Source: an uncultured Alphaproteobacteria bacterium (GTDB lineage: Bacteria; Pseudomonadota; Alphaproteobacteria; Bin95). Taken from it: a stretch of DNA of 64,000 bases. This document shows positions 1 through 64,000 of this stretch, one piece after another; within the stretch, counting starts at the first letter, position 1; each line of letters opens with the position of its first letter. A program made the translations under genes and the position numbers. The stretch covers positions 6,700 through 70,699 of the forward strand of contig CALAHN010000081.1 in the NCBI GenBank assembly GCA_937891825.1, given 5' to 3'. The notes beneath the pieces are model-generated. The model had not been told where the DNA came from. It saw only the letters and a program-made list of their open reading frames with translations, and ran no database searches.

Positions 1-338
1 TGCCTGGCGGCGCCGGCGCCCGACCATTCATAGAACCCGTCGGCCGGAACGAGGCAGCGGCCGGCCTTGAAGGCGTCGCGAAACGACGGCTTCTCGGCGA
101 CGGTCTCGCCCCGGGCATTGATCAGCGGGGCCGAACCGACAGGCCCCTTCGACCAGGCTGGGACCAGCCCCCAGCGGCAGAAGGCCAGCGTCCGCCCGCC
201 GGCGCCGGCTGGCCGGACGACCGGCGCTTGCTGGGTGGGCGCCAGATTCCAGCGGGGGGCGAGGTTCGGGCGTTCCGGAAAGCCGAACAATGCCGCCATG
301 GCGTCAACCGGCGAGGTCACAAGATATCGGCCGCACAT
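1..338 (-). CDS. SOS response-associated peptidase (SRAP/YedK/HMCES family), 3'-truncated by window edge
   Basis: Minus-strand frame starting at ATG 338 reads MCGRYLVTSPVDAMAALFGFPERPNLAPRWNLAPTQQAPVV...PLINARGETVAEKPSFRDAFK, with Cys2 and the RYN(L/V)APT and PLINAR motifs typical of the SRAP family; not in the ORF track because it runs off the left edge. Confidence 0.7.
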   Translation of the reverse strand, partial: MCGRYLVTSPVDAMAALFGFPERPNLAPRWNLAPTQQAPVVRPAGAGGRTLAFCRWGLVPAWSKGPVGSAPLINARGETVAEKPSFRDAFKAGRCLVPADGFYEWSGAGAAR

Positions 339-583
339 CACATCACCTTTGCGCAGATTGCGTAAAAAAGGTTCACAAGCGCTCGATTCCATGCTTGCAT
401 CATAGGCAGATAGGCGGAGAAAATCCGGCGCTTGTGACAATAAGCAGCGCGTTAAGCGCGTTGGCACGGTGATTGCTCTGCCTTTCGTCAGGGCCGCTGC
501 GGGCGACCGCGGTCGGTTGGAATTCGCTGAAGGAGGCTTCGAGCTTCAACGAGAAGCCCGAAGCACAACATTGGAGGTTATTT

Positions 584-1618
584 ATGAAATTGAAAACGAC
601 ACTTCTGGCCGTCGCGGCGCTTGCCGTCGGCGCGGCGTCCGGGGCCCAGGCCCAGACGAAATCGACGCTCGAAATCGTCAAGGAGCGGGGCTACCTGAAC
701 TGTCAGGTCGGCCAGCCGAACCCGGGCTTCTACAGCCTGGACGACAAGGGCCAATGGTCCGGCCATGACGTCGCGTTCTGCCGCGCCGTCGCCGCCGCCA
801 TTTTCGGCGATCCCTCGAAGATCGAATTTCAGTCGGTGACATCGCAGGTCCGCTTCACGTCGCTCGCCAATGGCGAGTCCGACATGTTGAGCCGCACGAC
901 CACCTGGACCACGACCCGCGACACCCAGCTCGGCCTGGATTTCACCACCGTCACTTTTTATGACGGCCAGGGCTTCCTTGTGAACAAGTCCATGGGCATC
1001 ACGAGCGCGAAGCAATTGAACGGCGCGTCCGTCTGCGTGTTGACCGGCACGACGACCGAACTGAACCTCGCCGACTATTTCCGCTCCCAGGGCATGAACT
1101 TCACGCCTGTGACCTTCGAAGACGTGAACGTGCTGGTCGATACCTTCCTGAAGGGCGGTTGCGACGCTTACACGAACGACAAGTCCGGCCTGGCGTCCCG
1201 CCGTTCGGCGTTCCCGACCCCGGGCGACTACGTGATCCTTCCGGAGACGATCTCCAAGGAGCCGTTGGGCCCCGTGGTGCGTGAAGGCGACAACCAGTGG
1301 GGCGATATCGTCCGCTGGAGCGCGTTCGCCACGATTGTCGCCGAAGAGCTTGGCATCAACTCCGGCAATGTCGAGGAAATGCGCACGACCTCGAAGAACC
1401 CGGAAATTCGCCGCCTGCTTGGCGTCGAAGGCAACTTGCACACAGGCCTCGGCCTCTCGAACGACTGGGCCTACAACATCATCAAGACCGTCGGCAATTA
1501 TGGCGAAATCTATGAAGCCTTTGTCGGCGAGAAGACCCCGGTCAACATTCCCCGGGCCGGCAGCTTGAATGCGCTCTGGACCAACGGCGGCGTTCTGTAC
1601 GCCCCGCCGTTCCGGTAA
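584..1618 (+). CDS. aapJ: General L-amino acid ABC transporter periplasmic substrate-binding protein
   Basis: ORF 473..1618; internal ATG at 584 (MKLKTTLLAVAALAVGAASGAQA signal peptide) preceded by GGAGG; family-3 SBP features (GYLNCQVG, dicysteine); followed by two permease genes. Confidence 0.8.
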   Translation: MKLKTTLLAVAALAVGAASGAQAQTKSTLEIVKERGYLNCQVGQPNPGFYSLDDKGQWSGHDVAFCRAVAAAIFGDPSKIEFQSVTSQVRFTSLANGESDMLSRTTTWTTTRDTQLGLDFTTVTFYDGQGFLVNKSMGITSAKQLNGASVCVLTGTTTELNLADYFRSQGMNFTPVTFEDVNVLVDTFLKGGCDAYTNDKSGLASRRSAFPTPGDYVILPETISKEPLGPVVREGDNQWGDIVRWSAFATIVAEELGINSGNVEEMRTTSKNPEIRRLLGVEGNLHTGLGLSNDWAYNIIKTVGNYGEIYEAFVGEKTPVNIPRAGSLNALWTNGGVLYAPPFR

Positions 1619-1668
1619 GCCGAACGTGCGCCGCGACGGTCCCGGGGTAGGGGGCGTCGCGGCGGCGG

Positions 1669-1716
1669 ACGAGGCGCCGCCGGGGGGAGGCGCCTCGTTC
1701 GTCCATGCCGATTTTT
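1669..1716 (+). terminator. Putative rho-independent terminator after aapJ
   Basis: Perfect 10-bp stem acgaggcgcc/ggcgcctcgt (1669-1678/1689-1698) with 10-nt loop, then ATTTTT at 1711-1716 (tract is 12 nt from stem, so moderate). Confidence 0.4.
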
Positions 1717-1789
1717 GCGGATGGCGGAGCCCTAGAGCGCTGAACAATCAGCCGCGAGCTTCGCTGTCGGGCGCCTTGGGAGGCGAAGC

Positions 1790-2986
1790 ATGAGTACAAG
1801 CGCGCCGCCGCGCAGCCAGCGCAGCCAGTTTTCCAGACTTGTAAGCGATCCAAAAGCGCGTGGGCTGTTCGCTCAAGCCGTTGTTGGCGCCATCCTGATC
1901 TTCAGCATCTGGTATCTCTACAGCCAGACTGTCTACAACATGGAAAAGCGCGGCTTGACCGCCGGCTTCGATTTCCTGTGGACCACAGCCGGTTTCGACA
2001 TCGGCTTCCATATGATCGACTACAGTCCGACCGATACCTTTTCCCGCGTCTTCCTCGTCGGCATCATCAATACCCTGTTCGTATCCGCGATCGCGATCGT
2101 GCTTGCGACGCTCCTCGGGTTCATTGTCGGCATCGCGCGTCTCTCCAGCAACTGGCTGATCGCCCGCATCGCCGCGACCTATGTCGAGTTCATCCGCAAT
2201 ACGCCGCTGCTGCTGCAGATTCTGGTCTGGTATGGCGGCGTGTTCACGCTTCTGCCGCCGCCCCGGCAATCGCTCGAATTCGGCTTCGGCGCCTTTGCCC
2301 TGAACAATCGCGCCTTGCTGCTGCCGGCGCCGATCGATGAGGGGCTGTTCTGGATAACGGTGCTGGCGTTCGTGGCCGGCGTCATCCTGACCTTCGGCAT
2401 CGCCCGGCGCGCCCGCCTGCTGCGTGAGGCGACCGGCGAAGCGCCGAAATGGGGCTGGAAGGCGCTGACGTTGATCGTCGTGCTGCCGGGCGTCGTCTAC
2501 CTCCTGACCGGCTTGCCGCTGTCCTGGGATGTGCCGGCGCTCAGCGGCTTCAATTTCCAGGGCGGATTTGCGGTGACGCCGCCGTTCCTGGCGCTGGTGC
2601 TGGCGCTGACGATCTACACCTCGACCTTCATCGCCGAGATTGTCCGGGCGGGCATCCTGTCAGTCGGCAAGGGCCAGACCGAAGCCGCGCATTCGCTTGG
2701 GCTGCCGGCGACCCGCACGCTCAAGCTCGTGATCATCCCGCAGGCGATGCGCGCGATCATACCGCCACTGATCAGCCAATATCTGAATATCGTCAAGAAT
2801 TCATCGCTCGGCGTCGCGATCGCCTATCCGGATCTGGTGGCGGTGTGGATGCAGACGTCGCTCAATCAGGCGGGCCGCGCCATAGAGATCGTGGCGACGA
2901 CGATGCTGTTCTACATGACCGTCAGTCTGACCATCTCCAGCCTGCTGAATATCTACAATCGCCGCGTCCAGTTGAAGGAGCGCTGA
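1790..2986 (+). CDS. aapQ: Amino acid ABC transporter permease (AapQ-like, long N-terminal extension)
   Basis: 398 aa polytopic membrane protein, EAA-loop region (HSLGLPATRTLKLVIIPQAMRAIIPPL), GGGAGG SD 6 nt upstream. Confidence 0.8.
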   Translation: MSTSAPPRSQRSQFSRLVSDPKARGLFAQAVVGAILIFSIWYLYSQTVYNMEKRGLTAGFDFLWTTAGFDIGFHMIDYSPTDTFSRVFLVGIINTLFVSAIAIVLATLLGFIVGIARLSSNWLIARIAATYVEFIRNTPLLLQILVWYGGVFTLLPPPRQSLEFGFGAFALNNRALLLPAPIDEGLFWITVLAFVAGVILTFGIARRARLLREATGEAPKWGWKALTLIVVLPGVVYLLTGLPLSWDVPALSGFNFQGGFAVTPPFLALVLALTIYTSTFIAEIVRAGILSVGKGQTEAAHSLGLPATRTLKLVIIPQAMRAIIPPLISQYLNIVKNSSLGVAIAYPDLVAVWMQTSLNQAGRAIEIVATTMLFYMTVSLTISSLLNIYNRRVQLKER

Positions 2987-2989
2987 GCC

Positions 2990-4327
2990 ATGGACGGGAC
3001 GCAGGACAGCCGGGGCCAGCGCGCCGTGGAAAAATTCGTGCCGAAGGCTGAGCGCCCGCCGCCGATGCCGGTTTCGGGGGCGATCCCATGGATGCGCCGC
3101 AACCTGTTCAGCACGGTCGTCGACAGCATCGTCACGATCGTCGTGTCCGGGATGCTGGGCGTGGTGATCTGGAACATCGTCGAATGGGGCATTGTCGACG
3201 CTGTATGGACTGCCGACAACCGCCGGGAATGCATGGACCAGAGCATGGACGGCGCCTGCTGGGCGGGGCCGGCGCTCTGGTTCGACAATTTCATCTACGG
3301 CCTCTATCCCGAGACGGAGCGCTGGCGCGTCAATCTGGGGGCGGTCGTCCTGGCGCTCTGGCTGGCGCCGCTGTTCTTCGCGCGCGTCACGGCGAAGATC
3401 CCGACGGCGGCAAGCGTCGTACTGACCTATCCGCTATTCGCCTCTTACCTGTTCTATGGCGGCGAGAAGGGCATTTTCTGGACCGCGATCAGCGCGCTCG
3501 GCCTGACGATGTTCATCATGGCGCTCGCCAATGCGGCGCTGGAGCTGTCCGGCGGGCGGTCGATCGGCAAGGTCATGGAGGACCGCTTCGGCCTGACCTC
3601 GTTCCGCCGGAAGGCCATTCCCGTCATCGTGCTCTGGATCGCGGTCGCGGTCGTCTGGTCCGGGGTCGAGCTGGAGATCGTGCGGACGGTCAAGTGGGGC
3701 GGCCTGTTCGTCACCCTGGTGATCTCCGGCATCGGCATTACCTTCGCCTTGCCGGCGGGCATCATGCTGGCGCTCGGGCGGCGCTCCCGGCTGCCGTTGA
3801 TCAAATATGTCTGCGTTGTCTTCATCGAGGTATTTCGGTCGGTGCCGTTGATCACGGTGCTGTTCATGGCGACGACCATGGTGCCGCTGTTCCTGCCGGA
3901 GGGCGTCACCTTCGACAAGCTGCTGCGGGCGATCGTTGCTGTATGCCTGTTCGCGGCCGCATATATGGCGGAAGTGGTGCGCGGCGGGCTGCAGTCGGTG
4001 CCGAAAGGTCAACCGGAAGCGGCGGCGGCGCTCGGGCTGGATTACTGGCGGACCACGAGCTTGATCGTCATGCCCCAAGCCTTGAAGCTGATGATCCCGA
4101 ACATCCTGTCGAACTTCATCGGGCTCTTCAAGGATACGACGCTCGTGGCGATCATCGGGCTTTTCGATCTGCTGGGCATGGTGAAAGCCATGAGCAATGA
4201 CACCAACTGGATCGGCCTTGTCGACGAACCCTATCTGATCGCTGCCTTCATCTATTTCTGCGGCTGTTTCGCCATGTCCCGCTACGCCAAGAGCTTGGAG
4301 CAGCGGCTATCGACGGAGCGTCGATGA
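2990..4327 (+). CDS. aapM: Amino acid ABC transporter permease (AapM-like)
   Basis: 445 aa membrane protein with His/Glu permease signature (AALGLDYWRTTSLIVMPQALKLMIPNILSNFIGLFKDTTL); starts 4 nt after aapQ stop. Confidence 0.75.
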   Translation: MDGTQDSRGQRAVEKFVPKAERPPPMPVSGAIPWMRRNLFSTVVDSIVTIVVSGMLGVVIWNIVEWGIVDAVWTADNRRECMDQSMDGACWAGPALWFDNFIYGLYPETERWRVNLGAVVLALWLAPLFFARVTAKIPTAASVVLTYPLFASYLFYGGEKGIFWTAISALGLTMFIMALANAALELSGGRSIGKVMEDRFGLTSFRRKAIPVIVLWIAVAVVWSGVELEIVRTVKWGGLFVTLVISGIGITFALPAGIMLALGRRSRLPLIKYVCVVFIEVFRSVPLITVLFMATTMVPLFLPEGVTFDKLLRAIVAVCLFAAAYMAEVVRGGLQSVPKGQPEAAAALGLDYWRTTSLIVMPQALKLMIPNILSNFIGLFKDTTLVAIIGLFDLLGMVKAMSNDTNWIGLVDEPYLIAAFIYFCGCFAMSRYAKSLEQRLSTERR

Positions 4328-4779
4328 CGGCCAAACTGTCGCCGGCGGCGGAGGACCGGATCCACAACGTCATCGCCGCCGGACCGTTCGGCGCGCATGT
4401 GGGCATGATCGTCGATCTGGTGGAGGTTGATCGCGCCGTCCTGCGCATGCCCGAGGCGGCGCATACCAAGAACGGCCTGGGCATCGTCCATGGCGGCGCG
4501 ACGGCGACCTTGCTAGACACCGCCGCCACCTGCGCCGCATGGGCGACGCCGGACGCGACGCCTACGACCCGCGGGACGACGGTCGCGCTGACCATCAACT
4601 ATATCGGCGCCGGACGGGCGGGCGACATGATCGCCGAAGCCGTCGTGATCAGCCGCGGCGGCACATTGACGATCGTCGACGTGGTCGCCCGGGACGAAGA
4701 CGGACGGATCGTCGCCAAGGCGCAAGTGACCTACAAGCTCGATCTGGCCCGCGACCGGCGCAGCGCCCGGAGGGAGTAG
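4324..4779 (+). CDS. PaaI-family hotdog-fold thioesterase
   Basis: 151 aa; GIVHGGATATLLDTAATCAAW motif; overlaps aapM stop (takes the place where aapP ATPase would be expected). Confidence 0.7.
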   Translation: MTAKLSPAAEDRIHNVIAAGPFGAHVGMIVDLVEVDRAVLRMPEAAHTKNGLGIVHGGATATLLDTAATCAAWATPDATPTTRGTTVALTINYIGAGRAGDMIAEAVVISRGGTLTIVDVVARDEDGRIVAKAQVTYKLDLARDRRSARRE

Positions 4780-4794
4780 GCGCTCGCTGGAAAG

Positions 4795-6183
4795 CTATCC
4801 CGCGGGCGGCCGCGCCGCGGCTGGAATGGCGAGGTCGATGCGGAGGCCGGGGCCGGCGTCGCTGGCTTTCAGGACCGCGTTGTGACGCGCCGCGACGGCG
4901 CGCACCATCGACAGGCCAAGGCCGTTGCCGGGCTTGGCGCGGTCCGATTCCAGGCGCACGAACCGGTCGAATATCCGGTCCCGCTCCGTCGCTGGAACGC
5001 CGGGGCCATTGTCGACGACGGACAGCGTCGCGACGCCGTTCCGGACCGCTGTCGCGACGATGACGCGCCCGCCGGCGGGCGTGTACTTGATCGCGTTGTC
5101 GATAAGGTTGGCCAGCGCCTGGGCGAGCAGGCGGCGGTCGCCCTCGACGAAGGCGGCGCCTGTCGGCGCATCCGTCGTGAGCGCGATGCCGGCATCTTCG
5201 GCGACGGGCGCATAAAGCTCGACCACGTCCGCCACGATCGTCGCGAGATCGACGCGGTCGCTCGGGCCGTCGGCCGCGCCCTCCAGCCGTCCGATATCCA
5301 GCAGCGCGTTGAACGTCGCGAGCAAGGCGTCCGCGTCCTCGACGGTGCGCAGCAGGGCCTCGCGATAGGCCTGTTCGTCGCCTTCGCCCATCAAGGTCAC
5401 CTCGACCCTGGCGCGAAGCCGGTTGAGCGGCGTGCGGAGATCGTGGGCGATATTGTCGGAGACCTGGCGCACCGCCGTCATCAGGCTTTCGATCCGGTCG
5501 AGCATGGCGTTCAGGCTGGCGGCCAGCCGGTCCAACTCGTCGCCGGAGCCGTTGCGCGGCACCCGCCGCGTCAGATCGCCCGCCATGATCTGGCCGCTGG
5601 CCGCCGCCATGGCGTCGACCCGGCGCAGGGTCTGGCGGCTGATCAGCAAGCCGCCGACGACGCCAAGCGCCATTATGCCGGCGCCGGCCCACCAGAACGC
5701 CGCCTGCATCAACCCGACCAGTTCCACCCGCTGTTGCACATCGCGCCCGACCAGCAGGCGGAAGCCGCCCTGGATCGCAATCTCCCGGCCGCGCGCGCGG
5801 CGCTCGACCGCATCCTCGCCGACGCGCAGGTCATAGGCGAAGTTCATCCAGCCATCCTCGTCCGGCGCGGCTATCGGCCAGCCGTCGATATTGCCCGCCA
5901 GTTGCCGGTTGTCCGGGGCGGTAAGATTGTAGAGGCTCTGCTTCTGCTGCTTGGAGCGCTCGACCACGACCTGGGTCAGGCCGGGGATGCCCAGCAGGCG
6001 ATAGCGCTCATACAAGCCCTGGATTTCAGCGGCGATCGTCTCGTCGATCTGCTGCGCGGTAAACCCGGCGCTCCGCCAGTAGACAAGCCCGAGCAGGCCG
6101 GATGTCGAAAGGCCGAAGATCAGGAAATAGAAGAACGCCAGCCGAAAGGCGGTCGACCGGACAAGCTTGCGCAACCCCGACAT
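4795..6183 (-). CDS. Two-component sensor histidine kinase (2 TM, HAMP, HisKA, HATPase_c)
   Basis: 462 aa; H-box DNIAHDLRTPLNRL; N/G1/G2 boxes (NLIDNAIKYT, DNGPGVP, GNGLGLS). Confidence 0.85.
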   Translation of the reverse strand: MSGLRKLVRSTAFRLAFFYFLIFGLSTSGLLGLVYWRSAGFTAQQIDETIAAEIQGLYERYRLLGIPGLTQVVVERSKQQKQSLYNLTAPDNRQLAGNIDGWPIAAPDEDGWMNFAYDLRVGEDAVERRARGREIAIQGGFRLLVGRDVQQRVELVGLMQAAFWWAGAGIMALGVVGGLLISRQTLRRVDAMAAASGQIMAGDLTRRVPRNGSGDELDRLAASLNAMLDRIESLMTAVRQVSDNIAHDLRTPLNRLRARVEVTLMGEGDEQAYREALLRTVEDADALLATFNALLDIGRLEGAADGPSDRVDLATIVADVVELYAPVAEDAGIALTTDAPTGAAFVEGDRRLLAQALANLIDNAIKYTPAGGRVIVATAVRNGVATLSVVDNGPGVPATERDRIFDRFVRLESDRAKPGNGLGLSMVRAVAARHNAVLKASDAGPGLRIDLAIPAAARPPAG

Positions 6184-6190
6184 CGGGGCG

Positions 6191-6862
6191 CTAGCCGGTT
6201 TCGCTCAAGCGATAGCCGGCGCCGCGGACCGTGTGGAGCAATGGCTTGGCGAAGCCCTTGTCGATCTTGCTGCGCAGGCGGGAGATATGCACGTCGATGA
6301 CGTTGGTCTGCGGGTCGAAATTATACTCCCAGACATTTTCCAGCAGCATGGTCCGGGTCACCACCTGATCGGCGTTGCGGGCCAGATATTCCAGCAGCTT
6401 GAATTCCCGCGGCTGCAGGTCGATCCGGGCGCCGCCCCGTTGCACCCGGCGCGTCAGGAGGTCGATTTCAAGGTCGGCGACGCGCATGCCGGTCGGCGGT
6501 TCGTCGCCGCGCCGCCGGGTCAGGGCTTCGATCCGGGCGAGCAGTTCCGCAAAGGCATAGGGCTTGACCAGATAATCGTCGCCGCCGGCTTTCAGCCCCT
6601 TGACCCGGTCGTCGACCTGGCCGAGCGCCGAGAGGAACAGGATCGGCGTCGTATCGCCGGAAGCGCGCAACGTGCTGGCGGCGGCGAGGCCGTCCATGCC
6701 GGGCAGCATGCGGTCCAGCACGATGACGTCATAGCCGCTCGCAGCCATCATCACGCCGTCTTCGCCGGTGGCTGCATGGTCGGCGGTGTCGCCATGCTCG
6801 CCAAGCCCCTTGACCATGTAGGCGGCGGCTTCCCGATCGTCTTCGATAACAAGAATGCGCAT
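6191..6862 (-). CDS. OmpR-family response regulator (REC + winged helix)
   Basis: 223 aa; MRILVIEDD...VIVLDRMLPGMDG receiver, C-terminal DVHISRLRSKID wHTH; 7 nt upstream of kinase gene. Confidence 0.9.
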   Translation of the reverse strand: MRILVIEDDREAAAYMVKGLGEHGDTADHAATGEDGVMMAASGYDVIVLDRMLPGMDGLAAASTLRASGDTTPILFLSALGQVDDRVKGLKAGGDDYLVKPYAFAELLARIEALTRRRGDEPPTGMRVADLEIDLLTRRVQRGGARIDLQPREFKLLEYLARNADQVVTRTMLLENVWEYNFDPQTNVIDVHISRLRSKIDKGFAKPLLHTVRGAGYRLSETG

Positions 6863-6919
6863 GATGGCTTCCGTCCCCCCGGAACGGCGTCACGCGGCCG
6901 TCGGCCAGGATAACGCCTA

Positions 6920-6967
6920 GATCAAACCAACCTTAGGCGGAATCGCCTAAGGTTGGATAATTTGATC
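6920..6967. repeat. Palindromic intergenic repeat element, copy 1 (gatcaaa-ccaaccttaggcg-gaat-cgcctaaggttgg-ataa-tttgatc)
   Basis: Near-perfect 22-bp arms with 4-nt loop; homologous copies at 6998-7038 and 39630-39677. Confidence 0.7.
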
Positions 6968-6997
6968 GCTATCAATAAGATAGAACATGGACCGCGC

Positions 6998-7038
6998 TTA
7001 TCCAGCTTTCGGCGATTCCGCCAAAAGCTGGATTGATC
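6998..7038. repeat. Palindromic intergenic repeat element, copy 2 (inverted relative to copy 1; ttat-ccagctttcggcg-attc-cgccaaaagctgg-attgatc)
   Basis: Shares core GGCG-(GAAT/ATTC)-CGCC and flanking arms with copy 1, with compensating stem substitutions. Confidence 0.6.
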
Positions 7039-7136
7039 TGGCGGGCAGTATAGCGTTTGCCGCTTGGCATTACGTTAAAGACGGCGCTTGACCGATCCGC
7101 CCCCCGGCGCTGGCGCCAGGGGACAAATCCGTCGGA

Positions 7137-8636
7137 TCAGGATAGCGGCGCGGCGACGAAGCGGTCATTGCCGTTGATCCGGATCAGCAGCAGCACGGCG
7201 CTGCGGCCGGCTTCCTTCGCCATCCGGATCTTGTCGGCGGCGTCGCTCGGGTCGCTGACGGGATCGCCCGCGACCGCCAGCAGGACGGCGCCGGGGGCGA
7301 CGCCCTTTTCCCGAAGCGGACTATCGTCGGCAAGTGCGGCGATCAGCACGCCGGACGTATCGGCGCTGACGCCCGCGGCGCGCCTGGCGGCGGCGTCGAG
7401 CGGCGCGAGCGTCAGGCCAAGCGCGCCTGCGTTCGCGGCATCAGGCTGCGCCGTCGCCGCCAGCGTCGCTTCGTCAGGCAGGGTCCCCAGTTTCACCCGG
7501 AGCGTTTTCTCCTTGTTGTCGCGCCAGATCAGCAACTGCGCTGTGTCGCCCGGCGTGATGCCTGCGATGACGCGCGGCAGCTTCGGCATTTCGTCGATGC
7601 GCTCATCGTCGACCGCCAGGATGACGTCGCCGACTTTCAGCCCGGCCGCTTCGGCGGGGCCGCCGCTCGCGACGTGGGAGACGATTGCGCCTTCAGCCTT
7701 GTCCAGGCCGACGCCAGCCGCGATGTCGCTTGAGACGCCTTGGATCGAAACGCCGAGCCAGCCGCGCTGGACTGTTTGACCGGCCTTCAATTGCGCGATC
7801 ACGGACTTCGCCAGGTTGGACGGGATGGCGAAGCCGATGCCGACGCTGCCGCCGGTCGGCGAGAAGATCGCCGTGTTCACGCCGATGACTTTGCCTTCGA
7901 GGCTGAACGCCGGCCCGCCGGAATTGCCCTTGTTGATCGGCGCGTCGATCTGCAGGAAGTCGTCATAGGGTCCGGCGCCGATGGAGCGGCCGCGGGCCGA
8001 AATGATGCCGGTCGTGACCGTGTGGTCCAGGCCGAAGGGGTTGCCGACGGCGACGATCCAGTCGCCGACCTCGGCCTTGTCGCTATCGCCGAAGGCGACG
8101 TAAGGGAACGGCTTACGGCGCTCGACCTTGAGGAGCGCAAGGTCGCTGCGGCTATCGGCGCCGACAAGCGTGGCGTTGAGCTTCTCGCCATCCTGCAGGG
8201 TGACGATGATCTTTTCGGCGCCCGCCACCACGTGGTTATTGGTGACGACATGGCCTTCGGCGTCGATGATGAACCCGGACCCGAGCCCGGTACGGGGGCG
8301 TTGGGGGCCAGGCGCGCCTTGCGGCATCCGGTCGCCGAAGAAGCGTTCGAAGAATTCCCGCATGCCGGGCGGCAGGTCTTCGACCGACGGCGCTTCGGCG
8401 GCGCCGGCTTTGGCGGTGACTTCGATGTGAACGACGGCAGGAGCGACCGCTTTCACAACTGGCGAGAAGCTCGCCGGTCCGCCGGAGGGAGTGATCGCCT
8501 GCGCATGGGCTTGCCCGAATGTCGGCAGGCCATGACCCAAGGGCGCCAATGCGGCGCCGGCGGCCAGGCCGGCAGCAAGTACGGAAACCAGCCCGATACG
8601 CTTGACGAATGGACGCTGAGGACGGTCGTTGCCCAT
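7137..8636 (-). CDS. degP: DegP/HtrA (Do) family periplasmic serine endoprotease with two PDZ domains
   Basis: 499 aa; signal peptide; catalytic His/Asp/Ser motifs (VTNNHVV, DLALLKV, GNSGGPAF). Confidence 0.9.
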   Translation of the reverse strand: MGNDRPQRPFVKRIGLVSVLAAGLAAGAALAPLGHGLPTFGQAHAQAITPSGGPASFSPVVKAVAPAVVHIEVTAKAGAAEAPSVEDLPPGMREFFERFFGDRMPQGAPGPQRPRTGLGSGFIIDAEGHVVTNNHVVAGAEKIIVTLQDGEKLNATLVGADSRSDLALLKVERRKPFPYVAFGDSDKAEVGDWIVAVGNPFGLDHTVTTGIISARGRSIGAGPYDDFLQIDAPINKGNSGGPAFSLEGKVIGVNTAIFSPTGGSVGIGFAIPSNLAKSVIAQLKAGQTVQRGWLGVSIQGVSSDIAAGVGLDKAEGAIVSHVASGGPAEAAGLKVGDVILAVDDERIDEMPKLPRVIAGITPGDTAQLLIWRDNKEKTLRVKLGTLPDEATLAATAQPDAANAGALGLTLAPLDAAARRAAGVSADTSGVLIAALADDSPLREKGVAPGAVLLAVAGDPVSDPSDAADKIRMAKEAGRSAVLLLIRINGNDRFVAAPLS

Positions 8637-8818
8637 GGTGTCGCCTTTCTATCGGAGTGCAGATTGCGTGGTCGGTGAGGTCTATATAGGGCGCATCTGC
8701 TTACGCCATGCTGTCCGGCGCATGAAATCTTCGTAATCCGGCGAAAGCATGGCGATGTTTTCCTGGGCCGACTTCCGCTATGGTCCCGCGCCTTCGCCCG
8801 GAATGCCTGGAACGACCG

Positions 8819-10216
8819 ATGCAGTATATCTCGACCCGTGGCGACGCGCCGACGCTCGACTTCGAAGGCGTGTTGCTGGCCGGCCTCGCGAATGACGGCG
8901 GCCTTTATGTGCCTGCCGCATGGCCGCACCTCTCGGCCAGCGCCTTGCGCGCCTTGCGGGGCCAAACCTATGCGGAGACGGCGTTCGCCGTCACCTGGCC
9001 CTTTGTCGAAGGCTGTATCGATGCGGCCGCCTACAAGCGCATCCTCGAGGAAACCTACGCGACCTTCGAGCATCCGGCCGTCACGCCCTTGGTCCAGCTC
9101 GGCCCCGACCTCTGGTCGCTTGAGCTGTTTCATGGGCCGACCCTGGCCTTCAAGGATGTCGCGCTGCAATTGCTCGGCCGTTTGTTCGACCACGTGCTGG
9201 CGAAGCGCGGCGAGACGATCGCCATCGTCGGCGCGACCTCGGGCGATACCGGCTCGGCCGCAATCGAGGCCTGCCGGGACCGGAAGAACATCAGGATCTG
9301 CATCCTGCATCCCGACGGCCGCACGTCTGAGGCGCAGCGCCGGCAGATGACGACGGTCGACGCGCCGAACGTCATGAATATCGCCATCGAAGGCGATTTC
9401 GACGCCTGCCAGGACCTTGTAAAGGCGATGTTCGCGGATCGGGGCTTCCGGGAAGAGGTCAACCTGTCCGCCGTGAACTCGATCAACTGGGCCCGGGTCA
9501 TGGCGCAGATCGTTTATTACGTTTATGCCGCGGTGCGCCTGGGCGCGCCCGACCGGCCGGTCGCGTTCGCGGTGCCGACCGGCAATTTCGGCAATGTCTT
9601 CGCCGCCTATGCCGCGACCCGGATGGGCGTGCCGATCCAGCGGCTGGTGATCGGCTCCAACGCCAACGACATCCTGACCCGTTTCTTCGAGGCCGCCGAC
9701 ATGTCGATGCGGCCGGTCGCGCCAACGCTTTCCCCCTCCATGGATATTCAGGTATCGTCCAACTTCGAGCGGCTGCTGTTCGATCTCTATGATCGGGACG
9801 GCCATGCGGTCGCCCGCGCCATGCGGGAATTTCGGGAGACCGGCCGCCTGAGCGTCGGCGCCAACCGCCACGGGGTCGCGACCCAGCTCTTCCGCGCGGC
9901 CCGGTTCGACGACGCGGCGACGCTGGAGGGCATCCGCGCGCTCCAGGCGCGGTCGGGCTATCTGGCCGATCCCCACACCGCCGTCGGCTTGCTGGCGGCG
10001 GAAGCGCTGCCTGAGGCCGACTGCGCCATGATCGTCGCCGCGACCGCCCATCCCGCCAAGTTCGCCGCCGCCATCCGGCAGGCGACGGGCGCCGATCCCA
10101 TCATGCCGGACCGCCTGAAGGCGGTTTTTGAGAAAAAGGAAACCTATTCCGTCATGCCCAACGATCTGAAAACCGTGCAAGCCGCCGTCCGCAAAATGGC
10201 CGGAGCGACAGCATGA
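8819..10216 (+). CDS. thrC: Threonine synthase
   Basis: ORF 8780..10216; internal ATG 8819 gives MQYISTRGDAPTLDFEGVLLAGLANDGGLYVP, the canonical ThrC N-terminus; PLP-fold residues. Confidence 0.9.
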   Translation: MQYISTRGDAPTLDFEGVLLAGLANDGGLYVPAAWPHLSASALRALRGQTYAETAFAVTWPFVEGCIDAAAYKRILEETYATFEHPAVTPLVQLGPDLWSLELFHGPTLAFKDVALQLLGRLFDHVLAKRGETIAIVGATSGDTGSAAIEACRDRKNIRICILHPDGRTSEAQRRQMTTVDAPNVMNIAIEGDFDACQDLVKAMFADRGFREEVNLSAVNSINWARVMAQIVYYVYAAVRLGAPDRPVAFAVPTGNFGNVFAAYAATRMGVPIQRLVIGSNANDILTRFFEAADMSMRPVAPTLSPSMDIQVSSNFERLLFDLYDRDGHAVARAMREFRETGRLSVGANRHGVATQLFRAARFDDAATLEGIRALQARSGYLADPHTAVGLLAAEALPEADCAMIVAATAHPAKFAAAIRQATGADPIMPDRLKAVFEKKETYSVMPNDLKTVQAAVRKMAGATA

Positions 10217-11472
10217 CCGTCGATGTGACGCGGCTCGCCAATGGCCTGACCGTCGCGACCGACCGGATTGACGGCGTCGAGACCGCGGCGCTCGGCGTCT
10301 GGGTCGGCACAGGCGCCCGTGCTGAAACGGCGGCCAACAACGGCGTCGCGCACCTGCTGGAGCATATGGCGTTCAAGGGCACGGCCAAGCGGAGCGCCGC
10401 CCAGATCGCTTCGGAGATCGAGGATGTCGGCGGGCATTTGAACGCCTACACCAGCCGCGAGGTGACCGCCTACTACGCCCGCGTCCTGAAGGAGGATTCC
10501 GCGCTCGCGCTCGATGTGCTGGCGGACATCCTCTTGAACTCCACCTTCGACGCGGCCGAGCTCGACCGGGAGCGGGAGGTGATCCTGCAGGAAATCGGCC
10601 AGGCCAACGACACGCCGGAAGACGTCGCCCATGACGCCTTTCATGCGGCGGCTTATCCCGATCAGCCGGTCGGCCGGTCGATCCTGGGGGAGCCGGACAT
10701 CATTCGCGCCATCGGCCGGGACGCGGTGATCGACTATATCTCCGGGCGCTATCTGCCGGGCGCCATGGTCGTCTCCGCCGCCGGCGCGGTCGACCACGAT
10801 ACGTTCGTCGCGATGGCGACGCGGCTGTTCGGCGGCATGGCCCCCGGCCCGGCGCCGCTGCTCGAACCGGCGCTCTACAAGGGCGGTGAGAAGCGGATCG
10901 TCAAGGCCTCCGAACAAGCGCACATCTATTTTGGATTGCCGGGCCCTCAGTATGGGGCGGACGATTATTATGCCGCCCATGTCTTCTGCGCGCTCTATGG
11001 CGGCGGCATGTCTTCGCGCCTGTTTCAGGAGGTCCGGGAGAAGCGCGGGCTCTGCTATTCGATCTACTCGTATTTGTCGGCGCTCGCTGATAGCGGCATG
11101 TTCGGCATCTATGCGGGCACGGACGGGGCGCAGGCCGGCCAGGCGCTGGAGGTCGCGATCGACGAACTGAAGTCGGTCGCGATGTCCGCCGGCGTCGGGG
11201 AGACCAATCGCGCCAAGGCGCAGCTTCGGGCCAGCTTGCTGATGTCGCGCGAATCCACATCCATGCGCGCCGAGCAACTGGCGCAGCAGCTCCTGATCCA
11301 CGGCCGGCCGCTTTCGACCGAGGAAGTCCGCGCGAAGGTCGACGCCGTCGATCCCGCCGCGGTCAGCGCCGTCGCGGCGGCGGCGCTCGCCGGCGCGCCG
11401 ACCCTGGCCCTGGTCGGACCGGTGGAGGGCGCGCCGTCGCTTGCGGCGCTGACGGCGCGCCTGGCTGCGTAA
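10213..11472 (+). CDS. M16 (insulinase/pitrilysin) family zinc peptidase
   Basis: 419 aa; inverted zinc motif HLLEHMAFKGT; start overlaps thrC stop (conserved thrC–M16 synteny in Alphaproteobacteria). Confidence 0.85.
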   Translation: MTVDVTRLANGLTVATDRIDGVETAALGVWVGTGARAETAANNGVAHLLEHMAFKGTAKRSAAQIASEIEDVGGHLNAYTSREVTAYYARVLKEDSALALDVLADILLNSTFDAAELDREREVILQEIGQANDTPEDVAHDAFHAAAYPDQPVGRSILGEPDIIRAIGRDAVIDYISGRYLPGAMVVSAAGAVDHDTFVAMATRLFGGMAPGPAPLLEPALYKGGEKRIVKASEQAHIYFGLPGPQYGADDYYAAHVFCALYGGGMSSRLFQEVREKRGLCYSIYSYLSALADSGMFGIYAGTDGAQAGQALEVAIDELKSVAMSAGVGETNRAKAQLRASLLMSRESTSMRAEQLAQQLLIHGRPLSTEEVRAKVDAVDPAAVSAVAAAALAGAPTLALVGPVEGAPSLAALTARLAA

Positions 11473-11484
11473 CGGCTTCGTCCC

Positions 11485-12894
11485 ATGGACTTGCTGCTGG
11501 CGTTGCTGCCGCTTGGGGCGGCGTTCGCGCTGATCCTGGCCGGCCGGGCGAGCATCGCCAATGCCGGCCTGATCGGCGCGGCGATCGCTGTCGGCCTGGC
11601 CGGGCTGGATGGCGGCGTCATCGTCGCGGCCGGCGCCGTCGCGCGCGGTCTCTGGATCGCGTGGCTGGCGATTTCGATCATCGTGACAGGCCTCTTCTTC
11701 CAGAAGGCGGCGCTGGCCGCGGCGCCGGACGTGTTCCGCCTCCCGGGCGGCTCCGCGTCGGATGCGCGGGCGCAGGCGTTCACGGCCGTGTTCCTGCTCG
11801 GCGTGTTCGTCGAAAGCGCCAGCGGCTTCGGCCTTGGCGCGGTCGCGGCGGCGGCTGTCCTTCAGGCCGGCGGCCAGGGCACGGTCCGGATGGCGGCGCT
11901 GGCGCTGCTCTCCCTGGCGCTGGTGCCCTGGGGCGCGCTCGCCATCGGCACGAGCATCGCGGCCGGGCTGACAGGATTTCCCGCCGCCGCGATCGGCGTC
12001 GGGAGCGCCTTTCTCTCCGTGCCCGTGCTGGCGACGGCGCTGGTCCTGTTCTGGCGCTGGGCGCCGGGTCCGGTCTCCCTCAAGGCCATGGCGGCCGAGA
12101 CGCTGTGGCTCGGGGCCTTGCTCGCCTTGCTCTGGGCGGCCAATCGCTTCGGCGCGGTCGATGTGGCCGGCGTGATCGCCGCGGGCGCGCTTTTCGCCCT
12201 GCGTTGGGCGATCGACCGGGCGCGGGACCGTCCGGCGCTGACGGCCGGGCCGTTTGCCCTCTTCGCGGTTTTCATCGTGGCGCTGCGCCTTGTCCCAGGC
12301 GTGACGCCCTGGCTTGAGGCGCTTTGGACGCTCCAGCCCTGGCCGACCCTGCCGCGGTTCGCGCCGGTCGCCCATGCGTCGGTCTGGCTGCTGGTCCTGG
12401 GCGCGGGCTTTGCGCTGAGCCAGGGGCTTCGCCCTCGCCGCCTCGCCGCGGCCGGGCAGGCGGCGCTCAAGGCCGCGCGCGTGCCGGTCCTGGTGACGGC
12501 GGGGTATATCGTGCTGGGCGAGGCGATGGCGGCGCGCGGCGCGCCCGCGGTGCTGGCGGATGCGGTCGCGGGCCTTGCCGGGGCCGGGGCGGCCTATGGG
12601 ACGCCGGTCTTCGCGGCGCTGGCGGGCTGGCTCACAGGCTCGAACGCGGCGGCGCACGGCATGCTCGTCGAACTGCAGGCGGCGCTGGGGAGCGCAGCCG
12701 GCGTCGATCCGCTCCGGGCGGTATCGGCTCAGAACGTGGTCGCGAGCGCCTACACCATGCTCTCGCCGATGCGCGTCGCGCTCGTCGCGGCGGCGCTGGG
12801 GCTGGCGGGGCAGGAGACCCGGATCGTCCGCCTCCTCCTGCCCTTCGCCCTTGCCGTCCTCGCCGTCGGCTGGGGGGCGATCGCCCTGAATTAA
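11485..12894 (+). CDS. LctP-family (L-lactate permease-like) membrane transporter
   Basis: 469 aa Ala/Leu-rich polytopic protein; FVESASGFGLGAVAAAAVL...ALVPWGALAIG matches the LldP FLEGAAGFGAPVAI...NTAPVAFGA region; shorter than typical LctP. Confidence 0.55.
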   Translation: MDLLLALLPLGAAFALILAGRASIANAGLIGAAIAVGLAGLDGGVIVAAGAVARGLWIAWLAISIIVTGLFFQKAALAAAPDVFRLPGGSASDARAQAFTAVFLLGVFVESASGFGLGAVAAAAVLQAGGQGTVRMAALALLSLALVPWGALAIGTSIAAGLTGFPAAAIGVGSAFLSVPVLATALVLFWRWAPGPVSLKAMAAETLWLGALLALLWAANRFGAVDVAGVIAAGALFALRWAIDRARDRPALTAGPFALFAVFIVALRLVPGVTPWLEALWTLQPWPTLPRFAPVAHASVWLLVLGAGFALSQGLRPRRLAAAGQAALKAARVPVLVTAGYIVLGEAMAARGAPAVLADAVAGLAGAGAAYGTPVFAALAGWLTGSNAAAHGMLVELQAALGSAAGVDPLRAVSAQNVVASAYTMLSPMRVALVAAALGLAGQETRIVRLLLPFALAVLAVGWGAIALN

Positions 12895-12927
12895 TCAGCC
12901 CATTGGCGCGGGCGCCAATGGGCTGAT
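12894..12927. terminator. Perfect 16-bp inverted repeat hairpin between convergent genes (candidate bidirectional terminator)
   Basis: atcagcccattggcgc-gg-gcgccaatgggctgat; directly abuts the LctP-like stop codon. Confidence 0.45.
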
Positions 12928-12979
12928 CGATCGCTAGCAGTCGCCTCAAAGCGCCGCGCTGTCGCCGGCGTGGGTCCCT

Positions 12980-13306
12980 TTAGCGAACCGTGGATTTCGT
13001 CGTCGGGATGATCCGGGTCACGACGTTGTTCGGGCGGTCGAGATAATTCGGCACGCGCGGGCCCATGTCGTTCTTCCAGTAGTCGGTTTCGTAGACGGCT
13101 TTGTAGAGCGCCTCGCGCTGGGCTTCGCTTTCGAAGCGGCGCAGCCAGATATAGATGCTGTCATCCTGCTCGCCGCGGAAGCTGCCGCAGATGACCATGC
13201 CCTTGGAGACCTGGAAGGGGATGATTTCCTCTTCCATGATCTTGACCCACTCGTCCATCTTGCCGGGCAGGACCTTGTACTGACGCAATTCGTAGAAAGC
13301 AGACAT
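12980..13306 (-). CDS. NIPSNAP family protein (dimeric alpha/beta barrel)
   Basis: 108 aa: MSAFYELRQYKVLPGKMDEWVKIMEEEIIPFQVSKGMVICGSF... Confidence 0.8.
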   Translation of the reverse strand: MSAFYELRQYKVLPGKMDEWVKIMEEEIIPFQVSKGMVICGSFRGEQDDSIYIWLRRFESEAQREALYKAVYETDYWKNDMGPRVPNYLDRPNNVVTRIIPTTKSTVR

Positions 13307-13369
13307 CGACGTTACCCCCTGGTTTTTGCAGCGTTGCGGTTCTTCAGATCGATTGAAGCAGGGCGGCGT

Positions 13370-14392
13370 CTACCGCGAGCCCGGCGTGTGTTTCAGATAG
13401 GATTGCCGGTCGCCGGTGCGGACCGAGATGTCGCGCAGACGATTATCGCGAAGGATGTTGAGGCGGACGGTCGCGCCGGCCGGACCCCGCGCCCAGAGCG
13501 CGCGATAGAATTCCGGCAGGTCGCTCACGTCTTCGCCCGCGACGCCGACGATGGCGTCGCCGATCTTCAGGTTCGAGCGGGCGGCGGGCCCGGTCTCAAC
13601 CATGCCGGCGATGACAAGCGCGCCGTCGGCTTCGGTCACGAACATGCCGAGCCAGGGCCGCGGCTCGCGCTTGGCGTGGCCGGTCGCGGCCATATCCTGG
13701 ATGATCGCGCCCAGCATATCGATCGGCACGAACATGTTGCCGGCCGGCGAGGTTTCGGCCGGCAGCACGTCCTGCACATAGAGCGACCCGATGCCGATCA
13801 GCTTGCCAGCGGGCGTCAGCAGGGCGGCGCCGCTCCAATGGGGGTGCGGCGGCGCGGTGAAGAGCGCCTCGTCGACCAGGTATTCCCAGTAGCCCGCGAA
13901 CTCGCGCTTCGAGAGCAGGCGCACCGTCTGGCCATAGCTTAACCCGCCGCCGGCGAGCACGGTCAACTCTGCCCCGGTCCCGACGTCCCTGGCGGAGCCG
14001 AGCGGGATCGGCCGGGCGTCGAACGGCTCCGTCAGGCGGACGAGGCCGTAGCCGGTCGCCTGATCGTAGCCGACGACTTCCGCGGATTTGGCGGCGCCGG
14101 CGTGATCGACCAGCGAAACCGTGGTCGCTTCGGTGATCAGGTAGCCGATGGTCAGGCAAAGGCCGTCCTGGTCGATCAGCACCGCGTTGCCTTCGCGCTT
14201 GACGCCGAGATGCTGGGCGGTGAAAGCGTCCGGCGGGGCTTTGGCGTGCAACGTGAACACGGCGCGACTTGCCGCCGCGACGTCATACTCCAGTTTATCG
14301 GGCCTGGGACGCAGATCGGGTTGGACCGATTCGCGGCCAGGGAAATCGTCGCCGCCGTATTCGGCGCCGTTCGTGCGTTCCGTGCCGGCCAT
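13370..14392 (-). CDS. Trypsin-like (S1C) peptidase-fold protein with C-terminal PDZ domain; catalytic Asp not evident
   Basis: 340 aa; region aligns with DegP protease domain (HAGAAKSAEVV ~ HVVAGAEKIIV; HWSGAAL ~ GNSGGPAF) then a PDZ-like IGDAIVGVAGEDV segment. Confidence 0.6.
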   Translation of the reverse strand: MAGTERTNGAEYGGDDFPGRESVQPDLRPRPDKLEYDVAAASRAVFTLHAKAPPDAFTAQHLGVKREGNAVLIDQDGLCLTIGYLITEATTVSLVDHAGAAKSAEVVGYDQATGYGLVRLTEPFDARPIPLGSARDVGTGAELTVLAGGGLSYGQTVRLLSKREFAGYWEYLVDEALFTAPPHPHWSGAALLTPAGKLIGIGSLYVQDVLPAETSPAGNMFVPIDMLGAIIQDMAATGHAKREPRPWLGMFVTEADGALVIAGMVETGPAARSNLKIGDAIVGVAGEDVSDLPEFYRALWARGPAGATVRLNILRDNRLRDISVRTGDRQSYLKHTPGSR

Positions 14393-14565
14393 GGGTCTTG
14401 CTCCTGTTCGGCGGCGGCTCGATCCCCGTGATCGGGCGAGGATCGGGACGAAAATCCGCGTTTCGGTTAAGCGCGCCTGGACACGCCAGCGGTTATAAAC
14501 AATATCGCGGTTGCGAAGGATTGCCAGTGATCCCTAAAAAGGCCTCTCAGAATCTTTATGACAGC

Positions 14566-15627
14566 ATGTCGATACGCCCCCGAAAACTGAGCCGCAGAGC
14601 GGTTCTCGCCCATCTGGCGGCGGGCGCCGGCGTGGCCGCGGGCCTGGGGCGCTTCGGCGGCGCGTCCGCCGCGCCCGCATCCATGTCCGACCTCTGGGCG
14701 ACCTACCGGACGCGCTTCGTCGAAGCTGACGGCCGCGTCGTCGATAGCTTCAACAAGCGGATCTCCCACTCCGAAAGCCAGGGCTGGGGAATGTTGCTTG
14801 CGGCCGCCGCCGGCGATTGGGCGACCTTCGACCGCATCTGGGCCTGGACCGAAACGCAATTGACATGGGCCGGGGCGCCGCTGTTCGCCTGGTCCTGGGA
14901 CCCGAAGGCCGGCATCGTCTCTGATCCGAACGACGCCAGCGACGGCGATATCCTGATCGCCTGGGCGCTCCTGCGCGCCGGGTTCGCGCGCCAGCGCCCG
15001 GATCTGATCGACCGGGCCAAGCGCACCATCGCCGCCATTCGCGCGCTCCTGATCGCCGATGTCGCCGGCGAGCCAGCGCTGCTGCCGGGGTTCTATGGCT
15101 TCGGCGACAAGGGCCGGACGACGATTAATCTGTCATATTATGTCTTCCCGGCGTTCTGGGACTTCGCGCATCTGGACGGCGATCCGATCTGGACCGCGGT
15201 CAACGACGCCGGGGTGGCGCTGGCCCGGCGCGCGCGCTTCGGCCGCTACGGCCTGGCGCCCGACTGGCTCGATATCGGCGATGACGGCGCGCTCGCGCCC
15301 GCGGAAAAGTGGCCGAAGCGCTTCAGCTACGACGCGATCCGCGTGCCGCTCTATCTGTTCTGGGCAGGCTATGACGCCGCCGACGATCTCGGCGTCTATC
15401 GCAACGCCTGGCGCGCCTATCAGCCGCCGCCGGCGTGGTTCGCCCTGGACGACAGCGCCAATGCCGATATCGCCGCGACGGTCGGCGCGACGGCGATCGC
15501 GGAACTGATCGACGGCCGCCGCCCGAGCGACGCGACGCTTTGGGCTGCCGTCAAGGAAGGCGAGTACTACGATGCGAGCCTCGCGCTCCTGGCGGCGCTC
15601 GCCGCGAAGGACCGCAGTCTCCGGTAG
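14566..15627 (+). CDS. Glycoside hydrolase family 8 endo-1,4-beta-glucanase (BcsZ/CMCax-like), Tat-type signal
   Basis: ORF 14269..15627; ATG 14566 gives MSIRPRKLSRRAVLAHLAAGAG (RR motif); GH8 catalytic region SHSESQGWGMLLAA, DGDILIAWALLRA. Confidence 0.75.
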   Translation: MSIRPRKLSRRAVLAHLAAGAGVAAGLGRFGGASAAPASMSDLWATYRTRFVEADGRVVDSFNKRISHSESQGWGMLLAAAAGDWATFDRIWAWTETQLTWAGAPLFAWSWDPKAGIVSDPNDASDGDILIAWALLRAGFARQRPDLIDRAKRTIAAIRALLIADVAGEPALLPGFYGFGDKGRTTINLSYYVFPAFWDFAHLDGDPIWTAVNDAGVALARRARFGRYGLAPDWLDIGDDGALAPAEKWPKRFSYDAIRVPLYLFWAGYDAADDLGVYRNAWRAYQPPPAWFALDDSANADIAATVGATAIAELIDGRRPSDATLWAAVKEGEYYDASLALLAALAAKDRSLR

Positions 15628-15702
15628 CGCCGTCGCAGGGGATTCCTGTTCAACGCCGTTTGTCGGGGCTAAGATTGCGCCGCCCAGCAGGAGGTAGACG
15701 CC

Positions 15703-17022
15703 ATGCCCGACGATATGCGCCAGAACTACGATGTAGCCGCCGCCCTGGCGGAAGCCGAAGCTCGCTTCGCCGAGGCCAACCCGAAAAGCGGCGCCGCCTA
15801 TGCCGACGCGTGTCGCGGCATGCCCGGCGGCAATACCCGCACGGTGCTGTTCTACCCGCCGTATCCTCTGATGCTGGCCCGGGGCGAGGGCTGCCGCCTC
15901 TTCGATCTGGACGGCCACGCATATGTCGATTTCCAGGTCGAGCAGACCGCCGGCATCTACGGCCATTCCGAAGCCAAGATCCTCGACGCCGTCCGCGCCG
16001 CCATGAGCGAGGGCATCACGCTTGGCGGTCCGACCGTCCGCGAAGCCCGATTGGCGAGCTTGTTTCAAAGCCGCTTTCCCGCGGTCGAACTGGTGCGCTT
16101 CACGAATTCCGGCACCGAGGCGAACCTTCTGGCGCTCGCGACCGCCCGCGCCGTCACCGGCCGCGAAAAGCTGATCGGCTTCAAGGGCTCCTACCACGGC
16201 AGCGTCATCAGCTTCGGCCCCTATGGCAACAGCCTGAACGTGCCCTTCCCCTGGACGTTCTGCCGCTACAACGATATCGAGGGCGCCCGCGCCGCGATCC
16301 GCGAGATCGCCCAGGACCTCGCCGCCGTCATCCTCGAGCCGATGACCGGCAGCGGCGGCTGCATCCGGGCGACGCCGGAGTTTATCGCGATGCTGCGCGA
16401 GGAGACGGAGAAAGCCGGCGCGCTGCTGATGTTCGACGAGGTCATGACCTCCCGCCTGTCGCCCGGCGGCCTGCACGGCGCCTGGGGCGTGAAGCCGGAT
16501 ATCGTGACCTTCGGCAAATATCTGGGCGGCGGGCTGACCTTCGGCGCCTTCGGCGGCAAGGCCGCCATCATGGAGCGGTTCGACCCGCGCCGGCCGGGCG
16601 CGCTCGCCCACGCGGGGACCTTCAACAACAACGTGCTGACGCTGGCCGCCGCGATCGCGGGCCTGGAAGAGGTGTATACGCCAGCCGCCGCCACAAAGCT
16701 GAATGCCGCCGGGGATGCGCTCCGCGAGCGCCTGAACGGCGTCCTCAAGGCGGCGGGGGTCGCTGGCCAGGTGACCGGCATCGGCTCGATGATGATGGTC
16801 CACCTGACCGGCGAGGCCCTGACGAGCCCGGAGGATTCCGGCAAGGTCTCCCCTGATCTCCGCGGCCTTCTGCACATGGCGATGATCGAGCGCGGCTATT
16901 ATATGGCCCGCCGCAACATGATCGTGCTGTCGCTGCCGATGACCGCGGTCGAGATCGACGGCCTGGTCGGCGCGTTCGAGGATGCGATCCGGCAATACCG
17001 GGATATCCTGCCCCGGGCCTGA
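15703..17022 (+). CDS. Class III (PLP-dependent) aminotransferase, glutamate-1-semialdehyde aminomutase-like
   Basis: 439 aa; NSGTEANLLALATARAVTG, MFDEVMTSR motifs. Confidence 0.8.
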   Translation: MPDDMRQNYDVAAALAEAEARFAEANPKSGAAYADACRGMPGGNTRTVLFYPPYPLMLARGEGCRLFDLDGHAYVDFQVEQTAGIYGHSEAKILDAVRAAMSEGITLGGPTVREARLASLFQSRFPAVELVRFTNSGTEANLLALATARAVTGREKLIGFKGSYHGSVISFGPYGNSLNVPFPWTFCRYNDIEGARAAIREIAQDLAAVILEPMTGSGGCIRATPEFIAMLREETEKAGALLMFDEVMTSRLSPGGLHGAWGVKPDIVTFGKYLGGGLTFGAFGGKAAIMERFDPRRPGALAHAGTFNNNVLTLAAAIAGLEEVYTPAAATKLNAAGDALRERLNGVLKAAGVAGQVTGIGSMMMVHLTGEALTSPEDSGKVSPDLRGLLHMAMIERGYYMARRNMIVLSLPMTAVEIDGLVGAFEDAIRQYRDILPRA

Positions 17023-17043
17023 CGGGCGGCCCGGTTCCGGCCG

Positions 17044-18009
17044 ATGGAGCGCATGATCCTGAAGCGGCTCGTCGCCAGCGCTCTGACGCTCCTGGCGTTG
17101 TCCGCCATGTGCTTCGCGCTGCTGACATTGATGCCGGGCGATCCGATCGACCAGCTTGTCGGCTCGGACCCGCGCGTCACGCCGGAGGATATCGCGCGGC
17201 TGAAAGCCTATTACGGCGTCGATCAGCCGTTCTGGGCGCGGTGGCAGGCGTGGCTCGCCCGCCTGGCTTCGGGCGAGTTCGGCTATTCGCGCCTGTTCGC
17301 GGCGCCGGTCGCGGATGTGCTGGGTCCGGCGCTGGCGCGGACGGCGGGGCTGGCGGCGGCGGCGCTTCTGATCTCGACCGTGATCGGGGTGTCGGCCGGG
17401 ATCGTCGCGGCGCTCCGCCCGCGGTCGCTTTTCGATCATGTCGCAAGCTTTCTCGCTTTCGCCGGCGTCGCGGCGCCGTCCTTCTGGCTGGCGTTGATGG
17501 CGATGGCGCTCTTCTCGATCACTCTCGGCTGGCTGCCGGCGAGCGCGCTTCCGTCCGACCCGGAGGCAGGGCTGCTGGAGCGGCTGCGCCATCTGATCAT
17601 GCCGGTCGCGATCCTGGCGGCGCTGGAGACCGCCGCGATCTTCCGCCATGCCCGCGCCGCCGTCGGCGACGCGCTGTTGCATCAGCATGTCCTGACGGCG
17701 CGGTCGAAGGGCCTGCCCGGGCGCCGGGTGATCTGGGGCCATGTGCTGCCGGGCGCGATGATCCCGCTGACGACGGTGCTTGCGCTCGACCTCGGCGGCC
17801 TCGTCTCCGGCGCCTTGATCGTCGAGGTGATGTTCGGCCTGCCGGGCATGGGCAAGCTGCTCTACGACGCCATTCTGGGCGCTGACTACAATCTGGCGAT
17901 GGCCGCATTGATGGTCGGGGCCGGGGCGATCTTTCTCGCCAATGCGCTTGCCGACATGGCCTATGGCCTGCTCGATCCGCGCATCCAGACCGGCGGCCTC
18001 GCGCCATGA
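17044..18009 (+). CDS. ABC transporter permease (DppB/OppB-like)
   Basis: 321 aa; 6 TM; EAA-loop region ARSKGLPGRRVIWGHVLPGAMIPLTTVLALDLGG. Confidence 0.8.
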   Translation: MERMILKRLVASALTLLALSAMCFALLTLMPGDPIDQLVGSDPRVTPEDIARLKAYYGVDQPFWARWQAWLARLASGEFGYSRLFAAPVADVLGPALARTAGLAAAALLISTVIGVSAGIVAALRPRSLFDHVASFLAFAGVAAPSFWLALMAMALFSITLGWLPASALPSDPEAGLLERLRHLIMPVAILAALETAAIFRHARAAVGDALLHQHVLTARSKGLPGRRVIWGHVLPGAMIPLTTVLALDLGGLVSGALIVEVMFGLPGMGKLLYDAILGADYNLAMAALMVGAGAIFLANALADMAYGLLDPRIQTGGLAP

Positions 18010-18902
18010 CCGCCAGCCCCGCCGCCCGCGCCCGCCGTCGCTTCTTCGCCAATCCCGCGGCGACGCTTGGGCTTGTGCTGCTCACGACCCTGGCGCTCTC
18101 GGCGATCTTCGCGGACGCGATTGTCGCGCTATTGAACTTGAATGCGGATGCGGTGGATTTCGCCAACCGCTATGCCCCGCCCTCGGCCGCGTCGCCGCTT
18201 GGCGGCGATGAGCTTGGCCGGGACGTCCTGGCGCGTCTCCTGGCCGGGGGGCGGGTGTCGCTGGCCGTCGGTCTGGCGGCGGCGATCGGCGCGGCGTCGA
18301 TCGGCGCGGCCATCGGGCTGATCGCGGGTTTTCGCGGCGGCTGGATCGATGCGGCGCTGATGCGGCTGACCGACCTGATGCTGGCGCTGCCGGTGCTGCC
18401 GCTCTTGATCGTGCTGGCGGCGGTCGATCCGGCGAAACTGGGGTTCGAGGGCGCGGCGGGACCCGGCGCCAGCGTCGTCCGGATCGTCGCCATCGTGGCG
18501 CTGGTCGGCTGGCCGGGCGCGGCGCGGCTGACCCGGGCTGCGGCGCTCGCCGCCCGGTCGGAGGATTATGTGCGCGCCGCCAGGGCCGTCGGCGTGCATC
18601 CGGTTCGGATCGCGCTCCGCCACGTGGCGCCCTCGGCGGCGGGGCCGCTGATCGTCGCGGCGACGCTTGCGATGGGCCAGGTGATCCTGTTCGAATCGAC
18701 GTTGAGCTTTCTTGGCCTTGGCGTCGAACCGCCGCTCGCCAGTTGGGGCGCCATGCTGGCCAATGCCCAGGAGACGGTCTGGGAGCAGCCGATGCTGGCT
18801 GTATGGCCGGGGCTCGCGATCTTTCTGACCGTGGTCGCCGTCAATTTTGTCGGCGATGGCCTTCGGGACGCCGCAAACCCGCGGGCGGAGCGCCGGAGAT
18901 AA
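18006..18902 (+). CDS. ABC transporter permease (DppC/OppC-like)
   Basis: 298 aa; overlaps previous stop; RAARAVGVHPVRIALRHVAPSAAGPLIVAAT. Confidence 0.8.
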   Translation: MTASPAARARRRFFANPAATLGLVLLTTLALSAIFADAIVALLNLNADAVDFANRYAPPSAASPLGGDELGRDVLARLLAGGRVSLAVGLAAAIGAASIGAAIGLIAGFRGGWIDAALMRLTDLMLALPVLPLLIVLAAVDPAKLGFEGAAGPGASVVRIVAIVALVGWPGAARLTRAAALAARSEDYVRAARAVGVHPVRIALRHVAPSAAGPLIVAATLAMGQVILFESTLSFLGLGVEPPLASWGAMLANAQETVWEQPMLAVWPGLAIFLTVVAVNFVGDGLRDAANPRAERRR

Positions 18903-19758
18903 GCACGACGCCGATCGCGACGGCGACCAGCGCCAGCCCTTCTTCCCAGCCGATGGGCTCGCCGAGGATCGGCCAGGCGGTCAGGGCCGCGAAGCAGGGG
19001 ACCAGCGCCGCGAACACCGCCGCCTGGGACGCGCCGAGACGCTGGATCGCGAAATTATAGAGGAACATCGCGACGAGCCCGTTCAGGACGCCGTGATAGC
19101 CGACCTGAAACGCAAGCCCGGCAAGCGGCAGATCGAAGAGCCCGCCGCCGCCCAGCAACAGCCAGATCGGCCCATAGATCGCCGCCGCCCCGACATGGGT
19201 GACAGCCAGGGCATGGGCCGCCGAGAGGCCGGAAATCCGGACGGTGACCGTATAGGCCGCCCACATCCAGGCGCAGTCGTGGAAGTAGAGGTAGCCTTCG
19301 AGCGACCCGCCGCCGGACCGCAGCGCCGCCCAGCCGACGAGGGCGACGCCCGCCATTACAGCCGCCAGCCCGAGCCAGCGCCGGAGCGTCGGCGGGTCCT
19401 TGAAGAGCAGCAGGCCAAGCACGAAGACGATCGCCGGAAACGTGCCGGGGATGAAGATCGCGGCGTGGGCCGCCGGCGCATGGCTGGCGCCCAGGCCGAC
19501 GAAGAGCGCGAATGGGCCGGACAGCGTCGCCAGGATCAACCCGGTGCCGCCCCAGCCCGCCTTGCCGGCTTTCAGACCATGCTTCAGCACGATCGGGAGG
19601 AAGACGATCGCGCCGGCGGAAAACCGCAGGACGACCATGTCGATCGGCTGGATCGCCCCGGTCGTCAGGCCAAGCCGGGTGATCGGAAACCAGGCGCCCC
19701 AGATCAGGCAGGCAGTCAGGGCCGCGCCTGCGGTCAGCAGGCGCGACGGCGCCATCAA
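18841..19758 (-). CDS. DMT-superfamily (EamA-like) transporter
   Basis: 305 aa; 10 predicted TM; two EamA repeats. Confidence 0.7.
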   Translation of the reverse strand: MMAPSRLLTAGAALTACLIWGAWFPITRLGLTTGAIQPIDMVVLRFSAGAIVFLPIVLKHGLKAGKAGWGGTGLILATLSGPFALFVGLGASHAPAAHAAIFIPGTFPAIVFVLGLLLFKDPPTLRRWLGLAAVMAGVALVGWAALRSGGGSLEGYLYFHDCAWMWAAYTVTVRISGLSAAHALAVTHVGAAAIYGPIWLLLGGGGLFDLPLAGLAFQVGYHGVLNGLVAMFLYNFAIQRLGASQAAVFAALVPCFAALTAWPILGEPIGWEEGLALVAVAIGVVLISGAPPAGLRRPEGHRRQN

Positions 19759-20756
19759 AAGGCCCGTTCGACGCAGAAGTCGGCGATGCCGGCCAAGGTT
19801 TCCAGATACACGGGGTCGGCGTCCAGGGACTTGAGCGCGGCCTTGGCGTCGTCGGCCCGGTCGCGGGCGGCCTTCGCCGAATCGGCGAGCGCGCCGGAGG
19901 AACGGAGGAGGTCGATGGCGTGCGCGAGATCGGCGTCCGTCTGCTGTTCGTCCTCGATGCAGCGCCGCCAGAACGCCCGGTCGGCCTCGCCGCCGCGGGC
20001 ATAGGCCAAGAGCACGGGCAGGGTCGCCTTGCCCTCGCGGAAATCATCCCCGACGGTCTTGCCGAGCGCCGCCTGATCGGCGTCATAGTCGAGTACGTCG
20101 TCGACGATCTGGAAGGCGAGGCCAAGGTTCATGCCGTAAGCATCAAGCGCATCGGCGTCGGCTTTCGGCCGGCCGGCGATCACGGCGCCGACGCGGGCGG
20201 CGGCGGCGAAGAGCGCCGCCGTCTTGCCGCGAATGACGTCGTAATAGGCGGCTTCCGTCGTCGCGGGGTCGTTGGCGGTGGTCAATTGCAAGACTTCGCC
20301 TTCGGCGATGGTCGCGGCGGCGTTGGCGAGGATCGCCAGCACTTCGAGCGAGCCGGCGTCCACCATGAGCTGAAAGGACCGGCTGAACAGGAAGTCGCCG
20401 ACCAGCACGCTCGCCTGATTGCCGAAGAGCGCGTTCGCCGAAGCGCGGCCGCGGCGGAGCGCGCTTTCATCGACGACATCGTCATGCAGCAAGGTCGCCG
20501 TGTGGATGAACTCCACGCAGGCCGCCAGCCCGATATGATGGTCGCCGCCATAGCCGCACATACGGGCGGCGGCGAGCGTCAGCAGCGGCCGCAGGCGCTT
20601 GCCGCCGGCGGCGACGATGTGGCCCGCGATCTCCGGAATCATCGGCACCGGGCTTTGCATGCGTTCGACGATCAGGCGGTTGACGCCGGTCATGTCGTCC
20701 CGGAGGAGGGCCGCAAGCGCGTCGAGCGCCGAGGGAGTGACGTGGCCGTCTTGCAA
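19755..20756 (-). CDS. ispB: Polyprenyl diphosphate synthase (IspB/DdsA-like trans-prenyltransferase)
   Basis: 333 aa; aspartate-rich motifs LLHDDVVDES and DDVLDY. Confidence 0.85.
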   Translation of the reverse strand: MQDGHVTPSALDALAALLRDDMTGVNRLIVERMQSPVPMIPEIAGHIVAAGGKRLRPLLTLAAARMCGYGGDHHIGLAACVEFIHTATLLHDDVVDESALRRGRASANALFGNQASVLVGDFLFSRSFQLMVDAGSLEVLAILANAAATIAEGEVLQLTTANDPATTEAAYYDVIRGKTAALFAAAARVGAVIAGRPKADADALDAYGMNLGLAFQIVDDVLDYDADQAALGKTVGDDFREGKATLPVLLAYARGGEADRAFWRRCIEDEQQTDADLAHAIDLLRSSGALADSAKAARDRADDAKAALKSLDADPVYLETLAGIADFCVERAF

Positions 20757-20895
20757 GGTCCGCGCTCCGGGTTGATCGCTGGAAGAATGGCGGCGAGCAT
20801 AAGACCGAAGCGCTCCCGGTCAATTGGCCGATGCGTCACGGGGGGCCATGCGCCGCCCGGGGGCATGGGGATCGCATCTGGATGGAGCTGGGTGA

Positions 20896-21117
20896 ATGGA
20901 AGAAGTCCTTCGGACCGGCGATCCGGTGCGCGCGTCCTGGGCGGTCGCCATCCTGGCGGACGCCGGCATCGCGGCGTTCATCGTCGACGTGCATGCGCAC
21001 ATCATGGAAGGCGGCGGCGTCGCGATCCCGCGCCGGGTGCTGACCGCTTCCGAGGACGCGAGCCGTGCGCGCTGGATTCTGAAAACCGAGGACCCCCTGA
21101 CGGTCCAGGCGCCATGA
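20896..21117 (+). CDS. DUF2007 domain-containing small protein (putative signal transducing protein)
   Basis: 73 aa; ASWAVAILADAGIAAFIVDVHAHIMEGGGVAIPRRVLTASEDASRARWIL; conserved partner of the downstream methyltransferase in Alphaproteobacteria. Confidence 0.6.
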   Translation: MEEVLRTGDPVRASWAVAILADAGIAAFIVDVHAHIMEGGGVAIPRRVLTASEDASRARWILKTEDPLTVQAP

Positions 21118-21857
21118 CCGGGCCGGATGCGGTCACGGAGGACGGCTGGCTCGGCGGCGCGCTTCGGCTGTCGCAGCCGAAGGCGGGCTACCGGGTCGCG
21201 ATCGACGCTGCCTTGCTCGCGGCCGCGGTCGCGGTCGGGCCGGGCGGCCGGGCGCTGGAGTTCGGGACGGGCGTCGGAGCGGCGGCGCTGGCGCTCGCCT
21301 GGCGTCTCAAGGACGTTCAGATCGATGCGGTCGAGGTGCAGGCGCCGCTCGCGGCGCTCGCCCGCCGCAATGTCGCATTGAACGGCCTCGAAGGCCGGGT
21401 GCGGATTATCGAAGGCGATCTTGCCGCTGTCCCGCTCGACGCCCGCGCCTATGACGCGGTTTTCTTCAACCCGCCCTATCTGAAGCCTGGCGACAACGAC
21501 CCTGCGCCCGACCCGGTCAAGCGCATCGCGACAGTCGAGGGCGAGGTTGGGTTGCCGGCCTGGTTCGCAGCGGCCGCCAGAAGCGCGCGCGCGGGCGGCG
21601 CCGTCGTTGCGATCCATCGGGCCGACCGGCTCGGCGATCTTCTGGCCGCCGCCGCGGCCGCCGGAGTCGGCGGGCTGACCGTCTTCCCGCTCTGGCCGAA
21701 AGTGGGCGAACCGGCGGCGCGCGTGCTTGTCAGCGGCCGGGCTGGCAAGGGCGGCCGGCTGACCCTGGCGCCCGGCCTCATCCTGCATGAAGCCGACGGC
21801 GCCTATACCGCCGCCGCCAGGGCGGCGCTCACAGGCAGCGCGCTCAAGCTTGGTTGA
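21114..21857 (+). CDS. Class I SAM-dependent N6-adenine-type methyltransferase (NPPY motif; TrmN6/YfiC-like)
   Basis: Real gene is the last ~247 codons of long ORF 19920..21857; ATG 21114 overlaps the DUF2007 stop; VGAAALALA SAM motif, AVFFNPPYL. Confidence 0.7.
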   Translation: MTGPDAVTEDGWLGGALRLSQPKAGYRVAIDAALLAAAVAVGPGGRALEFGTGVGAAALALAWRLKDVQIDAVEVQAPLAALARRNVALNGLEGRVRIIEGDLAAVPLDARAYDAVFFNPPYLKPGDNDPAPDPVKRIATVEGEVGLPAWFAAAARSARAGGAVVAIHRADRLGDLLAAAAAAGVGGLTVFPLWPKVGEPAARVLVSGRAGKGGRLTLAPGLILHEADGAYTAAARAALTGSALKLG

Positions 21858-21886
21858 ACGACGGTTCAATTAAAGCTTGGATCGCT

Positions 21887-21958
21887 CAAGCGCGCCGACG
21901 CGCCCCTATGTTCAAGCGCGTCGACGCGCCTCCAGCGTTCAGGCGCGTCGACGCGCCA
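21887..21958. repeat. Three tandem copies (period ~26-27 bp) of a 16-bp perfect palindrome GGCGCGTCGACGCGCC
   Basis: caagcgcgccgacgcgccc / caagcgcgtcgacgcgcct / caggcgcgtcgacgcgcca; preceded by IR ttgaac-gacg-gttcaa; spans convergent gap and last codons of the AstE-family gene. Confidence 0.7.
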
Positions 21959-22889
21959 GCCTCGCGACGCGCTGCCCGGCGCGGGCGCGGTGGTTCGGCA
22001 TGATAAGGGCGCAATCGTCGTATGGCGTCGTGATCTCGCGGCCGCCGTCGGTTGCGATTACGGCGCCGGCTTTCGGGAAGACCTCGCAGCCCCGGTAGGC
22101 TTGTGTGAAGCGGAACGTATCCGTCTCGGCGGTGACGCCGTCGGTCACGTCGAGGACCTGCTGGGGCGCCAACGAGGGCCAGGCCAGAAGCGGCGCGGCA
22201 GCCTCTGCCGTCAGCACGCCGGTCGCCGCCAGAAAGCGCACGGCCGTCTCCTTGGCGGCGACGCCCGACGCGGCGGCCCAATGCTGGCCGCATTCCACCA
22301 AAAGGGCGGTCTTGTCATTCGTCGGGTCGTCGAAGGGCGTGTATTCGATGAGCCGCTTGCCGGGCGCGAATACAGGCCCCGTCACGACATAGGCGGGATA
22401 GGCGACGCGGCGCGCCATCGCCACATGTTTCTCCAACGCATTCACCAGGACGAGCGGCGGCGAATTCGATGTCATCGAATGGATGTCGAGCAGATCGTCG
22501 ACCGTATCGAACAGCGGCCGTAGTTCGCGGGCGCGGCGCAATTCGACGGTATCGTCCGGCCCCTCCAGGCGAGCTTCTTCCCAGAGGCGGTTGAAATCCT
22601 CGTTCACGAAGCGGGAGGCATAGGGCGACTTCGGGTCGAACAGGGCATGGGCGTCGATATTGACGAAGGCGAAGGTCAGCTTGCCCGTGGACGGCCGGAT
22701 ATTGAGGCAGAACAGAAAGTCTAGCGCGATGGCGCCGCAGATTTCATTGCCGTGGGTCAGGGCCGAGATCATGACATGTCGGCCGGGCTTGCCGCTGTCC
22801 CAGGTGTGCACGAACGGGATGCCGGCGCCGCCATCGCGATACTTGGCGATATCCGGGGCGGCTAATTCTACGACGGGCGTGTCGGTCAT
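21939..22889 (-). CDS. Succinylglutamate desuccinylase/aspartoacylase (AstE/AspA) family zinc hydrolase
   Basis: ISALTHGNEICGAIAL zinc-binding motif; ATG at 22889 (MTDTPVV) preceded by GAGGGAG; listed ORF start 22907 is a TTG upstream. Confidence 0.75.
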   Translation of the reverse strand: MTDTPVVELAAPDIAKYRDGGAGIPFVHTWDSGKPGRHVMISALTHGNEICGAIALDFLFCLNIRPSTGKLTFAFVNIDAHALFDPKSPYASRFVNEDFNRLWEEARLEGPDDTVELRRARELRPLFDTVDDLLDIHSMTSNSPPLVLVNALEKHVAMARRVAYPAYVVTGPVFAPGKRLIEYTPFDDPTNDKTALLVECGQHWAAASGVAAKETAVRFLAATGVLTAEAAAPLLAWPSLAPQQVLDVTDGVTAETDTFRFTQAYRGCEVFPKAGAVIATDGGREITTPYDDCALIMPNHRARAGQRVARLARRRA

Positions 22890-22949
22890 GGAGCAGCTCC
22901 CTCTCAATCGCAGTGTGTTATGGGGCGTTTGGCGGCCCGCGGCCAGGGG

Positions 22950-24248
22950 TCAGGCGGCGCCGAAGACCCGTTCGAACAGCGTATCGAGATGGATCAGCTG
23001 GCGCTCGGGGTCGAAGGCGGCTTCAAGCTTGGCGCAGGTGACGCGGCCGGCGATCTCCGGGTCGGCTTTCAGGCGGCTCAGGAAGTCCCCGCCATGGCGC
23101 CAGACGTCCATGGCGTTCGCCTGGACCAGGCGATAGGCGTCTTCCCGCGATACGCCCGCCTGGGTGAGGGCCAGCAGCACATGCTGGGAGAACGCGAGCC
23201 CGCCCATCCGGTCCATGTTCGCCTGCATGCGCTCGGGATAGACCAGCAGCTTCTCGATCATGCCGGCGAGGCGGACCAGGGCGAAATCCAGCGTCACGGT
23301 CGTGTCCGGCGCGAGCATGCGCTCGACCGAGGAATGGGAGATGTCCCGTTCATGCCAAAGCGCGACGTTCTCCATGGCCGGCGTCACGGCGGCGCGGACG
23401 AGGCGGGCGAGGCCGGTCAGGTTTTCCGAAAGGACGGGGTTCCGCTTGTGCGGCATCGCGGAGGAGCCCTTCTGGCCCTGATGGAAATACTCTTCCGCCT
23501 CCAGGACTTCCGTCCGCTGCAGATGGCGAACTTCCACGGCGAAGCGTTCGATCGCGCTGGCGATCACCGCCAGCACCGAAAAGAACATCGCGTGGCGGTC
23601 GCGGGGAATGACCTGGGTCGAGATCGTTTCCGGCGTCAGGCCCATCTTGGCCGCGACATGCGCTTCGACGCGGGGGTCGATCGACGCGAAGGTGCCGACG
23701 GGGCCGGAAATCGCGCAGGTCGCAATCTCGGCGCGGGCGGCTTCCAGGCGCTTGCGGTTGCGGGCGAATTCCGCGTAGTGGCCGGCCAGCTTCAGGCCGA
23801 ATGTCGTCGGTTCCGCATGAATGCCGTGGCTGCGGCCGATGGTGATGGTCCGCTTGTGCTCGATGGCGCGGGTCTTGAGCGCCGCCAGCACCCGGTCGAT
23901 ATCCGCCAGCAGCAAATCCGATGCGCGGGCGAGCTGCACCGAAAGGCAGGTGTCGAGCACGTCGGACGAGGTCATGCCCTGGTGGACGAACCGTGCTTCC
24001 GGTCCGACATGCTCAGCCAGATTGGTCAGGAAGGCGATGACGTCGTGGCGGGTTTCCGCTTCGATGGCGTCGATCCGGTAGACCTCGAACTTGCCGCGCG
24101 CCCAAACGGCTTCCGCGGCTTCCCTGGGCACGACGCCCAGTTCGGCCTGGGCGTCCATGGCGTGAGCTTCGATCTCGAACCAGATCTGGAACTTGGTTTC
24201 CGGCGACCAGATATCGGCCATCTCGGGACGGGAATAGCGGGGGATCAT
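22950..24248 (-). CDS. purB: Adenylosuccinate lyase
   Basis: 432 aa; MIPRYSRPEMADIWSPETKFQIWFEIEAHA canonical PurB N-terminus; fumarate-lyase signature GSSAMPHKRNP. Confidence 0.95.
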   Translation of the reverse strand: MIPRYSRPEMADIWSPETKFQIWFEIEAHAMDAQAELGVVPREAAEAVWARGKFEVYRIDAIEAETRHDVIAFLTNLAEHVGPEARFVHQGMTSSDVLDTCLSVQLARASDLLLADIDRVLAALKTRAIEHKRTITIGRSHGIHAEPTTFGLKLAGHYAEFARNRKRLEAARAEIATCAISGPVGTFASIDPRVEAHVAAKMGLTPETISTQVIPRDRHAMFFSVLAVIASAIERFAVEVRHLQRTEVLEAEEYFHQGQKGSSAMPHKRNPVLSENLTGLARLVRAAVTPAMENVALWHERDISHSSVERMLAPDTTVTLDFALVRLAGMIEKLLVYPERMQANMDRMGGLAFSQHVLLALTQAGVSREDAYRLVQANAMDVWRHGGDFLSRLKADPEIAGRVTCAKLEAAFDPERQLIHLDTLFERVFGAA

Positions 24249-24419
24249 GCAGGGACTCCGGAACGGGCGGCAGCGCGCGAGGGGGAGTTATCGCGGCGGG
24301 CGCGGGAACGGTCAACGGCCGCTCGCCTGTGGCCGGCCCGATCCGAATCCGCTGTTGACTTGGCCGGCCTCGCCGCCCCACCTAAAGCGCTCGCGTCAGC
24401 CGTCAGGAAGTTTGGCCCC

Positions 24420-25364
24420 ATGTATCGCCCCAAGTATCGATCCTTCCGCGCCGCATGCCTGCTCGCAACCGGCGCCTTGTTGGCCGCCGCGCCAGCGAAG
24501 GCAGCGTCGCCGCCTGACCTCGATAGATCGTCGGTCTGCGGGTTCCTCCCCTACCGCGACGCCGGTCCCGACCGGTTCGCCGGCCCCCGGCGCCAGGCAG
24601 ATAAAGTAGCGAAGGTCGGGCCGCAGACGACCTATTCGCTCGCCTGGGATTTGGCGCGCCCGGTGCTGCTGGCGGCCGAACTCGCGGAGGACCTGCTCGC
24701 CGGGCAAAGCGTCGACGCCGTGCGCGACGTCCATGGCGGGGCGCTCAGCCTCGGGGAATATATGCTGCATGCGGCGCAGAACTTCGCGGCGGCGCCGCCC
24801 GCGCCGGAGAGCGATGATTTCCGCGTGTTGCTCGCGGCCGAGCGCCCGGCGAATTTCCACCGCATCTACGCGCATGCCAAGCAAGGCTACGAGGAACTGG
24901 CCGCGATGCTGGCGCCCGACGCCGCCCCGCCCGATCCGGCGACGCTCAAGCGGATCGCGGCATCCTGGCGGCCGACCTATGGGATGCTGGCCAAGGCCCA
25001 GGCGGACGACAAGCGGATCGAACTGATCGCGACCGACCTGGACGCCGATGCGGTCGCGGAGAAGGAAGCGGTCGCCTGCCTCGCCGCCGCCATCGCAGCC
25101 GCGGCCGGCGACTGGGCCGACGCGGCCGCCGTCGCCAAGGCCGCAGCGGCGCGCTGGCCGCTCCGCCCGACCGTCAACGCCCGCGCGCTCGCGAAGGCGG
25201 CGCGCGTGCCGTTCTTCGAGTATGAGGACGCTGGCGACGCGCTCGCGGCCAAAATCGAAGCGCTGCCGGACGGCCCGGTCGACGATGCTGCGTTCCGTGA
25301 TGTTGGCAAGGCCTACGTAGCCTTCGTCGCCGCATCGAAAGCGTATTACGAAGCGCAGCGCTGA
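24420..25364 (+). CDS. Hypothetical Ala-rich secreted protein (signal peptide; no recognisable domain)
   Basis: Real start ATG 24420 inside long ORF 22920..25364 (upstream part is antisense to purB); MYRPKYRSFRAACLLATGALLAAAPAKAASP signal. Confidence 0.5.
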   Translation: MYRPKYRSFRAACLLATGALLAAAPAKAASPPDLDRSSVCGFLPYRDAGPDRFAGPRRQADKVAKVGPQTTYSLAWDLARPVLLAAELAEDLLAGQSVDAVRDVHGGALSLGEYMLHAAQNFAAAPPAPESDDFRVLLAAERPANFHRIYAHAKQGYEELAAMLAPDAAPPDPATLKRIAASWRPTYGMLAKAQADDKRIELIATDLDADAVAEKEAVACLAAAIAAAAGDWADAAAVAKAAAARWPLRPTVNARALAKAARVPFFEYEDAGDALAAKIEALPDGPVDDAAFRDVGKAYVAFVAASKAYYEAQR

Positions 25365-25461
25365 CGGAGCGTCGGTCGCCTGGCTGCGGCGGGCGACGGC
25401 TCGCGTACCGCCCGGAACGGCGCCATACTTTCCCGAAATAGCCGTTGGGAGAGCGCCGGAT

Positions 25462-26514
25462 ATGACTGAAGTAAAAGCTTCGCCGCGGGATGTGGAGGCG
25501 CGGATGCATCCGGTCGATCCCGCATGGCTTGGGAAAACCGTCGAACCGGTGATCGAGCCGGATCTGCCGATCGTCGATCCCCATCATCACCTCTGGGATT
25601 TCCGGAATTACCCCTATCTGCTGGAGGGCATCCTGGCGGATGTCGGCTCCGGGCATAATGTCCGGGCGACTGTGTTCATCGAATGCTCGGCGATGTGGAC
25701 CAGGGCCGGCGACGTCCCGGACCCGATGCGTCCGGTCGGCGAGGTCGCGTTCGTCAACGGCATCGCCGCGATGAGCGCCAGCGGCCGCTACGGCGACGTC
25801 CGCGTCGCGGCCGGGATCGTCGGCCATGCGGATCTGATGCTTGGCAGCGCGGTCCAGGACGTGCTGGCGGCCCAGGTGCGGGCCGGCAATGGCCGGTTCC
25901 GGGGCATCCGCTATTCGATTTCCCATGACGATGCGCCGGAAATCCACAATTCCCATACCGGCGGCGCGCCGGACGCCTTTCGCCAGTCCGCCTTCCGCGA
26001 CGGCTACCGGACCCTGGGCCGCATGGGCCTCTCCTTCGAAGCCTGGATGTATCACCCGCAATTGCGGGAGCTCGCGGCGCTGGTCGAAGCCTGCCCGGAC
26101 ACCGCCGTCGTCCTGAACCATTGCGGCGGCCCGCTTGGCATCGGCCCCTATGCCGGCAAGCGCGATGCTGTGTTCCGGGACTGGAAAGCCGGGATCGAGG
26201 CGGTCGCGAAAGCAGGGCCGGCCCATGTGAAGCTCGGCGGCATCGGCATGACGATCAACGGCTTCGACTTCCAGACCCGCGCCGCGCCCGCATCCTCGAC
26301 TGAGCTGGCCGACCACTGGCGGCCCTATATCGACGCTTGCATCGAAGCGTTCGGGCCGGAGCGCTGCATGTTCGAATCGAACTTCCCGGTCGACAAGATT
26401 TCCGGCAGCTACCGAACCTATTGGAACGCCTTCAAGCGGCTCGCGTCCGGCGCCAGCGCCGCGGAAAAGGCGGCGATGTTCCATGACGTGGCCAAGCGCT
26501 TCTACAAGCTATAG
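25462..26514 (+). CDS. Amidohydrolase-2 family metal-dependent hydrolase (TIM barrel)
   Basis: 350 aa; DPHHHLWDF motif near N-terminus, later conserved His/Asp. Confidence 0.75.
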   Translation: MTEVKASPRDVEARMHPVDPAWLGKTVEPVIEPDLPIVDPHHHLWDFRNYPYLLEGILADVGSGHNVRATVFIECSAMWTRAGDVPDPMRPVGEVAFVNGIAAMSASGRYGDVRVAAGIVGHADLMLGSAVQDVLAAQVRAGNGRFRGIRYSISHDDAPEIHNSHTGGAPDAFRQSAFRDGYRTLGRMGLSFEAWMYHPQLRELAALVEACPDTAVVLNHCGGPLGIGPYAGKRDAVFRDWKAGIEAVAKAGPAHVKLGGIGMTINGFDFQTRAAPASSTELADHWRPYIDACIEAFGPERCMFESNFPVDKISGSYRTYWNAFKRLASGASAAEKAAMFHDVAKRFYKL

Positions 26515-27252
26515 GGAGCGCGCCGCCGCCAGCATGTAGTTCATCGAGGCGTCGGAGGAGAGCCGCCAGTCGTCGGTCAGCGGCTGGTAGCTGACGCCTT
26601 CGACCCGCTCGATCGCGAGGCCGGCGGCTCGGAGGGGGCGGGCCAGTTCTGACGGTTTCAGGAATTTCCGCCAGTCGTGGGTGCCGCGCGGGACCCAGCC
26701 GAGCACGTATTCGGCGGCGAACTTCGCAAGCGCCAGCGACTTGATCGAGCGGTTGATCGTCGAGAGAACGAGCAGCCCGCCTGGCGCGACCAAGGCCGCC
26801 GCCGCCGCGAGAAAGCGTTCCGTGTCGGGCACATGCTCGACAACCTCCAGCGAGACGACCAGATCGAACGCCGCGCCCTCGCTCGCCAGCGCTTCCGCCG
26901 TTTGGAGACGGTAGTCGATCTCCAGGCCGCCGGCTTGGGCGTGGGCGCGGGCGGCGGCGATGTTCGCTTCCGTAACATCCAGGCCGGTCGTCCGGGCGCC
27001 GAGCCTGGCCAGCGGTTCGGAAGCGAGGCCGCCGCCGCAGCCGATATCAAGCGCGGTCAGCCCCGCCATCTGGCCGACGCCCATCGGCCGGCCGAACTGG
27101 CGCGCGACGGCCTCGACGATGAAGCGCATGCGGACGGGGCTGAGCTTGTGCAGCGGCCGGAACGGGCCTTCAGGGTTCCACCATTCGTCCGCCAACGCTG
27201 CGAATTGGGCGGCTTCCCGGGGGTCGACCAGGCCGGGTTCCATTGTCGCCAT
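26509..27252 (-). CDS. ubiG: Bifunctional 3-demethylubiquinone-9 3-O-methyltransferase / 2-polyprenyl-6-hydroxyphenol methylase
   Basis: 247 aa; EWWNPEGPFRPLHKLSPVRMRF, LDIGCGGGLASEPLAR SAM motif. Confidence 0.9.
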   Translation of the reverse strand: MATMEPGLVDPREAAQFAALADEWWNPEGPFRPLHKLSPVRMRFIVEAVARQFGRPMGVGQMAGLTALDIGCGGGLASEPLARLGARTTGLDVTEANIAAARAHAQAGGLEIDYRLQTAEALASEGAAFDLVVSLEVVEHVPDTERFLAAAAALVAPGGLLVLSTINRSIKSLALAKFAAEYVLGWVPRGTHDWRKFLKPSELARPLRAAGLAIERVEGVSYQPLTDDWRLSSDASMNYMLAAARSL

Positions 27253-27282
27253 CGCTCAAGCTCCTTTTTTGCCCGCTTGCAG

Positions 27283-27372
27283 CGCGTGCCGTCGGTCAAT
27301 ATGTTGCGCGCGCAATCCGACGGCAACTCAACAGGCGGCCGCGGACCGGAAGCTGTGGCCGGTCCGCGGCCG
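27283..27372 (+). promoter_or_regulatory. Structured lysC leader: two strong stem-loops immediately upstream of the SD
   Basis: Hairpin 1 gccgtcgg...ttgcgcgcgcaa...ccgacggc (27283-27325); hairpin 2 perfect 14-bp IR cggccgcggaccgg/ccggtccgcggccg (27336-27372) followed by AAGGG SD and GTG start. Confidence 0.4.
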
Positions 27373-27386
27373 AAGGGCATTCTTTC

Positions 27387-28607
27387 GTGGCGCGCATCGT
27401 TCAAAAATTCGGCGGCACATCGGTGGCCGACCTTGACCGTATCCGGAACGCGGCGCTGCATGTCAAACGCGCCGTGGACGCAGGGCATCAGGTTGCGGTC
27501 GTCGTTTCCGCTATGGCGGGCGAAACCAATCGGCTGGTCGACCTGGTCCGCAAGGCCTCGCCGCTGCATGACGCCCGGGAATATGACGTGATCGTCGCCT
27601 CGGGCGAACAGGTGACATCCGGGCTGATGGCGATCGTGCTGCAGTCCATGGGCATCCCGGCGCGGTCGTTCCTTGGCTGGCAGTTGCCGCTGCGCACGGA
27701 CAATCTGCACAGCCGCGCCCGCATTCTCGAAATCGACGGCGCGGACGCCAGCCGCCGGATGGACGAGGGCGAGGTCATCGTCGTCGCCGGGTTCCAGGGC
27801 GTCAGCCCGAACGGCCGGGTCGCCACCCTGGGCCGGGGCGGTTCGGATACCACGGCGGTCGCGCTCGCCGCGGCGCTGAAGGCGGATCGGTGCGACATTT
27901 ATACCGATGTCGACGGCGTCTATACCTGCGACCCGCGCATCGTGCCGAAGGCCCGCAAGATTGACCGCATCACCTATGAGGAAATGCTGGAGCTCGCCTC
28001 CCAGGGCGCGAAGGTCCTGCAGACCCGGTCGGTCGAGATGGCGATGAACCATGGGGTCACCGTCACAGTTCTGTCGAGTTTCGAAGATAAGCCCGGCACC
28101 ATCGTCGCGGCGGAGATTGAGGACATGGAGCAGGAAGTCGTCACCGGCATCGCCTATGACAGGAACGAAGCCAAGATCACGCTCGCTGGCGTTCCGGACC
28201 GGCCGGGCGTCGCCGCCGCGATTTTCGGGCCGCTGACCCAGTCGGAAATCAACGTCGACATGATCGTCCAGAACGTCTCCGCCGACGGCGTGACGACGGA
28301 CATGACATTCACCGTGACCGAGGCCGATTTCGATCGCGCGCTGGCGCTCCTGGAAAAGCACCGGGCCGACATCAAGTATAGGGAAATCCTGGCGGACAAG
28401 CATGTCGTCAAGATTTCCGTCGTCGGCGTCGGCATGCGCAGCCACGCGGGCGTCGCGCAGACGATGTTCCAGGCTCTGGCCGAGCGCAGCGTCAACATTC
28501 AGGTGATCTCGACCTCCGAGATCAAGGTCAGCGTGCTCATCGGCGAGGATTATCTGGAATTGGCGCTCCGGGCGCTGCACACAGCTTACGGATTGGACGC
28601 GGCATGA
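27387..28607 (+). CDS. lysC: Aspartate kinase (aspartokinase)
   Basis: GTG start 27387 yields (M)ARIVQKFGGTSVADLDRIRN canonical N-terminus; two C-terminal ACT domains. Confidence 0.9.
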   Translation: MARIVQKFGGTSVADLDRIRNAALHVKRAVDAGHQVAVVVSAMAGETNRLVDLVRKASPLHDAREYDVIVASGEQVTSGLMAIVLQSMGIPARSFLGWQLPLRTDNLHSRARILEIDGADASRRMDEGEVIVVAGFQGVSPNGRVATLGRGGSDTTAVALAAALKADRCDIYTDVDGVYTCDPRIVPKARKIDRITYEEMLELASQGAKVLQTRSVEMAMNHGVTVTVLSSFEDKPGTIVAAEIEDMEQEVVTGIAYDRNEAKITLAGVPDRPGVAAAIFGPLTQSEINVDMIVQNVSADGVTTDMTFTVTEADFDRALALLEKHRADIKYREILADKHVVKISVVGVGMRSHAGVAQTMFQALAERSVNIQVISTSEIKVSVLIGEDYLELALRALHTAYGLDAA

Positions 28608-29683
28608 CCGGCATGACCCAGGACGCCGCACGCCGGCGCATTCAGGCGCTTTCCGCCAGGGGGCGCAGCTTGCTCGGCGTCGAGCATGCGATCCTGGGCG
28701 GGGCGATGACCTGGGTCTCGGAACGGTCGCTGGTCGCCGCCATATCGAACGCCGGCGGTTTCGGCGTGCTGGCCTGCGGCTCCATGACGCCCGATCTCTT
28801 GCGCGCCGAAATTCGCGCGACCCAGGCCAGGACCGCGAAGCCCTTCGGCGTCAATCTGATCGTCATGCACTCGGCCCTGATGGACCTGATCGAAGTCTGC
28901 GGCGAGGAAAAGGTCGGCTGCGTCGTACTCGCGGGCGGCATTCCGCCTCGGCTCGCGATGCGGCGGGTCAAGGCGCTCGACGCGACGTTGATCGCTTTCG
29001 CGCCGGCGCTGGGCCTTGCCCGGAAGCTGGTGCGCGACGGCGTCGACGGACTGATTATCGAAGGCGCGGAAGCGGGCGGGCATATCGGTTCGGTCTCGAC
29101 GTCGGTCCTGGCGCAGGAAATCCTGCCGAACGTTCCCGAGGTTCCGGTCTTCGTCGCCGGCGGCATCGGCCGGGGCGAGGCGATGCTGGCGTATCTGGAG
29201 ATGGGCGCGTCGGGCTGCCAGTTGGGCACGAAGTTCGTCTGCGCGACGGAATCCATCGCCCATCCGGCGTTCAAGCAGGCCTTCATTCGCGGCGCCGCCC
29301 GCGACGCCATGCCAAGCGTCCAGGTCGATCCGCGCTTCCCGGTCATTCCTGTCCGGGCCTTGCAGAACGAAGGCCAGAAGCGCTTCATCGAAGCCCAGCA
29401 TGCCGTCATCGCGCGCTGGCGCGCCGGCGAGGTCGATCAGAAGGCGGCGCAGCTTGAGATCGAGCATTTCTGGGCGGGCGCCTTGCGCCGGGCGGTCATT
29501 GACGGCGATGTCGAAACCGGGTCGCTGATGGCGGGCCAGAGCGTCGGCCTGGTCGATGGCGAGCAGCCGACAGCCCAGATCATCGAGACGCTCCTGGATC
29601 AAGCCGCGGCCGCGCTGATCCAGCGGGACGGCGCGAGCGCCATGGACATTGCAGGCGACCTTGGCATGACAGGGGGCGCATAG
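28604..29683 (+). CDS. Nitronate monooxygenase / 2-nitropropane dioxygenase (NMO, FMN TIM barrel) family protein
   Basis: 359 aa; ILGGAMTWVSERSLVAAISNAGGFGVLA...GIIEGAEAGGHIG. Confidence 0.8.
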   Translation: MTGMTQDAARRRIQALSARGRSLLGVEHAILGGAMTWVSERSLVAAISNAGGFGVLACGSMTPDLLRAEIRATQARTAKPFGVNLIVMHSALMDLIEVCGEEKVGCVVLAGGIPPRLAMRRVKALDATLIAFAPALGLARKLVRDGVDGLIIEGAEAGGHIGSVSTSVLAQEILPNVPEVPVFVAGGIGRGEAMLAYLEMGASGCQLGTKFVCATESIAHPAFKQAFIRGAARDAMPSVQVDPRFPVIPVRALQNEGQKRFIEAQHAVIARWRAGEVDQKAAQLEIEHFWAGALRRAVIDGDVETGSLMAGQSVGLVDGEQPTAQIIETLLDQAAAALIQRDGASAMDIAGDLGMTGGA

Positions 29684-29692
29684 CAGGACATC

Positions 29693-31957
29693 ATGCCGAC
29701 AGGGGGCAACCAGGGCTGGCGGCTGATGCTGCGCGCCGTCCGCGACGCGGTCGCGGTCGAGGCGCCTGCCGGCGCGCGGCTCTCGCAGGCGGTGCACGTC
29801 ATCGCCGGCGCGCTCGAGGCCGAAGTCTGCTCGCTCTATCTGCGGCAACGCGACGGCGCGATGGCGCTGGCGGCCACATATGGCTTGCGGCCGGACGCCG
29901 TGTTTCAGACGCGGCTGATGGCGGGCGAAGGGCTGGTCGGGCTCGCGGCCTCCGCGACGGCGCCGGTGCAGATCCATGACGTACAGAAGCACCCGGCCTT
30001 CGCCTATCGCCCCGAAACCGGCGAGGACCCCTACAGCACCTTTCTGGGCGCGCCCTTGCTGCGCGGCGGCGCGGCCTCCGGCGTGCTGGTCATCCAGCAT
30101 CTGCACGACCGGGACTATGTCGAGGACGATATCGAGGCGATCGCGATCGTCGCCTCGCTCCTGGCGGAAGTCGCCGCCGATCCGGAGTTCGCCGCCTTCG
30201 TCGCGGCCGGCCCCGACGGACCGGCGGCCCGGCTGGCGGGACAGCGGCTGTCGCCCGGCCTCGCGATCGGCGTCGCGGCGTTCCGGGACCCGCCGGTGCC
30301 GATCCAGCGCATGGTCGCCGAGGATGTCGGCGAGGAAATCGCCCGACTGGCCCGCGGCGTCGCCCGGATGCGCCAGGACCTGGACGATCTGCTGGACGAC
30401 CCCAGCCTGACATCCGCCGGCGAGCATCGGGATATCCTGGACGCTTTCCGTCTGGCGGCGAGCGACGACGCCTGGATCCGGCGGGTGCGCAGCGCCATCG
30501 AAAGCGGCATGACGGCGGAAGTCGCGGCTCGGCGGGTTCAGACCGAAGCGCGCATCCGCATGCGCCGCACCCAATCGGCATATCTGCGCGACCGGCTGGC
30601 CGATCTGGACGATCTGGCGGGGCGGCTGGTCCGCGGCCTGGCGGCGGAGTCCGGCGTGCGGCCGGGCAACGACCTGCCCGAGAACGCCATCCTGTTCGCC
30701 CATGCGCTTGGGCCGGCGGAACTGCTTGAACTGGACCGCGCCAAGCTGCTCGGCATCGTCATCGAGGAAGGGTCGCCGTCCTCCCATGTCGCGGTCGTGG
30801 CGCGGGCGCTTGGCCTGCCGGTGATCGGCGGCGTCGCCGGCGCGCTATCGGCGGTCCAGCCGGGCGACGCGGTCATTCTGGATGCGGATCACGGGCAGGC
30901 GTTGCTGCGCCCGGCCGCGCAGGTTCAGGCCGGGTTTGAGGCGGCCCTGGTCTCGAGGCTCGCCCGGAAGGCGCGGTTCGCGGCCGCCCCGTCCGGCCCG
31001 ACCTCGACCCGGAATGGCGAGCCGATCATCATCAAGGCGAACGCCGGGCTTCTGATGGACGTCGAGTCCGCGGTCGCCGAAGGCGCGGAAGGCATCGGCC
31101 TGTTTCGCACGGAATTGTCCTTTCTCGGCCGGCCCGGCCTGCCGAGCCGGACCGAGCAGATCGCGCTTTACAAGGAAGCGCGCGCGCTCGCCGGCGGCCG
31201 GTCGATCGCGTTCCGTACGTTCGATCATGGCGGCGACAAGACCCCGGCGGCGCTTGCGGGCGCCCGGGAGGCGAACCCGGCGCTGGGCTGGCGGGCGCTC
31301 CGCATCGCCCTCGACCTGCCCGAGACGCTGCGCAGCCAGCTCTATGCCCTGGCGGTCGCCGCCGCCGGGGAACCGCTGGAAGTGATGTTCCCGATGGCCG
31401 CGGAAGCGGCCGAGGTCGCTCAGGCCAGGGACGTGCTGCGCGGCGCGCTCGAAGAGGCGGCGGCAGACGGATTTTCGCCGCGGAGCGTGCGGGTCGGCGT
31501 CGCGATCGAAACGCCGTCGCTGGTCTGGCAGGGCGCAACCGTGCTCCGGCGGGTCGATTTCGCGACGATCGGCACCAACGATCTGCTGCAGTTCGCCTTC
31601 GCCGCCGACCGGGACGGGGTGCGCATGGTCGAGCGGTATGACTCGTTGTCGCCGCCGGCTCTCGCCATGCTGCGGCATGTTGTCCGCTCGGCCGCGTCGG
31701 CGGACACGCCGCTTTCGGTCTGCGGCGAGATGGCGGCCGATCCGTTGGCGGCGATCGCGCTGATCGGACTTGGCGTCCGCCAGTTGTCGGTCGCGCCGAG
31801 CGCGGTCAAGGCCATTCGGGATGTCGCCGCGAATGTCGATGCCCGGGATGCGGCGCGGCTGACCAACGATTTGATCGATTCGGAGGATCACAGCGTTCGC
31901 GGCCAGGTGCGGGACTTCGCCATAGCGGCCGGGATTCCGGTCGACGACCAGTATTAA
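29693..31957 (+). CDS. ptsP: Phosphoenolpyruvate-protein phosphotransferase PtsP (EI-Ntr; N-terminal GAF + EI domains)
   Basis: 754 aa; GAF region then PEP-utilising enzyme motifs (GSPSSHVAVVARALGLPVIGG, IGTNDLLQF). Confidence 0.9.
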   Translation: MPTGGNQGWRLMLRAVRDAVAVEAPAGARLSQAVHVIAGALEAEVCSLYLRQRDGAMALAATYGLRPDAVFQTRLMAGEGLVGLAASATAPVQIHDVQKHPAFAYRPETGEDPYSTFLGAPLLRGGAASGVLVIQHLHDRDYVEDDIEAIAIVASLLAEVAADPEFAAFVAAGPDGPAARLAGQRLSPGLAIGVAAFRDPPVPIQRMVAEDVGEEIARLARGVARMRQDLDDLLDDPSLTSAGEHRDILDAFRLAASDDAWIRRVRSAIESGMTAEVAARRVQTEARIRMRRTQSAYLRDRLADLDDLAGRLVRGLAAESGVRPGNDLPENAILFAHALGPAELLELDRAKLLGIVIEEGSPSSHVAVVARALGLPVIGGVAGALSAVQPGDAVILDADHGQALLRPAAQVQAGFEAALVSRLARKARFAAAPSGPTSTRNGEPIIIKANAGLLMDVESAVAEGAEGIGLFRTELSFLGRPGLPSRTEQIALYKEARALAGGRSIAFRTFDHGGDKTPAALAGAREANPALGWRALRIALDLPETLRSQLYALAVAAAGEPLEVMFPMAAEAAEVAQARDVLRGALEEAAADGFSPRSVRVGVAIETPSLVWQGATVLRRVDFATIGTNDLLQFAFAADRDGVRMVERYDSLSPPALAMLRHVVRSAASADTPLSVCGEMAADPLAAIALIGLGVRQLSVAPSAVKAIRDVAANVDARDAARLTNDLIDSEDHSVRGQVRDFAIAAGIPVDDQY

Positions 31958-32076
31958 CCCGTTGCCGTCTGCCCGACGCGGCGGTACAAGATGCCCGTGC
32001 ATCAGAGTCGTCGGGGGGCGTTTGGGCAGACGCTTGGGCGTGGCGCTGTAGTTTGGTTTGGATAGGGCTTTGAGCC

Positions 32077-33222
32077 GTGGCGGGTAAAGGCAACCTCAAG
32101 CTTTGGGTTGTGCAAGGGGACGCGAGCTTCGCGGGGCCCAAGTCGTCGCCGCGCCCTGGCGAATCGGTCGGCCTGTTCCTGCGGCTGCTGCGCGAGCGCG
32201 CTGGGCTGACCATCGAGGAAGCCGCGGCCCAGGTCCGCATTCGCCACGCCTATGTCGCCGCGATAGAGGACGATCGCTTCGACGTGCTGCCCGGCCGCGC
32301 CTACGCCATCGGTTTTATCCGAGCCTATGCGGAATTCCTGGGCGCGGATGTCGAAGCGTCGGCCCGTGCGGCGTTGCAGGATATCGGCCGGATTCCGACG
32401 CCGGCCCTGAAGGCGCGGCGCCCGGAAATCGAGCGGGAATCGCGGTTCGCGCCAGTCGCCGCCGCGGCGATCTGCTTGGCGCTTGCGGGCTATGTCTACT
32501 GGTATTTCGAGCAGACCGGCGACCGGTTCGAGAACGCCGCCGCGACCCTGGCGCGTGTCGATGCGCCTAATTTCATTGAAGGCGTCGAGGTTCCAGGCGG
32601 CGCCGCCGCTGTCGCGACCGCGCCCTATCGGCCGTTCCCGGATGCGGCGCCGCCGACGACGCGGTCGGTCCCGGGCGATCCCGCCCTGGCTGCCGCCACC
32701 CCCGACGCCGCCCCCGGATCGGCGCTGCCGCCAGCCCGCGACGGCCGCTATCGCGCCGCCGACGCGCCGCCGCAGCATCTGCTCCACCGGGACGCCCTGG
32801 CGGCCAGCTTGCCGGCGCCGCGTCTGGCCGCGCCCGTCGGCGCGACGCCGCGCTGGTCGATCCCGGCGCCCGGCCCCGCCATGGCGGCGACCAGCATGGA
32901 CCGCATCTCGCCGGGCCATGCCGCCGCCGCGACCGCGCCCGGCGGATACGATCCCGCGCCCGGCCAGGTCGTGCTGACGGCGATCGCCGACACCTGGATT
33001 CAGATCAAATCCGACAAGACCGGCAAGATCCTGTTCTCGCGCGTGTTGCGGGAAGGCGAAGTCCTGCCGTCCCCGGACCGCCAGGGCCTAAGGATGACGG
33101 TCGGCAACGCCGGCGGCCTTGAAATCCGGGTCGATGGCCAGATCGCGCCGTCGCTCGGCGGCCATGGCCGCGTCGTCCGCGACATCAGCCTCGACGGCGA
33201 CAGCTTGATGGCCCATCGCTAG
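32077..33222 (+). CDS. RodZ-like HTH (XRE) domain protein with C-terminal DUF4115
   Basis: GTG start; [37 protein letters not shown]; Pro/Ala-rich linker; C-terminal [31 protein letters not shown]. Confidence 0.7.
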
Positions 33223-33311
33223 CGCCTGACCTTGCAGCCGCCCCTTGGGCCGCTTCCCGTCAGGCGCTATATCAGAAGCCTCATCCCCGGATTCCAAAGG
33301 CGAACCCAGCC

Positions 33312-34448
33312 ATGAGCGTTCGACCCTACCGCGATATTCAGCGCCGCCAATCCCGCCAGATCCACGTCGGCAACGTGCCCGTCGGCGGCGGCGCGCCGAT
33401 CACCGTGCAGACCATGACCAACACCCTGACCAGCGACCCCGGCGCGACGATCGATCAGATCCGCCAGGCGGAAGCGGCAGGCGTCGATATCGTCCGGGTT
33501 TCCTGTCCGGACCAGGAATCGACCGCCGCGTTGAAGGCGATCGTCAAGGCGTCGGCCGTGCCGATCGTCGCCGATATCCACTTCCACTATCGCCGCGCCA
33601 TCGAAGCGGCTGAGGCGGGGGCGGCGTGTCTTCGCATCAATCCGGGCAATATCGGCTCGGCGGCGCGGGTCAAGGAAGTCGTGCAGGCGGCGAAGGATCA
33701 CGGCTGCTCCATGCGGATCGGCGTCAATGCCGGGAGCTTGGAGAAGCACCTGCTGGAACGCTACGGCGAGCCGTGCCCGGAAGCCTTGATCGAAAGCGCG
33801 CTGGAGCATGCCCGTATCCTCGAGGACCATGATTTCCGGGAATTCAAGATCAGCGTCAAAGCGTCCGACGTGTTTTTGGCGGTCGCGGCCTACCAAGGTC
33901 TGGCGGAGGCGTGCGATTACCCGCTGCATCTGGGGATCACGGAAGCCGGGGGCCTGCGCGCAGGCACGGTCAAGAGCGCCATTGGCATGGGCTCGCTGCT
34001 CTGGGCGGGCATCGGCGACACGATCCGGGTTTCGCTTTCGGCGGATCCGGTGGAGGAAGTGAAGGTCGGCTTCGACATGCTGAAGTCGCTTGGCCTCCGC
34101 CATCGCGGCGTCAGCGTGATTTCCTGCCCGTCCTGCGCCCGCCAGCAGTTCGACGTCATCAAGACCGTCACGGTCCTGGAGGAGCGGTTGGCGCATATCA
34201 TGACGCCGATGACGGTCTCAGTGATCGGCTGCGTCGTGAACGGCCCCGGCGAGGCCAGGGAGACCGATATCGGCGTCACCGGCGGCGGCAAGGGCACCCA
34301 CATGGTCTATGTCGCCGGGCTGCCGGACCATCGCATCCATGACGTCAACCTGGTCGATCATCTGGTCGAGCAGATCGAAGCCAAGGCGAAAATCATCGAG
34401 GCCGAACGCGCCGAGGCCGAAGCGGCCGCGCTCTCGGCCGCAGAGTAA
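33312..34448 (+). CDS. ispG: 4-hydroxy-3-methylbut-2-en-1-yl diphosphate synthase (flavodoxin)
   Basis: 378 aa; [29 protein letters not shown]-terminus; [10 protein letters not shown] Fe-S motif. Confidence 0.95.
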
Positions 34449-34462
34449 GCGAGTTCAAACCG

Positions 34463-35713
34463 ATGTCTGTTCGCCCCGTTCGCGGCACGGTCGACCTTTT
34501 CCCGGAGGATATGCGGCGCCATCGCCGTGTCGCGGAAACGGCGCGCGGCATCGCGGAATGCTATGGCTATGGCGAAATGCAGACGCCGATTTTCGAGTTC
34601 ACGGACGTGTTCGCCCGCACCCTGGGCGATGTCAGCGATGTCGTGACCAAGGAGATGTACACGTTTTCCGACCGGGGCGGCGAGCAGATCACGTTGCGGC
34701 CGGAGAACACTGCCGGCGTCGCCCGCGCCTATATCTCGGCCAAGCTGCAGAACGCCTTGCCGCTGAAATATTTCTACGCCGGTCCGATGTTTCGCTATGA
34801 GCGGCCGCAGAAGGGCCGGCAGCGGCAATTCCACCAGATCGGCGTCGAATTGTTTGGCGTGCCCGGCCCCGCCGGGGATGTCGAGGTGATCGCGCTCGCG
34901 GCGGAAGTGCTGCGCGGGCTGAACATGCTCGATCGGACGACGCTCCGCTTGAACACCCTCGGCGACGCCGCCAGCCGCGACGCCTACCGGGCCGCGCTCG
35001 TCGACTATTTCAGCGGCCACAGGGCGGCGCTGTCGGAGGAAAGCCAGGAACGGCTGTCGCGCAACCCGCTGCGCATCCTCGATTCGAAGGATGCCGACGA
35101 CCGCAAGATCGTCGCCGGCGCGCCCAGTTTCGATGCGTACCTCTCAAGCGAGGCGGCCGATTTCTTCGCCGCCGTTCGCCAGGGCCTGGATGACCTTGGG
35201 ATCGCCTATGAACGCGATCCCTTGCTGGTCCGGGGCCTCGACTATTATTGCCACACGGCGTTTGAATTCGTGACCGAAGCCCTGGGCGCCCAGGGCACGG
35301 TGATCGGCGGCGGCCGCTATGACGGCCTTGTCGGCATCATGGGCGGCCCGGAAACCCCCGGCGTCGGCTGGGCCGGCGGCATCGAACGGCTGGCGATGCT
35401 GGCCGACCAGACCATGCCGCCCGCCGATGCGCCGCGCCCGGTGGCGCTGGCGCCCATCGGCGAAGCGGCGGAGCGGCGCTTGCTGCAACTGGCGTTCGCC
35501 TTGCGGTCGGCCGGCATTCCGACTGACATCGGCTATTCCGGGAACCTGAAGCGCCGCATGGCGCGCGCCGCCAAATTGAATGCGCATACCGCAGTCATTC
35601 TGGGCGACGACGAACTGGCGAAAGGCGTCGCGACGGTCCGCGATATGGCGACGGGCGAGCAGACGGATGTCCCGCTCGACGCATTGGCTGCCCGGCTTGG
35701 CGGCCGCGCATGA
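34463..35713 (+). CDS. hisS: Histidine--tRNA ligase
   Basis: 416 aa; class II motifs ([44 protein letters not shown]). Confidence 0.95.
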
Positions 35714-36783
35714 GCTTCGATGAGACCCTGCAACAGGTGCTGAGCCGCGTCGAGGAATTGTCGTCGCGGATGTCGAGCGAGCAATTCCAGGCGGACGAAT
35801 TCGCGGACCTCAGCCGCGAATACAGCGAATTGCTGCCGGTCGCCGAGGCGGCGCGCAATCTTCTGGATCTGAAGCAGGAACTGGCGGGCCTCGACGAAAT
35901 TCTGAACGACCCCGAGCCCGACTACGAAATGCGCCGGATGGCGGAAGAGGAACGGGCGGCGCTCAACGACCAGATCCAGGCGGCGTCCCACGCCGTCCGG
36001 ATCGCGTTGCTGCCGAAGGATGTCGACGACGACCGCAACGCCATTCTGGAAGTGCGGCCCGGCACCGGCGGCGACGAAGCCGCGCTTTTCGCCGCTGAGC
36101 TTTTTCGCATGTATCAGCGCTATGCCGAAAGCGTGGGCTGGAAGTTCACGCCGCTCTCCTTCTCGGAAACCGAACTGGGCGGCCTGAAGGAAGGCATCGC
36201 CGAAGTCGGCGGCAAAGGCGTCTTCGCGAAGCTGAAGTTCGAGTCCGGCGGCCACCGGGTGCAGCGCGTGCCGGTCACGGAAACCGGCGGGCGCATCCAC
36301 ACCTCGGCCGCGACCGTCGCGGTTCTGCCGGAGGTGGAGGAAGTCGACGTCCAGATCGACGACAAGGACCTGCGCGTCGATACCTACCGTTCCCAGGGGG
36401 CGGGCGGGCAGCACGTCAACACGACCGATTCCGCCGTCCGCATCACCCATCTGCCGACGGGCATTGTCGTCAGCCAGCAGGATGAGAAGTCCCAGCACAA
36501 GAACCGCGCCAAGGCGATGACGATCCTGCGCGCCCGCATCTATGAAGCCGAGCGCGAGCGCCGCGACGCCGAACGCGCCGAGAACCGCCGCACCCAGGTC
36601 GGTTCCGGCGACCGCTCGGAGCGCGTGCGGACCTACAATTTCCCGCAAGGGCGCGTCACCGACCATCGCATCAACCTGACGCTCTACAAGGTGGATCAGG
36701 TCATCGCCGGCCCGGCGCTCGGCGAAGTGATCGACGCGCTCGTCGAAGAGGATCAGGCGGCGCGTCTCGCCCACATGGAATGA
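35710..36783 (+). CDS. prfA: Peptide chain release factor 1
   Basis: 357 aa; [23 protein letters not shown] (GGQ motif), PAT-type tripeptide region. Confidence 0.95.
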
Positions 36784-37637
36784 GGGACGGGGGAACGGCC
36801 GGCGCCTGGATTGCGCTCGCGGCCGCGCGCCTCAGCGCAAGCGGGGTCGACCGCGCCCGCGCGGAGGCCCGCGCCTTGCTCGCGGCGGCGGCCGGCGTCG
36901 ATCCGGGGCGGTTGTTCGCCTATCCCGAAATGGCGATCGCCGGGGCGAACGCCGCGGCGGCCGACGCCTTGCTGGCGCGCCGGGCCGCGGGCGAGCCCTT
37001 GTCCCGCATTCTGGGCGAGCGGGAATTCTGGAGCCTGCAATTCCGCCTGGGGCCGGACGTGCTCGATCCGCGCGCCGACACGGAAATCGTCGTCGAAGCC
37101 GCGCTTGCGCTGCTGGCGGATCGCAAGGCGCCTCAGGTGCTCGATCTCGGCCTTGGCTCCGGCTGTATTCTGGCGGCGCTCCTGTCGGAGCGGCAGGACG
37201 CCATCGGCGTCGGCGTGGATCGCTCGCTCGGGGCGATCGGCGTGGCGCGCGACAATCTCCGCCGGCTTGGCCTTGCGGGCCGCGCGGCGGTCTTCGTCGG
37301 CGATTGGGGCAGCGCGCTGGCGCCGGGCCTCTTCGACCTGATCGTCGCCAATCCGCCCTACATCGCGGAGACCGACGGACCGGCGCCGGATGCGGCGACA
37401 GAAGGCTTCGATCCGCCGCTGGCGCTATGGGCGGGACCGGACGGGCTCGCCGCCTATCGGCGCATCCTGCCGGACCTGCCGCGCCTGCTGGCGCCCGGCG
37501 GCGCCGCCGTTCTGGAGATCGGCGTCGCCCAGCGCGCGGCGGTCGAGGCGCTTGGCGAGGCGGCGGGCCTGAGGCTCATCGCCAGCCGGGCCGATCTGGC
37601 GGGACATATGCGCGCGCTTGCCTTTCTTGCGAAATAA
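36780..37637 (+). CDS. prmC: Release factor glutamine N5-methyltransferase (HemK/PrmC)
   Basis: 285 aa; overlaps prfA stop; NPPYI motif, SAM GxGxG. Confidence 0.9.
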
Positions 37638-37642
37638 ATTGG

Positions 37643-37669
37643 TTGGCAACCTCTTGGATTTAGGTATAT
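37643..37669 (+). promoter_or_regulatory. Candidate sigma70-type promoter in AT-rich island upstream of DUF4167 gene (TTGGCA-N16-TATATC)
   Basis: Only conspicuously AT-rich ~60 bp in the window (ttggcaacctcttggatttaggtatatctatatg); ~150 nt upstream of ATG 37818. Confidence 0.3.
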
Positions 37670-37817
37670 CTATATGTGCGCTGGAATGAGCGGCATCGCC
37701 CCCAGCGCAGTTGATCCAAAGCAGCGACCCATTCAGCCGTAGACGTGATGAAGGCGAGGCGCGGTCGGAAATCTTCGGGTCTAGATCAATCCCGCAACAA
37801 AGGCGGATGCAAACGTC

Positions 37818-38717
37818 ATGAATCAACGACGGCCGCGTGGCCGGAACAACAATAGCAATAATAATAACAATAATAATAACCGAGGGCGCAACCAAAGCCA
37901 ACGGAACCAATCGTTTGACAGCAACGGGCCCGAAGGGCGCGTGCGCGGTTCGGCGACACAGGTGCTTGAGCGCTACCTGGCGCAAGCCCGTGACGCCCAG
38001 GCGGCGGGCGACGGCGTTCTGGCCGAAAACTTCTTCCAGCATGCCGAGCATTACTATCGCGTGTTGAGCGCTGCGAACGCCCAGTTCGAGCAGCAGCAGC
38101 GGGACCGTCAGGGGCCGTATGACGAGCGGGATCGCCGCCCGCCCCGCAACGACGGCGGCGACGACAGCGACGATAATCGCGACGACAATCGCGACGATGG
38201 CTGGCAGGCCGACGACGCGCGCTCCGACGGCCGGAATGACGGCCGCAACGAAGGGCGCGGCGACAATCGCAGCGACAATCGCAATGACGGCCGTTTCGAC
38301 AATCGCGGCGACAGCCGGACCGAAGGCCGCAACGAGCCTCGCAATGACGGGCGTCAGGAAAGCCGGGGCGAAGGCCGCGGCGACAATCGCAACGACATGC
38401 GGGGCGATAATCGCGGCGAGACCCTGGATCACCAACGGGACGCGCAGCGCGACGACGGCGACCGCGACGATGGCGATCGCGCCGCCGGCCAGCAGATGGC
38501 CCACGACAGCGGCGCCGCGCCGGACGAAGCCCCGCCGCGCCCACGGGCGCGCCGCAAGGCCCCGGCGAAGTCCGAAGCTGCGGCGAGCGACGCCGCGCCC
38601 TCCCGCGAGGCTGGCTCCGGCGACGCCGGCGCCGATATCGATGTCGCGTTCCTGAAAGACGCCCCGAAGCCACGCCGCCGTCGCCGGCCGGTCGTCGAAA
38701 CCGAACCGGCTGACTGA
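37818..38717 (+). CDS. DUF4167 domain protein with poly-Asn tract and R/D/N-rich tandem low-complexity repeats
   Basis: 299 aa; MNQRRPRGRNNNSNNNNNNNNRGRNQ...VLERYLAQARDAQAAGDGVLAENFFQHAEHYYRV conserved N-domain, then ~25 iterations of (G/D)RNDGR(N/G)E-type units. Confidence 0.8.
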   Translation: MNQRRPRGRNNNSNNNNNNNNRGRNQSQRNQSFDSNGPEGRVRGSATQVLERYLAQARDAQAAGDGVLAENFFQHAEHYYRVLSAANAQFEQQQRDRQGPYDERDRRPPRNDGGDDSDDNRDDNRDDGWQADDARSDGRNDGRNEGRGDNRSDNRNDGRFDNRGDSRTEGRNEPRNDGRQESRGEGRGDNRNDMRGDNRGETLDHQRDAQRDDGDRDDGDRAAGQQMAHDSGAAPDEAPPRPRARRKAPAKSEAAASDAAPSREAGSGDAGADIDVAFLKDAPKPRRRRRPVVETEPAD

Positions 38718-38718
38718 G

Positions 38719-39555
38719 ATGCCGAAGCGCCTGACGCGGCGACAGCATCAAGACTATCTGACGAACGGGTTTGTCGCCCCGATCCAGGCCTTTACGCCGG
38801 CCGAGGCCGCAAGCTTTCGCCAGCGCTTCGAGGCCTATGAGGCCAGACATGGCGGCTGGCACGAACTCTCCAAGGGTCAGAAACTTTACCTGATCCAGAC
38901 CTGGGCCGCAGAGCTTGCCTCAGCGCCCGCGGTGCTGGATGCGGTCGAGGATGTTCTTGGCCCGGACCTGATGGTCTGGGGCCTCAGCCTGTTCGTGAAG
39001 GATGCCGGCGCGCCCGGCTTCGTCACCTGGCATCAGGATTCGACATATTGGGGCTTGAGCGAGCCCAAGGTCGCGACGGCATGGATCGCGCTTTCGCCGG
39101 CGACCAGGGCGGCCGGCTGCATGAAAATGCTGCCAGGCTCCCATCGCTTCGATCAGCAGCCCCACAAGGACACGCTCGCCGCCGATAATCTTCTGACGCG
39201 CGGCCAGGAAATTGCGATGGCCGTCGACGAAGCGGACGCGGTCTACTGTCCGCTGGATGCGGGCGCCCTCTCCTTGCACCATGTCCGCACGGTCCATGCT
39301 TCGGACCCCAATCGCGGCGACGACCGGCGGATCGGCGTCGCCATCCGCTACATCGCGCCGGATGTGCGACAGGTGAACGGCGAAAAGGATTCGGCCTGGC
39401 TGGTCCGCGGCGAGGACCGGCACGGCAATTTCATCCATGAGGTCCCGCCCAGGGCCGATATGGACCCAGCCGCCCTCGCAGAGCGCGACCGGATCATGCA
39501 ATTACGCCAGGGCGTCCTCTTCAAAGGCGTCGCAGGCGCCCCCGCGCGGTCCTGA
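38719..39555 (+). CDS. Phytanoyl-CoA dioxygenase (PhyH) family Fe(II)/2-oxoglutarate-dependent oxygenase
   Basis: 278 aa; starts 1 nt after DUF4167 stop; VTWHQDSTYW (HxD), later His ligand region. Confidence 0.8.
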   Translation: MPKRLTRRQHQDYLTNGFVAPIQAFTPAEAASFRQRFEAYEARHGGWHELSKGQKLYLIQTWAAELASAPAVLDAVEDVLGPDLMVWGLSLFVKDAGAPGFVTWHQDSTYWGLSEPKVATAWIALSPATRAAGCMKMLPGSHRFDQQPHKDTLAADNLLTRGQEIAMAVDEADAVYCPLDAGALSLHHVRTVHASDPNRGDDRRIGVAIRYIAPDVRQVNGEKDSAWLVRGEDRHGNFIHEVPPRADMDPAALAERDRIMQLRQGVLFKGVAGAPARS

Positions 39556-39629
39556 CCGCCTGCGTCGCGGCGGCTAGAGCATGACGCGCTCAAATGAGCG
39601 CGTGGTCCATCCTCTACCTTATTAATATC

Positions 39630-39677
39630 GATCAAATTATCCAGTCTTAGGCGTTTCCGCCTAAGACTGGTTTGATC
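39630..39677. repeat. Palindromic intergenic repeat element, copy 3 (gatcaaa-ttat-ccagtcttaggcg-tttc-cgcctaagactgg-tttgatc)
   Basis: 44/48 identical to reverse complement of copy 1 (6920-6967); the two stem differences are compensatory (aacc/ggtt vs agtc/gact). Confidence 0.7.
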
Positions 39678-39687
39678 TAGCCGTGCT

Positions 39688-40527
39688 TCAGCTTGCGAGC
39701 GCTTGGCCGGGCGGCGCTTCGCGGGGTTGAAAGAGGCCGCGGGTTGTCGGGTCGGCGACGAAATCGATTGCCGCGCCTGCGGCCGTCTCCTTGTCGCCAA
39801 GGTAAAGATAGCCGTCGGGATTGAGCTGCCGCGCGACAGAATCCAGCACCGTCTTGCGGCGGTCCTGGTCGAAATATGACAGGACGTTGCGGCAGAAGAT
39901 GACGTCGAAGCAGCCGATGTGGGATGGGTCGTCCAGCAGATTGAACTGCTCGAAGCGCACGGTCTTGCGCAGGTCCGACTTGATCCGCCAACGATCGCCG
40001 GCTTGCTTGAAGTGGGCGACCAGATGCCGGATCGGCAGGCCGCGCTGGACCTCGAACTGGCTGTATTCCCCAGCCCTGGCGTGGGCGAGCGCGCTTTCGG
40101 AGATGTCGGTCGCGAGCAACTGAACGCGCCATCCCGAGAGAGCCGCCTTGCGATCGGCGAGCAACATGGCGAGGGAATAGGCTTCCTGGCCGGTCGAGGC
40201 GGCGGCGGACCAGATCCGCAACGTCCGCGTCTCGGCGCGGGCGGCGAGCAGGGCCGGCAGCGCCGTCTCGCTGAAGTGGCGGAAGGGCGCGCCATTCCGG
40301 AAGAAGCAGGTTTCGTTCGTCACGATCGCTTCGACGACAGCGCGCACGGCTTCTGGCGCCCGGGTCGTCATGATGTGCTGGATGAGGTGGTTGATGTCGT
40401 CATGGCCGAACTGCTGGGCCACGGGCGCGAGGCGGGCGTCGGACGCATAGCCGCTATCCGCCTCCAGAACCTGCCCGCATTCCCGGGCGATCAGCGCGGT
40501 CAGAAATTTCTGGTGGGTTGGGGTCAT
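39688..40527 (-). CDS. cheR: Chemotaxis protein methyltransferase CheR
   Basis: 279 aa; N-terminal all-alpha domain + SAM MTase (IWSAAASTGQEAYSLAML, FCRNVLSYFD). Confidence 0.9.
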   Translation of the reverse strand: MTPTHQKFLTALIARECGQVLEADSGYASDARLAPVAQQFGHDDINHLIQHIMTTRAPEAVRAVVEAIVTNETCFFRNGAPFRHFSETALPALLAARAETRTLRIWSAAASTGQEAYSLAMLLADRKAALSGWRVQLLATDISESALAHARAGEYSQFEVQRGLPIRHLVAHFKQAGDRWRIKSDLRKTVRFEQFNLLDDPSHIGCFDVIFCRNVLSYFDQDRRKTVLDSVARQLNPDGYLYLGDKETAAGAAIDFVADPTTRGLFQPREAPPGQALAS

Positions 40528-40602
40528 GGGAAAAGCCTCCCGCGGCCGAAGGCGCGCGCGTCGGTCGTGGCGGCGAAATGCGCAATCGAAAATCCAGCCA
40601 TG

Positions 40603-42534
40603 TCAGATCGCCTCTTCTGCGGCGCTGTCCGCGTGGCGGACCGTCGCCGACACGGCCTCGACCAACTCGTTCAGGTCTGTCGCATCGAGATAGCGGTCGA
40701 AGCCAGCCTGGCGCAGTTGTTCGCCCCGCGCGGGGTCGGCGGTCGCGGATACGGCGATCAGCGGCGTCGCGGCCCATGCGGGCGATGTCCGAACCGCTTC
40801 GGCGAAGGCGCAGCCGTCCATATCGGCGGCGTCGATATTGCTGAGGATGAGCGCGAACCGCGCGCCGTCCGCTTGCAGCGCCAGGGCTGCCGACGGCCCG
40901 CCCGATGTCGCAACCCGATATCCGGCGCGCTCAAGCAGCGGCTTCAACAGATGCTGGGAGAACGGGCTGTCATCGACGATCAGCACGTGTTTCGGGGCGC
41001 CGGCTTCCGGCGCCGGGACGAGGCCTGCCTGTCGGAAGAACGCCGCCGGATCGACGACCGCGCCGGGCGCCGGCGCATCCCCGATATCCAGGATCTCGCG
41101 GACGATCAGGCCGAGCCGGCGGTCGCCGTCCTGGAGCACGATAAAGGGCCGTCGTCCGCGCGTCCCGACCGGGCGGACAAGGTCGAGGACCGGCAGCATG
41201 GCGCCCAGATAGCGGACCGCCCGTCGTCCGTCGCTTTGCTCGATATCGGCAAGGTCGAGTTCGCCCATGCGGCTGATCGCGGCGAGCGGCACGGCAAGGG
41301 CGGCTTCGCCGCCGCCAATGAATGTCAGATAGGATGCCGCCGCCGGCATGGGCGCATGCTGCTGGCGCGGCAGCGAAACCGAAAGGCAAGCGCCGGCGCC
41401 CGGCTTCGAGTTGACGGAGATCGCGCCGCTCAAGCGTTCGATTTCCGTGAGCGCGACATTCAGGCCGTAGCCCCGGCCGGAAATGGTCGTCACCTGGCCA
41501 GCAGTCGAAAAGCCGGGATGGAAGATCTGGCGGAACAGGGCCTGTTCGGTCATCGCGGCCGCCGCCGCTTCGGTCGCCGATCCGGCGCGCACTAGGCCGG
41601 CGCGAATGGCTTCGGCGTCCAGGCCGCGCCCATCGTCCGCGACCCGGACGATCAGGCGGTCGCCGGCGACAGTGGCGCTGACCGCGATCTGCCCCGCGGC
41701 AGGCTTTCCGGCGGCGCGCCGTTCGTCGGCGGTCTCGATGCCGTGATCGCAGGCATTCCTGACCATGTGCAGCAAGGGGCGCTTGATGGCGTCGAAGGTC
41801 GTCATATCGACCGGGATCGACCCGCCTTTGATGGTGAGGTCGATCTCTTTGCCAAGCGCCTCAGCGAGGCTCGCGACGAGGCGCGGCAGGGATTTCCAGG
41901 CGTCGCCGATGGGGCAAAGCACCGGTTGAGGCGGCGCTGGCGGCAGAGGCTCATGCGCCATGGCGGCCTTTGTCTCGGCAAGCTGACCGGCGACAGACAT
42001 CAGGTCGTCGAACAGATTGACGGTCTCGCGCACCGATCGCAGCGTCGGCGCGATCGTGCTGGCGTCCGCCGGGAAAGGGCGGGGCGACGGCTGGCTGTCT
42101 GCCATGTCGGTCTGAGATGTCGACGACGCGGGGCAAAGCGCCGCCAGGGCACTGACGATATCGGCATCGTCGCCGGCAGGCTCACGACCGGTTGTCTCAA
42201 CCGCGACGACAAGCGCGCGGACGCGGTCGACCGCGTGCAGCACCGCGACGATAGCCTCCGGCGCGGGGGCGAGGCCGCCATCCCGGAAATGCGCCAGCAC
42301 GGTTTCGGTCGCGTGGGTCAGGGCGAGCAGGCGCGGCATGCCAAGGAAGCCGCAAGCGCCCTTGATCGTATGAAAGATGCGGAAAATGCCGTCGAGCAGC
42401 GCGACGTCGCCTGGATTCCGCTCGAGCGCCTGCAGTTGCGCGTCGAGGCCGTCAAGGCGTTCGGCGGCGTCGGCGACGAACTCGGTGATCAGGTCATCCA
42501 TTGTGGCCCTTGCCTCTGTTGCGCCAGCGAACAC
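40603..42534 (-). CDS. CheA-like hybrid histidine kinase (Hpt–dimerisation–HATPase–CheW-like–receiver)
   Basis: 643 aa; Hpt FHTIKGACGFLG; G1/G2 DDGRGLD, GRGYGLNV; CheW-like; C-terminal REC with VLIVDDS but atypical LILSNIDAADMDG and no conserved Lys. Confidence 0.8.
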   Translation of the reverse strand: MFAGATEARATMDDLITEFVADAAERLDGLDAQLQALERNPGDVALLDGIFRIFHTIKGACGFLGMPRLLALTHATETVLAHFRDGGLAPAPEAIVAVLHAVDRVRALVVAVETTGREPAGDDADIVSALAALCPASSTSQTDMADSQPSPRPFPADASTIAPTLRSVRETVNLFDDLMSVAGQLAETKAAMAHEPLPPAPPQPVLCPIGDAWKSLPRLVASLAEALGKEIDLTIKGGSIPVDMTTFDAIKRPLLHMVRNACDHGIETADERRAAGKPAAGQIAVSATVAGDRLIVRVADDGRGLDAEAIRAGLVRAGSATEAAAAAMTEQALFRQIFHPGFSTAGQVTTISGRGYGLNVALTEIERLSGAISVNSKPGAGACLSVSLPRQQHAPMPAAASYLTFIGGGEAALAVPLAAISRMGELDLADIEQSDGRRAVRYLGAMLPVLDLVRPVGTRGRRPFIVLQDGDRRLGLIVREILDIGDAPAPGAVVDPAAFFRQAGLVPAPEAGAPKHVLIVDDSPFSQHLLKPLLERAGYRVATSGGPSAALALQADGARFALILSNIDAADMDGCAFAEAVRTSPAWAATPLIAVSATADPARGEQLRQAGFDRYLDATDLNELVEAVSATVRHADSAAEEAI

Positions 42535-42687
42535 CGGTCAACAAAATCAGGCTAAGCCACAGCGTTTAAGATTCTCTTGAAATTATCCAAGCAATCCGCC
42601 CAAACCCGGCGGGCGTGCGGCGCCGCATGCGAAGCGAGGTCCGGTGCTGGATCAACCCAAAGTATGGCTTGATCGAACCCGTCCTGG

Positions 42688-42728
42688 GCCAGAGCAAGGG
42701 GCGCTCAAGGCGCGCGCGCCTTGCTCTG
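42688..42728 (-). terminator. Hairpin downstream of trxA containing perfect palindrome caaggcgcgcgcgccttg
   Basis: ~50 bp past trxA stop on minus strand; extended arms cagagcaagg...ccttgctctg; no clear U-tract. Confidence 0.3.
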
Positions 42729-42774
42729 AATCGCCAGAAATTCGGTCGATGGAGGGCCGTCAAGCTCTCGCGGA

Positions 42775-43095
42775 TCAGATGTTTTCTTCGATCCAGGCCT
42801 TCAGCGCCGGCTTCGGCGCGGCGCCGACCTTGGTCGCGGCGAGCTGGCCGTTCTTGAACAGCATCAGCGTCGGGATGCCGCGAATGCCGTGGGAGCTTGG
42901 CGTGTTGGGATTGTCGTCGATATTCAGCTTCACGACATCGACCTTGCCTTCAAGCTCGGCCGAGATTTCTTCAAGCGCGGGGCCGATGGCTTTGCAGGGG
43001 CCGCACCATTCGGCCCAGAAATCGACGACGACAGGCTTCTTGGCTTTCAGGACATCGACTTCGAAGCTGGCGTCGGAAGTGGCGCGGGTGGCCAT
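42775..43095 (-). CDS. trxA: Thioredoxin
   Basis: 106 aa; WAEWCGPCK active site. Confidence 0.95.
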
Positions 43096-43183
43096 GGCTA
43101 TTCTCCAGTGAACGTTTAAGCGTTATCCGCCTTAGCTAAGCGCGCCTGGGCCTTGCGTCAATGCGGCGAGGGCCAGCCAAGGC

Positions 43184-46100
43184 CTATTCGCCGGGCGCAA
43201 AGGCGTCGAGCAGCCCGTCGTCCAGCAGGTCGAGGCGGGGCGCTTCCGTCCAGAGCAGCGCGGCTTCGATCCGCCGTCCCGGAAAGGCCTGACGGGCGAG
43301 CGCCCGGTAGAGCGCCATCTGCCGCAGATAGGCGGGCGCCGTCGCCTGGGCGTCCCGGGGCGGCGGCCGGTTGGTCTTGAAGTCGACGATCACGACCCGG
43401 TCGGGCGCGACCAGCAACCGGTCGATGACGCCGGCATAGGCTGCGCCGCTGACCGTTCCCGCGATCGGCGCCTCGGCGAGCGCCGCCGGACTGAAGACCT
43501 GGCCGAACGCCGGATCGTCAAGCAGCGCCAGCGTCGCTGTCAGGATGGCGTCCAGGTCGCCGTCGCCAAGGCTGGCCGCCCGGCGGAGATAGGCCTGGCC
43601 GACGCGTGCGCGCTGGTCCGCGGCGACGGCGGGCAAGCGTTCCAGCAATTTGTGGATCAGCAGCCCGCGGCCGAACCGGATCGCAGCATCCGCCTGACGC
43701 TTGCCGCGCGCCAGCGGCGAGAGAGCGCCGGGCGCATCTGCGGGATCGTCGATGACCCCGCCCGAGGGCGCCTTCGGGGATGACGCGCCGGTCTGCCCCA
43801 AGAGGGGCTCTCCCCACCAGTCAGGCAGGTCGGGCTGCTTTGCTTCGACCGCCGCTGCGGATGGCGGCTCTGCAGGCGTGGCGGCGGCGGCGCCGGCGTC
43901 GGCATAAATCAGCGCCGGTTCGTCCGCGTAATCGACAGGCATTTCGGCGACGCCGTCCATGCGTCGCATGCCAGCTTCAACCAGCGCATGCCAGCAGCCG
44001 TCGACGCGTCCTGGCTTTGTCTTGCCGTTGTACCATCCAGCGATATAGAGCCGGTCCTCGGCGCGGGTCATCGCTACATAGAGCAGCCGCTGCCGTTCCT
44101 TCGCGAGCGCTTGCACGCGCGCATCGCGCAGGCGATGGACCAATGCAGGGTCGTTGTCCTTGGAGGAAGCGCCGAGAATGGGCGCCAGCGCGCCGCCGGC
44201 GGCGGTCCAATAGAGCTTGACCTTGTCCTGGCCCTCGCCGCGGGTCGTGTCCGGCAGGAAGACGACCGGGGCCTGCAAGCCTTTCGCGGCATGGGTCGTC
44301 ATCAGGCGGACGCCCGAGGCCGCGCCCTCAAGCTCCCGTTTGACGTCGATCGTGTCGCGGCCGATCCAGTCGAGAAAGCCCGTCAGGCTCGCCGGATGGT
44401 CGCTGGCATAGCGCAGCGCCAGAGACTGAAATTCCTCGATCGGGTCCAGCACCGCCGGGCCCATGTTGGCGACGAGCCTGGCGCGCCCCTGTTTCGTGCT
44501 GAGCGCCCACTCGAAGAAATCGAAGGGCGGCGCGAAGTCGGCCCGCTCCATGGCTTCCGCGATCAGCGCCCAGGCGTCCCGAATCTTGGCGTCCGCCGCG
44601 GGGGCGGCCGCTGCTTTCTCGAGCCGCCGCCAGAGCGGCGCGCCTTGCCGACCATAGGCGAGCGCCAGCAACTGCTCTTCCGAGAGATGGCAGAGCGGCG
44701 ATTTCAGCACGACTGCGAGCGACAGATCGTCCTCGGGCAGGGCCGCCACCTGGCCGAGCGCTGTCAGATCGCGAACGGCGATATGGCTGATGAGACGCAT
44801 GCGGTCGACGCCGGCGGTCGGAACGCCGCGCGCTTTGAGGGCGCGTTCCAGCGCGTCGCCGAAAGCGCGGCGGGTCTGCACGACGACCATGATATCGCCA
44901 GCTTCGATGCGCCTGGCGGTCGGCCGGCTGCGGGTCGGGTGGATGCGGGCCTCCGGATCGGCGATCAGGTCCGCGATCTTTTTGGCGATGGCCTCGGCCA
45001 GCCGAGCTTCGGCCGAGACGCCGGCTGCCGGGTAGTCCTGGAGCGGCGTCCAGGGATCGCTCTCCTCGGCGGCGGCGGCGGGCATGACCGGCCAGAATTC
45101 CACATGACCGGGCAGGCCGGCGCGGTCGGCGCTGTGGCGCGGCGGCGCGCCATCGGGCGACAGGCCGTCGAGCGCCGGCGCTTCGGCGAAGGTCGCGTCG
45201 ACGGCTTGCAGCACGGCGGGCACCGAGCGGAACGACACCTCGAGCGGCACTTGCGCGAACGGCAGCCCGGCGGCTTCGCTGGCGGCGCGGAACTGGGCCT
45301 GGCTCTTGTGGAACTCGGCCGGGTCGGCGCGCTGGAAACTGAAGATCGACTGCTTGGGATCGCCGACCGCAAAGACCGTGCGCCGGAGCGCCGCGTCGGG
45401 CTGAAAGAATTCGCCCGTGAGCGCCCGGACGATATCCCATTGCTCCGGGTTCGTGTCCTGGGCTTCATCGACCAGGATGTGATCAATGCCCTGGTCGAGC
45501 TTGTAGAGCGCCCATCCGGCGCCGCCCTCGCTTTGCAGCAGGTCGCGGGTCTTCAGGATCAGATCGTCGAAATCGAGCGCCGCCCTGGCCGCCTTCATGC
45601 GGTCATAGCGGTCGCCGATGGCCTCCGCGAGGCGAAGCGCCGCCAGCGTATCGAGGCCGCGATCGGCGGCGCGGACCCGGTCCAGGCCGGCTGCAAGCGT
45701 CTCGATGACGGCGCTGGCCGTCTCCAGGAGCCAGGGGTTGTCGGCGACGACGGCCTTGGTCGCGACATCGGCGAAGGGCGGGCCTTCGCCCCCATCCTTG
45801 AAGAAGCCGCTTCTGAGGCCGGCCAGGGTTTCGCGCCGCGTCGCCGTATCCGCCGCGAGCCATGCCGCGATCTTGTCGGCCCTCTCCCGATCCCTCGTGC
45901 CGCCCGCGCCCAGGGCGACGCCGACCCGGCGGAGCGCGGCCAGCATCGCGTCGTCGAGGTCGGCGGCCTCGGCCTCCGCGGTCAGCAGATCGTCTTCACG
46001 CTTGAAGCCAAGCGCCCGCAGTACAGCGGCCGTCGCGCCGCCCGGCTGCTTCGCCAGTTCGGCGAGGCGCGCCCGTTCCTGCAGCAGGGCCAGAAGCACG

Positions 46101-46699
46101 GCGTCCAGGTTCTCGACGCCGCCGCGGAGCGCCATGCGGTTGAGGGCGGCCGCCAATGCGGGCTCGGTCTGGTTCGCCAGAATGCGCCGCAGCACGGCGT
46201 CCCGGGCTGCGCCCCGGAGTTCGGCCGCGCCGCGTTCGTCGAGCGCCTCGAAGCTCGGCGGCGCGCCGGCCTCGATCGGGAAGCGCTCCAGCGCGCCCTG
46301 GCAGAAGCTGTGGACGGTCTGCACCTTCAGGCCGCCGGGCGCATCGACCACCCGGGCGAAAAGCGAGCGGGCGGTCCGGATCGCCTGCTCGCTCGGCTGC
46401 GCGTCCATCATGTCCGCCAGGCTTTGGGCGATGTCGGCTTCGCTCGCGGCCGACCACTCGGCGAGGCGGGCGGTCAGCCGGTTCGCCATTTCCGCCGCCG
46501 CCGCCTTGGTGAAGGTCAGGCAGAGGATCCGTTCCGGCGCCCGGTGGCGCAGCATCAGCCGAAGCGCCCTGTCCGTCAGCACCTTGGTCTTGCCCGATCC
46601 GGCGGACGCATCGACCCAGGCGGACCGTTCAGGATGGGACGCAAGCTTCTGCGCGTTCGCGGCGCGCCTGGACGCTTCTGAAGGGGCGGCCTGGTTCAT
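43184..46699 (-). CDS. addA: Double-strand break repair helicase/nuclease AddA (UvrD-like helicase + C-terminal PD-(D/E)xK nuclease)
   Basis: 1171 aa; Walker A ASAGSGKTKVL; UvrD motifs. Confidence 0.9.
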   Translation of the reverse strand: MNQAAPSEASRRAANAQKLASHPERSAWVDASAGSGKTKVLTDRALRLMLRHRAPERILCLTFTKAAAAEMANRLTARLAEWSAASEADIAQSLADMMDAQPSEQAIRTARSLFARVVDAPGGLKVQTVHSFCQGALERFPIEAGAPPSFEALDERGAAELRGAARDAVLRRILANQTEPALAAALNRMALRGGVENLDAVLLALLQERARLAELAKQPGGATAAVLRALGFKREDDLLTAEAEAADLDDAMLAALRRVGVALGAGGTRDRERADKIAAWLAADTATRRETLAGLRSGFFKDGGEGPPFADVATKAVVADNPWLLETASAVIETLAAGLDRVRAADRGLDTLAALRLAEAIGDRYDRMKAARAALDFDDLILKTRDLLQSEGGAGWALYKLDQGIDHILVDEAQDTNPEQWDIVRALTGEFFQPDAALRRTVFAVGDPKQSIFSFQRADPAEFHKSQAQFRAASEAAGLPFAQVPLEVSFRSVPAVLQAVDATFAEAPALDGLSPDGAPPRHSADRAGLPGHVEFWPVMPAAAAEESDPWTPLQDYPAAGVSAEARLAEAIAKKIADLIADPEARIHPTRSRPTARRIEAGDIMVVVQTRRAFGDALERALKARGVPTAGVDRMRLISHIAVRDLTALGQVAALPEDDLSLAVVLKSPLCHLSEEQLLALAYGRQGAPLWRRLEKAAAAPAADAKIRDAWALIAEAMERADFAPPFDFFEWALSTKQGRARLVANMGPAVLDPIEEFQSLALRYASDHPASLTGFLDWIGRDTIDVKRELEGAASGVRLMTTHAAKGLQAPVVFLPDTTRGEGQDKVKLYWTAAGGALAPILGASSKDNDPALVHRLRDARVQALAKERQRLLYVAMTRAEDRLYIAGWYNGKTKPGRVDGCWHALVEAGMRRMDGVAEMPVDYADEPALIYADAGAAAATPAEPPSAAAVEAKQPDLPDWWGEPLLGQTGASSPKAPSGGVIDDPADAPGALSPLARGKRQADAAIRFGRGLLIHKLLERLPAVAADQRARVGQAYLRRAASLGDGDLDAILTATLALLDDPAFGQVFSPAALAEAPIAGTVSGAAYAGVIDRLLVAPDRVVIVDFKTNRPPPRDAQATAPAYLRQMALYRALARQAFPGRRIEAALLWTEAPRLDLLDDGLLDAFAPGE

Positions 46700-49662
46700 G
46701 CGCCGTCCTCCACATCCTCGGCGCGCCTGGCAAGCGAGCGATAGTCGGAATAGCTGACGGCGCCTCTGGGTTCGCTGAGATAGGGCGTCGCCGCATCGTC
46801 GAAGGCGTCGATCAGCCGGCCCATGCCCTGCCAGCAGGTGGCAAGCGCCTCGGCGACTTCCGCCTCCTTCAGTTTCACGACCTTGCCGTCGCCCTTACCG
46901 CCGATCTTCCAGATCGCGAGATGCGCCGTCGTTTCGCCCGAGAGGCCGCCGAATTCGCCGTAGAGCACGATCGCGGCTTCAAGCGGCAATTGCGGCTCCG
47001 TCCCGTCGCGAATGGATTTAATGGTCGGCGCGGTCCCGGTCTTGATGTCGGCGATGGCGACGGCGCCGGACGCCAGCCGGTCGATGCGGTCTGCCCGACC
47101 GGTCAGCTTGAAAAGGCCGGCCGGGGCCGCGAAGGAGGCTGCGCCCTTGACCTCGGGCAGGACCTCGGTCACAGCGAGCGCCTGGCGATGGTCGCGTTCG
47201 GTCTCCGCCGCCCAGGCGGCCGCCCGGTCGAAGGCTGGGCGCCAGAATGCGGCGATAGTGGGAATATCGGCCAACGGCCCGAACGCCGTCGCCGCCGCCT
47301 GCCTGAGTTCCGCCGCGATATCCGCCGGGAGGGATGTCGGCCAGTCCCGCAAGAAGGTTTCAAAGGCCGCATGGACGATCGCGCCCCGATCCGCGGGATT
47401 GGGCGTCGGGTCCAGGGCAGGCAGGGCCGTCAGCCCCAGGACATGGCGGGCGTAGATCGCGTAAGGGTCGTCGCGCAGGGTCTTGATCTGCGTCACTGAC
47501 AATTGCCGCGGCCGCATGGCGATATCCGGCGTCGGGGCGGGTTCCGGGATGACGATCTTCGGCAGGATCGGGTCCAGCCGCTTCGCCCAGTCCCGGTAGG
47601 GCCGCCCGTCGTCGGCGTGCAGGGGTTCTTCCTGAGCGGCGGCCAGAACCGCGTCGAGCCGCGCCAGCCAGCGCGACGGCTTGGTCGGCGCGCCCTCCCG
47701 GCGCAGGCTGCGGGTCAGCAGGACATTGGGCGTCGCCAGCAATTGCGCGAAGTCGTGGGCCGAGAGGCCGATGCGGCGCTCCAGGTCCGAGAGGCCGATT
47801 TCGGCGCGCATCGGGCGGCTGAACCAGGGATCGGTCGGCGCCTTCCGGGGCCAGACGCCCTCGTCGAGACCGCCGAGCGCGATGGCGTCATACCGGCCGA
47901 GCCGGGCTTCCAGAACGCCAAGGATGGCGACGCCGCCGCCGCTCCGGCGCGGGCGCACGGGCTGGCTCGCGATCAGGGCGTCGAAGGCGTCGGGATAGTC
48001 GTCGAGGCCAAGGGCAGGGCTCGCCGGGGCTGCTTCCAGGATGCTCGCGAGCAACAAGGCGGCCGCCTCGCCGTCCGCTTCCCGCCAGAGCCGCTCCGCG
48101 CCGGATGCGGCCTCGGTCGCGGCCAGAGCTTCGGCGACTTCGATATGGGCGGTCAGGAGCGCGGCAAGCGGCGCCTCTGCGTCTTCGCCGAACGCGGCGA
48201 GCGGCGCGGTCAGGTCCTGAATGCGCTGGGCGAAGGCCTGAAGCGCCGGGTCCTCGTTGAGCAATCCGACGACCGCCGCCATCGAGGTTGCGCTGCGTTG
48301 CAGTTTCTTGTCGCGCCAGACCTTGAGCTCCAGCGCGCGGGCCGCCTGGCGGAAGGCGGCCCGCTTGCCGCCCCCGGCGGCCAGGGGATGTTTCAGCAGG
48401 CTCAGCAGATCGACCGCGGCGGCGCCGGGCCGGCAGGCGCGGGCGACCAGCCGGAGAAAGGCCCCGACCGGCATGTCCCCAAGCGGGCGGCCGCTCGAAT
48501 CGTCGGCCTCGATGCCCCAGCGCCTGAGTTCGACCGCGACCCGGCGGGCGAGCGCGCGGTCGGGCGTCGCCAGCGCCACGGCGTCGCCATGCCCGGCGAA
48601 GGCGCGGAGATAGAGGGCGATGACCCGCGCTTCCTCGTGGTCGGTCGCGGCGTCGACCCGTTCGATCCCGTTCCGGCCGGCAAGGAAGGTCCCGGGCGCC
48701 AGATCGGCCCAACCGGCGACGCTATCGGCCGGGCGGAGCGCTTCCTGAATGAACCGCCGCCGTTCCCGCGCGCCGGCGAAATCCGAGGCCGGCCAGGGCT
48801 CGACCGCATCCTGCTTGACCTTGAGGTCGATCAGGGCGGCGGCCATGGCGTGCTGCGGATGGCTGGGGGCTTCCAGGACGGCCCGGAACTCGGCGTCGGT
48901 CTGGTCATGCTCGAAGCCGGGCAGCACGACCGCGCCCTGCGGCGCCGCCAGCACGGCGGCCATCAGGTCGCGGGTCGAGGCGAGCGCGCCGGTCGATCCG
49001 GCGATCACCACGGGCGCGTCGGCCGGCGTCGCGCGCCAGACGGCTGCCTGGGCCGCGAGCAGGGCCTCGCGGCGGGCGGCTGGGTCCATCCGGTCGGCTT
49101 CCGTCAGGATTTCGGGCCAGGCGTCGAGCACGATCTTCAGGAACTGCACGACGGCCTGCCAGTGGGCGGCATACTGGCCGGGGTCGATCGCGGCGATCCT
49201 GGCGACGTCGACGCGCTCGATCTGCAATTCGTCGAGGAAGCGCGAAAGTGCGGCGGCGACGCGAATCGCGGCGGCGAGCGGCAGCGTATCGCCATGCTCC
49301 GCCGTGTGCCGCTTCTGGGCGAGAGCGGCCAGCATGAACTGGCGGCGGAGGGGATCGATCGCCGGCGGCAGGTCCAGGGTCGCCTCGATCCGGCCGAGCG
49401 CCGGTTCGACCGCGGCGAAGGCCAGCTCCTCGGCCTCGACGTCGCCGAGCGCATAGGCCTGGGGCAGCAGCCCGGCGCCGTTCGCGTGACGCAGGAAAGC
49501 CGCCGTCAGGTCGCGGCAGGCGCGCCGGGTCGGCAGGTAAACCCGCGTCTTCGCAAGGGTTTCCGGCGGATAGGCCCGGATCAGCCCGGCCGCGAGATCG
49601 TCGAGGAAACTGGCGCCGGCCGGGATCGTGAACAAGCCGCGGAGCGTCATGCCGGCGCTCAC
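46696..49662 (-). CDS. addB: Double-strand break repair protein AddB
   Basis: 988 aa; overlaps addA start by 4 nt; conserved alphaproteobacterial addB–addA–trxA order. Confidence 0.8.
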   Translation of the reverse strand: MSAGMTLRGLFTIPAGASFLDDLAAGLIRAYPPETLAKTRVYLPTRRACRDLTAAFLRHANGAGLLPQAYALGDVEAEELAFAAVEPALGRIEATLDLPPAIDPLRRQFMLAALAQKRHTAEHGDTLPLAAAIRVAAALSRFLDELQIERVDVARIAAIDPGQYAAHWQAVVQFLKIVLDAWPEILTEADRMDPAARREALLAAQAAVWRATPADAPVVIAGSTGALASTRDLMAAVLAAPQGAVVLPGFEHDQTDAEFRAVLEAPSHPQHAMAAALIDLKVKQDAVEPWPASDFAGARERRRFIQEALRPADSVAGWADLAPGTFLAGRNGIERVDAATDHEEARVIALYLRAFAGHGDAVALATPDRALARRVAVELRRWGIEADDSSGRPLGDMPVGAFLRLVARACRPGAAAVDLLSLLKHPLAAGGGKRAAFRQAARALELKVWRDKKLQRSATSMAAVVGLLNEDPALQAFAQRIQDLTAPLAAFGEDAEAPLAALLTAHIEVAEALAATEAASGAERLWREADGEAAALLLASILEAAPASPALGLDDYPDAFDALIASQPVRPRRSGGGVAILGVLEARLGRYDAIALGGLDEGVWPRKAPTDPWFSRPMRAEIGLSDLERRIGLSAHDFAQLLATPNVLLTRSLRREGAPTKPSRWLARLDAVLAAAQEEPLHADDGRPYRDWAKRLDPILPKIVIPEPAPTPDIAMRPRQLSVTQIKTLRDDPYAIYARHVLGLTALPALDPTPNPADRGAIVHAAFETFLRDWPTSLPADIAAELRQAAATAFGPLADIPTIAAFWRPAFDRAAAWAAETERDHRQALAVTEVLPEVKGAASFAAPAGLFKLTGRADRIDRLASGAVAIADIKTGTAPTIKSIRDGTEPQLPLEAAIVLYGEFGGLSGETTAHLAIWKIGGKGDGKVVKLKEAEVAEALATCWQGMGRLIDAFDDAATPYLSEPRGAVSYSDYRSLARRAEDVEDGA

Positions 49663-50432
49663 AGCAGCAAGGGCTGGCGGGCGGGATCGGCGGCGACGCG
49701 GGCGGCTGTCAGGCGGGCGGGCGTGCCGACGTCCATCCAGCCGCCGCCATGGGTCACGCCGAACAGGCGCCCGGCCTTGGCGGCGCGGTCATAAAGCGCA
49801 TTCAGGGAGAACGCCCCATCCGGCAATCCGGCGAACGCGCCGGGGGTCAGCAATTGAGCGCCGGTGAACAGGAAAGGCGAGGTTTCGGTTTCGTGGCGGC
49901 GCACGAGAGCGCCGATGCCATCCATGTAGAAATCGCCGCGACCCTCATAGCCCTGGGCGCGCATGGTCGGCAGCATCAGCAGCAAGGCGTCCATGGCGGC
50001 CGGCCGCCAGGCGCTTTTCAGGGCGTCGAGACCGTTCGCGAGCGCGTCGTTCCACCAGACATCCGCATTGACTGCAAAGAACGGCGCGGCGCCCAGCAGC
50101 GGCAGGGCCTGCTTCACGCCGCCGCCGGTTTCCAGCGGCTCGTCCTCAAGCGAGACCTCGACCGGCAGCGGCGGCGCGGCCCGGTTGAGATGGGCGACGA
50201 TCTGGTCCTTCAAATGGGCGGCGTTGACGACCGCCCGTTCGACCCCGGCCGCCGCCAGGCCTTGCAGCGCCTGATCCAGCAGCGCGACGCCGCCGACCTC
50301 CATCAACGCCTTCGGGCGTTGCCGGCCGAGCGCCCCAAGGCGCGCGCCGCGCCCGGCCGCCAGCACCATGCCGACCCGAACAATGGCGGGCGGCGCGGGC
50401 GTCAGAACCAGGCGGGCGATGTCGGCGCTCAT
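49659..50432 (-). CDS. Nucleotidyltransferase family protein (MurU-like N-acetylmuramate-1-phosphate uridylyltransferase)
   Basis: 257 aa; MVLAAGRGARLGALGRQRPKAL G-rich NTP-transferase motif; synteny with AmgK-like kinase. Confidence 0.7.
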   Translation of the reverse strand: MSADIARLVLTPAPPAIVRVGMVLAAGRGARLGALGRQRPKALMEVGGVALLDQALQGLAAAGVERAVVNAAHLKDQIVAHLNRAAPPLPVEVSLEDEPLETGGGVKQALPLLGAAPFFAVNADVWWNDALANGLDALKSAWRPAAMDALLLMLPTMRAQGYEGRGDFYMDGIGALVRRHETETSPFLFTGAQLLTPGAFAGLPDGAFSLNALYDRAAKAGRLFGVTHGGGWMDVGTPARLTAARVAADPARQPLLL

Positions 50433-51448
50433 CGGGCGGCGGCGCTCTCAAGCTGAATGGCGCGTTGGCGGGCGTCCGCCGGCAGCGCGCAGTCGAGAAA
50501 TTCCGCCACATCGGCGAGCAGCGGATGGGCGAGGCTAGTTTCGAGCAGGGACCAGGTTCGGCGCATGTGTTTCAAATACCCCGGTTTCCCATCGCGCCGC
50601 CAGAGCCTGACCCACAGGCCGGCGACGCGCATGTGCCTTTGCCCGCCATGAACGGCGAGCGCCGCTGCGATCGCTTGGGCCTCGAATTCGGGAAACGCCG
50701 CCCGGTAGCGCAGGATGCACGAAGCCTTGATGGCAGGATCGAGCGGCCGCCGAGCATCCTCCAGCAATGAGGCGAGGTCATAGGCGAAAGGTCCCCACGC
50801 GGCATCCTGAAAGTCGAGCACGCCGCACGCCTGAACCCCGGCCCGGTCGTCGAGGCGCATCAAATTATCCACGTGAAAATCCCGATGCACGACGCCGCAT
50901 CCAAGGCCAGGGGCTCGCTTCAGGGCATCGAGCCAGAGGGCGTCGAAGGTCGCGCGCGTCGCTGGGCTCGGCGGCTTGTCCATGACCGCGGGCCAGAGCC
51001 AGTCGAGGACAGTCGAAAGCTGGGCGACCCGGGTTTCAGCCGTATAGGCAGGAAGGCCCGGAGGCCGGTCGGGCATCGCCTGGCGGAGCTGGATCAGGGC
51101 GTCGGTCGCGAGGTCATAGAGCGGTGCCGGGTTCGCGCCGGCGTCCAGCAAGCGGGTGAAGGTCCGGTCGCCGAAATCCTCGAGCAACAGGAAGCCCGCG
51201 TCCACGTCAGCCGCGATCGCCGTCGGCGTGCTGAGGCCGGCGGCGGCAAACAGGGCGCCGACGGACAGGAACGGGCGGATGTCTTCCCTGGGCGGCGGCG
51301 CGTCCATCAGCATGGCGGTCGCGCCGTCGAGCGTCAGCCGGGCATAGCGCCGGAACGAAGCATCGCCCGGCCGCCACGCCAGATCGGCGGCGGCCCATCC
51401 AGCTTGCCGGAGGAACGCCGTGCGGAGGGCGTCGCGGTCCTGCATCAA
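50429..51448 (-). CDS. Aminoglycoside phosphotransferase-fold kinase (AmgK-like anomeric MurNAc/GlcNAc kinase)
   Basis: 339 aa; VVHRDFHVDNLM catalytic loop, DFQDA motif. Confidence 0.7.
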   Translation of the reverse strand: MMQDRDALRTAFLRQAGWAAADLAWRPGDASFRRYARLTLDGATAMLMDAPPPREDIRPFLSVGALFAAAGLSTPTAIAADVDAGFLLLEDFGDRTFTRLLDAGANPAPLYDLATDALIQLRQAMPDRPPGLPAYTAETRVAQLSTVLDWLWPAVMDKPPSPATRATFDALWLDALKRAPGLGCGVVHRDFHVDNLMRLDDRAGVQACGVLDFQDAAWGPFAYDLASLLEDARRPLDPAIKASCILRYRAAFPEFEAQAIAAALAVHGGQRHMRVAGLWVRLWRRDGKPGYLKHMRRTWSLLETSLAHPLLADVAEFLDCALPADARQRAIQLESAAAR

Positions 51449-52896
51449 TAACCGGGCGGCGGCTCGAAGGCCTGAAAGTCGCGCTCAAGCATTTTCGCGG
51501 TCTCGATCCCGGTCAGGTCCTCCAGATAGGGTGCGATGATCTGCACGCCGACCGGCAGGCCGGAGCGCGTGAGGCCGATGGGCGCGCTGGTGCCCGGCAA
51601 GCCGACGACGCCGTTCCATCCGGCCCAGAACAACTGGTCCGTCGTCGGCACGGGCTTGCCGTTGACCGGGATCGTCCGGTTCCAGCGCTCGCCCGCTTCG
51701 TCCTGAAGGAAGGCGGCGGAAGCTGCGACGGGGCAGAGCAGCACATCCCAGTCCGTGAAGAATTCGGCCCACACAGCCCGCATGCGCATGCGTTCGTTGT
51801 TGAGCTTCAGCCAATCCCGGTGCCGCATGACGTTCGCCCGCGCCATCTCCGCGTAATAGCTGCGGTCGTCCTCCGGCAGGGCGTCGATCTCCCGGAGGTT
51901 CTGCTGGATCAGCGCCTCCGGCTGGCGCCCCGAGGTCGCGGCCCGCAGCAGCGAAATATACGTGCGGTGCGCCGCCATCTGGTCGAGGTCCGGCAGGGCC
52001 GTATCGCTGATCCGGGCGCCGGTCTTCGCCAGAAATTCGATGAGATCGTGCAGCTTTTCGCCGTATTCGGCGTCGGTCTCGGCGACGGGCGACGATGTCT
52101 GCACCGCGATCCTGAGGTCCTTGAGGGCGCGCGCGCGCGGCGCCGGCGGCTCGAACTTCCAGGCTTTGCCTTCATCGGCTTCCGGCCCCACCATCACGCC
52201 GAACGCCGTTTCGATGTCGCTGGCCGAGCGCGCCAGCGGCCCGATCACGGAGATATCCGCGAAAGCATGGGCGCCGGGCAGCGCGTGGCCGCGGGGCGGG
52301 ATCACGCCATAGGTCGGCTTGTGGCCGTAGACGCCGCAATAGTGGGCGGGATTGCGGATCGACGCGCCGATATCGGAGCCGGCCTCAAGCCCCGTCATGC
52401 CGGACGCCAGCGCCGCCGCTGCGCCGCCGGAGGAGCCGCCGGGCGTGCGCGTCAGGTCCCAGGGATTGTTCGTCGTGCCGTAGATTTCATTGTAGCTCTG
52501 CCAGTCGGCCAGCATCAGCGGCACATTGGTCTTGCCGAAGATGACGGCGCCGGCGCCCTTCAGCCGCGCCGCCGCGAGGGCGTCGACGGGCGCGATATTG
52601 TCCTTGAAGGCAGGGTCGCCCCAGGTCGTCGGCAGGCCCTTCAGATTGTAGCTTTCCTTCAGGGTCATCGGCACGCCATGCAGCGGCCCGAGGAGATCGC
52701 CCCTGGCGAGCACCGTGTCGGCGGCCCTGGCGTCGGCCGCCGCGGTTTCGAGGTCGGTCTGGATGATGGCGTTCAGTTTCGGATTGTGGGCATGCATCCG
52801 TCCGATGAAATGCTCCAGCGCCTCGGCCGCGCTAATCCGCTTCTGGCGGATGTCGTCGGCGATGCCTGACGCTGACTTGAAATGCAGATCTGTCAT
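51445..52896 (-). CDS. Amidase (amidase-signature family)
   Basis: 483 aa; GGSSGGAAAALASGMTGLEAGSDIGASIRNPA AS-signature with Ser-cisSer-Lys triad. Confidence 0.85.
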   Translation of the reverse strand: MTDLHFKSASGIADDIRQKRISAAEALEHFIGRMHAHNPKLNAIIQTDLETAAADARAADTVLARGDLLGPLHGVPMTLKESYNLKGLPTTWGDPAFKDNIAPVDALAAARLKGAGAVIFGKTNVPLMLADWQSYNEIYGTTNNPWDLTRTPGGSSGGAAAALASGMTGLEAGSDIGASIRNPAHYCGVYGHKPTYGVIPPRGHALPGAHAFADISVIGPLARSASDIETAFGVMVGPEADEGKAWKFEPPAPRARALKDLRIAVQTSSPVAETDAEYGEKLHDLIEFLAKTGARISDTALPDLDQMAAHRTYISLLRAATSGRQPEALIQQNLREIDALPEDDRSYYAEMARANVMRHRDWLKLNNERMRMRAVWAEFFTDWDVLLCPVAASAAFLQDEAGERWNRTIPVNGKPVPTTDQLFWAGWNGVVGLPGTSAPIGLTRSGLPVGVQIIAPYLEDLTGIETAKMLERDFQAFEPPPGY

Positions 52897-52976
52897 GACG
52901 ACGTGGTTATCCTCTGCCCGATTCCCGATTTCGGGTATAACGATACGTCAGAACCTCGTTGCGGAGAACCGATCCC

Positions 52977-53567
52977 ATGCGTCAGCCCGTCCGTCTCCTT
53001 GCCGTTCTCGCGCTGGCCTTCGGGCTTGCCGGCTGCGGCGTCAACGACATTCCGACCTACGAGGAACAGGCCAAGGCGAACTGGGCCCAGGTTCAGAACC
53101 AGTATCAACGCCGGGCCGACCTGATCCCCAATCTGGTCGAGACCGTGAAGGGCTATGCCGCCCAGGAGCGGGAGACGCTGGAGGCGGTCGTGAAAGCCCG
53201 CGCCGCCGCGAACCAGACGACCCTGTCGCCGGAAATGCTGAACGATCCGGCCGCCTTCCAGAAGTTCCAGGAAGCCCAGGGCCAGCTCGGCTCCGCCCTG
53301 TCGCGGCTGATGGTCGTGGTCGAACGCTATCCCGACCTGAAAAGCGCCGAGAATTTCCGCCAGTTGCAAACCCAGTTGGAAGGCACGGAGAACCGCATCG
53401 CCGTCGCGCGCCGCGACTACATCGAAGCGGTGCGGCTCTATAACACCGAGCTTGTCACCCTTCCCGGCCGGATCTGGGCGTCGCTGCTCTATAGCGAAAA
53501 GCAGCAGATGCAGACTTTCACGACAGCGCCGGAAAACGCGACCGTGCCAAGCGTGAAGTTCAACTGA
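52977..53567 (+). CDS. lemA: LemA family protein
   Basis: ATG 52977 (MRQPVRLLAVLALAFGLAGC lipobox-like); EEQAKANWAQVQNQYQRRADLIPNLVETVKGYAAQE conserved LemA core. Confidence 0.85.
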   Translation: MRQPVRLLAVLALAFGLAGCGVNDIPTYEEQAKANWAQVQNQYQRRADLIPNLVETVKGYAAQERETLEAVVKARAAANQTTLSPEMLNDPAAFQKFQEAQGQLGSALSRLMVVVERYPDLKSAENFRQLQTQLEGTENRIAVARRDYIEAVRLYNTELVTLPGRIWASLLYSEKQQMQTFTTAPENATVPSVKFN

Positions 53568-53571
53568 TCCG

Positions 53572-54372
53572 ATGATCCGCGCCCTCCGCGCCCTTCGCCC
53601 GCTGATCTTCGTCGCCGCATTGACGGCGGCCGTCGTCGCGGGCGGCGTCGGCGGCATGGTCCGGGCGGCGCCCCTGGTCGCGCTCACGGATTATGTGGTC
53701 GATGCGGCCGACGTGATCCCGGCGGACCGGGAAACGGCGCTCTCCGCGCTGCTCCGCGCCCATGAGGCGGAGACATCGAACCAGATTGCGGTCGCGACCG
53801 TGCCGTCATTGAACGGCGAAGTTCTGGAGCAAGCGGCGCTGGAAATCCTGCGCTCCACCGGCTTGGGCCAGGCCAACCGCAATAACGGCGTGCTGTTGTT
53901 GATCGCGGTCGAGGAACGTCGCATCCGGATCGAGGTGGGCTACGGCCTTGAAGGCGCCCTGCCGGATGCGCTGGCGGGGACGATCATCACTCACGCGATC
54001 ACGCCGCGCTTCAAGGCCGGCGACATGCCGGGCGGCATCGAAGCCGGCGTCGAGGCGATCATCGCCGCGATCAAGGGCGAATACGCGGCCGACCCGGACG
54101 ATTGGGACGGCGGCGATCCGGCTTGGATACCGTTCATGATGTTCGGCCTCTGGCTGGCGTTCGTGGTTTTCGTCATGTGGCGGCGCGGCCGGCGAGCCAG
54201 GGGCCGCAAGCGGGGCGGCATCCTGAGCGATATTGCAGCGGGCGCGCTCCTTGGCGGCGCCGCGGGCGGCTCTTCGGGCGGCGGCTGGTCAAGCGGCGGC
54301 GGCTTCGGGGGCGGCGGTTTCGGCGGCGGCGGCGGATCTGGCGGGGGCGGCGGCGCCTCCGGCGGCTGGTAG
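53572..54372 (+). CDS. TPM-domain (YgcG-like) protein with C-terminal TM and Gly-rich tail
   Basis: 266 aa; signal peptide; NQIAVATVPSLNGEVLEQAALEILRSTGLGQANRNNGVLLLIAVEERRIRIEVGYGLEG; ends GGGFGGGGFGGGGGSGGGGG. Confidence 0.8.
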   Translation: MIRALRALRPLIFVAALTAAVVAGGVGGMVRAAPLVALTDYVVDAADVIPADRETALSALLRAHEAETSNQIAVATVPSLNGEVLEQAALEILRSTGLGQANRNNGVLLLIAVEERRIRIEVGYGLEGALPDALAGTIITHAITPRFKAGDMPGGIEAGVEAIIAAIKGEYAADPDDWDGGDPAWIPFMMFGLWLAFVVFVMWRRGRRARGRKRGGILSDIAAGALLGGAAGGSSGGGWSSGGGFGGGGFGGGGGSGGGGGASGGW

Positions 54373-54381
54373 GAGCGGGCA

Positions 54382-55002
54382 ATGGCGGACTTCATCCCAC
54401 CTGAGGCGCAAGCCCGCGTCGAAGCGGCGATCCAGGCGGCGGAAACGCATACCCGCGCCGAGCTTGTCGCCGTGGTCGCGCCGGAGAGCGACGATTATCG
54501 CTTCGTGGTGCTGGCCTTCGCGGCGGTCCTCGGGCTGGCGGCGCCCTTCATTTGGTCGCTTGGCCTGCTCCAGGGCGGGGCGATCGAAGCGCACGCGGCG
54601 TCGCTTGGCGTCGCGCTGGCGATCCTGATCCTCGGGCGGATCGACGGCGTGCGCCGCTTGCTGGCCCCGAAATCCTTGCAGCATCGACGGGCGGCCCGCA
54701 ACGCCCGGGCGCAGTTCTTCAGCCAGAAGGTGCGCATGACGCGGGATCGGGCAGGCGTCCTGCTGTTTGTTTCCGTGTTCGAGCGGCATGTCGAAATCAT
54801 CGCCGACGACGCGGCCGCGGCCGCCGTGCCCGCCGCCGTCTGGGAGGAGGCGATCGCGGCTTTCGTCCAGGCCTTGCGGGCGGACGGCCCGCCTGCGGGC
54901 TTGCTTGCCGCCATCGCCGTGCTCGACGATGCGCTGGCGAAACACCTGCCGGGCGATGCGGCCGATCAGGACGAGTTGCCGAACCGCCTCATCATTCTTT
55001 AG
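54382..55002 (+). CDS. TPM-domain protein (DUF477-like, membrane-anchored)
   Basis: 206 aa; EAQARVEAAIQAAETHTRAELVAVV; completes the common LemA–TPM–TPM triad. Confidence 0.75.
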   Translation: MADFIPPEAQARVEAAIQAAETHTRAELVAVVAPESDDYRFVVLAFAAVLGLAAPFIWSLGLLQGGAIEAHAASLGVALAILILGRIDGVRRLLAPKSLQHRRAARNARAQFFSQKVRMTRDRAGVLLFVSVFERHVEIIADDAAAAAVPAAVWEEAIAAFVQALRADGPPAGLLAAIAVLDDALAKHLPGDAADQDELPNRLIIL

Positions 55003-55033
55003 CATCGCCGGATCCAGAGGAGGCGAGACCCAG

Positions 55034-55906
55034 ATGCCGTTTGACGTGCAGACCCCCCATGCGTTCGCGCATATCCGGACCCGGCCGATCGCCGGCGCGG
55101 TCGGCGCCGAGATCGAAGGCGTCGATCTGGCCGGCGACCTTGGCGACGATGCGATCCGGGAGATCCGTCAGGCGCTCGTGAACCACGGCGTGATCTTCTT
55201 CCGGAACCAGTCCCTGTCCCCGGAGACGCTGATCGCGGCCGGGCGCCGGTTCGGGCCGCTCAATGTGCATCCGATCTACAAGCCGCTGCCCGGCCATCCC
55301 GAAATCCTGCCGGTCGTCAAGGAAGCCGGCGACGCCATGAACATCGGGAATTCCTGGCATTCGGACGTGAGCTTTCTGGAAAAGCCGTCCATGGGATCGC
55401 TGCTTTACGCCGTCGAGGTTCCGCCCTACGGCGGCGACACGATTTTCGCGTGCCAGCGGCTCGCCTATCTCGGCCTCAGCCCGGAGATGCAGCGTATGCT
55501 GGGCGGCATGCGCGCCGTGCATTCCGACCGCATCCTGTCTAGCGCCGCCTCGAAGAAGAAGCGGAACGCCGGCCGCTCGACCATTTTGGACGAACGGGAA
55601 ACGCCGGAAGTCCAGACCATCCATCCGGTCGTCCGCACCCATCCCGAAAGCGGCGCCAAGCATCTCTATGTGAACGAGGCGTTCACCATCGCCTTCGAGG
55701 GCATGAGCGAGGCCGAGAGCAAGCCCTTGCTGGATTACCTCTACCTGCATGCCAGGACGCCGGAATACACCTGCCGCTTCCGGTGGGAGCAAGGCTCCGT
55801 CGCCTTCTGGGACAATCGGGCGGTCCAGCATTATGCCTTGAACGATTACCAGGGCTTTCGGCGCGAAATGTGGCGCGTCACCGTTGAAGGCGAGCGACCG
55901 ATTTGA
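55034..55906 (+). CDS. TauD/TfdA-family Fe(II)/2-oxoglutarate-dependent dioxygenase
   Basis: ATG 55034 with GGAGGA SD (listed ORF 54767.. is over-extended); WHSDVSF (HxD), later His; 290 aa. Confidence 0.8.
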   Translation: MPFDVQTPHAFAHIRTRPIAGAVGAEIEGVDLAGDLGDDAIREIRQALVNHGVIFFRNQSLSPETLIAAGRRFGPLNVHPIYKPLPGHPEILPVVKEAGDAMNIGNSWHSDVSFLEKPSMGSLLYAVEVPPYGGDTIFACQRLAYLGLSPEMQRMLGGMRAVHSDRILSSAASKKKRNAGRSTILDERETPEVQTIHPVVRTHPESGAKHLYVNEAFTIAFEGMSEAESKPLLDYLYLHARTPEYTCRFRWEQGSVAFWDNRAVQHYALNDYQGFRREMWRVTVEGERPI

Positions 55907-57939
55907 CCAAGCAGACCCGCGCCGGCGTCGAAGTCGGCGGCACGTTTACCGATCTCGTCTATGTCCGGGACGGGGAGATCATCGTGGCCAAGGCGCCGTC
56001 GACGCCGTCCTCGCCCGACAAGGGCGCGCTGGCGGCGCTCGCCAAGGGCGGGGTCGATCTGGCGACGCTGGACGAACTGGCCCATGGCTCGACGGTCGCG
56101 ACCAACGCCATTCTGGAGCGCAAGGGCGCCAGGGTCGCGCTGATCGTGACAGCGGGCTTCCGGGACCTGCTGCTCTTGCAGCGCCACCAACGCCGCCGGA
56201 TCTACGACCTGAACTATGAGAAGCCGGCGCCCGTCGTCCGCCGCCGGGATACCCTTGAAGCGGCGGAGCGCATCGGGCCGGACGGCACGGTGCTGCAGGC
56301 GCTCGACGGCGAGGCATTGCGGGCGGCGCTGCGCGCGCTTCTGGCGGAACGCAGTTTCGATGCGGTCGCGATCTGCCTGCTGAACAGCTTCGCCAACCCG
56401 GCCCACGAGTTGGCGGCGACGGCGATCGTCAAGGAACTCGCGCCGGAAATGTCGGTCGCGCCGAGCCATGCCATCGCCCGGGAATTCCGGGAATATGAGC
56501 GCGCTTCGACGACGACGCTTTCGGCCTATGTACAGCCTGTGGTCGGCCGCTATCTGGATCGTTTCGAAGCCGCGCTCTCGGCCCAGGGCTTCAAGGGCGC
56601 GTTTTCGGTGATGCAGTCGAACGGCGGCCGGATGCCGGCGGCGGCGATGGCGGAGAACGCGATCGCGGCCCTGTTTTCCGGTCCCGCGGCAGGCGTTGTC
56701 GGCGCTGTCGCCCAGGCGGCGCGCTCGGGTTTCAAAGACCTGATCACGCTCGACGTCGGCGGCACCTCGACCGACGTGTGCCTCGCGCCCGACGGCCGCC
56801 CGGCGCTTGCGGCTGCGACGGAAATCGACGGCTTGCCGGTCAAGACCCCGGTCATCGACATGGCGACCATCGGCGCCGGCGGCGGCTCCCTGGTCTGGGT
56901 CGACGATGGCGGCATGCTCCGGGTCGGCCCGGAAAGCGCAGGCGCGGAGCCTGGCCCGGCGTGTTACGGCCGGGGCGGCGTCGCGCCGACGATCACCGAC
57001 GCCCATGTCGTGCGCGGCACGATGCAGGCGGGCGCCTTCCTCGGCGGCGAGATGACCTTGGACGTCGCGGCCGCAACGGCGGCGTTCCAGCCGCTCGCCG
57101 AACGCTTCGGCACATCGCCGCTCGCTATCGCCGACGCCGCGATCCAGTTGGCAGAATCGAATATCGCCCGCGCCATTCAGCGGGTCTCGACCGAGCGCGG
57201 CCGCGATCCGCGCGATTATGCGCTGGTCGCCTTCGGCGGCGCCGGGCCGATGCATGCGGTCCGGGTGGCGGAGGAGATCGGCCTCGCTGCCGTCGTCATC
57301 CCGCCGTTCGCGGGCGTGCTTTCGGCGCTGGGCCTCCTGGTCGCCGATTATGCCCGCTTCGCCGCCTTAACCGACCGCCAGCCGCTGAACGACGCCACGG
57401 CCGATCTCGTGCGCGGCCATATCGCGACGCTCGACGGCGAAATCCGCGCCCATTTCGCGGCGCACAGCTTGCCCGCGCCGACGGCGTTCCACTACACCCT
57501 CGACATGCGCTATCGCGGCCAGGCGTTCGAGGCCCCGGTCGCGCTGACCTCGGCCGAAGCGGCGTCGCTGGACCGCGACGGGCTGGAAGACCGGTTCCGC
57601 GCGGCCCACCGCCAGCTCTACGCCTTCGCGAAAGCCAAGGGCGAAGCGGCGGAGATCGTGGCATACCGCGCTGGCGGCGCCGTGCCCGCCCCGGCTTTTC
57701 CAAGCGCGCCGGTCGCGCGCATCGAGGCGGAGCCGACCCCGGTCACGCTGTTTGAGCGCGGCGCCGAACGGCAGGCCAGCTTGCTGCCGCGCGCCGCCCT
57801 TGGCGATGCGGATCGTCCGGGCCCGCTGCTGATCGACGACGGTTTCGCGACCGTCTTCGTGCCGACCGGCTGGCAAGCGCGGCTTGATCCGGCCGGCAAC
57901 ATCGTCATCACCCAAGGGAGTCGCCGCCATGGCGCTTGA
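55903..57939 (+). CDS. Hydantoinase/oxoprolinase family protein, A (HyuA-like, ATP-hydrolysing) subunit
   Basis: 678 aa; TTG start overlapping the dioxygenase stop; GVEVGGTFTDLV N-terminus. Confidence 0.8.
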   Translation: MTKQTRAGVEVGGTFTDLVYVRDGEIIVAKAPSTPSSPDKGALAALAKGGVDLATLDELAHGSTVATNAILERKGARVALIVTAGFRDLLLLQRHQRRRIYDLNYEKPAPVVRRRDTLEAAERIGPDGTVLQALDGEALRAALRALLAERSFDAVAICLLNSFANPAHELAATAIVKELAPEMSVAPSHAIAREFREYERASTTTLSAYVQPVVGRYLDRFEAALSAQGFKGAFSVMQSNGGRMPAAAMAENAIAALFSGPAAGVVGAVAQAARSGFKDLITLDVGGTSTDVCLAPDGRPALAAATEIDGLPVKTPVIDMATIGAGGGSLVWVDDGGMLRVGPESAGAEPGPACYGRGGVAPTITDAHVVRGTMQAGAFLGGEMTLDVAAATAAFQPLAERFGTSPLAIADAAIQLAESNIARAIQRVSTERGRDPRDYALVAFGGAGPMHAVRVAEEIGLAAVVIPPFAGVLSALGLLVADYARFAALTDRQPLNDATADLVRGHIATLDGEIRAHFAAHSLPAPTAFHYTLDMRYRGQAFEAPVALTSAEAASLDRDGLEDRFRAAHRQLYAFAKAKGEAAEIVAYRAGGAVPAPAFPSAPVARIEAEPTPVTLFERGAERQASLLPRAALGDADRPGPLLIDDGFATVFVPTGWQARLDPAGNIVITQGSRRHGA

Positions 57940-59560
57940 TCCCGTCGAACAGGCGATTATCGCCCAGTCCCTGATCGCGGCCGCCCAGGAAATGGGCGTG
58001 AAGCTGATCCGCTCCGCGCATTCGCCGATCGTGCGCGAGGCCGAGGATTGCTCGGCCGCGCTTCTGACGGCGGACGGCGCCGTCGTGGCGCAGGCCGAAC
58101 TGATCCCGATGCAGCTTGGCTCGATCACCCACACCTTCCGCCATTGCGCCGAGCGGCATCCGCCCGACGGCATGGGCGAGGGCGATTTCTACATTACCAA
58201 CGACGCCTATCTCGGCGGTCAGCACATTCAGGATATCTTCCTGTTCAGCCCGATCTTTCTGAAGGGCGTGCGGATCGGCTTTTCCGCGACGGTCGTGCAT
58301 CACATCGACCTCGGCGGCGGCGCGGCCGGCCTCAACCCGAACGCGACAGATATTCATTCCGAAGGCATCGTCTTCCCGGCGCTCAAGCTGAACCGGGAGC
58401 GCGACTGGACCGGCGGCCCCTGGGAGGCGTTCGTGCGCGCCAACGTCCGCATGCCGGACGCGACGCTCGGCGATATCGACGCCCAGTTCGCGGCCAATGC
58501 CGTGGGCGCCGAGCGGCTGACGGCGCTTGCGGAGAAATATGGGACCGCGAAGCTTGAAGAAGCGATGGCGGAAATGCTCGATTATTCCGAACGCCGGGTC
58601 CGGAACGCGCTCCGCGAAGCGCCGGACGGGGTTTATGAAGGCGAGGACGCGATCGATGACGACGGCCAGGGCTCCGGCCCGATCCGCGTCAAGGCGACGG
58701 TCACCATCGCCGGCGACCAGATGACCATCGACTTCGCCGGCACCAGCGATCAGGTCGGCTCCAACATGAACAATCCGTTCGCCTCGACGGTATCGGCCGC
58801 GGTCGCGGCGGCGAAGTCGGTGCTGACGGACCCCGATATTCCCTTCAATGACGGCTGCTCGCGGGCGATCCGGGTGACGGCGCCGGAAGGCTCGATCCTC
58901 AATCCGCGCTACCCGGCCCCTGTCCGGGCGCGGCTGCTGCCGAGCTACCGGGCGTTCGACGCCGTGATGAAGGCGCTCTCGAAAGCCGCGCCCGGGCGCG
59001 TCATCGCAACCGGCACCGACACGACGACGGCCTGCTGCCTCTCCTGGCTCGGGCCGAAGGGCTACGACATCTATCTGGAAATTTTCGGCGGCGGTTACGG
59101 CGCCGGCCTCAACAATGACGGCGTCGACGGCGTCGACAGTCCGCTTTCGAACTGCGGCAATATCCCGGTTGAGGCGACCGACATGGATCACGGCTTTTTC
59201 CGCTGCGTCGACTACAGCTTGATCCCGAATTCAGGCGGCGCCGGGCGGATGCGCGGCGGCCTGGCGCTGCGCAAGGTCTATGAGATTCTGGAAAACGGCG
59301 TGGTGTTCGCCACCTATGGCGACCGCTTCAAGATCGCGGCGGAAGGCATTTTCGGCGGCGAAGCGGGCCAAACCGCCATGAACCGGGTGTTGCGCGGCAA
59401 TCAGGTCATCGATCTGACGTCCAAGTGTCAGTTCAAGTTGCAGAAAGGCGACCGTCTGATCGTCCAGACCGCGGCGGGCGGCGGCTATGGAGCCGCGCAA
59501 GACAGGCCGAACGCGCGCAGCCTCAGGGATTATGAAGACGGATTGATGGCGGCGGAATAA
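57929..59560 (+). CDS. Hydantoinase B/oxoprolinase family protein (HyuB-like subunit)
   Basis: ATG 57929 (MALDPVEQAIIAQSL) overlaps hyuA end; 543 aa. Confidence 0.8.
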   Translation: MALDPVEQAIIAQSLIAAAQEMGVKLIRSAHSPIVREAEDCSAALLTADGAVVAQAELIPMQLGSITHTFRHCAERHPPDGMGEGDFYITNDAYLGGQHIQDIFLFSPIFLKGVRIGFSATVVHHIDLGGGAAGLNPNATDIHSEGIVFPALKLNRERDWTGGPWEAFVRANVRMPDATLGDIDAQFAANAVGAERLTALAEKYGTAKLEEAMAEMLDYSERRVRNALREAPDGVYEGEDAIDDDGQGSGPIRVKATVTIAGDQMTIDFAGTSDQVGSNMNNPFASTVSAAVAAAKSVLTDPDIPFNDGCSRAIRVTAPEGSILNPRYPAPVRARLLPSYRAFDAVMKALSKAAPGRVIATGTDTTTACCLSWLGPKGYDIYLEIFGGGYGAGLNNDGVDGVDSPLSNCGNIPVEATDMDHGFFRCVDYSLIPNSGGAGRMRGGLALRKVYEILENGVVFATYGDRFKIAAEGIFGGEAGQTAMNRVLRGNQVIDLTSKCQFKLQKGDRLIVQTAAGGGYGAAQDRPNARSLRDYEDGLMAAE

Positions 59561-59625
59561 GTCTCGCTGCTGCGCTGCAATATCGTGTTAGGCTAGATTC
59601 GACCTGAATTGGTAAGGATCGATCC

Positions 59626-62600
59626 ATGGCCATACATGCGGCGCTCACCCACGTCACCCGCTATGCCTATGACCGTCGGGTTCAGATGGGGCCGCAAGTG
59701 GTTCGCCTCCGGCCGGCGCCGCATGCCCGGACGCCGATCGTCAGCTATGCCCTGAAGATCGAGCCGGAAGAGCATTTCATCAACTGGCAGCAAGACCCGC
59801 ACGGCAATTTTCAGGCGCGCATCGTCTTCCCGGAGCCTGTGACCCATTTCACGGTCACGGTCGATCTCGTCGCCGACATGTCGGTCCTGAACCCGTTCGA
59901 CTTTTTCCTGGAGCCGGACGCCGAGGAACAGCCTTTCACCTATGCGGCCGACCTGAAGGAAGAGCTTGAGCCGTTCCTGAAGCCCACGAGCGGCGGCGAT
60001 CGGTTCATGAAATGGATCAAGAGCCTGCCGCCGAAAAAGGGCCGGACCATCGACTACCTGGTCGCCGTCAACTCCCAGATTCAGCGCGATGTCGAATATC
60101 TCGTTCGCATGGAGCCCGGCGTGCAGACGCCGGAGGAAACCCTGGAACGGGGCAAGGGCTCCTGCCGGGATAGCGGCTGGATGCTGGTGGAGGCGATGCG
60201 GCATCTGGGCTTCGCGGCGCGTTTCGTTTCCGGATATCTCATTCAGTTGAAGCCGGATATCGCGTCCCTCGACGGGCCTTCGGGCGCCGGCTATGACTTC
60301 ACCGATCTCCATGCCTGGACCGAGGTTTACCTGCCGGGCGCCGGCTGGGTCGGGCTCGATCCGACTTCGGGCCTGTTCGCCGGCGAAGGCCATATTCCGC
60401 TCGCCGCGACGCCGAAGCCATCGAGCGCGGCGCCGATCTCCGGCGCTATCGGCGAAGCCGAGGTCGAGTTCAGTTTCGACATGCAGATAACCCGCATCGC
60501 CGAAACCCCGCGCGTGACGAAGCCCTACACGGCGGAGCAATGGCAGGAGATCGATCGGCTGGGCGACCGGATCGACGAAGCGCTCGAAGCAGGCGACGTG
60601 CGCCTGACGATGGGCGGCGAGCCGACATTCGTCTCGATCGATCATGTGGATGCGGAGGAATGGAATACCGGCGCTGTCGGACCGACCAAGCGGCCGCTTG
60701 GCGACAAGCTGATCCGGCGGCTCCAGGCGAAGTTCGCGCCCGGCGGGCTGCTGCATTACGGCCAGGGCAAGTGGTATCCGGGCGAGCAATTGCCCCGGTG
60801 GGCCTTCGCCCTGTTCTGGCGCGTCGATGGCGTGCCGATCTGGCGCGGGACCGGGGCCATCGCCGAGGAAGCGAAGGACTACAAGCCGACCCCAGCCGAC
60901 GCTGGCGCGTTCGCCGCCGGCATCGCGGATCGCCTGGGCGTCGCGTCGGAAGCTGCGATGCCGGTCTATGAGGACCCGGTCCATTTCATCGGCCGCGAAG
61001 CCTGCTTGCCCGACAATGTTACGCCGGGGGATTCCAAGCTCGACGATCCGATGGAGCGCGACCGTCTGGCCCGGGTCTTCAGCCGCGGTCTCTCGACCCC
61101 GGTCGGTTATGTGCTGCCGTTGCAGCGCTGGAACGCCAAGGCCAAGGGCCGCCGCTGGGTCAGCCAGATCTGGAAAACCAGAACCGGTCGGCTGACGCTG
61201 ATCCCGGGCGATTCGCCCATCGGTTACCGCCTGCCGATCGCATCGCTCCCGCATATCGCCGAAGCGCTTTATCCGCGCGTCATTCCTGTCGATCCGTTTG
61301 TCGAGCGGCCGCCGCTCGATCTGCCCGATCCCGTGCGCCAGCCGTTTCTCCAGGGCGCGCCGGATGCGACGCCGTCGCCGCAGGTCCAGTATGAGCAAGG
61401 ACCCGGCGGCCCGGCGCGCGTCGCCATGTCGGTCGAGCCGCGCGACGGCCGCCTGTGCGTGTTCATGCCGCCGACCGAAACGCTTGAGGATTATCTCGAC
61501 CTGCTGGCGGCCGTGGAGGACATGGCCGCCGAGTCCGGCATGCCGATCCATGTGGAAGGCTATGAGCCGCCGCGCGATCCGCGTCTCAACATGATCAAGG
61601 TGACGCCCGACCCCGGCGTGCTGGAAGTGAACATCCAGCCGGCCAGCACCTGGCGCGAAGCCGTCGACATCACCCAGACGCTGTATGAGGAAGCGCGGCT
61701 CTGCCGCCTGGACGCGCAGAAGTTCATGCTCGACGGTCGGCACACCGGCACGGGCGGCGGCAACCACGTCGTGCTTGGCGGAATCTCGCCCGCCCATAGC
61801 CCGTTCCTGCGCCGGCCCGACCTGTTGCGCAGCCTGATCATCTATTGGCAGCGTCATCCGAGCTTGAGCTATCTGTTCTCCGGCATGTTCGTCGGCCCGA
61901 CCAGTCAAGCGCCGCGCATCGATGAAGCCAGGCACGATGCGCTCTATGAGCTTGAGATCGCCTTCTCCCAGATCCCGGGGCCGGAGACTTCATGTCCGCC
62001 CTGGCTGGTCGACCGGATTCTCCGCAACCTCCTGATCGACGTCACGGGCAACACCCACCGGGCCGAGATTTGCATCGACAAGATGTATTCGCCCGACGGG
62101 CCGACCGGCCGGCTCGGCCTCGTCGAGTTCCGCGCCTTCGAGATGCCGCCGCATCCTGAAATGAGCTTGACCCAGCAGTTGTTGCTGCGCGGCCTGATCG
62201 CGATGTTCTGGAAGCAGCCGCTGACCGGCGGCCTGACGCGCTGGGGCACCGGGCTGCATGACCGGTTCATGCTGCCGGCCGCGATCGCAATGGACTTCCA
62301 GGAGGTTATCCAGGACTTGAACGAAGGCGGGTTCGCCTTCGACATGGCATGGTTCGCGCCGCACCTGGAATTCCGCTTTCCCTGCTATGGCCAGATTTCC
62401 TATGGCGGCGTCGATATCGAGATCCGGCAAGCGCTCGAGCCCTGGCATGTCATGGGCGAGGAAGGCGCGGTCGGCGGCACGGTGCGCTATGTCGACTCCT
62501 CCGTCGAGCGCGTGCAGGTCAAGGCGACCGGCCTCGCCGCTGGCCGCTACAAGATCGGCTGCAACGGGTTTGAAGTGCCGTTGACGCCGACCGGCGTCGT

Positions 62601-62928
62601 CGGCGAGCAATTCGGCGGCGTGCGCTACCGGGCCTGGCGTCCGCCCTCCGCCCTGCACCCGACGATCCCGATCGATGCGCCTCTGATCTTCGATCTGTAC
62701 GACACCTGGAGCGGCCGCGCCGTCGCCGGGTGCGCCTATCATGTCAGCCATCCGGGCGGACGCAGTTTCGATGTCTTCCCGGTCAACGACTATGAGGCGG
62801 AAAGCCGGCGGCTGGCGCGCTTTTCGGAGATCAGCCACACGGCCGGCAAGTCGCCGCCGCCGCGCGCTGCGCCGAACGCCGCCTTTCCGATGACGCTCGA
62901 TCTCCGCCGCGCTCGTGCGGGCGCCTGA
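59626..62928 (+). CDS. Large transglutaminase-like protein (Bact_transglu_N + transglutaminase/cysteine-protease core + DUF2126-type C-terminal region)
   Basis: 1100 aa; intact Cys-His-Asp core ([30 protein letters not shown]; [21 protein letters not shown]); SD TAAGGA. Confidence 0.85.
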
Positions 62929-63082
62929 CGGAATTACGGGATTGGAAAGTATTTCGGCGCATAGCCAAGGCGTCGGCGCACGCCGAGCCGCCCGTATCGC
63001 TGAACCTGAAGCGTAGTATGGAGAACGATGGGTGAACGAATTGAAGCTGCTATCCAGCGCCCGGCCGGCGGCCGTCAGCCTG

Positions 63083-64000
63083 ATGAGCGGATATCGACCC
63101 GTCCCCGGCGCCTTCGACGAGATGATGGGGCCGGACGGGACGGCGCGGCCGCATTGGCAGCCGTTTCTCGATGAGATCGGCAAGCTCTCCGAACCGGCGC
63201 TGAAGCGTCTCTGGAACACCACCCAGCGTCTCGTCCGGGAGAATGGCGCCACCTACAACGTCCATGATGAGACGGGCGATGGCGACCGGCCCTGGCGGAT
63301 GGACCCGATCCCCTTCCTGATCGCGCCGGAGGAATGGCGGGTTCTGGAGGAAGGCCTGATCCAGCGGGCGACGCTGTTGAACGCCATCGCTTCCGATATC
63401 TATGGCGGCCAGAGCTTGTTGCGGCAGGGGCTGCTGCCGGCGTCGCTGGTCTTCGGCAATCCGAATTTTCTGCGCCCGCTGCATGGCGTCGAGCCGCCAG
63501 GCGGCGTCCATCTGAACCTGATGGCCTTCGATGTGGCGCGCGGCGCCGACAATCGCTGGTGGGTCTTGAGCAACCGCACGGAATCGCCCGCCGGCGCCGG
63601 ATATGCGCTGGAAAACCGCATCGTCCTCTCCAGGACAATGCCGGAGACGCTGCGCGCGCTCCGCGCTCATCGCCTCGCCGAATTCTTCCAGGCGATGAGC
63701 GACGCCATGATCGCCCATACCGGCCAGGACAGCCCGCTCGCCGTGCTGCTGACGCCGGGCCCCCACAGCGAAACCTATTTCGAGCACGCCTATCTCGCCC
63801 GGTATCTGGGCTTCCCGCTGGTGGTCGGCGCCGATCTGACGGTCCGCGACAACAAGGTCTATCTGAAGACCCTGGACGGCCTGAAGCAGGTGCATCTGAT
63901 CTTCCGCCGGGTCACCGGGGAGAACAGCGATCCCCTGGAATTGCGCGCCAAATCCCATGACGGCGTCGCCGGTCTGGTGGAGGCGATCCGGGCCGGCACA
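63083..64000 (+). CDS. Circularly permuted type-2 ATP-grasp protein (COG2308 family), 3'-truncated by window edge; absent from the supplied ORF track
   Basis: Open frame from ATG 63083 to window end: MSGYRPVPGAFDEMMGPDGTARPHWQPFLDEIGKLSEPALKRLWNTTQRLVRENGATYNVHDE...WRMDPIPFLIAPEEWRVLEEGLIQRATLLNAIASDIYGGQ...YLGFPLVVGADLTV, the characteristic N-terminal half of this family. Confidence 0.8.
   Translation, partial: MSGYRPVPGAFDEMMGPDGTARPHWQPFLDEIGKLSEPALKRLWNTTQRLVRENGATYNVHDETGDGDRPWRMDPIPFLIAPEEWRVLEEGLIQRATLLNAIASDIYGGQSLLRQGLLPASLVFGNPNFLRPLHGVEPPGGVHLNLMAFDVARGADNRWWVLSNRTESPAGAGYALENRIVLSRTMPETLRALRAHRLAEFFQAMSDAMIAHTGQDSPLAVLLTPGPHSETYFEHAYLARYLGFPLVVGADLTVRDNKVYLKTLDGLKQVHLIFRRVTGENSDPLELRAKSHDGVAGLVEAIRAGT

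Follow-up and report, generated by a model that had tools for sequence, protein, structure and literature searches.

The window analysed here is a 64-kb stretch of DNA from an uncultured alphaproteobacterial lineage. On its minus strand, a DegP/HtrA-like serine protease gene is followed by an operon encoding an OmpR-family response regulator and its kinase. The spacer between degP and the regulator gene measures 274 bp and harbours two inverted hairpins. An earlier note on this DNA had named the three genes, and its calls are right according to their Pfam domains; the distances it gave from the hairpins to the regulator start and the degP stop are also correct within a few bases. The features of the locus are listed below, with H1 and H2 denoting the two hairpin modules of the repeat described in this work.

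4795-6183, minus strand: kinase gene of the OmpR-family regulator (HAMP, HisKA and HATPase_c domains).
6191-6862, minus strand: OmpR-family response regulator gene, the downstream neighbour (Pfam Response_reg and Trans_reg_C).
6918-7040, no strand: the whole composite insertion in the degP-regulator spacer (nhmmer family profile and comparison with relatives' spacers).
6920-6967, plus strand: H1 module, copy 1 of the earlier note (covariance model R1, 79 bits, E 1e-17).
6968-6997, plus strand: linker GCTATCAATAAGA and 5' arm of H2, TAGAACATGGACCGCGC; H2 breaks off at this point (aligned with 19 full units).
6998-7038, minus strand: inverted, 3'-truncated H1 of another subfamily, copy 2 of the earlier note (R1, 56.7 bits, E 5e-12 at 6991-7040, minus strand).
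7087-7133, minus strand: native GC-rich hairpin directly 3' of the degP stop, a candidate degP terminator (fold of the spacer).
7137-8636, minus strand: DegP/HtrA-like serine protease gene, the upstream neighbour (Pfam Trypsin_2 and PDZ domains).

The description of two inverted hairpins at 6920-6967 and 6998-7038 in the earlier note was borne out. In copy 1, a 7-bp outer helix (GATCAAA/TTTGATC, 6920-6926 with 6961-6967) encloses a perfect 13-bp inner stem (6927-6939 with 6944-6956) with the loop GAAT and a 4-nt ATAA bulge. Copy 2 forms a 13-bp stem, CCAGCTTTTGGCG/CGCCGAAAGCTGG (7002-7014 with 7019-7031; 15 bp counting AT/AT), with the loop ATTC, and its outer TTTGATC arm is absent. A repeat search detected both internal palindromes as well as 42-nt arms at 6919-6960 and 6998-7039 that are 83% complementary. 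Folding, proposed as a check in the earlier note, gave hairpins far more stable than shuffled sequences, the z-scores ranging from -5 to -9 (minus strand: -9.1 and -6.9, 0 of 200 shuffles being as good). A 30-mer of copy 1 occurred nowhere in shuffles, even with up to three mismatches allowed. It had also been claimed that the partner base changes wherever the two stems differ, with at most a G·U wobble. Two of the three positions are indeed fully paired swaps (A-T to G-C and C-G to T-A), but the third is not fully compensatory: it leaves the claimed T.G wobble on the minus strand and a C.A mismatch on the plus strand.

The degP-regulator spacer as a whole folds at z = -8.2 on the minus strand. 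The native hairpin at 7087-7133 gives only a weak match to R1 (E 0.77) and is not part of the repeat. A promoter scan of 6700-7300 found no promoter, and a hand-read TTTAAC-N20-CTATAC upstream of the element was rejected as one, its spacing being too long. Just past the degP stop, at 7070-7079 (minus strand TTTAACGTAA), lies a TTTAAC(N)TAAGCG-like motif that is kept in relatives' spacers (L065, L067 and L075), the rest of the spacer around it having diverged; it is possibly a conserved signal of the degP-regulator junction. Every relative has a hairpin of its own ahead of the regulator start, and in L074 there is a clear terminator with a T run.

The hairpins of the spacer belong to a family of dispersed repeats. 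The canonical unit is a 101-bp body flanked by TA and made up of H1, a 13-nt linker and a GC-rich H2. H1 is a bulged hairpin with the layout GATCAAA-CCAACCTTAGGCG-GAAT-CGCCTAAGGTTGG-ATAA-TTTGATC, and H2 is likewise bulged (GACC), with the layout TAGAGCATG-GACC-GCGCGTCC-loop-GGACGCGC-CATGCTCTA. The boundaries of the unit are sharp, with TAGATCAAA at the start and CATGCTCTA at the end; the repeat ends with TAGAGCATGG at one side and TAGATCAAA at the other. Two candidate protein sites within the element were rejected. An IHF site in the linker (TATCAATAAGATA against WATCAANNNNTTR) has one mismatch and is not conserved in subfamily B, and a CcrM site in the loop (GAATC, matching GANTC) is lost in the subfamilies with a GAAA loop.

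About 36 copies were found in 201 kb of other contigs, apparently of the same organism. A metagenome scan with CCANNNNNNGGCGGAATCGCCNNNNNNTGGAT returned 21 exact-core matches on 20 contigs, in assembly ERZ888423 alone and all at 10-12x coverage. Covariance models identified ~31 H1 and ~27 H2 modules in the 201 kb of ERZ888423 contigs, and an nhmmer profile of the unit located 39 distinct sites in the DNA examined, including three modules in the window. Apart from the elements, the ERZ888423 contigs have no sequence in common with the window. A peroxiredoxin locus of ERZ888423 and the window loci co-occur in samples ERZ1283822, ERZ1283902 and ERZ964653, and the ERZ888423 organism therefore appears to be the same species as that of the window. 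The search for further copies suggested in the earlier note found many in these contigs, and the pairing of both hairpins is kept across subfamilies. From their density of ~1 site per 13-30 kb, a genome is expected to hold roughly a hundred copies or more. The copies are intergenic or abut stop codons, and occur as full units, solo H1, solo H2, tandem, head-to-head and truncated forms.

Because of the repeat, public assemblies of the organism contain breaks and chimeras. Eight public contigs stop within the element, either in the H1 loop or shortly past H1 (L004, L005, L006, L078, L085, L091, L107 and L108), and two chimeric contigs across the element (L117 and L118) join the peroxiredoxin gene to the flank or the H1 variant of another copy. 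Two further contigs deserve mention for the genes that they carry. In L088 (9349-9905), a 135-aa DUF4332 gene, the only small gene flanked in this way, lies between two copies of the repeat with their H1 ends inward, a layout that recalls a REP-flanked RAYT, the DUF4332 protein itself being no transposase. In L080, the stop-to-stop ORF that ends at the element starts, upstream of an alpha/beta-hydrolase-like gene and as judged by eye, with a fragment resembling an IS3-family integrase core.

Elsewhere in the window, the profile and covariance models matched the following stretches.

39575-39679, minus strand: second complete copy, comprising TA, H1, linker, H2 and TA (nhmmer positions 1-105, E 5e-26).
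42690-42728, minus strand: degenerate solo H2-like hairpin, CAGAGCAAGG...CCTTGCTCTG (R2, 29.4 bits, E 2e-7).
12886-12932, plus strand: borderline H1-like perfect 16-bp palindrome, ATCAGCCCATTGGCGC/GCGCCAATGGGCTGAT, within 12869-12952 (R1, 20.5 bits, E 0.012).

The complete copy at 39575-39679, overlooked in the earlier note, nearly fills the 132-nt gap between a convergent pair of genes, cheR-like (39688-40527, minus strand) and phyH-like (38719-39555, plus strand). It has the H1 stem CCAGTCTTAGGCG/CGCCTAAGACTGG with a GAAA loop and the H2 inner stem GCGCTCA/TGAGCGC, and shares 99% identity with the copy L099:984-1090, whose locus is unrelated. The hairpin at 42690-42728 differs from the canonical outer stem GCATGG/CCATGC by one paired swap (T-A to A-T) and is probably a decayed relic of the family. 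The palindrome at 12886-12932 begins at the TAA stop of the ORF 11485-12894 and continues with GATCGATCGCTAG; it could be a distant relative of the repeat or an ordinary terminator.

Two unrelated peculiarities of the window were seen along the way. Near the start of the ORF 37818-38717, an AAT/AAC codon run (aacaacaatagcaataataataacaataataataac, 37850-37880) forms an AT-rich, Asn-rich coding stretch that is unusual in a window of 68% GC, and just upstream of it TCTAGATCAATCCCGC resembles the left end of the repeat, without a hairpin. At 21890-21956 lie nested perfect GC-rich inverted repeats, GCGCGTCGACGCGCCT / AGGCGCGTCGACGCGC (16 nt at 100%), with a third arm at 21890-21904; their sequence is unrelated to the degP-regulator repeat.

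The family was also sought in wider collections. In Rfam 15, the window had no match at the gathering score, and 6850-7150 gave sub-threshold hairpin look-alikes only. A scan for the hairpin core in one GTDB genome per species (185,579 species) yielded 58 single chance matches, whose flanks are either non-palindromic or form unrelated hairpins, and no relative, so that this collection does not include the species. A scan of viral contigs returned no matches. When the spacer and the unit were compared by blastn with 72,556 plasmids, rhizobial megaplasmids included, only a 43-nt H2-like hairpin from Rhizobium was recovered, at one place per replicon in seven plasmids. On the Rhizobium beringeri plasmid pRlX3 (CP140838.1; L102:399-445), this sequence, AGCATGGAGCACCACGCGTCCACCTGGACGCGCCAATGCTCTA, is 88% identical to H2 and stands directly 3' of the TGA stop of a nitrile hydratase accessory gene. 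These matches hint at H2-like hairpins in Rhizobiales.

Comparison with relatives reveals that the hairpins were inserted into the degP-regulator spacer. Relatives whose regulator is 80–88% identical keep the order thrC-degP-regulator-kinase, and their spacers measure 57–107 bp with no trace of these hairpins; the H1 and H2 covariance models had zero matches over ~30 kb of the relatives' loci. Within the species, the identical 274-bp spacer is found together with the regulator in five other contigs. Presence/absence polymorphism within the species was sought at both window loci, and every site-spanning contig has the element.

Copies of the repeat have TA at both ends, and neighbouring elements in tandem or head-to-head arrangement have one TA in common. 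The base before the left TA is C or T in all copies, and a purine follows the right TA in 14 of 17. For the composite insertion of the spacer, the left TA lies at 6918-6919 and the right TA is degenerate (TG, 7039-7040). The peroxiredoxin gene provides a filled site (L109), ...AACCTG-TA-(101 nt)-TA-AGCATCGC..., and an empty site (L119) in a relative with a 94% identical peroxiredoxin, ...AATCTC-TAA-GCGCTAAC..., with the downstream terminator GCCGAGCGGCGGCGTTTCTTTT conserved in both. This comparison indicates that the element entered the TA of the TAA stop: the peroxiredoxin gene now stops at TA plus the first G of the element, and its native terminator has been left in place. The placement of TA on both sides is read from this one filled/empty pair, which insertion 3' of a TA by a TA-ended element would fit equally.

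Insertion at stop codons is the rule rather than the exception. Of 20 full-length or nearly full-length copies, 16 supply, through their terminal TAG, the stop codon of a long ORF whose third-position GC is high. Docking is split about evenly between the two ends of the element, which occurs in either orientation relative to the genes. All ten docked ORFs tested are real genes, with Pfam domains that reach the last residues. Since the body starts with G and ends with C, insertion at TAA or TAG rebuilds an in-frame TAG in both orientations, which accounts for most copies lying exactly at gene ends. The 64-kb window contains 45 YTAR sites, of which, by a rough gene call, ~4 (~10%) are at stop codons. 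As YTAR sites are rare and few of them lie at stops, docking is enriched, through targeting or through purging of harmful insertions. At both copies in the window (6918-7040 and 39575-39679), docking at a stop codon is absent. A true stop-codon-homing element, whose enzyme would read the hairpin shape and target the ends of translation or transcription, is conceivable, but we consider it unlikely; passive purging of harmful insertions is the alternative. If it did exist, such an enzyme would combine the structure recognition of REP/RAYT systems with the TA flanks of MITEs.

The stems of the family covary. Among 12 distinct variants of the H1 inner stem, 95.5% of cells are paired and 5 of the 13 pairs have changed on both sides, and a position can show as many as four pair types; none of 500 shuffles was as good, and pairing collapses to 19–45% when the register is slid. 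H2 is 94% paired, with both-side changes in 5 of 17 pairs. Paired double changes separate the subfamilies, and isolated single mismatches mark individual copies. The mismatches, counted as a test for constraint at the RNA level, have no strand bias (12 G.T against 17 A.C). The earlier note had concluded that base-pairing is under selection. This stands in the sense that the data fit selection for intact hairpins during propagation, but not in the sense of one-strand RNA upkeep after insertion. Paired changes between subfamilies, together with the decay of individual copies through single mismatches, suggest that the mobilising enzyme reads the shape of the hairpin, and only copies with intact hairpins would seem to propagate. 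An alternative origin for the paired changes is templated correction inside palindromes.

Seen against this family, the pair of hairpins between degP and the regulator gene is an unusual copy. The family profile matches 6918-6999 at unit positions 1-82 (E 1e-25) and, on the minus strand, 6998-7039 at unit positions 2-43. TA plus H1 (6918-6967, 50 bases) is identical to subfamily-A copies at other places, and the stem variant of copy 2 has no second occurrence in all the DNA examined. The 30 nt between the hairpins (6968-6997), missed in the earlier note, are part of the element as well. The window copy therefore consists of H1, linker and half of H2, to which an inverted, truncated H1 from a different subfamily is fused. 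The two inverted copies described in the earlier note are real as hairpins, but they are not the normal unit of the family; they constitute a rearranged derivative of H1-linker-H2. This architecture of two inverted H1 modules was found only here among the DNA examined, and the 42-nt inverted arms (83%) are a one-off rearrangement. As far as the modules let us infer, it most likely arose when two elements inserted tail to tail and the long H2-H2 palindrome between them was then lost by internal deletion.

Taken together, we are confident that both hairpins make up a single, rearranged copy of a small, mobile, non-coding repeat, and that they do not form a control site of the regulator. The family is new but of the known MITE/REP-like kind, an ordinary selfish intergenic repeat. 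One of the readings offered in the earlier note, a REP-type or miniature inverted-repeat element, is upheld by the dispersed copies, the insertion polymorphism, the TA flanks and the covarying stems. The element uses TA dinucleotides in a YTAR context as its target, leaving TA on both sides, and in the degP-regulator spacer it came to lie in a CTAG-like site. There it is probably a passenger; in a transcript shared with degP or the regulator, the terminator-like copy 1 (minus strand) could dampen read-through. In the mechanism that we propose, a trans-acting transposase would require the hairpins. The signals in the sequence point in two directions as to this enzyme. An IS630/Tc1-mariner-like or similar DDE enzyme is indicated by the TA flanks and the symmetry of the YTAR context, and a single-strand mechanism like that of REP/RAYT systems by the covarying hairpins and their mosaic arrangements. 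The ends of the element, TAGATCA and TAGAGCA, match at 6 of 7 positions (TAGAnCA) and are not long inverted repeats of each other. Ends of this kind are atypical for a classical miniature element derived from a DDE transposon. A phmmer search of 265 kb with an IS200 transposase query gave no match, a weak test given the approximate query.

A stricter REP/REPIN-type reading, in which a REP-associated tyrosine (Y1, HUH) transposase recognises the hairpins in single-stranded DNA and the terminal TAs reflect a cleavage or target preference instead of a DDE-type duplication, is possible but less likely than not. It would account for hairpins that covary across subfamilies and for the modular mosaic of solo, tandem and head-to-head copies. 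The window copy resembles a head-head heterodimer with a 37-nt spacer, and copies adjoin gene 3' ends and supply a TAG stop, as GTAG-tagged REPs do (PMC3733652). However, the tag is neither GTAG nor CGTC, since the TAG follows a variable pyrimidine of the flank (C or T), and it is not unpaired, its G being paired in H1 and the whole TAG in H2. Moreover, the preference for a purine beyond the right TA is suggestive of a YTAR target that is symmetric and double-stranded, and the 101-bp unit combines two unrelated hairpins instead of repeating a single REP. The same approximate search revealed no Y1 transposase in the 265 kb, which weighs little as a test, and the repeat could be tied to no RAYT gene.

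The element may instead have been co-opted here as an RNA that terminates or attenuates transcription between degP and the regulator operon, or that forms a stabilising hairpin in the leader of the regulator mRNA. We judge this improbable. On the minus strand, from which degP and the regulator are read, a simple terminator scan accepts copy 1 (a 13-bp stem followed by TTTGATCT), the one imperfect pair of copy 2 is a G.U and the spacer folds strongly, as noted above. The spacer is also 100% conserved in the five contigs of the species, but the species appears nearly clonal and this conservation says little. Set against these points, relatives manage with their 57–107-bp spacers and a hairpin of their own, mismatches in the family have no strand bias, docking happens in both orientations, and the peroxiredoxin locus kept its native terminator beside the insertion. 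For the locus-specific structured RNA under selection put forward in the earlier note, support is weak, given the absence of strand bias, the use of both orientations and the terminator kept at the peroxiredoxin locus.

OmpR/PhoB-family regulators classically bind direct repeats and not palindromes. The remaining reading of the earlier note, a palindromic operator through which the adjacent OmpR-family regulator or another dimeric protein would control the regulator-kinase operon, draws on the position 57–177 bp upstream of the regulator start and on the dyad symmetry, but it is effectively refuted, and to us highly implausible, because near-identical copies are scattered over more than 30 unrelated loci, most of them lying at gene 3' ends, and the orthologous promoters of relatives lack the element, compensatory stem changes being unexpected for a protein operator in any case. 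These palindromes upstream of a regulator should accordingly not be annotated as a regulatory site.

When comparing the repeat with known systems, the REP/BIME/REPIN class is similar in its short GC-closed hairpins, high copy number, complementary stem changes and placement a few bases from gene 3' ends. GTAG-tagged REPs likewise have complementary stem changes among their members, lie within 20 bp of ORF 3' ends, provide TAG stops with their termini and are arranged head-head, tail-tail or as heterodimers (Di Nocera et al. 2013, PMC3733652). The same study defines a REP by a conserved unpaired GTAG or CGTC tetranucleotide at one end. The present repeat resembles GTAG-tagged REP dimers in that its terminal TAG serves as the stop codon of flanking genes, and REP dimers more generally in its single, tandem, head-head and heterodimer arrangements with 20–100-bp spacers. 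Unlike REPs, BIMEs and REPINs, it has no unpaired GTAG/CGTC tag but a fixed 101-bp pair of unrelated bulged hairpins, and it has TA on both sides, as read at one insertion with a known empty site.

TA-duplicating bacterial MITEs include the Correia elements of Neisseria and RUP of S. pneumoniae, with an IS630/Tc1-mariner-type target of CTAG/TA. Like these, the repeat is a non-coding element of ~100 bp, present in tens to hundreds of copies that fall into subfamilies. It also has in common with them that it enters TA precisely in a YTAR/CTAG-like context, is flanked by TA at either side and varies in presence between close relatives. However, in place of long terminal inverted repeats it carries two internal covarying hairpins. 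To our knowledge, docking at stop codons, seen here in ~80% of copies, is not a described feature of Correia- or RUP-type families, and we know of no parent insertion sequence for the repeat.

[quoted passage not shown] According to a citation in PMC2573895, RIMEs were first noticed inside a two-component-system locus. By description, RIMEs as well as the Sm-repeats and A-B-C palindromes of Sinorhizobium are comparable to the present family as alphaproteobacterial intergenic mosaics of large palindromes. Mosaic combinations of palindromic modules in intergenic DNA, a trait of the RIME/BIME type, are present here too. The repeat thus mixes traits that are usually ascribed separately to REPs and to MITEs, which is not enough to change the understanding of either class. 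It provides a clean example of such an element in an uncultured alphaproteobacterial lineage, with two hairpins, TA flanks and ends that rebuild stop codons.

Follow-up and report, generated by a model that had tools for sequence, protein, structure and literature searches.

The locus raises the question of what a palindrome with a 20-bp stem, lying in the gap between two converging genes, represents when a second stretch of the same DNA carries its reverse complement. The palindrome occupies positions 39630-39677 of the 64-kb stretch analysed here (hereafter the window) and reads gatcaaa-ttat-ccagtcttaggcg-tttc-cgcctaagactgg-tttgatc, exactly as quoted in an earlier, sequence-only reading of this DNA. 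That reading had also placed it correctly, 75 bp past the PhyH stop (which ends at 39555) and 10 bp past the cheR stop (which starts at 39688), with the PhyH gene (38719-39555, plus strand) and cheR (39688-40527, minus strand) facing it from either side. In reverse complement the palindrome matches 6920-6967 at 43 of 48 positions on our recount, one fewer than the 44 first counted. All four stem differences are compensatory, as claimed (AC to GT on one arm, GT to AC on the other), and the change of the loop from GAAT to GAAA is the fifth and last difference. Similarity between the two loci extends over 85 nt at 86% identity (6913-6997 against 39600-39684). Together with a profile match of E=1.7e-31 over 108 nt and fold z-scores of -6.6 for RNA on either strand and -9.2 for DNA, this places both the similarity of the copies and their folding far above chance. 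The 48-nt palindrome is only the first hairpin (hairpin 1) of a 103-nt element, and we consider it likely that this unit of about 103 nt is a non-coding, non-autonomous mobile element of the MITE type.

The element has the layout YTA·GATCAAA-hairpin 1-AT-rich linker (CAATAAGnTAGAGCA)-hairpin 2-TGCTC·TAR, where dots mark its boundaries, and the aligned family sequence is YTA · GATCAAACCAACCTTAGGCGGAATCGCCTAAGGTTGG ATAA TTTGATC GCTATCAATAAGA TAGAGCATGGACCGCGCGTCCACCTGGACGCGCCATGCTC TA · R. Hairpin 1 has a bulged 20-bp stem and a GAAW loop; hairpin 2 is unrelated to it in sequence. The left end is YTA·GATCAAA in the window family and YTA·GAGCA in the wider family described below. Terminal inverted repeats are short at 7-8 nt, (C)TAGAGCA...TGCTCTA(G); the 8-nt form CTAGAGCA...TGCTCTAG is kept across genera and is short for a MITE, and the window-type repeat, CTAGATCA, matches at seven of eight positions. 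In the linker, the AATAAG columns are invariant in both alignments (A1 and A2) and are also kept across the wider family. The sequence-only reading had missed the 103-nt unit, the second, unrelated hairpin, the TA/YTAR junctions, the donation of stop codons and the spread of the family across the Alphaproteobacteria.

Three copies, A, B and C, lie in the window (see the table). Copy C, which contains the palindrome in question, matches the family profile at 39572-39679 (model positions 1-108) and reads TA-GATCAAA...hairpin 1...linker...hairpin 2...CATGCTC-TA on the minus strand. Copy A matches model positions 1-80 (E=6.3e-25) and ends inside hairpin 2 at 6997, where copy B adjoins it; the pair forms a 42-nt inverted repeat with a 37-nt spacer and 83% complementarity. 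The genes at this second locus, degP (7137-8636) and a response regulator (6191-6862), are both on the minus strand.

Table: Positions of the element copies in the window and of the parts of copy C.
Feature	Position	Strand	Description
Copy C, full length (TA + 101-nt core + TA)	39575..39679	-	Boundaries from the family alignment
Hairpin 1 of copy C	39630..39677	-	Outer stem GATCAAA/TTTGATC, ATAA bulge, 13-bp inner stem 39641-39670, GAAA loop
AT-rich linker of copy C	39617..39629	-	AATAAG just before the TAGAG that opens hairpin 2
Hairpin 2 of copy C, including terminal TA	39575..39616	-	TAGAGGATGGACCACGCGCTCATTTGAGCGCGTCATGCTCTA on the minus strand; folds, with covariation in helices 3 and 4
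Copy A, truncated	6918..6997	+	TA + hairpin 1 (6920-6967) + linker + 5' arm of hairpin 2
Copy B, solo inverted hairpin 1	6998..7040	-	CA flank, not TA; model positions 2-43, E=2.7e-7

Both hairpins are maintained by covariation. In the window family 12 of 37 pairs are doubly changed and 96.9% of cells remain paired, a result equalled by none of 500 shuffles, while controls with the structure slid along the alignment fall to 22-39% paired; the argument from covariation to a hairpin, made originally from two copies, thus stands on the whole family. Of 46 copies, 42 are compensated at the two stem positions that vary. Across nine organisms whose copies have window-type ends, double changes affect 20 of 37 pairs; in the inner stem of hairpin 1 they affect 11 of 13. 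Mismatches on the top strand comprise 22 G-U and 16 A-C, showing no preference for one RNA strand.

The label of a terminator-type module given earlier fits hairpin 1 in shape: a scan for terminator-like features flagged hairpin 1 followed by TTTGATCTAG on the plus strand at copy C (the direction of PhyH), on the minus strand at copy A (the direction of degP) and in the consensus copy. The flag applies to one reading direction only: neither hairpin 1 in the opposite direction nor hairpin 2 was flagged by this simple scan. The hairpins with their U-rich tails may act as transcription terminators or 3'-end stabilisers, and the predicted terminator role is clearest for hairpin 1 when read from the hairpin 2 side, as from PhyH and degP. 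No promoter-like site was found in the element by scanning; TTGGAT-N17-TAAGAT in the linker was considered as a promoter and rejected, as it fell below the scan threshold. At the gathering threshold Rfam gave no match in the window, and in 12 related loci it gave unrelated families only, none of them on the elements. A permissive Rfam scan of the site (E up to 10) returned chance-level matches only.

The census was carried out with a strict 20-base hairpin 1 pattern, run on metagenome contigs and on GTDB species representatives. Among the metagenome contigs it matched 42 loci, of which 39 came from a single assembly, ERZ888423; the narrow coverage of their contigs (10-12.7x) indicates that these 39 copies belong to one genome. 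No GTDB species representative matched, so the exact window-type hairpin is absent there, and the window element had no match among plasmid sequences. With an nhmmer profile of full copies, the retrieved loci (about 375 kb) and the window together yielded 61 non-overlapping copies, with 58 copies in 370 kb of sampled DNA from a second metagenomic genome. About 18 of the 61 were not the seeds by which the loci had been retrieved, which suggests a density of roughly one copy per 20 kb. A dispersed family, rather than a local regulatory site, had been predicted from the window, and with 42 pattern loci and 61 profile copies, 39 of the former in one genome bin, the motif does occur far beyond the two loci from which it was first described.

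The boundaries are sharp. Counting the right-hand TA, 26 of 39 full copies measure exactly 103 nt; TA flanks the left end in 35 of the 39 and forms the last two bases in 29, base -3 is C or T in 35, and base +1 is G or A in 27. Individual copies can be very similar between genomes: copy C (window 39573-39679) is 99% identical to locus L047 984-1090, and the region of copy A (window 6916-6997) is 99% identical to L041 6665-6746 in ERZ888423. Horizontal transfer cannot be read from the 97-99% identity of copies between the window and ERZ888423, because the sampled ERZ888423 loci hold no orthologues of window genes, only paralogues of at most 47% amino-acid identity, by which the relatedness of the two genomes could be gauged.

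Copies combine in mosaic fashion. Pairs arranged in tandem, nested or head to head were seen at L034 730-889, L026 4792-4929, L041 6637-6865 and L025 9241-10017, solo hairpin 1 units at L032, L045 and L052, and solo units of linker plus hairpin 2 at L012 10143-10200 and L021 5207-5267. The repeat also breaks assemblies. The retrieved sequences L011, L021 and L035 end inside the element (...TTTGATCGC), for L011 and L035 at the contig end, and contigs L063-L069 begin inside it, in the gap between degP and the response regulator.

Where the copies lie relative to genes was scored for the 29 copies that have a called gene no more than 300 nt away on each side. Convergent gaps hold 20 of them, gaps between tandem genes eight and a divergent gap one, against a background of 49 convergent pairs among 224 adjacent gene pairs in the same loci; the 3' ends of convergent genes had been singled out for comparison in the sequence-only reading. 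Copies are mostly intergenic, with some in divergent gaps and inside genes, and occur in both orientations. They persist mainly at the 3' ends of genes, above all in convergent gaps.

The element opens and closes with an inward-reading TAG, and for this reason it can replace the stop codon of a gene at its landing site. We took as coding-like any ORF of at least 60 codons with GC3 of at least 0.75. By this definition the terminal TAG at the left end is the stop of a coding-like ORF in 11 of 26 cases (0 and 0 in the other two frames) and that at the right end in 13 of 26 (2 and 0 in the other frames), so that about 45% of element ends provide an in-frame TAG stop for the flanking gene. Copies of the wider family in GTDB genomes donate stops in the same manner: left ends gave 18 such cases (3 and 3 in the other frames) and right ends 13 (5 and 0). 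Copy C itself donates no stop, as PhyH ends 19 nt and cheR 8 nt outside it.

Close strains differ by the presence or absence of the element. Copy C is present in all assemblies with an identical PhyH protein. In the strain represented by L057-L059 the flanks are 98.9% identical over 3.1 kb and the PhyH-cheR gap is 54 nt long, without copy C. This gap does not qualify as a clean empty site, since its junction lacks TA and further indels lie close by, and a target duplication is therefore unreadable from it. Beyond the missing copy, comparison of window 39562 with L057 2093-2136 shows a further 23-nt indel and a 4-nt change, the 3.1 kb of flanks being free of gaps, and the intergenic allele of this near strain looks remodelled or replaced. 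In the more distant GCA_002007545.1 (PhyH 79% identical) the order of PhyH and cheR is kept around a 51-nt gap that holds a different hairpin and no element.

A clean pair of filled and empty sites was found in Rhizobium. The filled site on pSK02 (L183 454-555) reads gtcc-TG-(102-nt core)-TA-acac, and its copy sits in a divergent promoter gap; the empty sites in sp. SU303 (95% identical) and BT04 (L184, L185) read gtgc-TA-acac, a single TA within CTAA, which conforms to YTAR. The TG...TA of the filled site against the single TA of the empty one is consistent with TA duplication, and equally with insertion of a TA-ended element beside a TA. On S. meliloti pSymB (CP130047.1; L181, about 401-499) a copy lies in frame within the 3' end of a uracil-xanthine permease gene, whose ORF runs through the entire element to its original stop; S. 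medicae (L182) lacks the insertion. The two sequences are too diverged for this pair to serve as junction evidence.

To find relatives of the element, GTDB was searched with a pattern that combines linker sequence with the foot of hairpin 2, AATAAGNTAGAGCA-N24-36-TGCTCTA. Among the matches listed there were more than 107 loci, against about 14 that we estimate would be expected by chance, and the listed matches are nearly all alphaproteobacterial and all of one architecture. They come from Pseudochelatococcus, Methylobacterium, Microvirga, Xanthobacter, Rhizobium, Hoeflea and Martelella, and further from Rhodobacteraceae, Terasakiella, Pelagibius, Caenispirillum, Limobrevibacterium and many Rhodospirillales MAGs. 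Outside the pattern they agree further: hairpin 2 is perfect, hairpin 1 keeps its size and has a loop of the GGAAWC type, YTAGAGCA forms the left end some 64 nt upstream, and the right end is TGCTCTAR. This makes three occurrences of the 8-mer YTAGAGCA, one at the left end, one in the centre and one inverted at the right end. Ends of the window type, TAGATCAAAC...ATAATTTGATC, accompany wholly different stems in eight loci (L074, L083, L155, L116, L117, L118, L080 and L110). Searched against plasmids, a Rhizobiales-type copy matched 1685 places on 509 records, mainly of Rhizobium and Sinorhizobium; the matches are intergenic or at gene ends, and the copies on S. meliloti pSymB and Rhizobium plasmids measure about 100-107 nt.

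In direct alignment the window copy is about 55-56% identical to Rhizobiales-type copies (z of about 3) and 65% identical to the copy at Pelagibius L110, which none of 500 shuffles equalled. The link to the Rhizobiales copies is drawn from the common architecture, the invariant motifs and intermediates such as Pelagibius L110. Judged by these features, the window family would form the Rhodospirillales-type branch, with TAGATCA ends, of an old superfamily whose copies occur also in Sinorhizobium, Rhizobium, Methylobacterium, Xanthobacter, Rhodobacteraceae and others, and apparently in Brucella. The element is, then, a distinct branch of a known, little-studied kind of alphaproteobacterial repeat.

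Among named repeats, those of Brucella come closest. PMC3163539, PMC2266754 and PMC10800456 describe Bru-RS1 as a 103-bp palindromic intergenic repeat and Bru-RS2 as one of 105-106 bp, consider both to be putative hot spots for IS711, an insertion sequence that duplicates TA at YTAR, and trace the Bru-RS elements to Halling & Bricker 1994. In a Brucella locus found through BP26 (L177, CP065400.1) we located a two-hairpin element of about 105 nt just downstream of bp26 (10828-10934) and, at 8686-8900, another copy that is disrupted. Their architecture is the same, CTAG-hairpin 1-AACAAAGGATTAGAGC-hairpin 2-GCTCTGA. Xanthobacteraceae and S. meliloti copies match the element downstream of bp26 at 68-70% identity, a score that none of 500 shuffles reached; the window copy matches the Brucella copy in 61 of 118 aligned columns (about 52%), with 8 of 500 shuffles as good. 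A profile built without Brucella sequence recovered only the hairpin 1 half of the disrupted copy (E=2.6e-5) and not the element downstream of bp26. The disrupted copy is overlapped by Rfam BASRCI153 (RF02604, 8756-8969, 249 bits), and by this overlap at least one copy of the element is part of a reported transcript. From their size, their location and the cited link of the IS711 downstream of bp26 to Bru-RS, the Brucella elements are probably Bru-RS1/Bru-RS2. The window family resembles Bru-RS in being 103-106 bp long, palindromic, intergenic and multi-copy and in containing YTAR sites, and differs from the Brucella elements in its TAGATCA left end, its ATAA-bulged hairpin 1 and wholly different stems.

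The RIMEs of Rhizobiaceae are intergenic elements of about 108 bp with two large palindromes. Compared by description, this account of size, two palindromes, intergenic position and host fits the superfamily copies on Sinorhizobium and Rhizobium replicons. RIME1 and RIME2 appear in PMC2573895 as Rhizobium-specific intergenic mosaic elements, credited to Osteras et al. 1995. In one Sinorhizobium genome (L180) the 139-nt chvI-exoS gap, the region of the first-reported RIME, has two palindromes and no superfamily member, with neither a TAGAGCA motif nor a profile match. At least RIME1 may therefore be a different family.

How the copies spread was considered against three other explanations. On the MITE-type reading, a transposase acting in trans would insert copies at the TA within YTAR, a target that contains the stop codons TAA and TAG on either strand; an element landing on the end of a gene would thereby swap in its own TAG as the stop codon. 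From the terminal inverted repeats, the mobilising enzyme would most likely be of the DDE type and duplicate TA. The attribution to DDE, TA-duplicating enzymes leans on the IS630 and IS5 families. No repeated segment longer than 400 bp that could be a parent insertion sequence was found among 170 sampled loci, and no transposase with matching ends in the sampled loci or under the listed plasmid matches. One competitor is a REP/REPIN family whose spread, through single-stranded hairpins, would be driven by a RAYT (Y1 tyrosine transposase, IS200/IS605 type). The label given at the outset was "REP or MITE-like", and its second half fits better than its first. The many extragenic copies and their preference for convergent gaps are common to both; perfect, compensated hairpins free of RNA strand bias would suit a DNA hairpin, copies A and B form a REPIN-like inverted doublet, and solo hairpin 1 copies exist (L032, L045, L052). 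REP, BIME and REPIN elements are alike also in their mosaic pairs, 3'-end sites and possible terminator or stabiliser roles. Against this, the amplified unit is neither a 20-40-nt REP nor two copies of one REP but a fixed 103-nt combination of two unrelated hairpins, and its junctions are TA in YTAR. The two REP superfamilies are defined by a GTAG or CGTC tag at the foot of the hairpin (PMC3733652). The element conserves neither tag: AAGATAGAGC is as frequent as AAGGTAGAGC in the copies, hairpin 1 opens with GATC or GAGC, and any of the four bases can precede TAGAGC. Across genera it is the pair of inverted termini that stays conserved while the stems vary, the signature of terminal inverted repeats, and we regard a REP/REPIN origin as quite unlikely. 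Br-REP1 and Br-REP2 of Bradyrhizobium, multi-palindrome repeats of about 200 copies that are transcribed and lie in the overlapping 3' UTRs of convergent genes (PMC5082802), differ from the element in sequence (CCGGAATCTCGAGATTCCGG core) and in having three stem-loops.

Selection by the host could also account for much of the pattern, if the module were a bidirectional terminator, an mRNA 3'-end stabiliser or a set of small RNA genes whose mobility is incidental or extinct. Its location at 3' ends and in convergent gaps, the passing of the terminator scan by hairpin 1 plus TTTGATCTAG in the PhyH and degP directions, the stem kept by covariation in nine organisms despite turnover of sequence, the GAAA/GAAW loops and the overlap of the BASRCI153 small RNA with one Brucella copy all speak for such a role. 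A plain terminator, however, would have no need of non-stem positions, linker included, that are 85-99% identical, and the occurrence of both orientations, of divergent-gap and intragenic copies and of presence/absence differences between close strains is not what it predicts; nor does the element show a promoter-like site, an Rfam match or a G-U strand bias. Such a function is in any case compatible with a mobile element and need not displace it, and as a full explanation we hold it to be unlikely. Dyad symmetry, and the position of copies A and B upstream of a response-regulator gene, would also suit a site bound by a local regulator, such as an operator belonging to the neighbouring response regulator or to the chemotaxis genes. 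The census refutes this reading, with dozens of copies beside unrelated genes in another genome and hundreds in other genera; a compensated, perfect 13-bp stem is unlike the evolution of operator half-sites, and the orthologous gap in relatives lacks the element, which leaves this explanation scarcely credible. The MITE-type reading can be taken further, to a single mobile superfamily of Bru-RS-type elements across the Alphaproteobacteria that carries three copies of YTAGAGCA, targets TAR stops (YTAR) and supplies an inward TAG from both termini, in effect a "stop codon plus terminator" cassette that spreads itself and serves convergent gene pairs. This extension is possible, and we put it forward tentatively, as something we would not yet expect to hold in full.

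Several well-known families offer a parallel to a MITE-type element of this size. Correia/nemis in Neisseria, ERIC/IRU in enterobacteria and RUP in Streptococcus pneumoniae are TA-duplicating MITEs of about 100-150 nt, non-coding and present in many copies. They have TA at their junctions and terminal inverted repeats, form long hairpins when transcribed, and lie at gene ends, sometimes overlapping the ends of ORFs. The element has no sequence similarity to any of them; its terminal repeats are only 7-8 nt long, and its body folds into two separate hairpins, where theirs form a single long one.

For annotation, the 103-nt units merit masking or labelling as repeats, as they break assemblies, mimic small-RNA and terminator predictions and set the stop codon at about 45% of their ends. 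One architecture has persisted from Rhodospirillales through to Brucella and rhizobia despite compensatory turnover of the stems, which points to a long-standing association of host and mobile element. Culturable carriers with many copies are available in Sinorhizobium, Rhizobium, Methylobacterium and Brucella. Breadth across the Alphaproteobacteria and the donation of stop codons are the most interesting by-products of the analysis, and the unifying description of the superfamily and the stop-codon donation may be unpublished.

Two other features of the window were recorded. On the plus strand, positions 37818-38717 hold an ORF with a high content of Arg, Asn, Asp and Gly; it contains a repeat of 12-nt period at 38134-38421, and its orthologue in L054 carries PF13763 (DUF4167). 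At 12869-12952 there is a 41-nt inverted repeat with a 2-nt spacer and 71% complementarity, unrelated to the two-hairpin family.

Follow-up and report, generated by a model that had tools for sequence, protein, structure and literature searches.

A cheA–cheR pair in an uncultured alphaproteobacterium is very probably the remnant of a dismantled F5-class che operon

The closest described systems to the gene pair reported here are the F5 hybrid CheAs, namely Azorhizobium caulinodans CheA, Azospirillum brasilense CheA1 and Rhodospirillum centenum CheA1 (PMC10782961). CheAs with two CheW-like domains are almost all of the F5 class, and the receiver of F5 CheAs acts as a phosphate sink or as an aid to P1 dephosphorylation (PMC10782961). 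The names of the two CheW-like domains used below, Class 3 and Class 5, follow bioRxiv 10.1101/2022.05.07.491035. In a large survey, P1, P3, P4 and P5 were present in every CheA (PMC10782961). Cereibacter (Rhodobacter) sphaeroides CheA3 was once complete and decayed through redundancy (PMC10782961). Caulobacter ShkA and Synechococcus CikA carry pseudo-receivers that inhibit autophosphorylation and respond to ligands (PMC12632262). WspE and FrzE, which belong to the ACF class, are CheAs with a C-terminal receiver as well.

We analysed a 64-kb stretch of DNA from an uncultured alphaproteobacterium (the window), which contains a real open reading frame for a CheA-like protein at 40603..42534 on the minus strand. 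The longest form opens at GTG 42534 and gives the 643 aa assumed in an earlier sequence-only reading of this DNA. The likely start codon is instead ATG 42501 (632 aa), since it yields the MDDL N-terminus common to all homologues, where MDDL aligns with residue 1, and matches a database protein of 632 aa (P0001) that is identical and present on 13 contigs. We refer to this gene, a reduced F5-class cheA, as cheA' (40603..42501, minus strand). Pfam recovers all of the Hpt, ATPase, CheW-like and C-terminal receiver domains of the sequence-only reading, the CheW-like match being partial (Hpt 14-107, HATPase_c 252-391, CheW 402-484 and Response_reg 517-628; these domain coordinates use 643-aa numbering, and residue numbers such as H44 and N555 use the 632-aa form). 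The neighbours are also as that reading had them, with trxA upstream (42775..43095, minus strand) and cheR 75 bp downstream, and we likewise found no MCP, CheW, CheB or CheY in the 64 kb, apart from a gene-less ~1.1 kb (24.3-25.4 kb). The 273-bp trxA–cheA' intergenic region (42502..42774, minus strand) is the presumed promoter site and has an AT-richer stretch directly 5' of the cheA' start. It contains no match to the sigma-70 consensus and shares no conserved promoter or regulator motif with either of two related loci, L007 and L009, and an Rfam scan over the window returned no matches.

The 75-bp cheA'–cheR spacer (40528..40602, minus strand) carries the GGGAGG ribosome-binding site of cheR and occupies the position of cheW–cheB in relatives; tblastn detected no remnant of cheW or cheB. 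The chemoreceptor glutamate methyltransferase gene cheR (39688..40527, minus strand) is intact and encodes 279 aa, with a PF01739 match of 189 bits and residues 11-248 aligning with solved CheR structures (E = 1e-46). Pfam CheR_N does not match this CheR (32 bits in the L007 ortholog); its sequence nevertheless appears to contain both the SAM-binding domain and the N-terminal helical domain of a CheR methyltransferase. Between cheR and the convergent gene for a PhyH-family dioxygenase (38719..39555, plus strand) lies a hairpin with a perfect 13-bp stem (39641..39670) that is likely a bidirectional terminator. It sits in an AT-rich segment of ~78 bp that is missing from variant strain L089 and from the related locus L094.

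The best database matches of CheA' are syntenic orthologs, and its closest homologues are dual-CheW F5 CheAs in cheA-cheW-(cheY)-cheB-cheR operons. In L094, L007/L093 and L009, a full-length cheA followed by cheW, cheB and cheR stands directly after addA-trxA; 78 other addA-trxA loci have no che operon at that site. L094 also carries the convergent PhyH-DUF4167-prmC-prfA flank, with PhyH 78% and PrfA 92% identical to the window, and is thus syntenic on both sides, whereas L007/L093 and L009 share synteny on the upstream side anchored by trxA. Pfam identifies Hpt, P3, P4, two CheW-like domains and a receiver in the relatives' CheA (P0002, P0003, P0005). As two CheW-like domains plus a receiver are the F5 signature (PMC10782961), we assign these relatives to the F5 class and not to ACF/Wsp. 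The orthologs retain this arrangement; CheA' has one CheW-like domain, which is truncated, and of the F5 partners cheW, cheB and cheR (with or without cheY) only cheR is left.

Because these relatives carry the complete operon at this position, we consider it the ancestral site of an F5-class che operon of flagellar type, and the CheA–CheR pair a deletion product rather than a designed two-gene module. The earlier impression that the location is atypical for a che operon is thereby overturned. Nor does the pair behave as a module across phylogeny, since it recurs in no other lineage, and the CheA' architecture was found in no other protein among 1.84 billion representatives. Searches for intermediate forms in GTDB genomes (with AddA) and in JGI metagenomes (with CheR) yielded nothing closer than L007 or L094. 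Three apparently P5-less CheAs (P0133, P0135 and P0146) turned out to be full-length genes that are frameshifted or truncated by contig ends. We conclude that cheA'–cheR is very likely a reductively evolved remnant of an F5-class cheA-cheW-cheB-cheR operon at its ancestral site after addA-trxA. This is a clear case of reductive evolution and not of a new type of signalling system. Of the original description as a reduced Che-like or Wsp-like module, the reduced Che-like part holds; the Wsp-like part does not, the relatives' CheA being of F5 type, and we reject a Wsp/ACF origin because homology and synteny both point to F5-type relatives.

Within CheA', the P1/Hpt domain (42127..42501, minus strand; residues 1-125; Pfam Hpt 57.9 bits) is the best preserved, with 90% of conserved ancestral sites kept and a predicted model of pLDDT >90. 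The His box (FHTIKG) is complete, including its H, T, K and G, which vary in none of the 120 relatives, so that CheA' retains the P1/Hpt domain with a phosphorylatable His (H44, encoded at 42370-42372) expected of a core CheA. The disordered P1–P3 linker (42031..42126, minus strand; residues 126-157) is shorter than in relatives, and residues 127-165 of the model have pLDDT <50. The lack of a P2 domain, correctly recognized before, is normal here, as the three full-length relatives scanned (P0002, P0003 and P0005) have no P2 Pfam match either. The P3 region is a remnant (41926..42030, minus strand): residues 158-180 form one helix, modelled by AF2 as a single low-confidence helix, and the Pro-rich stretch EPLPPAPPQPVL stands in place of the second. 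The deletion amounts to ~22 columns (family-alignment gap at columns 286-306), just 32% of conserved sites are kept, and PF02895 (P3/H-kinase_dim) has no match in CheA' at E <= 0.1 versus 52-59 bits in relatives. No two-helix dimerisation hairpin of a core CheA is thus detectable.

The P4 kinase/ATP-binding domain (41368..41925, minus strand; residues 193-378) scores 58 bits with Pfam HATPase_c and keeps 67% of conserved sites. Our motif table shows no damage to the N box, G1, F box or G2 glycines, although V345Y and D348N in the G2 region replace residues invariant in 120/120 relatives. The P4 model superimposes on Thermotoga maritima CheA P4 with TM 0.93-0.96 and an rmsd of 1.3-2 A; the fold is predicted to be intact, and by motifs and model CheA' appears to retain the HATPase_c domain with N, G1, F and G2 boxes of a core CheA. 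Isolated P4 shows ~2% of wild-type activity, a level that rises with P3 dimerisation (bioRxiv 10.1101/2021.08.17.456688). These data contradict the idea that isolated P4 is a good kinase and led us to lower our estimate that CheA' is a functional one.

Directly after P4 is a deletion junction (41332..41367, minus strand; residues 379-390, RQQHAPMPAAAS; alignment columns 502-675) at which the canonical P5, i.e., the first CheW-like or Class 3 domain (P5a), has been removed in frame together with its linker, ~170 alignment columns in total. Of its 57 conserved columns, 51 are deleted, and HMMER detects no canonical P5 of the kind a core CheA has. What remains is the second CheW-like, Class 5 domain (P5b; 41056..41331, minus strand; residues 391-482), from which ~20 residues are gone near the C-terminus. 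It covers positions 2-91 of 138 in the Pfam CheW profile at 23.1 bits, below the gathering cut-off of 23.5, and its model is beta-rich (pLDDT ~90). In blastp comparisons with the ortholog, the remnant is similar to P5b alone (E = 5e-17), with no match to P5a or to CheW, and the receiver is 48% identical to that of the ortholog's CheA, not CheB's. We therefore discarded the possibility of a deletion chimera with its CheW-like part from CheW or P5a and its receiver from CheB. Of the four features of a core CheA, CheA' has three in a damaged state or not at all. The losses of the P3 hairpin and the canonical P5, which the sequence-only reading missed, outweigh the receiver change for function.

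The C-terminal receiver (40606..40989, minus strand; residues 505-632) matches Response_reg (PF00072) at 46.8 bits, above the cut-off of 30.2, and its fold is predicted with pLDDT ~90. The acidic pair noticed earlier (CheY D12/D13) is indeed present as D510 and D511, and S585, in PLIAVS, occupies the CheY T87 position, aligned to the family's AL[ST]. The phospho-acceptor position (CheY D57) holds N555 (codon 40837-40839) and the Lys position (CheY K109) holds A607 (codon 40681-40683). Alignment to solved CheY and receiver structures places 'lilsN' opposite 'iisD' and no Lys at K109. Across 121 aligned family sequences, all 120 relatives have D in the acceptor column and K in the Lys column, as opposed to N and A in CheA'. 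Both alignments bear out the Asn proposed at the acceptor position, and the absence of the conserved Lys is equally confirmed. The beta3-alpha3 loop DIEMP is rewritten as NIDAA, with loss of the Met-Pro of the active-site loop, and the N555/A607 pair also occurs in variant strain L090, which is 1.1% diverged. Two of the five residues of a phospho-accepting receiver are therefore missing, namely the Asp and the Lys, and the acidic pair and T/S are kept; this combination of a PF00072 match with missing catalytic residues supports the pseudo-receiver reading. A CheY D57N mutant is reportedly phosphorylated alternatively at Ser56. The corresponding S554, which adjoins N555, is unlikely to be such a substitute site in CheA', the conserved Lys also being missing.

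These changes are accompanied by a sharp increase in rate. AddA identity is 60-63% for all pairs of the window, L007 and L094, whereas CheA of the window is 45% identical to that of L007 or L094, which share 68% with each other. The corresponding CheR values are 54-58% between the window and its syntenic orthologs and 64% between those orthologs. Judged from these sequences, CheA' evolved much faster than its neighbours on the window branch, and CheR mildly so. Near-invariant family sites are altered at 32% in CheA' versus 2% in controls. Constraint looks heavily relaxed, P3 having the appearance of full release, yet the retained sites are graded: over four classes of decreasing conservation, 68%, 48%, 48% and 22% are kept (Fisher p = 2e-7). 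The last 181 codons differ from strain L090 by 4 synonymous and 1 non-synonymous changes (dN/dS ~0.09, p = 0.02), a result based on 5 changes within a third of the gene; no further variant-strain fragments are on record for extending it. For cheR, the polymorphism is 7 synonymous to 4 non-synonymous, and GC3 of cheA' equals that of its neighbours. The 632-codon ORF would stay open in 0.5-10% of substitution-only neutral simulations at the excess divergence, an outcome only moderately improbable under a very GC-rich mutational equilibrium.

On this branch, then, cheW and cheB were very probably deleted cleanly. CheA lost in frame the second P3 helix, the entire canonical P5 responsible for array coupling and, from the second CheW-like domain, ~20 residues, while the receiver lost its acceptor Asp, conserved Lys and active-site-loop Met-Pro. 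Lacking canonical P5, P3 and a cognate CheW, CheA' should not form standard receptor–CheW–CheA core units, so any activity would be uncoupled from receptors and, if isolated P4 is a guide, weak. The survival of H44 and the ATP-binding motifs, with P1 the most constrained domain, suggests that its residual role is most likely that of a soluble His-phosphotransfer or low-level autokinase protein. CheA' could donate phosphate to a response regulator whose gene lies elsewhere; alternatively, another CheA could phosphorylate its P1. The receiver would no longer be a phosphate sink or an aid to P1 dephosphorylation; incapable of phosphorylation, it could be maintained alongside the Class 5 CheW-like domain in a structural, regulatory or docking capacity. 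CheR, intact and mildly accelerated, probably methylates chemoreceptors of another system in the genome. A non-chemotactic function of CheA' is possible. We lean towards cheA' still being functional, and the explanation as a whole, origin plus residual function, is in our judgement somewhat better than an even bet.

Compared with the described systems, CheA' stands to the F5 hybrids as a direct descendant in which P1, P4, the second CheW-like domain and the fold of the receiver survive; like the three full-length relatives scanned, it has no P2. Unlike the F5 hybrids, it has neither the P3 hairpin nor the first, canonical CheW/P5 domain, its receiver is non-phosphorylatable (N555, A607), cheW and cheB are missing, and it shares only ~45% identity with orthologs that are mutually 68% identical. 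C. sphaeroides CheA3 resembles it in having degenerate internal domains beside an intact P1, functional in CheA3, and together with CheA4 is a precedent for a P1 phosphorylated by another kinase. However, CheA3 has a functional P5 and a dead P4, whereas CheA' has P4 motifs and lost its canonical P5; CheA3/CheA4 are also conserved across a family, while CheA' is a singleton with no partner kinase gene nearby. ShkA and CikA share with it a PF00072-recognisable domain without active-site residues that is fused to a kinase, but they are HisKA-type kinases with conserved and functionally proven pseudo-receivers. The one in CheA' is recent and confined to one CheA branch.

The main competitor, which we regard as unlikely though not negligible, is that cheA' is a dead relic, functionless and decaying since the loss of cheW and cheB put an end to chemotaxis through this pathway, that has merely not yet acquired a stop or frameshift; cheR would then be kept for another chemosensory system or likewise be on its way out. 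Family-invariant residues are lost in every domain, P3 and canonical P5 are gone, the protein is a singleton in the database, and P3-less CheA fragments are nearly inactive (bioRxiv 10.1101/2021.08.17.456688). At a very GC-rich equilibrium, moreover, chance alone keeps the ORF open in as many as about 10-30% of the substitution-only runs. Those simulations leave out indels, which would make chance survival far less likely, and every deletion in CheA' is in frame and follows domain boundaries. The catalytic motifs and phospho-His are retained, conserved sites have been strongly avoided by substitutions, all but one of the five strain differences are synonymous, and the genuinely frame-broken F5 cheA genes P0133 and P0135 look different. 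In view of the intact ORF, these motifs, the avoidance of conserved sites and the mostly synonymous polymorphism, we hold with moderate confidence that a residual function without receptor coupling is more likely than a dead relic. That no other lineage has kept the CheA' architecture means it is not a proven durable design.

A more ambitious version, which we consider doubtful, is that CheA' is not just decaying but has been given a new use as a soluble signalling protein independent of arrays. Its Class 5 CheW-like domain and non-phosphorylatable receiver would then together make up a self-contained unit for regulation or docking, which might control P4-to-P1 phosphorylation or hand P1~P to a non-chemotaxis regulator. 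Improbable to a greater degree is that CheA' is still receptor-coupled, its Class 5 domain docking it on arrays built with CheW and MCPs encoded elsewhere, so that CheA'–CheR would stay part of a working chemotaxis or chemosensory pathway. An intact, conserved CheR implies MCP substrates somewhere, and the Class 5 domain and receiver are kept with graded constraint. The Class 5 CheW-like domain is little understood, and deletion of CheW2 plus receiver abolishes A. caulinodans chemotaxis (PMC10782961; bioRxiv 10.1101/2022.05.07.491035). Yet the domain deleted from CheA' is the homologue of the canonical P5, which binds receptors and CheW, the CheW-like domain left behind is truncated and under the Pfam cut-off, P3, needed for a dimeric core unit, is gone, and the 64 kb encode neither MCP nor CheW.

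That the pair is a native minimal Che-like or Wsp-like module with an alternative cellular function, as the sequence-only reading had it, is very improbable. CheA–receiver hybrids are common in ACF/Wsp-type systems (PMC10782961), and the window has no flagellar or other che neighbours of cheA'–cheR. Synteny already contradicts this view, however: CheA' has both its closest homologues and its syntenic orthologs among dual-CheW F5 CheAs in fuller che operons, and the pairing arose through deletion on this branch and is seen nowhere else. The window contains no GGDEF or other Wsp-type output gene, and the hallmarks of a Wsp/ACF system, namely its own MCP and CheW, a non-flagellar output and an ACF-class CheA, were not found in it. 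WspE and FrzE resemble CheA' in their C-terminal receiver and lack of P2, but they are of a different CheA class with phosphorylatable receivers and complete P3 and P5, their operons hold their own MCP, CheW and output genes, and they have no evolutionary link to cheA'–cheR. Finally, an assembly or sequencing artefact behind the deletions or the D-to-N change, conceivable for metagenome assemblies, is hardly credible given that the cheA' region is identical in several independent assemblies and samples (L001-L005) and that N555 and A607 are repeated in L090.

In summary, CheA' is a CheA descendant that breaks the P1/P3/P4/P5 rule on a datable branch, with intact orthologs for comparison. The locus provides a clean example of che operon dismantling through whole-gene deletions, in-frame domain excisions and inactivation of a phosphate-sink receiver, and it serves as a warning for annotation, as chemotaxis should not be read into a 'CheA/hybrid kinase' label at this locus. 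If functional, CheA' would be a natural construct for studying the Class 5 CheW-like domain and receiver without array coupling, and for asking whether a monomeric, P5-less CheA signals at all. If repurposed, it would offer a natural dissection of the role of the second F5 CheW-like domain once the canonical P5 is removed.

The open reading frame at 40603-42534 (-) was confirmed as a real gene, cheA', which probably starts at the ATG at 42501, because the resulting MDDL N-terminus is common to all homologues and the product equals the 632-aa database protein P0001. Residues are numbered here on this protein (+11 gives the 643-aa numbering of the sequence-only reading). Pfam recovered each of the domains previously proposed for CheA': Hpt, HATPase_c, Response_reg (46.8 bits) and a partial CheW-like domain (23.1 bits against a cut-off of 23.5, covering only profile positions 2-91 of 138). 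The same scan gave no match to H-kinase_dim (P3). In the AlphaFold model (mean pLDDT 84.5), the P1, P4, beta-rich CheW-like and receiver folds are predicted confidently, and the P3 region consists of one low-confidence helix with a disordered stretch after it. The P4 model overlays that of T. maritima CheA with a TM of 0.93-0.96; CheA' keeps the phospho-His H44 along with the N, G1, F and G2 motifs and carries V345Y and D348N at two family-invariant positions in the G2 region. As reported before, cheR lies 75 bp downstream; it has its own GGGAGG ribosome-binding site and is intact (PF01739, 189 bits; end-to-end alignment with solved CheR structures). We likewise found no MCP, CheW, CheB or CheY gene in the rest of the 64 kb, of which ~1.1 kb (24.3-25.4 kb) holds no recognisable gene. 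The window's only other receiver domain belongs to an ordinary two-component pair at ~4.8-6.9 kb (-), a HAMP-HisKA-HATPase kinase and an OmpR-type regulator. This pair adjoins a DegP/HtrA-like PDZ protease, and the group (~4800-8640, -) looks like an envelope-stress type module.

The nearest CheA relatives are all ~830-1000 aa long and comprise Hpt, P3, P4, two CheW-like domains and a receiver. Compared with these, CheA' is missing ~22 columns of the P3 hairpin, with a Pro-rich segment in place of the second helix. The first CheW-like domain and its linker (~170 columns) are wholly absent, with 51 of the 57 conserved columns of that domain deleted, and ~20 residues are missing from the second. 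A deletion chimera was ruled out because what is left of the CheW-like part resembles the ortholog's second domain alone (E = 5e-17), with no match to its first domain or to CheW, and the receiver matches CheA's own (48% identity), not that of CheB. In dual-CheW CheAs, the first domain is the canonical 'Class 3' P5 and the second belongs to the divergent, functionally uncharacterised 'Class 5' (bioRxiv 10.1101/2022.05.07.491035). By this assignment CheA', having kept only the second, has lost the canonical domain and retained the enigmatic one.

The receiver had been suspected of degeneracy, with Asn at the acceptor position and no conserved Lys, and the alignments bear this out. Against solved receivers, Asn stands opposite the phospho-acceptor Asp and the K109 position has no Lys; in the family alignment, N555 and A607 replace an Asp and a Lys that are each present in 120/120 relatives. 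The active-site loop has changed from DIEMP to NIDAA, including M558A and P559A, and D510, D511 and S585 are retained. CheA' carries a pseudo-receiver as defined in PMC12632262.

Related contigs reveal where this gene came from. In L094 (MRWG01002119.1, metagenome), addA-trxA is followed by a full-length cheA, cheW, cheB and cheR and then by PhyH-DUF4167-prmC-prfA in convergent orientation; the window matches it on both flanks (PhyH 78%, PrfA 92% identical), and the CheA receiver has the canonical Asp and Lys. L007/L093 and the GTDB MAG L009 carry the same complete operon and have the amidase-APH-NTP-transferase-addB-addA-trxA side in common with the window. The site, earlier considered atypical for che genes, thus houses a complete operon in these relatives. 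None of 78 other addA-anchored GTDB loci has che genes after trxA. Taken together, the site is very probably the ancestral home of the operon in a small alphaproteobacterial clade, with the window as the derived, reduced state. AddA of this clade is closest to those of uncultured Alphaproteobacteria, Rhodospirillales and Kiloniellaceae MAGs. A further GTDB MAG, L056 (Rhodospirillales bacterium SD4486), has no che operon after trxA (13528-13845) despite identities of 86% to L007 in TrxA and 50% to the window in AddA, so the operon was either gained at this site in the small window/L007/L094/L009 clade or entirely lost in L056.

Almost all dual-CheW CheAs, those of A. caulinodans, A. brasilense and R. 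centenum among them, belong to the flagellar F5 class (PMC10782961). A wider CheR-anchored locus set has the matching order cheA-cheW-cheY-cheB-cheR, and in Arenibaculum the che operon adjoins fliI and fliJ. The F5-type relatives, operon order and fliI/fliJ neighbours exclude a Wsp/ACF origin. The cheA'-cheR pair is what deletion left of an F5 operon. The sequence-only reading was therefore right about a reduced Che-like module with a pseudo-receiver, and its Wsp-like alternative was not supported.

AddA identities are nearly equal (L007-L094 63%, window-L007 60.5%, window-L094 62%; L009 is more distant at 53-57%), but CheA identity falls from 68% for L007-L094 to 45% for the window against either. 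CheR gives 64%, 58% and 54% for L007-L094, window-L007 and window-L094. The acceleration is thus confined to the window's branch, strong for cheA and mild for cheR. Word-indexed searching of 5.8 billion clusters, done twice, and an exhaustive HMMER search of 1.84 billion representatives recovered only CheA' itself; the next-best match is a full-length protein, ~40% identical. Apparent short relatives are really frameshifted or truncated full-length genes. P0133 and P0135, for example, are F5-type cheA genes of other organisms whose predicted products go out of frame inside the first CheW domain; their contigs are long (38 kb and 497 kb), and either the genes are genuine pseudogenes or the frameshifts arose in assembly. 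CheA' represents a degenerate F5 CheA, specific to its lineage and bearing a pseudo-receiver, whose pairing with CheR was left by deletion.

With ancestral states taken where L007 and L009 agree, the share retained by CheA' falls from 68% at sites at least 95% conserved in the family, through 48% in each of two intermediate classes, to 22% at variable ones (Fisher p = 2e-7), against 98%, 91%, 78% and 46% in controls. Because retention is graded by conservation yet lies below the controls, CheA' appears to be still shaped by selection under much weaker constraint. Conserved-site retention is 90% in P1, 73% in the receiver, 68% in P5b (the second CheW-like domain), 67% in P4 and 32% in P3, which looks fully released. 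Against the 1.1%-diverged strain L089/L090, the last 181 codons of cheA' show 4 synonymous changes and 1 non-synonymous (dN/dS ~0.09, neutral P 0.02), cheR 7 and 4 (~0.19, 0.007) and PhyH 7 and 2 (~0.09, 0.001). The sole non-synonymous cheA' change, A635T (643-aa numbering), lies in the C-terminal tail, and N555 and A607 are the same in both strains. Independent assemblies gave an identical cheA' sequence and thereby rule out an artefact. These data tip us modestly towards a retained, selected function. That CheA' is a dead relic is distinctly less probable: with GC equilibria set at 0.68-0.85, 0.5-10% of substitution-only neutral simulations (no indels) carried to the observed excess divergence left the frame open, a fraction that rises with an extremely GC-rich equilibrium, and the GC3 of cheA' equals that of its neighbours.

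Other features of the window were recorded alongside. The cheR/PhyH spacer (39556-39687) includes a ~78-bp AT-rich segment, occurring once in the window, in which a short inverted repeat, AGATCAAA / TTTGATCG, lies on either side of a hairpin at 39641-39670 (perfect 13-bp stem, CCAGTCTTAGGCG-TTTC-CGCCTAAGACTGG). This segment is missing from L094 and from L089, which has a 54-bp GC-rich spacer, and may represent a small palindromic element of recent insertion acting as a bidirectional terminator. In the DUF4167 protein (37818-38717, +), a conserved N-terminal domain precedes a long tail of low complexity that is enriched in Asp, Arg, Asn and Gly and contains repeats of the type GRNDGRNEGRGDNR; identity with the L094 ortholog is 67% overall and 91% in the N-terminal segment. 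An 814-aa ORF (22920-25364, +) with neither Pfam match nor database record is probably spurious; adenylosuccinate lyase on the opposite strand (22950-24248) has the better GC3 signature. A conserved cluster at 59626-64000 (+), running on into L092, encodes a transglutaminase-DUF2126 protein (1100 aa), a circularly permuted ATP-grasp/Alpha-E protein and a second transglutaminase-like protein.

Canonical arrays require P5-CheW rings and a CheA dimer formed through P3; CheA', short of both P5 and P3, could therefore not be receptor-controlled in the usual way. Continued coupling to an array is accordingly improbable, and the conserved cheR suggests that chemoreceptors are probably encoded elsewhere in the genome. 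CheA' would be a weak autokinase at best, by analogy with isolated P4, which has ~2% of wild-type activity (bioRxiv 10.1101/2021.08.17.456688). A phosphotransfer role is plausible, because P1 is its most constrained domain: P1 might self-phosphorylate slowly or be phosphorylated by another CheA, for which R. sphaeroides CheA3/CheA4 are a precedent (PMC10782961). The F5 CheA receiver functions as a sink for phosphate or is required to dephosphorylate P1 (PMC10782961); with N555 and A607 in place of the acceptor Asp and the Lys, this role would be lost. The domain may have been retained to partner the Class 5 CheW-like domain in a structural or regulatory capacity, much like the ShkA and CikA pseudo-receivers (PMC12632262). 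In summary, cheA' offers a tidy case of reductive evolution, of modest significance unless the residual CheA' proves functional.

Follow-up and report, generated by a model that had tools for sequence, protein, structure and literature searches.

A predicted three-gene operon encoding a transglutaminase-like DUF2126 protein, an ATP-grasp/Alpha-E fusion and a small transglutaminase-like protein in an uncultured alphaproteobacterium

Introduction

Operons that encode circularly permuted ATP-grasp (cpATP-grasp), Alpha-E and transglutaminase-like (TGL) proteins were predicted from genome comparison in 2008-2009. In the parts quoted in PMC5666114, PMC6376114 and PMC3495828, the work of Iyer, Abhiman, Burroughs and Aravind (2009) presents them as a peptide ligase-peptidase system, the TGL proteins being predicted to undo the tags attached by the ATP-grasp (PMC3495828). 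Proteins of the Rv2566 type, which join a TGL domain to a carboxylate-amine ligase, were described separately (PMC2588565).

The cpATP-grasp of Y. bercovieri frees phosphate from ATP, and cells starved of nitrogen show induction of the Anbu operon (PMC6376114). In B. cenocepacia H111 the cluster I35_5080-5083 encodes DUF404/407, DUF403, TGL and large TGL proteins, and its expression is NtrC/sigma-54 dependent, an ntrC mutant showing levels lower by 6 to 9.4 log2 units (PMC5491218). Rv2567 and Rv2411c displayed no activity in GABA-trehalose synthesis in the one assay reported (bioRxiv 10.64898/2026.04.15.718621). Published activity data are limited to the Yersinia phosphate release (PMC6376114) and this negative assay (bioRxiv 10.64898/2026.04.15.718621); Rv2569c, a transglutaminase-like protein of the YebA superfamily, is reported as a "serine protease" cleaving E-cadherin (PMC11081392). 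Our literature search found no paper naming "DUF2126", none combining the NCBI product names, and no post-2018 work joining Anbu, ATP-grasp and operon.

The locus described here was initially interpreted from its letters and open reading frames. This sequence-only reading cited the published prediction accurately, as far as the quotations in PMC5666114, PMC6376114 and PMC3495828 allow it to be checked, and the fused transglutaminase-DUF2126 protein that it mentioned is indeed known, as the Rv2566-type fusion of PMC2588565. Its statement that no member had been characterised biochemically is nearly right, the exceptions being the Yersinia phosphate release (PMC6376114), the Rv2569c protease (PMC11081392) and the NtrC-dependent Burkholderia cluster (PMC5491218).

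Results

The window, i.e. the whole stretch of 64,000 nucleotides that was analysed, carries near its right edge a gene of 1100 codons (gene 1, 59626..62928, + strand). It starts with ATG, is present in the ORF list and its translation contains no internal stop; a Shine-Dalgarno-like AAGGA, read from the sequence, lies on the same strand 7 nt before the ATG (59614..59618). Pfam recognises three domains on the + strand: the beta-sandwich Bact_transglu_N (59644..59874, residues 7-83; 87 bits), the transglutaminase/papain-fold Transglut_core (60052..60363, residues 143-246; 61 bits) and DUF2126 (PF09899; 60454..62907, residues 277-1094; 1302 bits). The two N-terminal domains are above the cut-offs and the DUF2126 match is full-length (profile positions 2-826 of 826). 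Thus the three domains announced from sequence alone, a transglutaminase-N domain, a Cys-His-Asp core and DUF2126, are all found, but the DUF2126 region covers about 818 aa and not the ~700 aa first estimated.

The catalytic triad of gene 1 is intact, with Cys180, His229 and Asp245 encoded on the + strand at 60163-60165, 60310-60312 and 60358-60360 respectively. It is unchanged in 81/81 orthologues, which belong to several phyla and share 234 invariant positions. The nearest genomes by gene 1 are Rhodospirillales MAGs (72% identity). In a library of 50%-identity cluster representatives, gene 1 gives 2962 matches at E<=1e-30, and its architecture is common to at least 8000 homologues. No NCBIfam model matches the protein of gene 1 or that of gene 2.

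Downstream of gene 1, an open frame had been noticed from ATG 63083 to the window end. This frame is real (63083-64000, 306 codons without a stop), the distance of 154 nt between the stop at 62928 and the ATG is as claimed, and its absence from the ORF list is due only to the listing, which omits ORFs running off the source ends. The list does contain the artefacts 63050..63958 (- strand) and 63334..63960 (+ strand), the latter in a different reading frame. As proposed, the frame encodes a circularly permuted ATP-grasp: it matches CP_ATPgrasp_2 with 302 bits over profile positions 1-232 of 374, where the window edge truncates it, and CP_ATPgrasp_1 with 244 bits.

The start of gene 2 was revised. 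It is most likely GTG 63032 rather than ATG 63083, because this codon is in frame and is preceded, 8 nt upstream, by GGAG (63020-63023), because identical contigs call a protein of 859 aa from the GTG while homologues measure 857-863 aa, and because orthologues have 15-25 more N-terminal residues and show an internal L, V or A opposite the Met of ATG 63083. The window therefore probably holds the first 323 of 859 codons of gene 2 (63032..64000, + strand), which runs on to window-equivalent 65611. The full-length protein gives 467 bits with the circularly permuted ATP-grasp families of Pfam (CP_ATPgrasp_1/2; COG2308) and, past the window edge on an identical contig, 211 bits with Alpha-E (PF04168, residues 523-843). 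With the 323-aa edge fragment as query the full-length protein was not returned; it was with the 859-aa query. The DNA is 68% G+C and rich in long shadow ORFs, and a pseudogene or a chance open frame could have been suspected at this edge. This reading is already refuted by the 302-bit match, by the integrity of the frame over 859 aa on identical contigs, by the identical protein called on 14 contigs and by the 7999 homologues retrieved with the 859-aa query at E<=1e-20.

Contigs identical to the window extend past its edge, with 0 real mismatches over 5.6-9.6 kb. An apparent difference of 10 bases between the window and one scaffold (L001, 58412-58421) proved to be just a run of N in the latter. 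On these contigs gene 2 continues without an early stop past 64000 and is followed by gene 3, which encodes a protein of 293 aa composed of Bact_transglu_N and Transglut_core; the two genes overlap by 4 bp (ATGA, start/stop). The sequence-only reading had placed an Alpha-E protein and a small transglutaminase just beyond the right edge: both are present, Alpha-E however being fused to the ATP-grasp and not encoded by a separate gene. None of the findings that would have contradicted it was made, the partners being there and the cpATP-grasp match strong, and the profiles CP_ATPgrasp_2, Alpha-E, Transglut_core, Bact_transglu_N and DUF2126 all gave the expected matches. The triad of gene 3 (C183/H226/D242) is unchanged in 52/52 orthologues. 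With 26% identity to residues 7-292 of gene 1, gene 3 is, judged by sequence comparison, a paralogue of the N-terminal 290 residues of gene 1. Its counterpart in M. tuberculosis is presumably Rv2569c.

The spacer between genes 1 and 2 (62929..63031, + strand, 103 nt) contains the GGAG at 63020-63023 and no consensus promoter or terminator. The gaps between the three same-strand genes are short, which suggests that they form one operon. Scans of the identical contig revealed no sigma-70 consensus, and terminator-like sites were not more frequent than in shuffled sequence. No sigma-54-like site was found near the module in the window, and in 79 genomes the 300 bp preceding gene 1 are free of sigma-54 motifs. 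A perfect sigma-54 site is present elsewhere in the window, away from the module. The window contains no tRNA gene. Signal peptides and transmembrane segments are absent from all three proteins (maximal Kyte-Doolittle 19-residue means of 0.88-1.39).

Among the 70 genomes with enough flanking DNA, 65 carry the ATP-grasp/Alpha-E fusion directly downstream of gene 1, and 63, from several phyla, keep all three genes in order with the small TGL after the fusion. The trio ranges from Alphaproteobacteria to Nitrospirales, Planctomycetia and Acidobacteria, and its members are the sole ORF clusters conserved across 81 loci. The operon is found in Agrobacterium, Sinorhizobium, Bradyrhizobium and M. tuberculosis (Rv2566/Rv2567). 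The neighbours called on contigs carrying the cluster are SBP_bac_5, a pentapeptide-repeat protein, CinA and EamA; no Anbu (proteasome beta-like Ntn hydrolase), the trait of the Anbu operon subtype, is among the called genes of these contigs.

The proteins were also compared at the level of structure. In the model of DUF2126 (about 820 aa) the core adopts the fold of glutamine synthetase (GS), gamma-glutamylcysteine ligase (GCS2) and PafA, to which extra N-terminal alpha/beta and C-terminal beta-rich parts are added. This model is of moderate confidence, pLDDT being below 50 at residues 700-711, 752-770 and 803-829 among others, which hold highly conserved motifs. The predicted link to GS is visible only in structure: when an alignment of 46 DUF2126 sequences was compared with E. 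coli GlnA by hhalign, no signal emerged (probability 0.07), a PDB profile search with the same alignment returned TGL entries only and no ligase, and three sub-fragments of DUF2126, scanned against Pfam at relaxed settings, matched DUF2126 alone. The invariant positions of gene 1 include many E, D, H and R residues; they could not be aligned residue by residue with the metal and ATP ligands of GS. For the ATP-grasp, the nearest structural relatives are the glutathione, homoglutathione, glutathionylspermidine and trypanothione synthetases, YgiC and the E-64 ligase Cp1B; at 7-13% sequence identity this is a likeness of fold. In these model comparisons the closest relatives are all ligases of small molecules or short peptides. 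The matches of the TGL core include LapG and TgpA. Alpha-E is all-helical and matches generic helical bundles only, its position relative to the ATP-grasp being modelled with confidence.

Discussion

The module has in common with the system of Iyer et al. (2009), as far as the latter is quoted, the three domain families on one strand in the order ATP-grasp, Alpha-E, TGL, with intact TGL triads. It differs from this system, Anbu operons included, by the absence of Anbu among the called genes of the cluster contigs, by the fusion of ATP-grasp and Alpha-E (859 aa, as in 65/70 related genomes) and by an additional TGL-DUF2126 gene that heads the cluster. By its domains, triad and neighbourhood, all read from sequence, the module belongs to the cpATP-grasp/Alpha-E/TGL system. 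Gene 1 is an orthologue-level member of the Rv2566 family (PMC2588565), whose DUF2126 is a "putative amidoligase" in Pfam: set against the published description of Rv2566, the domain architecture is identical, the carboxylate-amine ligase fold is independently recovered from the structure model (GS/PafA/GCS2-like), and there is no difference of substance.

The homologous Burkholderia cluster I35_5080-5083 (PMC5491218) consists of unfused genes, the last of them encoding the large protein, which presumably contains DUF2126; the strong NtrC/sigma-54 dependence of this cluster contrasts with the lack of a sigma-54 motif before the window genes and those of 79 relatives. E. coli GspSA, trypanothione synthetase, the eukaryotic-type glutathione synthetase and YgiC share the principle of an ATP-dependent amide synthetase, with a papain-like thiol amidase that reverses the bond. 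Identity with them is only 7-13%, no CHAP or GspS Pfam match occurs in the module proteins, the amidase is here a TGL, either fused to the other ligase (DUF2126) or stand-alone, and Alpha-E has no counterpart. GspSA is thus a functional analogue and not the family of the module proteins. DUF2126 has no sequence similarity to glutamine synthetase, GCS2 (YbdK) or PafA-Dop detectable with the tools used; unlike pupylation systems, the locus has no Pup gene, no proteasome or Mpa and no Pup_ligase match.

We consider it fairly probable that the three-gene module uses ATP to form amide bonds, in a reversible manner, on a small peptide or amine, possibly in connection with nitrogen limitation. The two unrelated ligase domains, DUF2126 and ATP-grasp, would each activate a carboxylate with ATP via an acyl-phosphate and couple the activated group to an amine. 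The most likely substrate would be a small peptide or amine, because the structural relatives of the ATP-grasp are glutathione-type synthetases, YgiC and Cp1B, and because the relatives of the GS-like domain make isopeptide bonds or gamma-glutamyl amides. Both thiol domains of papain fold would hydrolyse or transfer the same amide bonds, making the product reversible or recyclable, on the model of glutathionylspermidine synthetase/amidase and PafA/Dop. Alpha-E, fused to the ATP-grasp, is probably a substrate-binding or regulatory partner, a guess since its matches are generic helical bundles only. Nitrogen limitation is the best current guess for the physiological role of the window's module; it is transferred from homologous clusters whose genes are unfused and differently ordered.

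The published prediction, as quoted in PMC3495828 and PMC6376114, has a second half, protein tagging: the ligases would add an amino acid or a short peptide to proteins, on side chains or at the C-terminus, and the TGL domains would take it off, as in tubulin tyrosination/glutamylation or pupylation. The 234 invariant positions of gene 1 would fit a conserved protein substrate. Yet three genes alone are conserved, no small tag gene, proteasome or Anbu is nearby, Pup-like ORFs are absent (also according to PMC2588565), the ATP-grasp resembles enzymes acting on small molecules or short peptides, and pull-downs of the Yersinia operon gave no stable complexes (PMC6376114); we therefore hold tagging to be rather unlikely. 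Export is far less probable. The protease activity and cell-wall location reported for Rv2569c (PMC11081392), together with the likeness of the TGL core to the periplasmic proteins LapG and TgpA, could indicate exported proteases or cross-linking enzymes acting on envelope or host proteins. But signal peptides and hydrophobic segments are missing from all three proteins, the coupling to two ligases that need cytoplasmic ATP is tight, and the activity of Rv2569c is unaffected by E-64 and NEM (PMC11081392), a poor fit to an invariant Cys-His-Asp triad.

The genes upstream of the module offer another reading. Gamma-glutamyl metabolism includes both HyuA/B-type enzymes and GS-like ligases, and the TGL/DUF2126 and ATP-grasp genes could act with the upstream TauD dioxygenase and HyuA/HyuB (hydantoinase/oxoprolinase), e.g. 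in a cycle of the gamma-glutamyl or 5-oxoproline type. All of them are encoded on one strand, and the HyuB stop (59560) lies just 65 nt, without terminator consensus, ahead of ATG 59626. However TauD, HyuA and HyuB overlap each other and form a unit of their own, ORF clustering retains the trio only as conserved neighbours, and 0/80 related genomes have a HyuA, HyuB or TauD homologue within 8 kb of gene 1 (tblastn, E<1e-10). This synteny excludes the membership of the Hyu/TauD genes in the same locus, which had been left open, and makes their joint action with the module scarcely credible.

Reversible ligation of a small peptide or amine thus remains our preferred reading. A more specific version of it, possible but doubtful, is that the trio builds and recycles an undiscovered cytoplasmic amide-linked metabolite, short peptide or polymer in nitrogen limitation. 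If true, bacteria would have a new, widespread branch of nitrogen or gamma-glutamyl metabolism, with a reach like that of glutathionylspermidine or cyanophycin, the window copy being one example of it and nothing out of the ordinary.

The window copy is an ordinary member of a very widespread, already predicted three-gene operon. Its value is that of a correctly annotated example; the operon is present in tractable and important organisms, and this copy is no easier to test than the existing models. The contribution of our analysis is to delimit the three-gene unit cleanly; further contributions are independent support from structure models for a glutamine-synthetase-like ligase in DUF2126, and the observation that the modelled structural relatives of the ATP-grasp are all small-molecule or short-peptide ligases. 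Of the bacterial gene clusters whose substrate is yet to be identified, this operon is one of the more broadly distributed and strongly conserved, and finding what it acts on would close a real gap in the understanding of amide-bond and nitrogen metabolism in bacteria.

The 1100-aa protein joins a transglutaminase-like module to DUF2126

Gene 1 (59626-62928, + strand) is a real ORF of 1100 codons without internal stop. Its product carries Bact_transglu_N (residues 7-83; Pfam, 87 bits), Transglut_core (residues 143-246; Pfam, 61 bits) and DUF2126 (residues 277-1094; Pfam, 1302 bits, the profile being matched end to end), with a Cys-His-Asp triad at C180/H229/D245, as the sequence-only reading had described for an 1100-aa protein with an intact triad. 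The identical three-domain architecture is found in at least 8000 homologues of 64-75% identity, and 2962 matches at E<=1e-30 came from a library of cluster representatives (1.84 billion, at 50% identity). Over 81 orthologues 234 positions of gene 1 are invariant, those of the triad included; in DUF2126 the invariant residues comprise E332, E345, E387, E644, E667, H706, H714, R764, H811, E834, R836 and E839. The cluster-representative search also returned DUF2126 proteins devoid of the transglutaminase-like (TGL) module (P0256, P0281, P0282 and P0291, ~770-840 aa), which align only to gene 1 residues ~280 to 1097. As they match the DUF2126 part only, the putative ligase also occurs without the N-terminal TGL module.

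The Rv2566 family was assigned in 2008 to the carboxylate-amine ligase superfamily by sequence profiles (PMC2588565), a placement that the predicted DUF2126 structure independently supports, at the level of a model.

An antisense ORF of 780 aa lies inside gene 1 (59593-61935, - strand), and similar ORFs occur in 80 loci. These shadow ORFs were rejected as genes, their "conserved" clusters being artefacts that arise where G+C is high and the sense frame strongly conserved.

The frame at the window edge belongs to an ATP-grasp-Alpha-E fusion

From ATG 63083 the frame is open for 306 codons, to the final base of the window, and it matches CP_ATPgrasp_2 (302 bits) and CP_ATPgrasp_1 (244 bits) of Pfam; the CP_ATPgrasp_2 match ends at profile position 232 of 374, where the window edge interrupts it. 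This bears out the proposal that the frame encodes a circularly permuted ATP-grasp protein. It is absent from the ORF list because the tool omits ORFs running off an end; the two ORFs that are listed there, 63050..63958 (-) and 63334..63960 (+), are indeed artefacts, i.e. shadow ORFs of DNA with 68% G+C.

To see beyond the edge, sequences identical to the 1100-aa protein were looked up, which led to three metagenome contigs. Over 5,579 to 9,646 bases these agree with the window base for base; the sole "difference", in one scaffold, is a run of ten N. On these contigs gene 2 encodes a protein of 859 aa with CP_ATPgrasp_2 at residues 94-473 (Pfam, 467 bits) and, in the same chain, Alpha-E at residues 523-843 (Pfam, 211 bits). 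Gene 3 follows, its start overlapping the stop of gene 2 by 4 bp (ATGA), an arrangement that makes translational coupling of the two genes likely. Its product (293 aa) is composed of Bact_transglu_N and Transglut_core, with the triad C183/H226/D242. Thus both an Alpha-E domain and a small transglutaminase-like protein lie past the edge, as anticipated, but Alpha-E is fused to ATP-grasp. The small TGL protein aligns to residues 7-292 of the gene 1 product with 26% identity; gene 1 therefore combines DUF2126 with a TGL module of this same kind.

The contig gene calls start the ATP-grasp gene at GTG 63032, in frame and 51 nt upstream of ATG 63083, with GGAG 8 nt upstream. Homologues of gene 2 are 857-863 aa long. 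When 67 orthologues are aligned, internal L/V/A residues stand opposite the Met of ATG 63083, and the orthologues have 15-25 residues ahead of the conserved "(S/A)GY-x-P-x-x-G-x-(Y/F)DE(M/L)" motif. The GGAG, the homologue lengths and the N-terminal alignment make GTG 63032 the most likely start, rather than ATG 63083. Genes 1 and 2 would then be separated by 103 nt; the 154 bp given previously is correct as the distance to ATG 63083, but not for the likelier start.

The conserved unit consists of three genes

Relatives of gene 1 were sought in one genome per species: at least 599 were found, and the best 80 were retained. These 80 belong to Rhodospirillales, Hyphomicrobiales, Rhodobacterales, Beta- and Gammaproteobacteria, Nitrospirales, Planctomycetia, Bryobacterales, Vulcanimicrobiota and Bacteroidota. 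Orthologues of the three proteins are found in Agrobacterium and Sinorhizobium (L043, L055). Downstream sequence of at least 3.5 kb is available for 70 loci. In 65 of them a single ORF directly after gene 1 encodes the ATP-grasp-Alpha-E fusion, and in 63 of these 65 the small TGL gene comes next. Every ORF of at least 120 aa from 81 loci was clustered all-against-all: the only real clusters widely shared are the three genes, the other large clusters being shadow ORFs inside them. Homologues of HyuA, HyuB, TauD or SBP_bac_5 were found within 8 kb in none of the 80 loci. With only three genes shared and no Hyu/TauD nearby, the unit is exactly three genes, and the suggestion that the upstream Hyu/TauD genes might belong to the same locus is rejected (linkage in 0/80 related genomes). 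Over the 63 complete loci the median identity to the window is 60.5% (gene 1), 39.5% (fusion) and 41.7% (small TGL), a comparison biased by the choice of loci on gene 1 similarity.

In five loci (L029, L041, L057, L061 and L063) gene 1 has no fusion gene directly downstream; these are rearranged variants of the cluster. L061 has a distant fusion homologue (27% identity) upstream of gene 1, and L057 an ATP-grasp gene ~3 kb away on the opposite strand.

Neighbouring genes

The genes for a TauD-family dioxygenase, HyuA (678 aa) and HyuB (543 aa) occupy 55034-59560 (+) with overlapping start and stop codons, and probably form an operon of their own, separate from the ligase module. No terminator consensus was found in the 65-nt gap between HyuB and gene 1; gene 1 may be co-transcribed with HyuB over this gap, in an arrangement that is not conserved. 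Three independent metagenome assemblies break inside HyuB at 58412-58422: the contigs L002 and L003 stop at 58422, and L001 shows ten N in place of the window's GGCGGCCCCT at 58412-58421. The break may stem from strain differences or from problems with coverage.

After gene 3 the contigs carry a convergent SBP_bac_5 gene, then pentapeptide-repeat, CinA and EamA genes. The SBP_bac_5 gene, of the peptide-binding type (L001 12125-13558, - strand; window-equivalent about 66479-67912), overlaps the 3' end of the small TGL gene by 11 bp. Its product has no signal-peptide-like N-terminus from the called start, and no ABC permease or ATPase gene adjoins it.

Further upstream, 43184-49662 (-) encodes a 1171-aa UvrD-helicase plus PD-(D/E)XK protein, then a 988-aa PD-(D/E)XK protein, a pair resembling the AddA/AddB type. 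NTP-transferase, APH-family kinase and amidase genes come next (49659-52896), and two TPM-domain proteins of 266 and 206 aa are encoded in succession at 53572-55002 (+).

Predicted activity and substrate

The three proteins together contain two ligase-type domains, whose folds are unrelated, and two thiol domains of papain fold, whose triads are invariant. None of the three proteins has a signal peptide or hydrophobic segment, and all are probably cytoplasmic. Each ligase would activate a carboxylate as an acyl-phosphate and then couple an amine; the TGL domains would hydrolyse or transfer an amide, as in glutathionylspermidine synthetase/amidase or the pupylation enzymes PafA/Dop. The main rival for the substrate is protein tagging. 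We favour a small peptide or amine over a protein, because every close structural relative of the ATP-grasp domain acts on a small molecule or short peptide, and the glutamine synthetase-like relatives of DUF2126 make gamma-glutamyl amide or isopeptide bonds.

In the literature searched we found no substrate for any family member, and no paper on DUF2126 by name. The cpATP-grasp of Yersinia releases phosphate from ATP (PMC6376114), and one unrelated assay of Rv2567 and Rv2411c gave a negative result (bioRxiv 10.64898/2026.04.15.718621). Rv2569c is described as a "serine protease" unaffected by inhibitors of cysteine proteases (PMC11081392), which fits poorly with the invariant Cys triad.

Homologous clusters are reported to be induced by nitrogen limitation: according to a statement quoted in PMC6376114, nitrogen starvation induces the Anbu operon of P. 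putida. In marine metagenomes the module domains also correlate with domains of urea metabolism (PMC3597751). Since no sigma-54 motif lies upstream of gene 1 in the window or in 79 relatives, we take the nitrogen link as a lead, not a finding. Elsewhere in the window a perfect sigma-54 consensus (462-477, + strand; TGGCACGGTGATTGCT, 0 mismatches) directly precedes genes for an SBP_bac_3 solute-binding protein and an ABC permease (ORFs 473-1618 and 1790-2986), which looks like an amino-acid transporter under NtrC/sigma-54 control.

The observation made by the sequence-only reading was real and its interpretation essentially right. The cluster, which probably comes from a Rhodospirillales-like alphaproteobacterium, is an unremarkable orthologue of a system that comparative genomics predicted in 2008-2009 and that Pfam and NCBI names already cover. 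There is nothing unusual in this copy.
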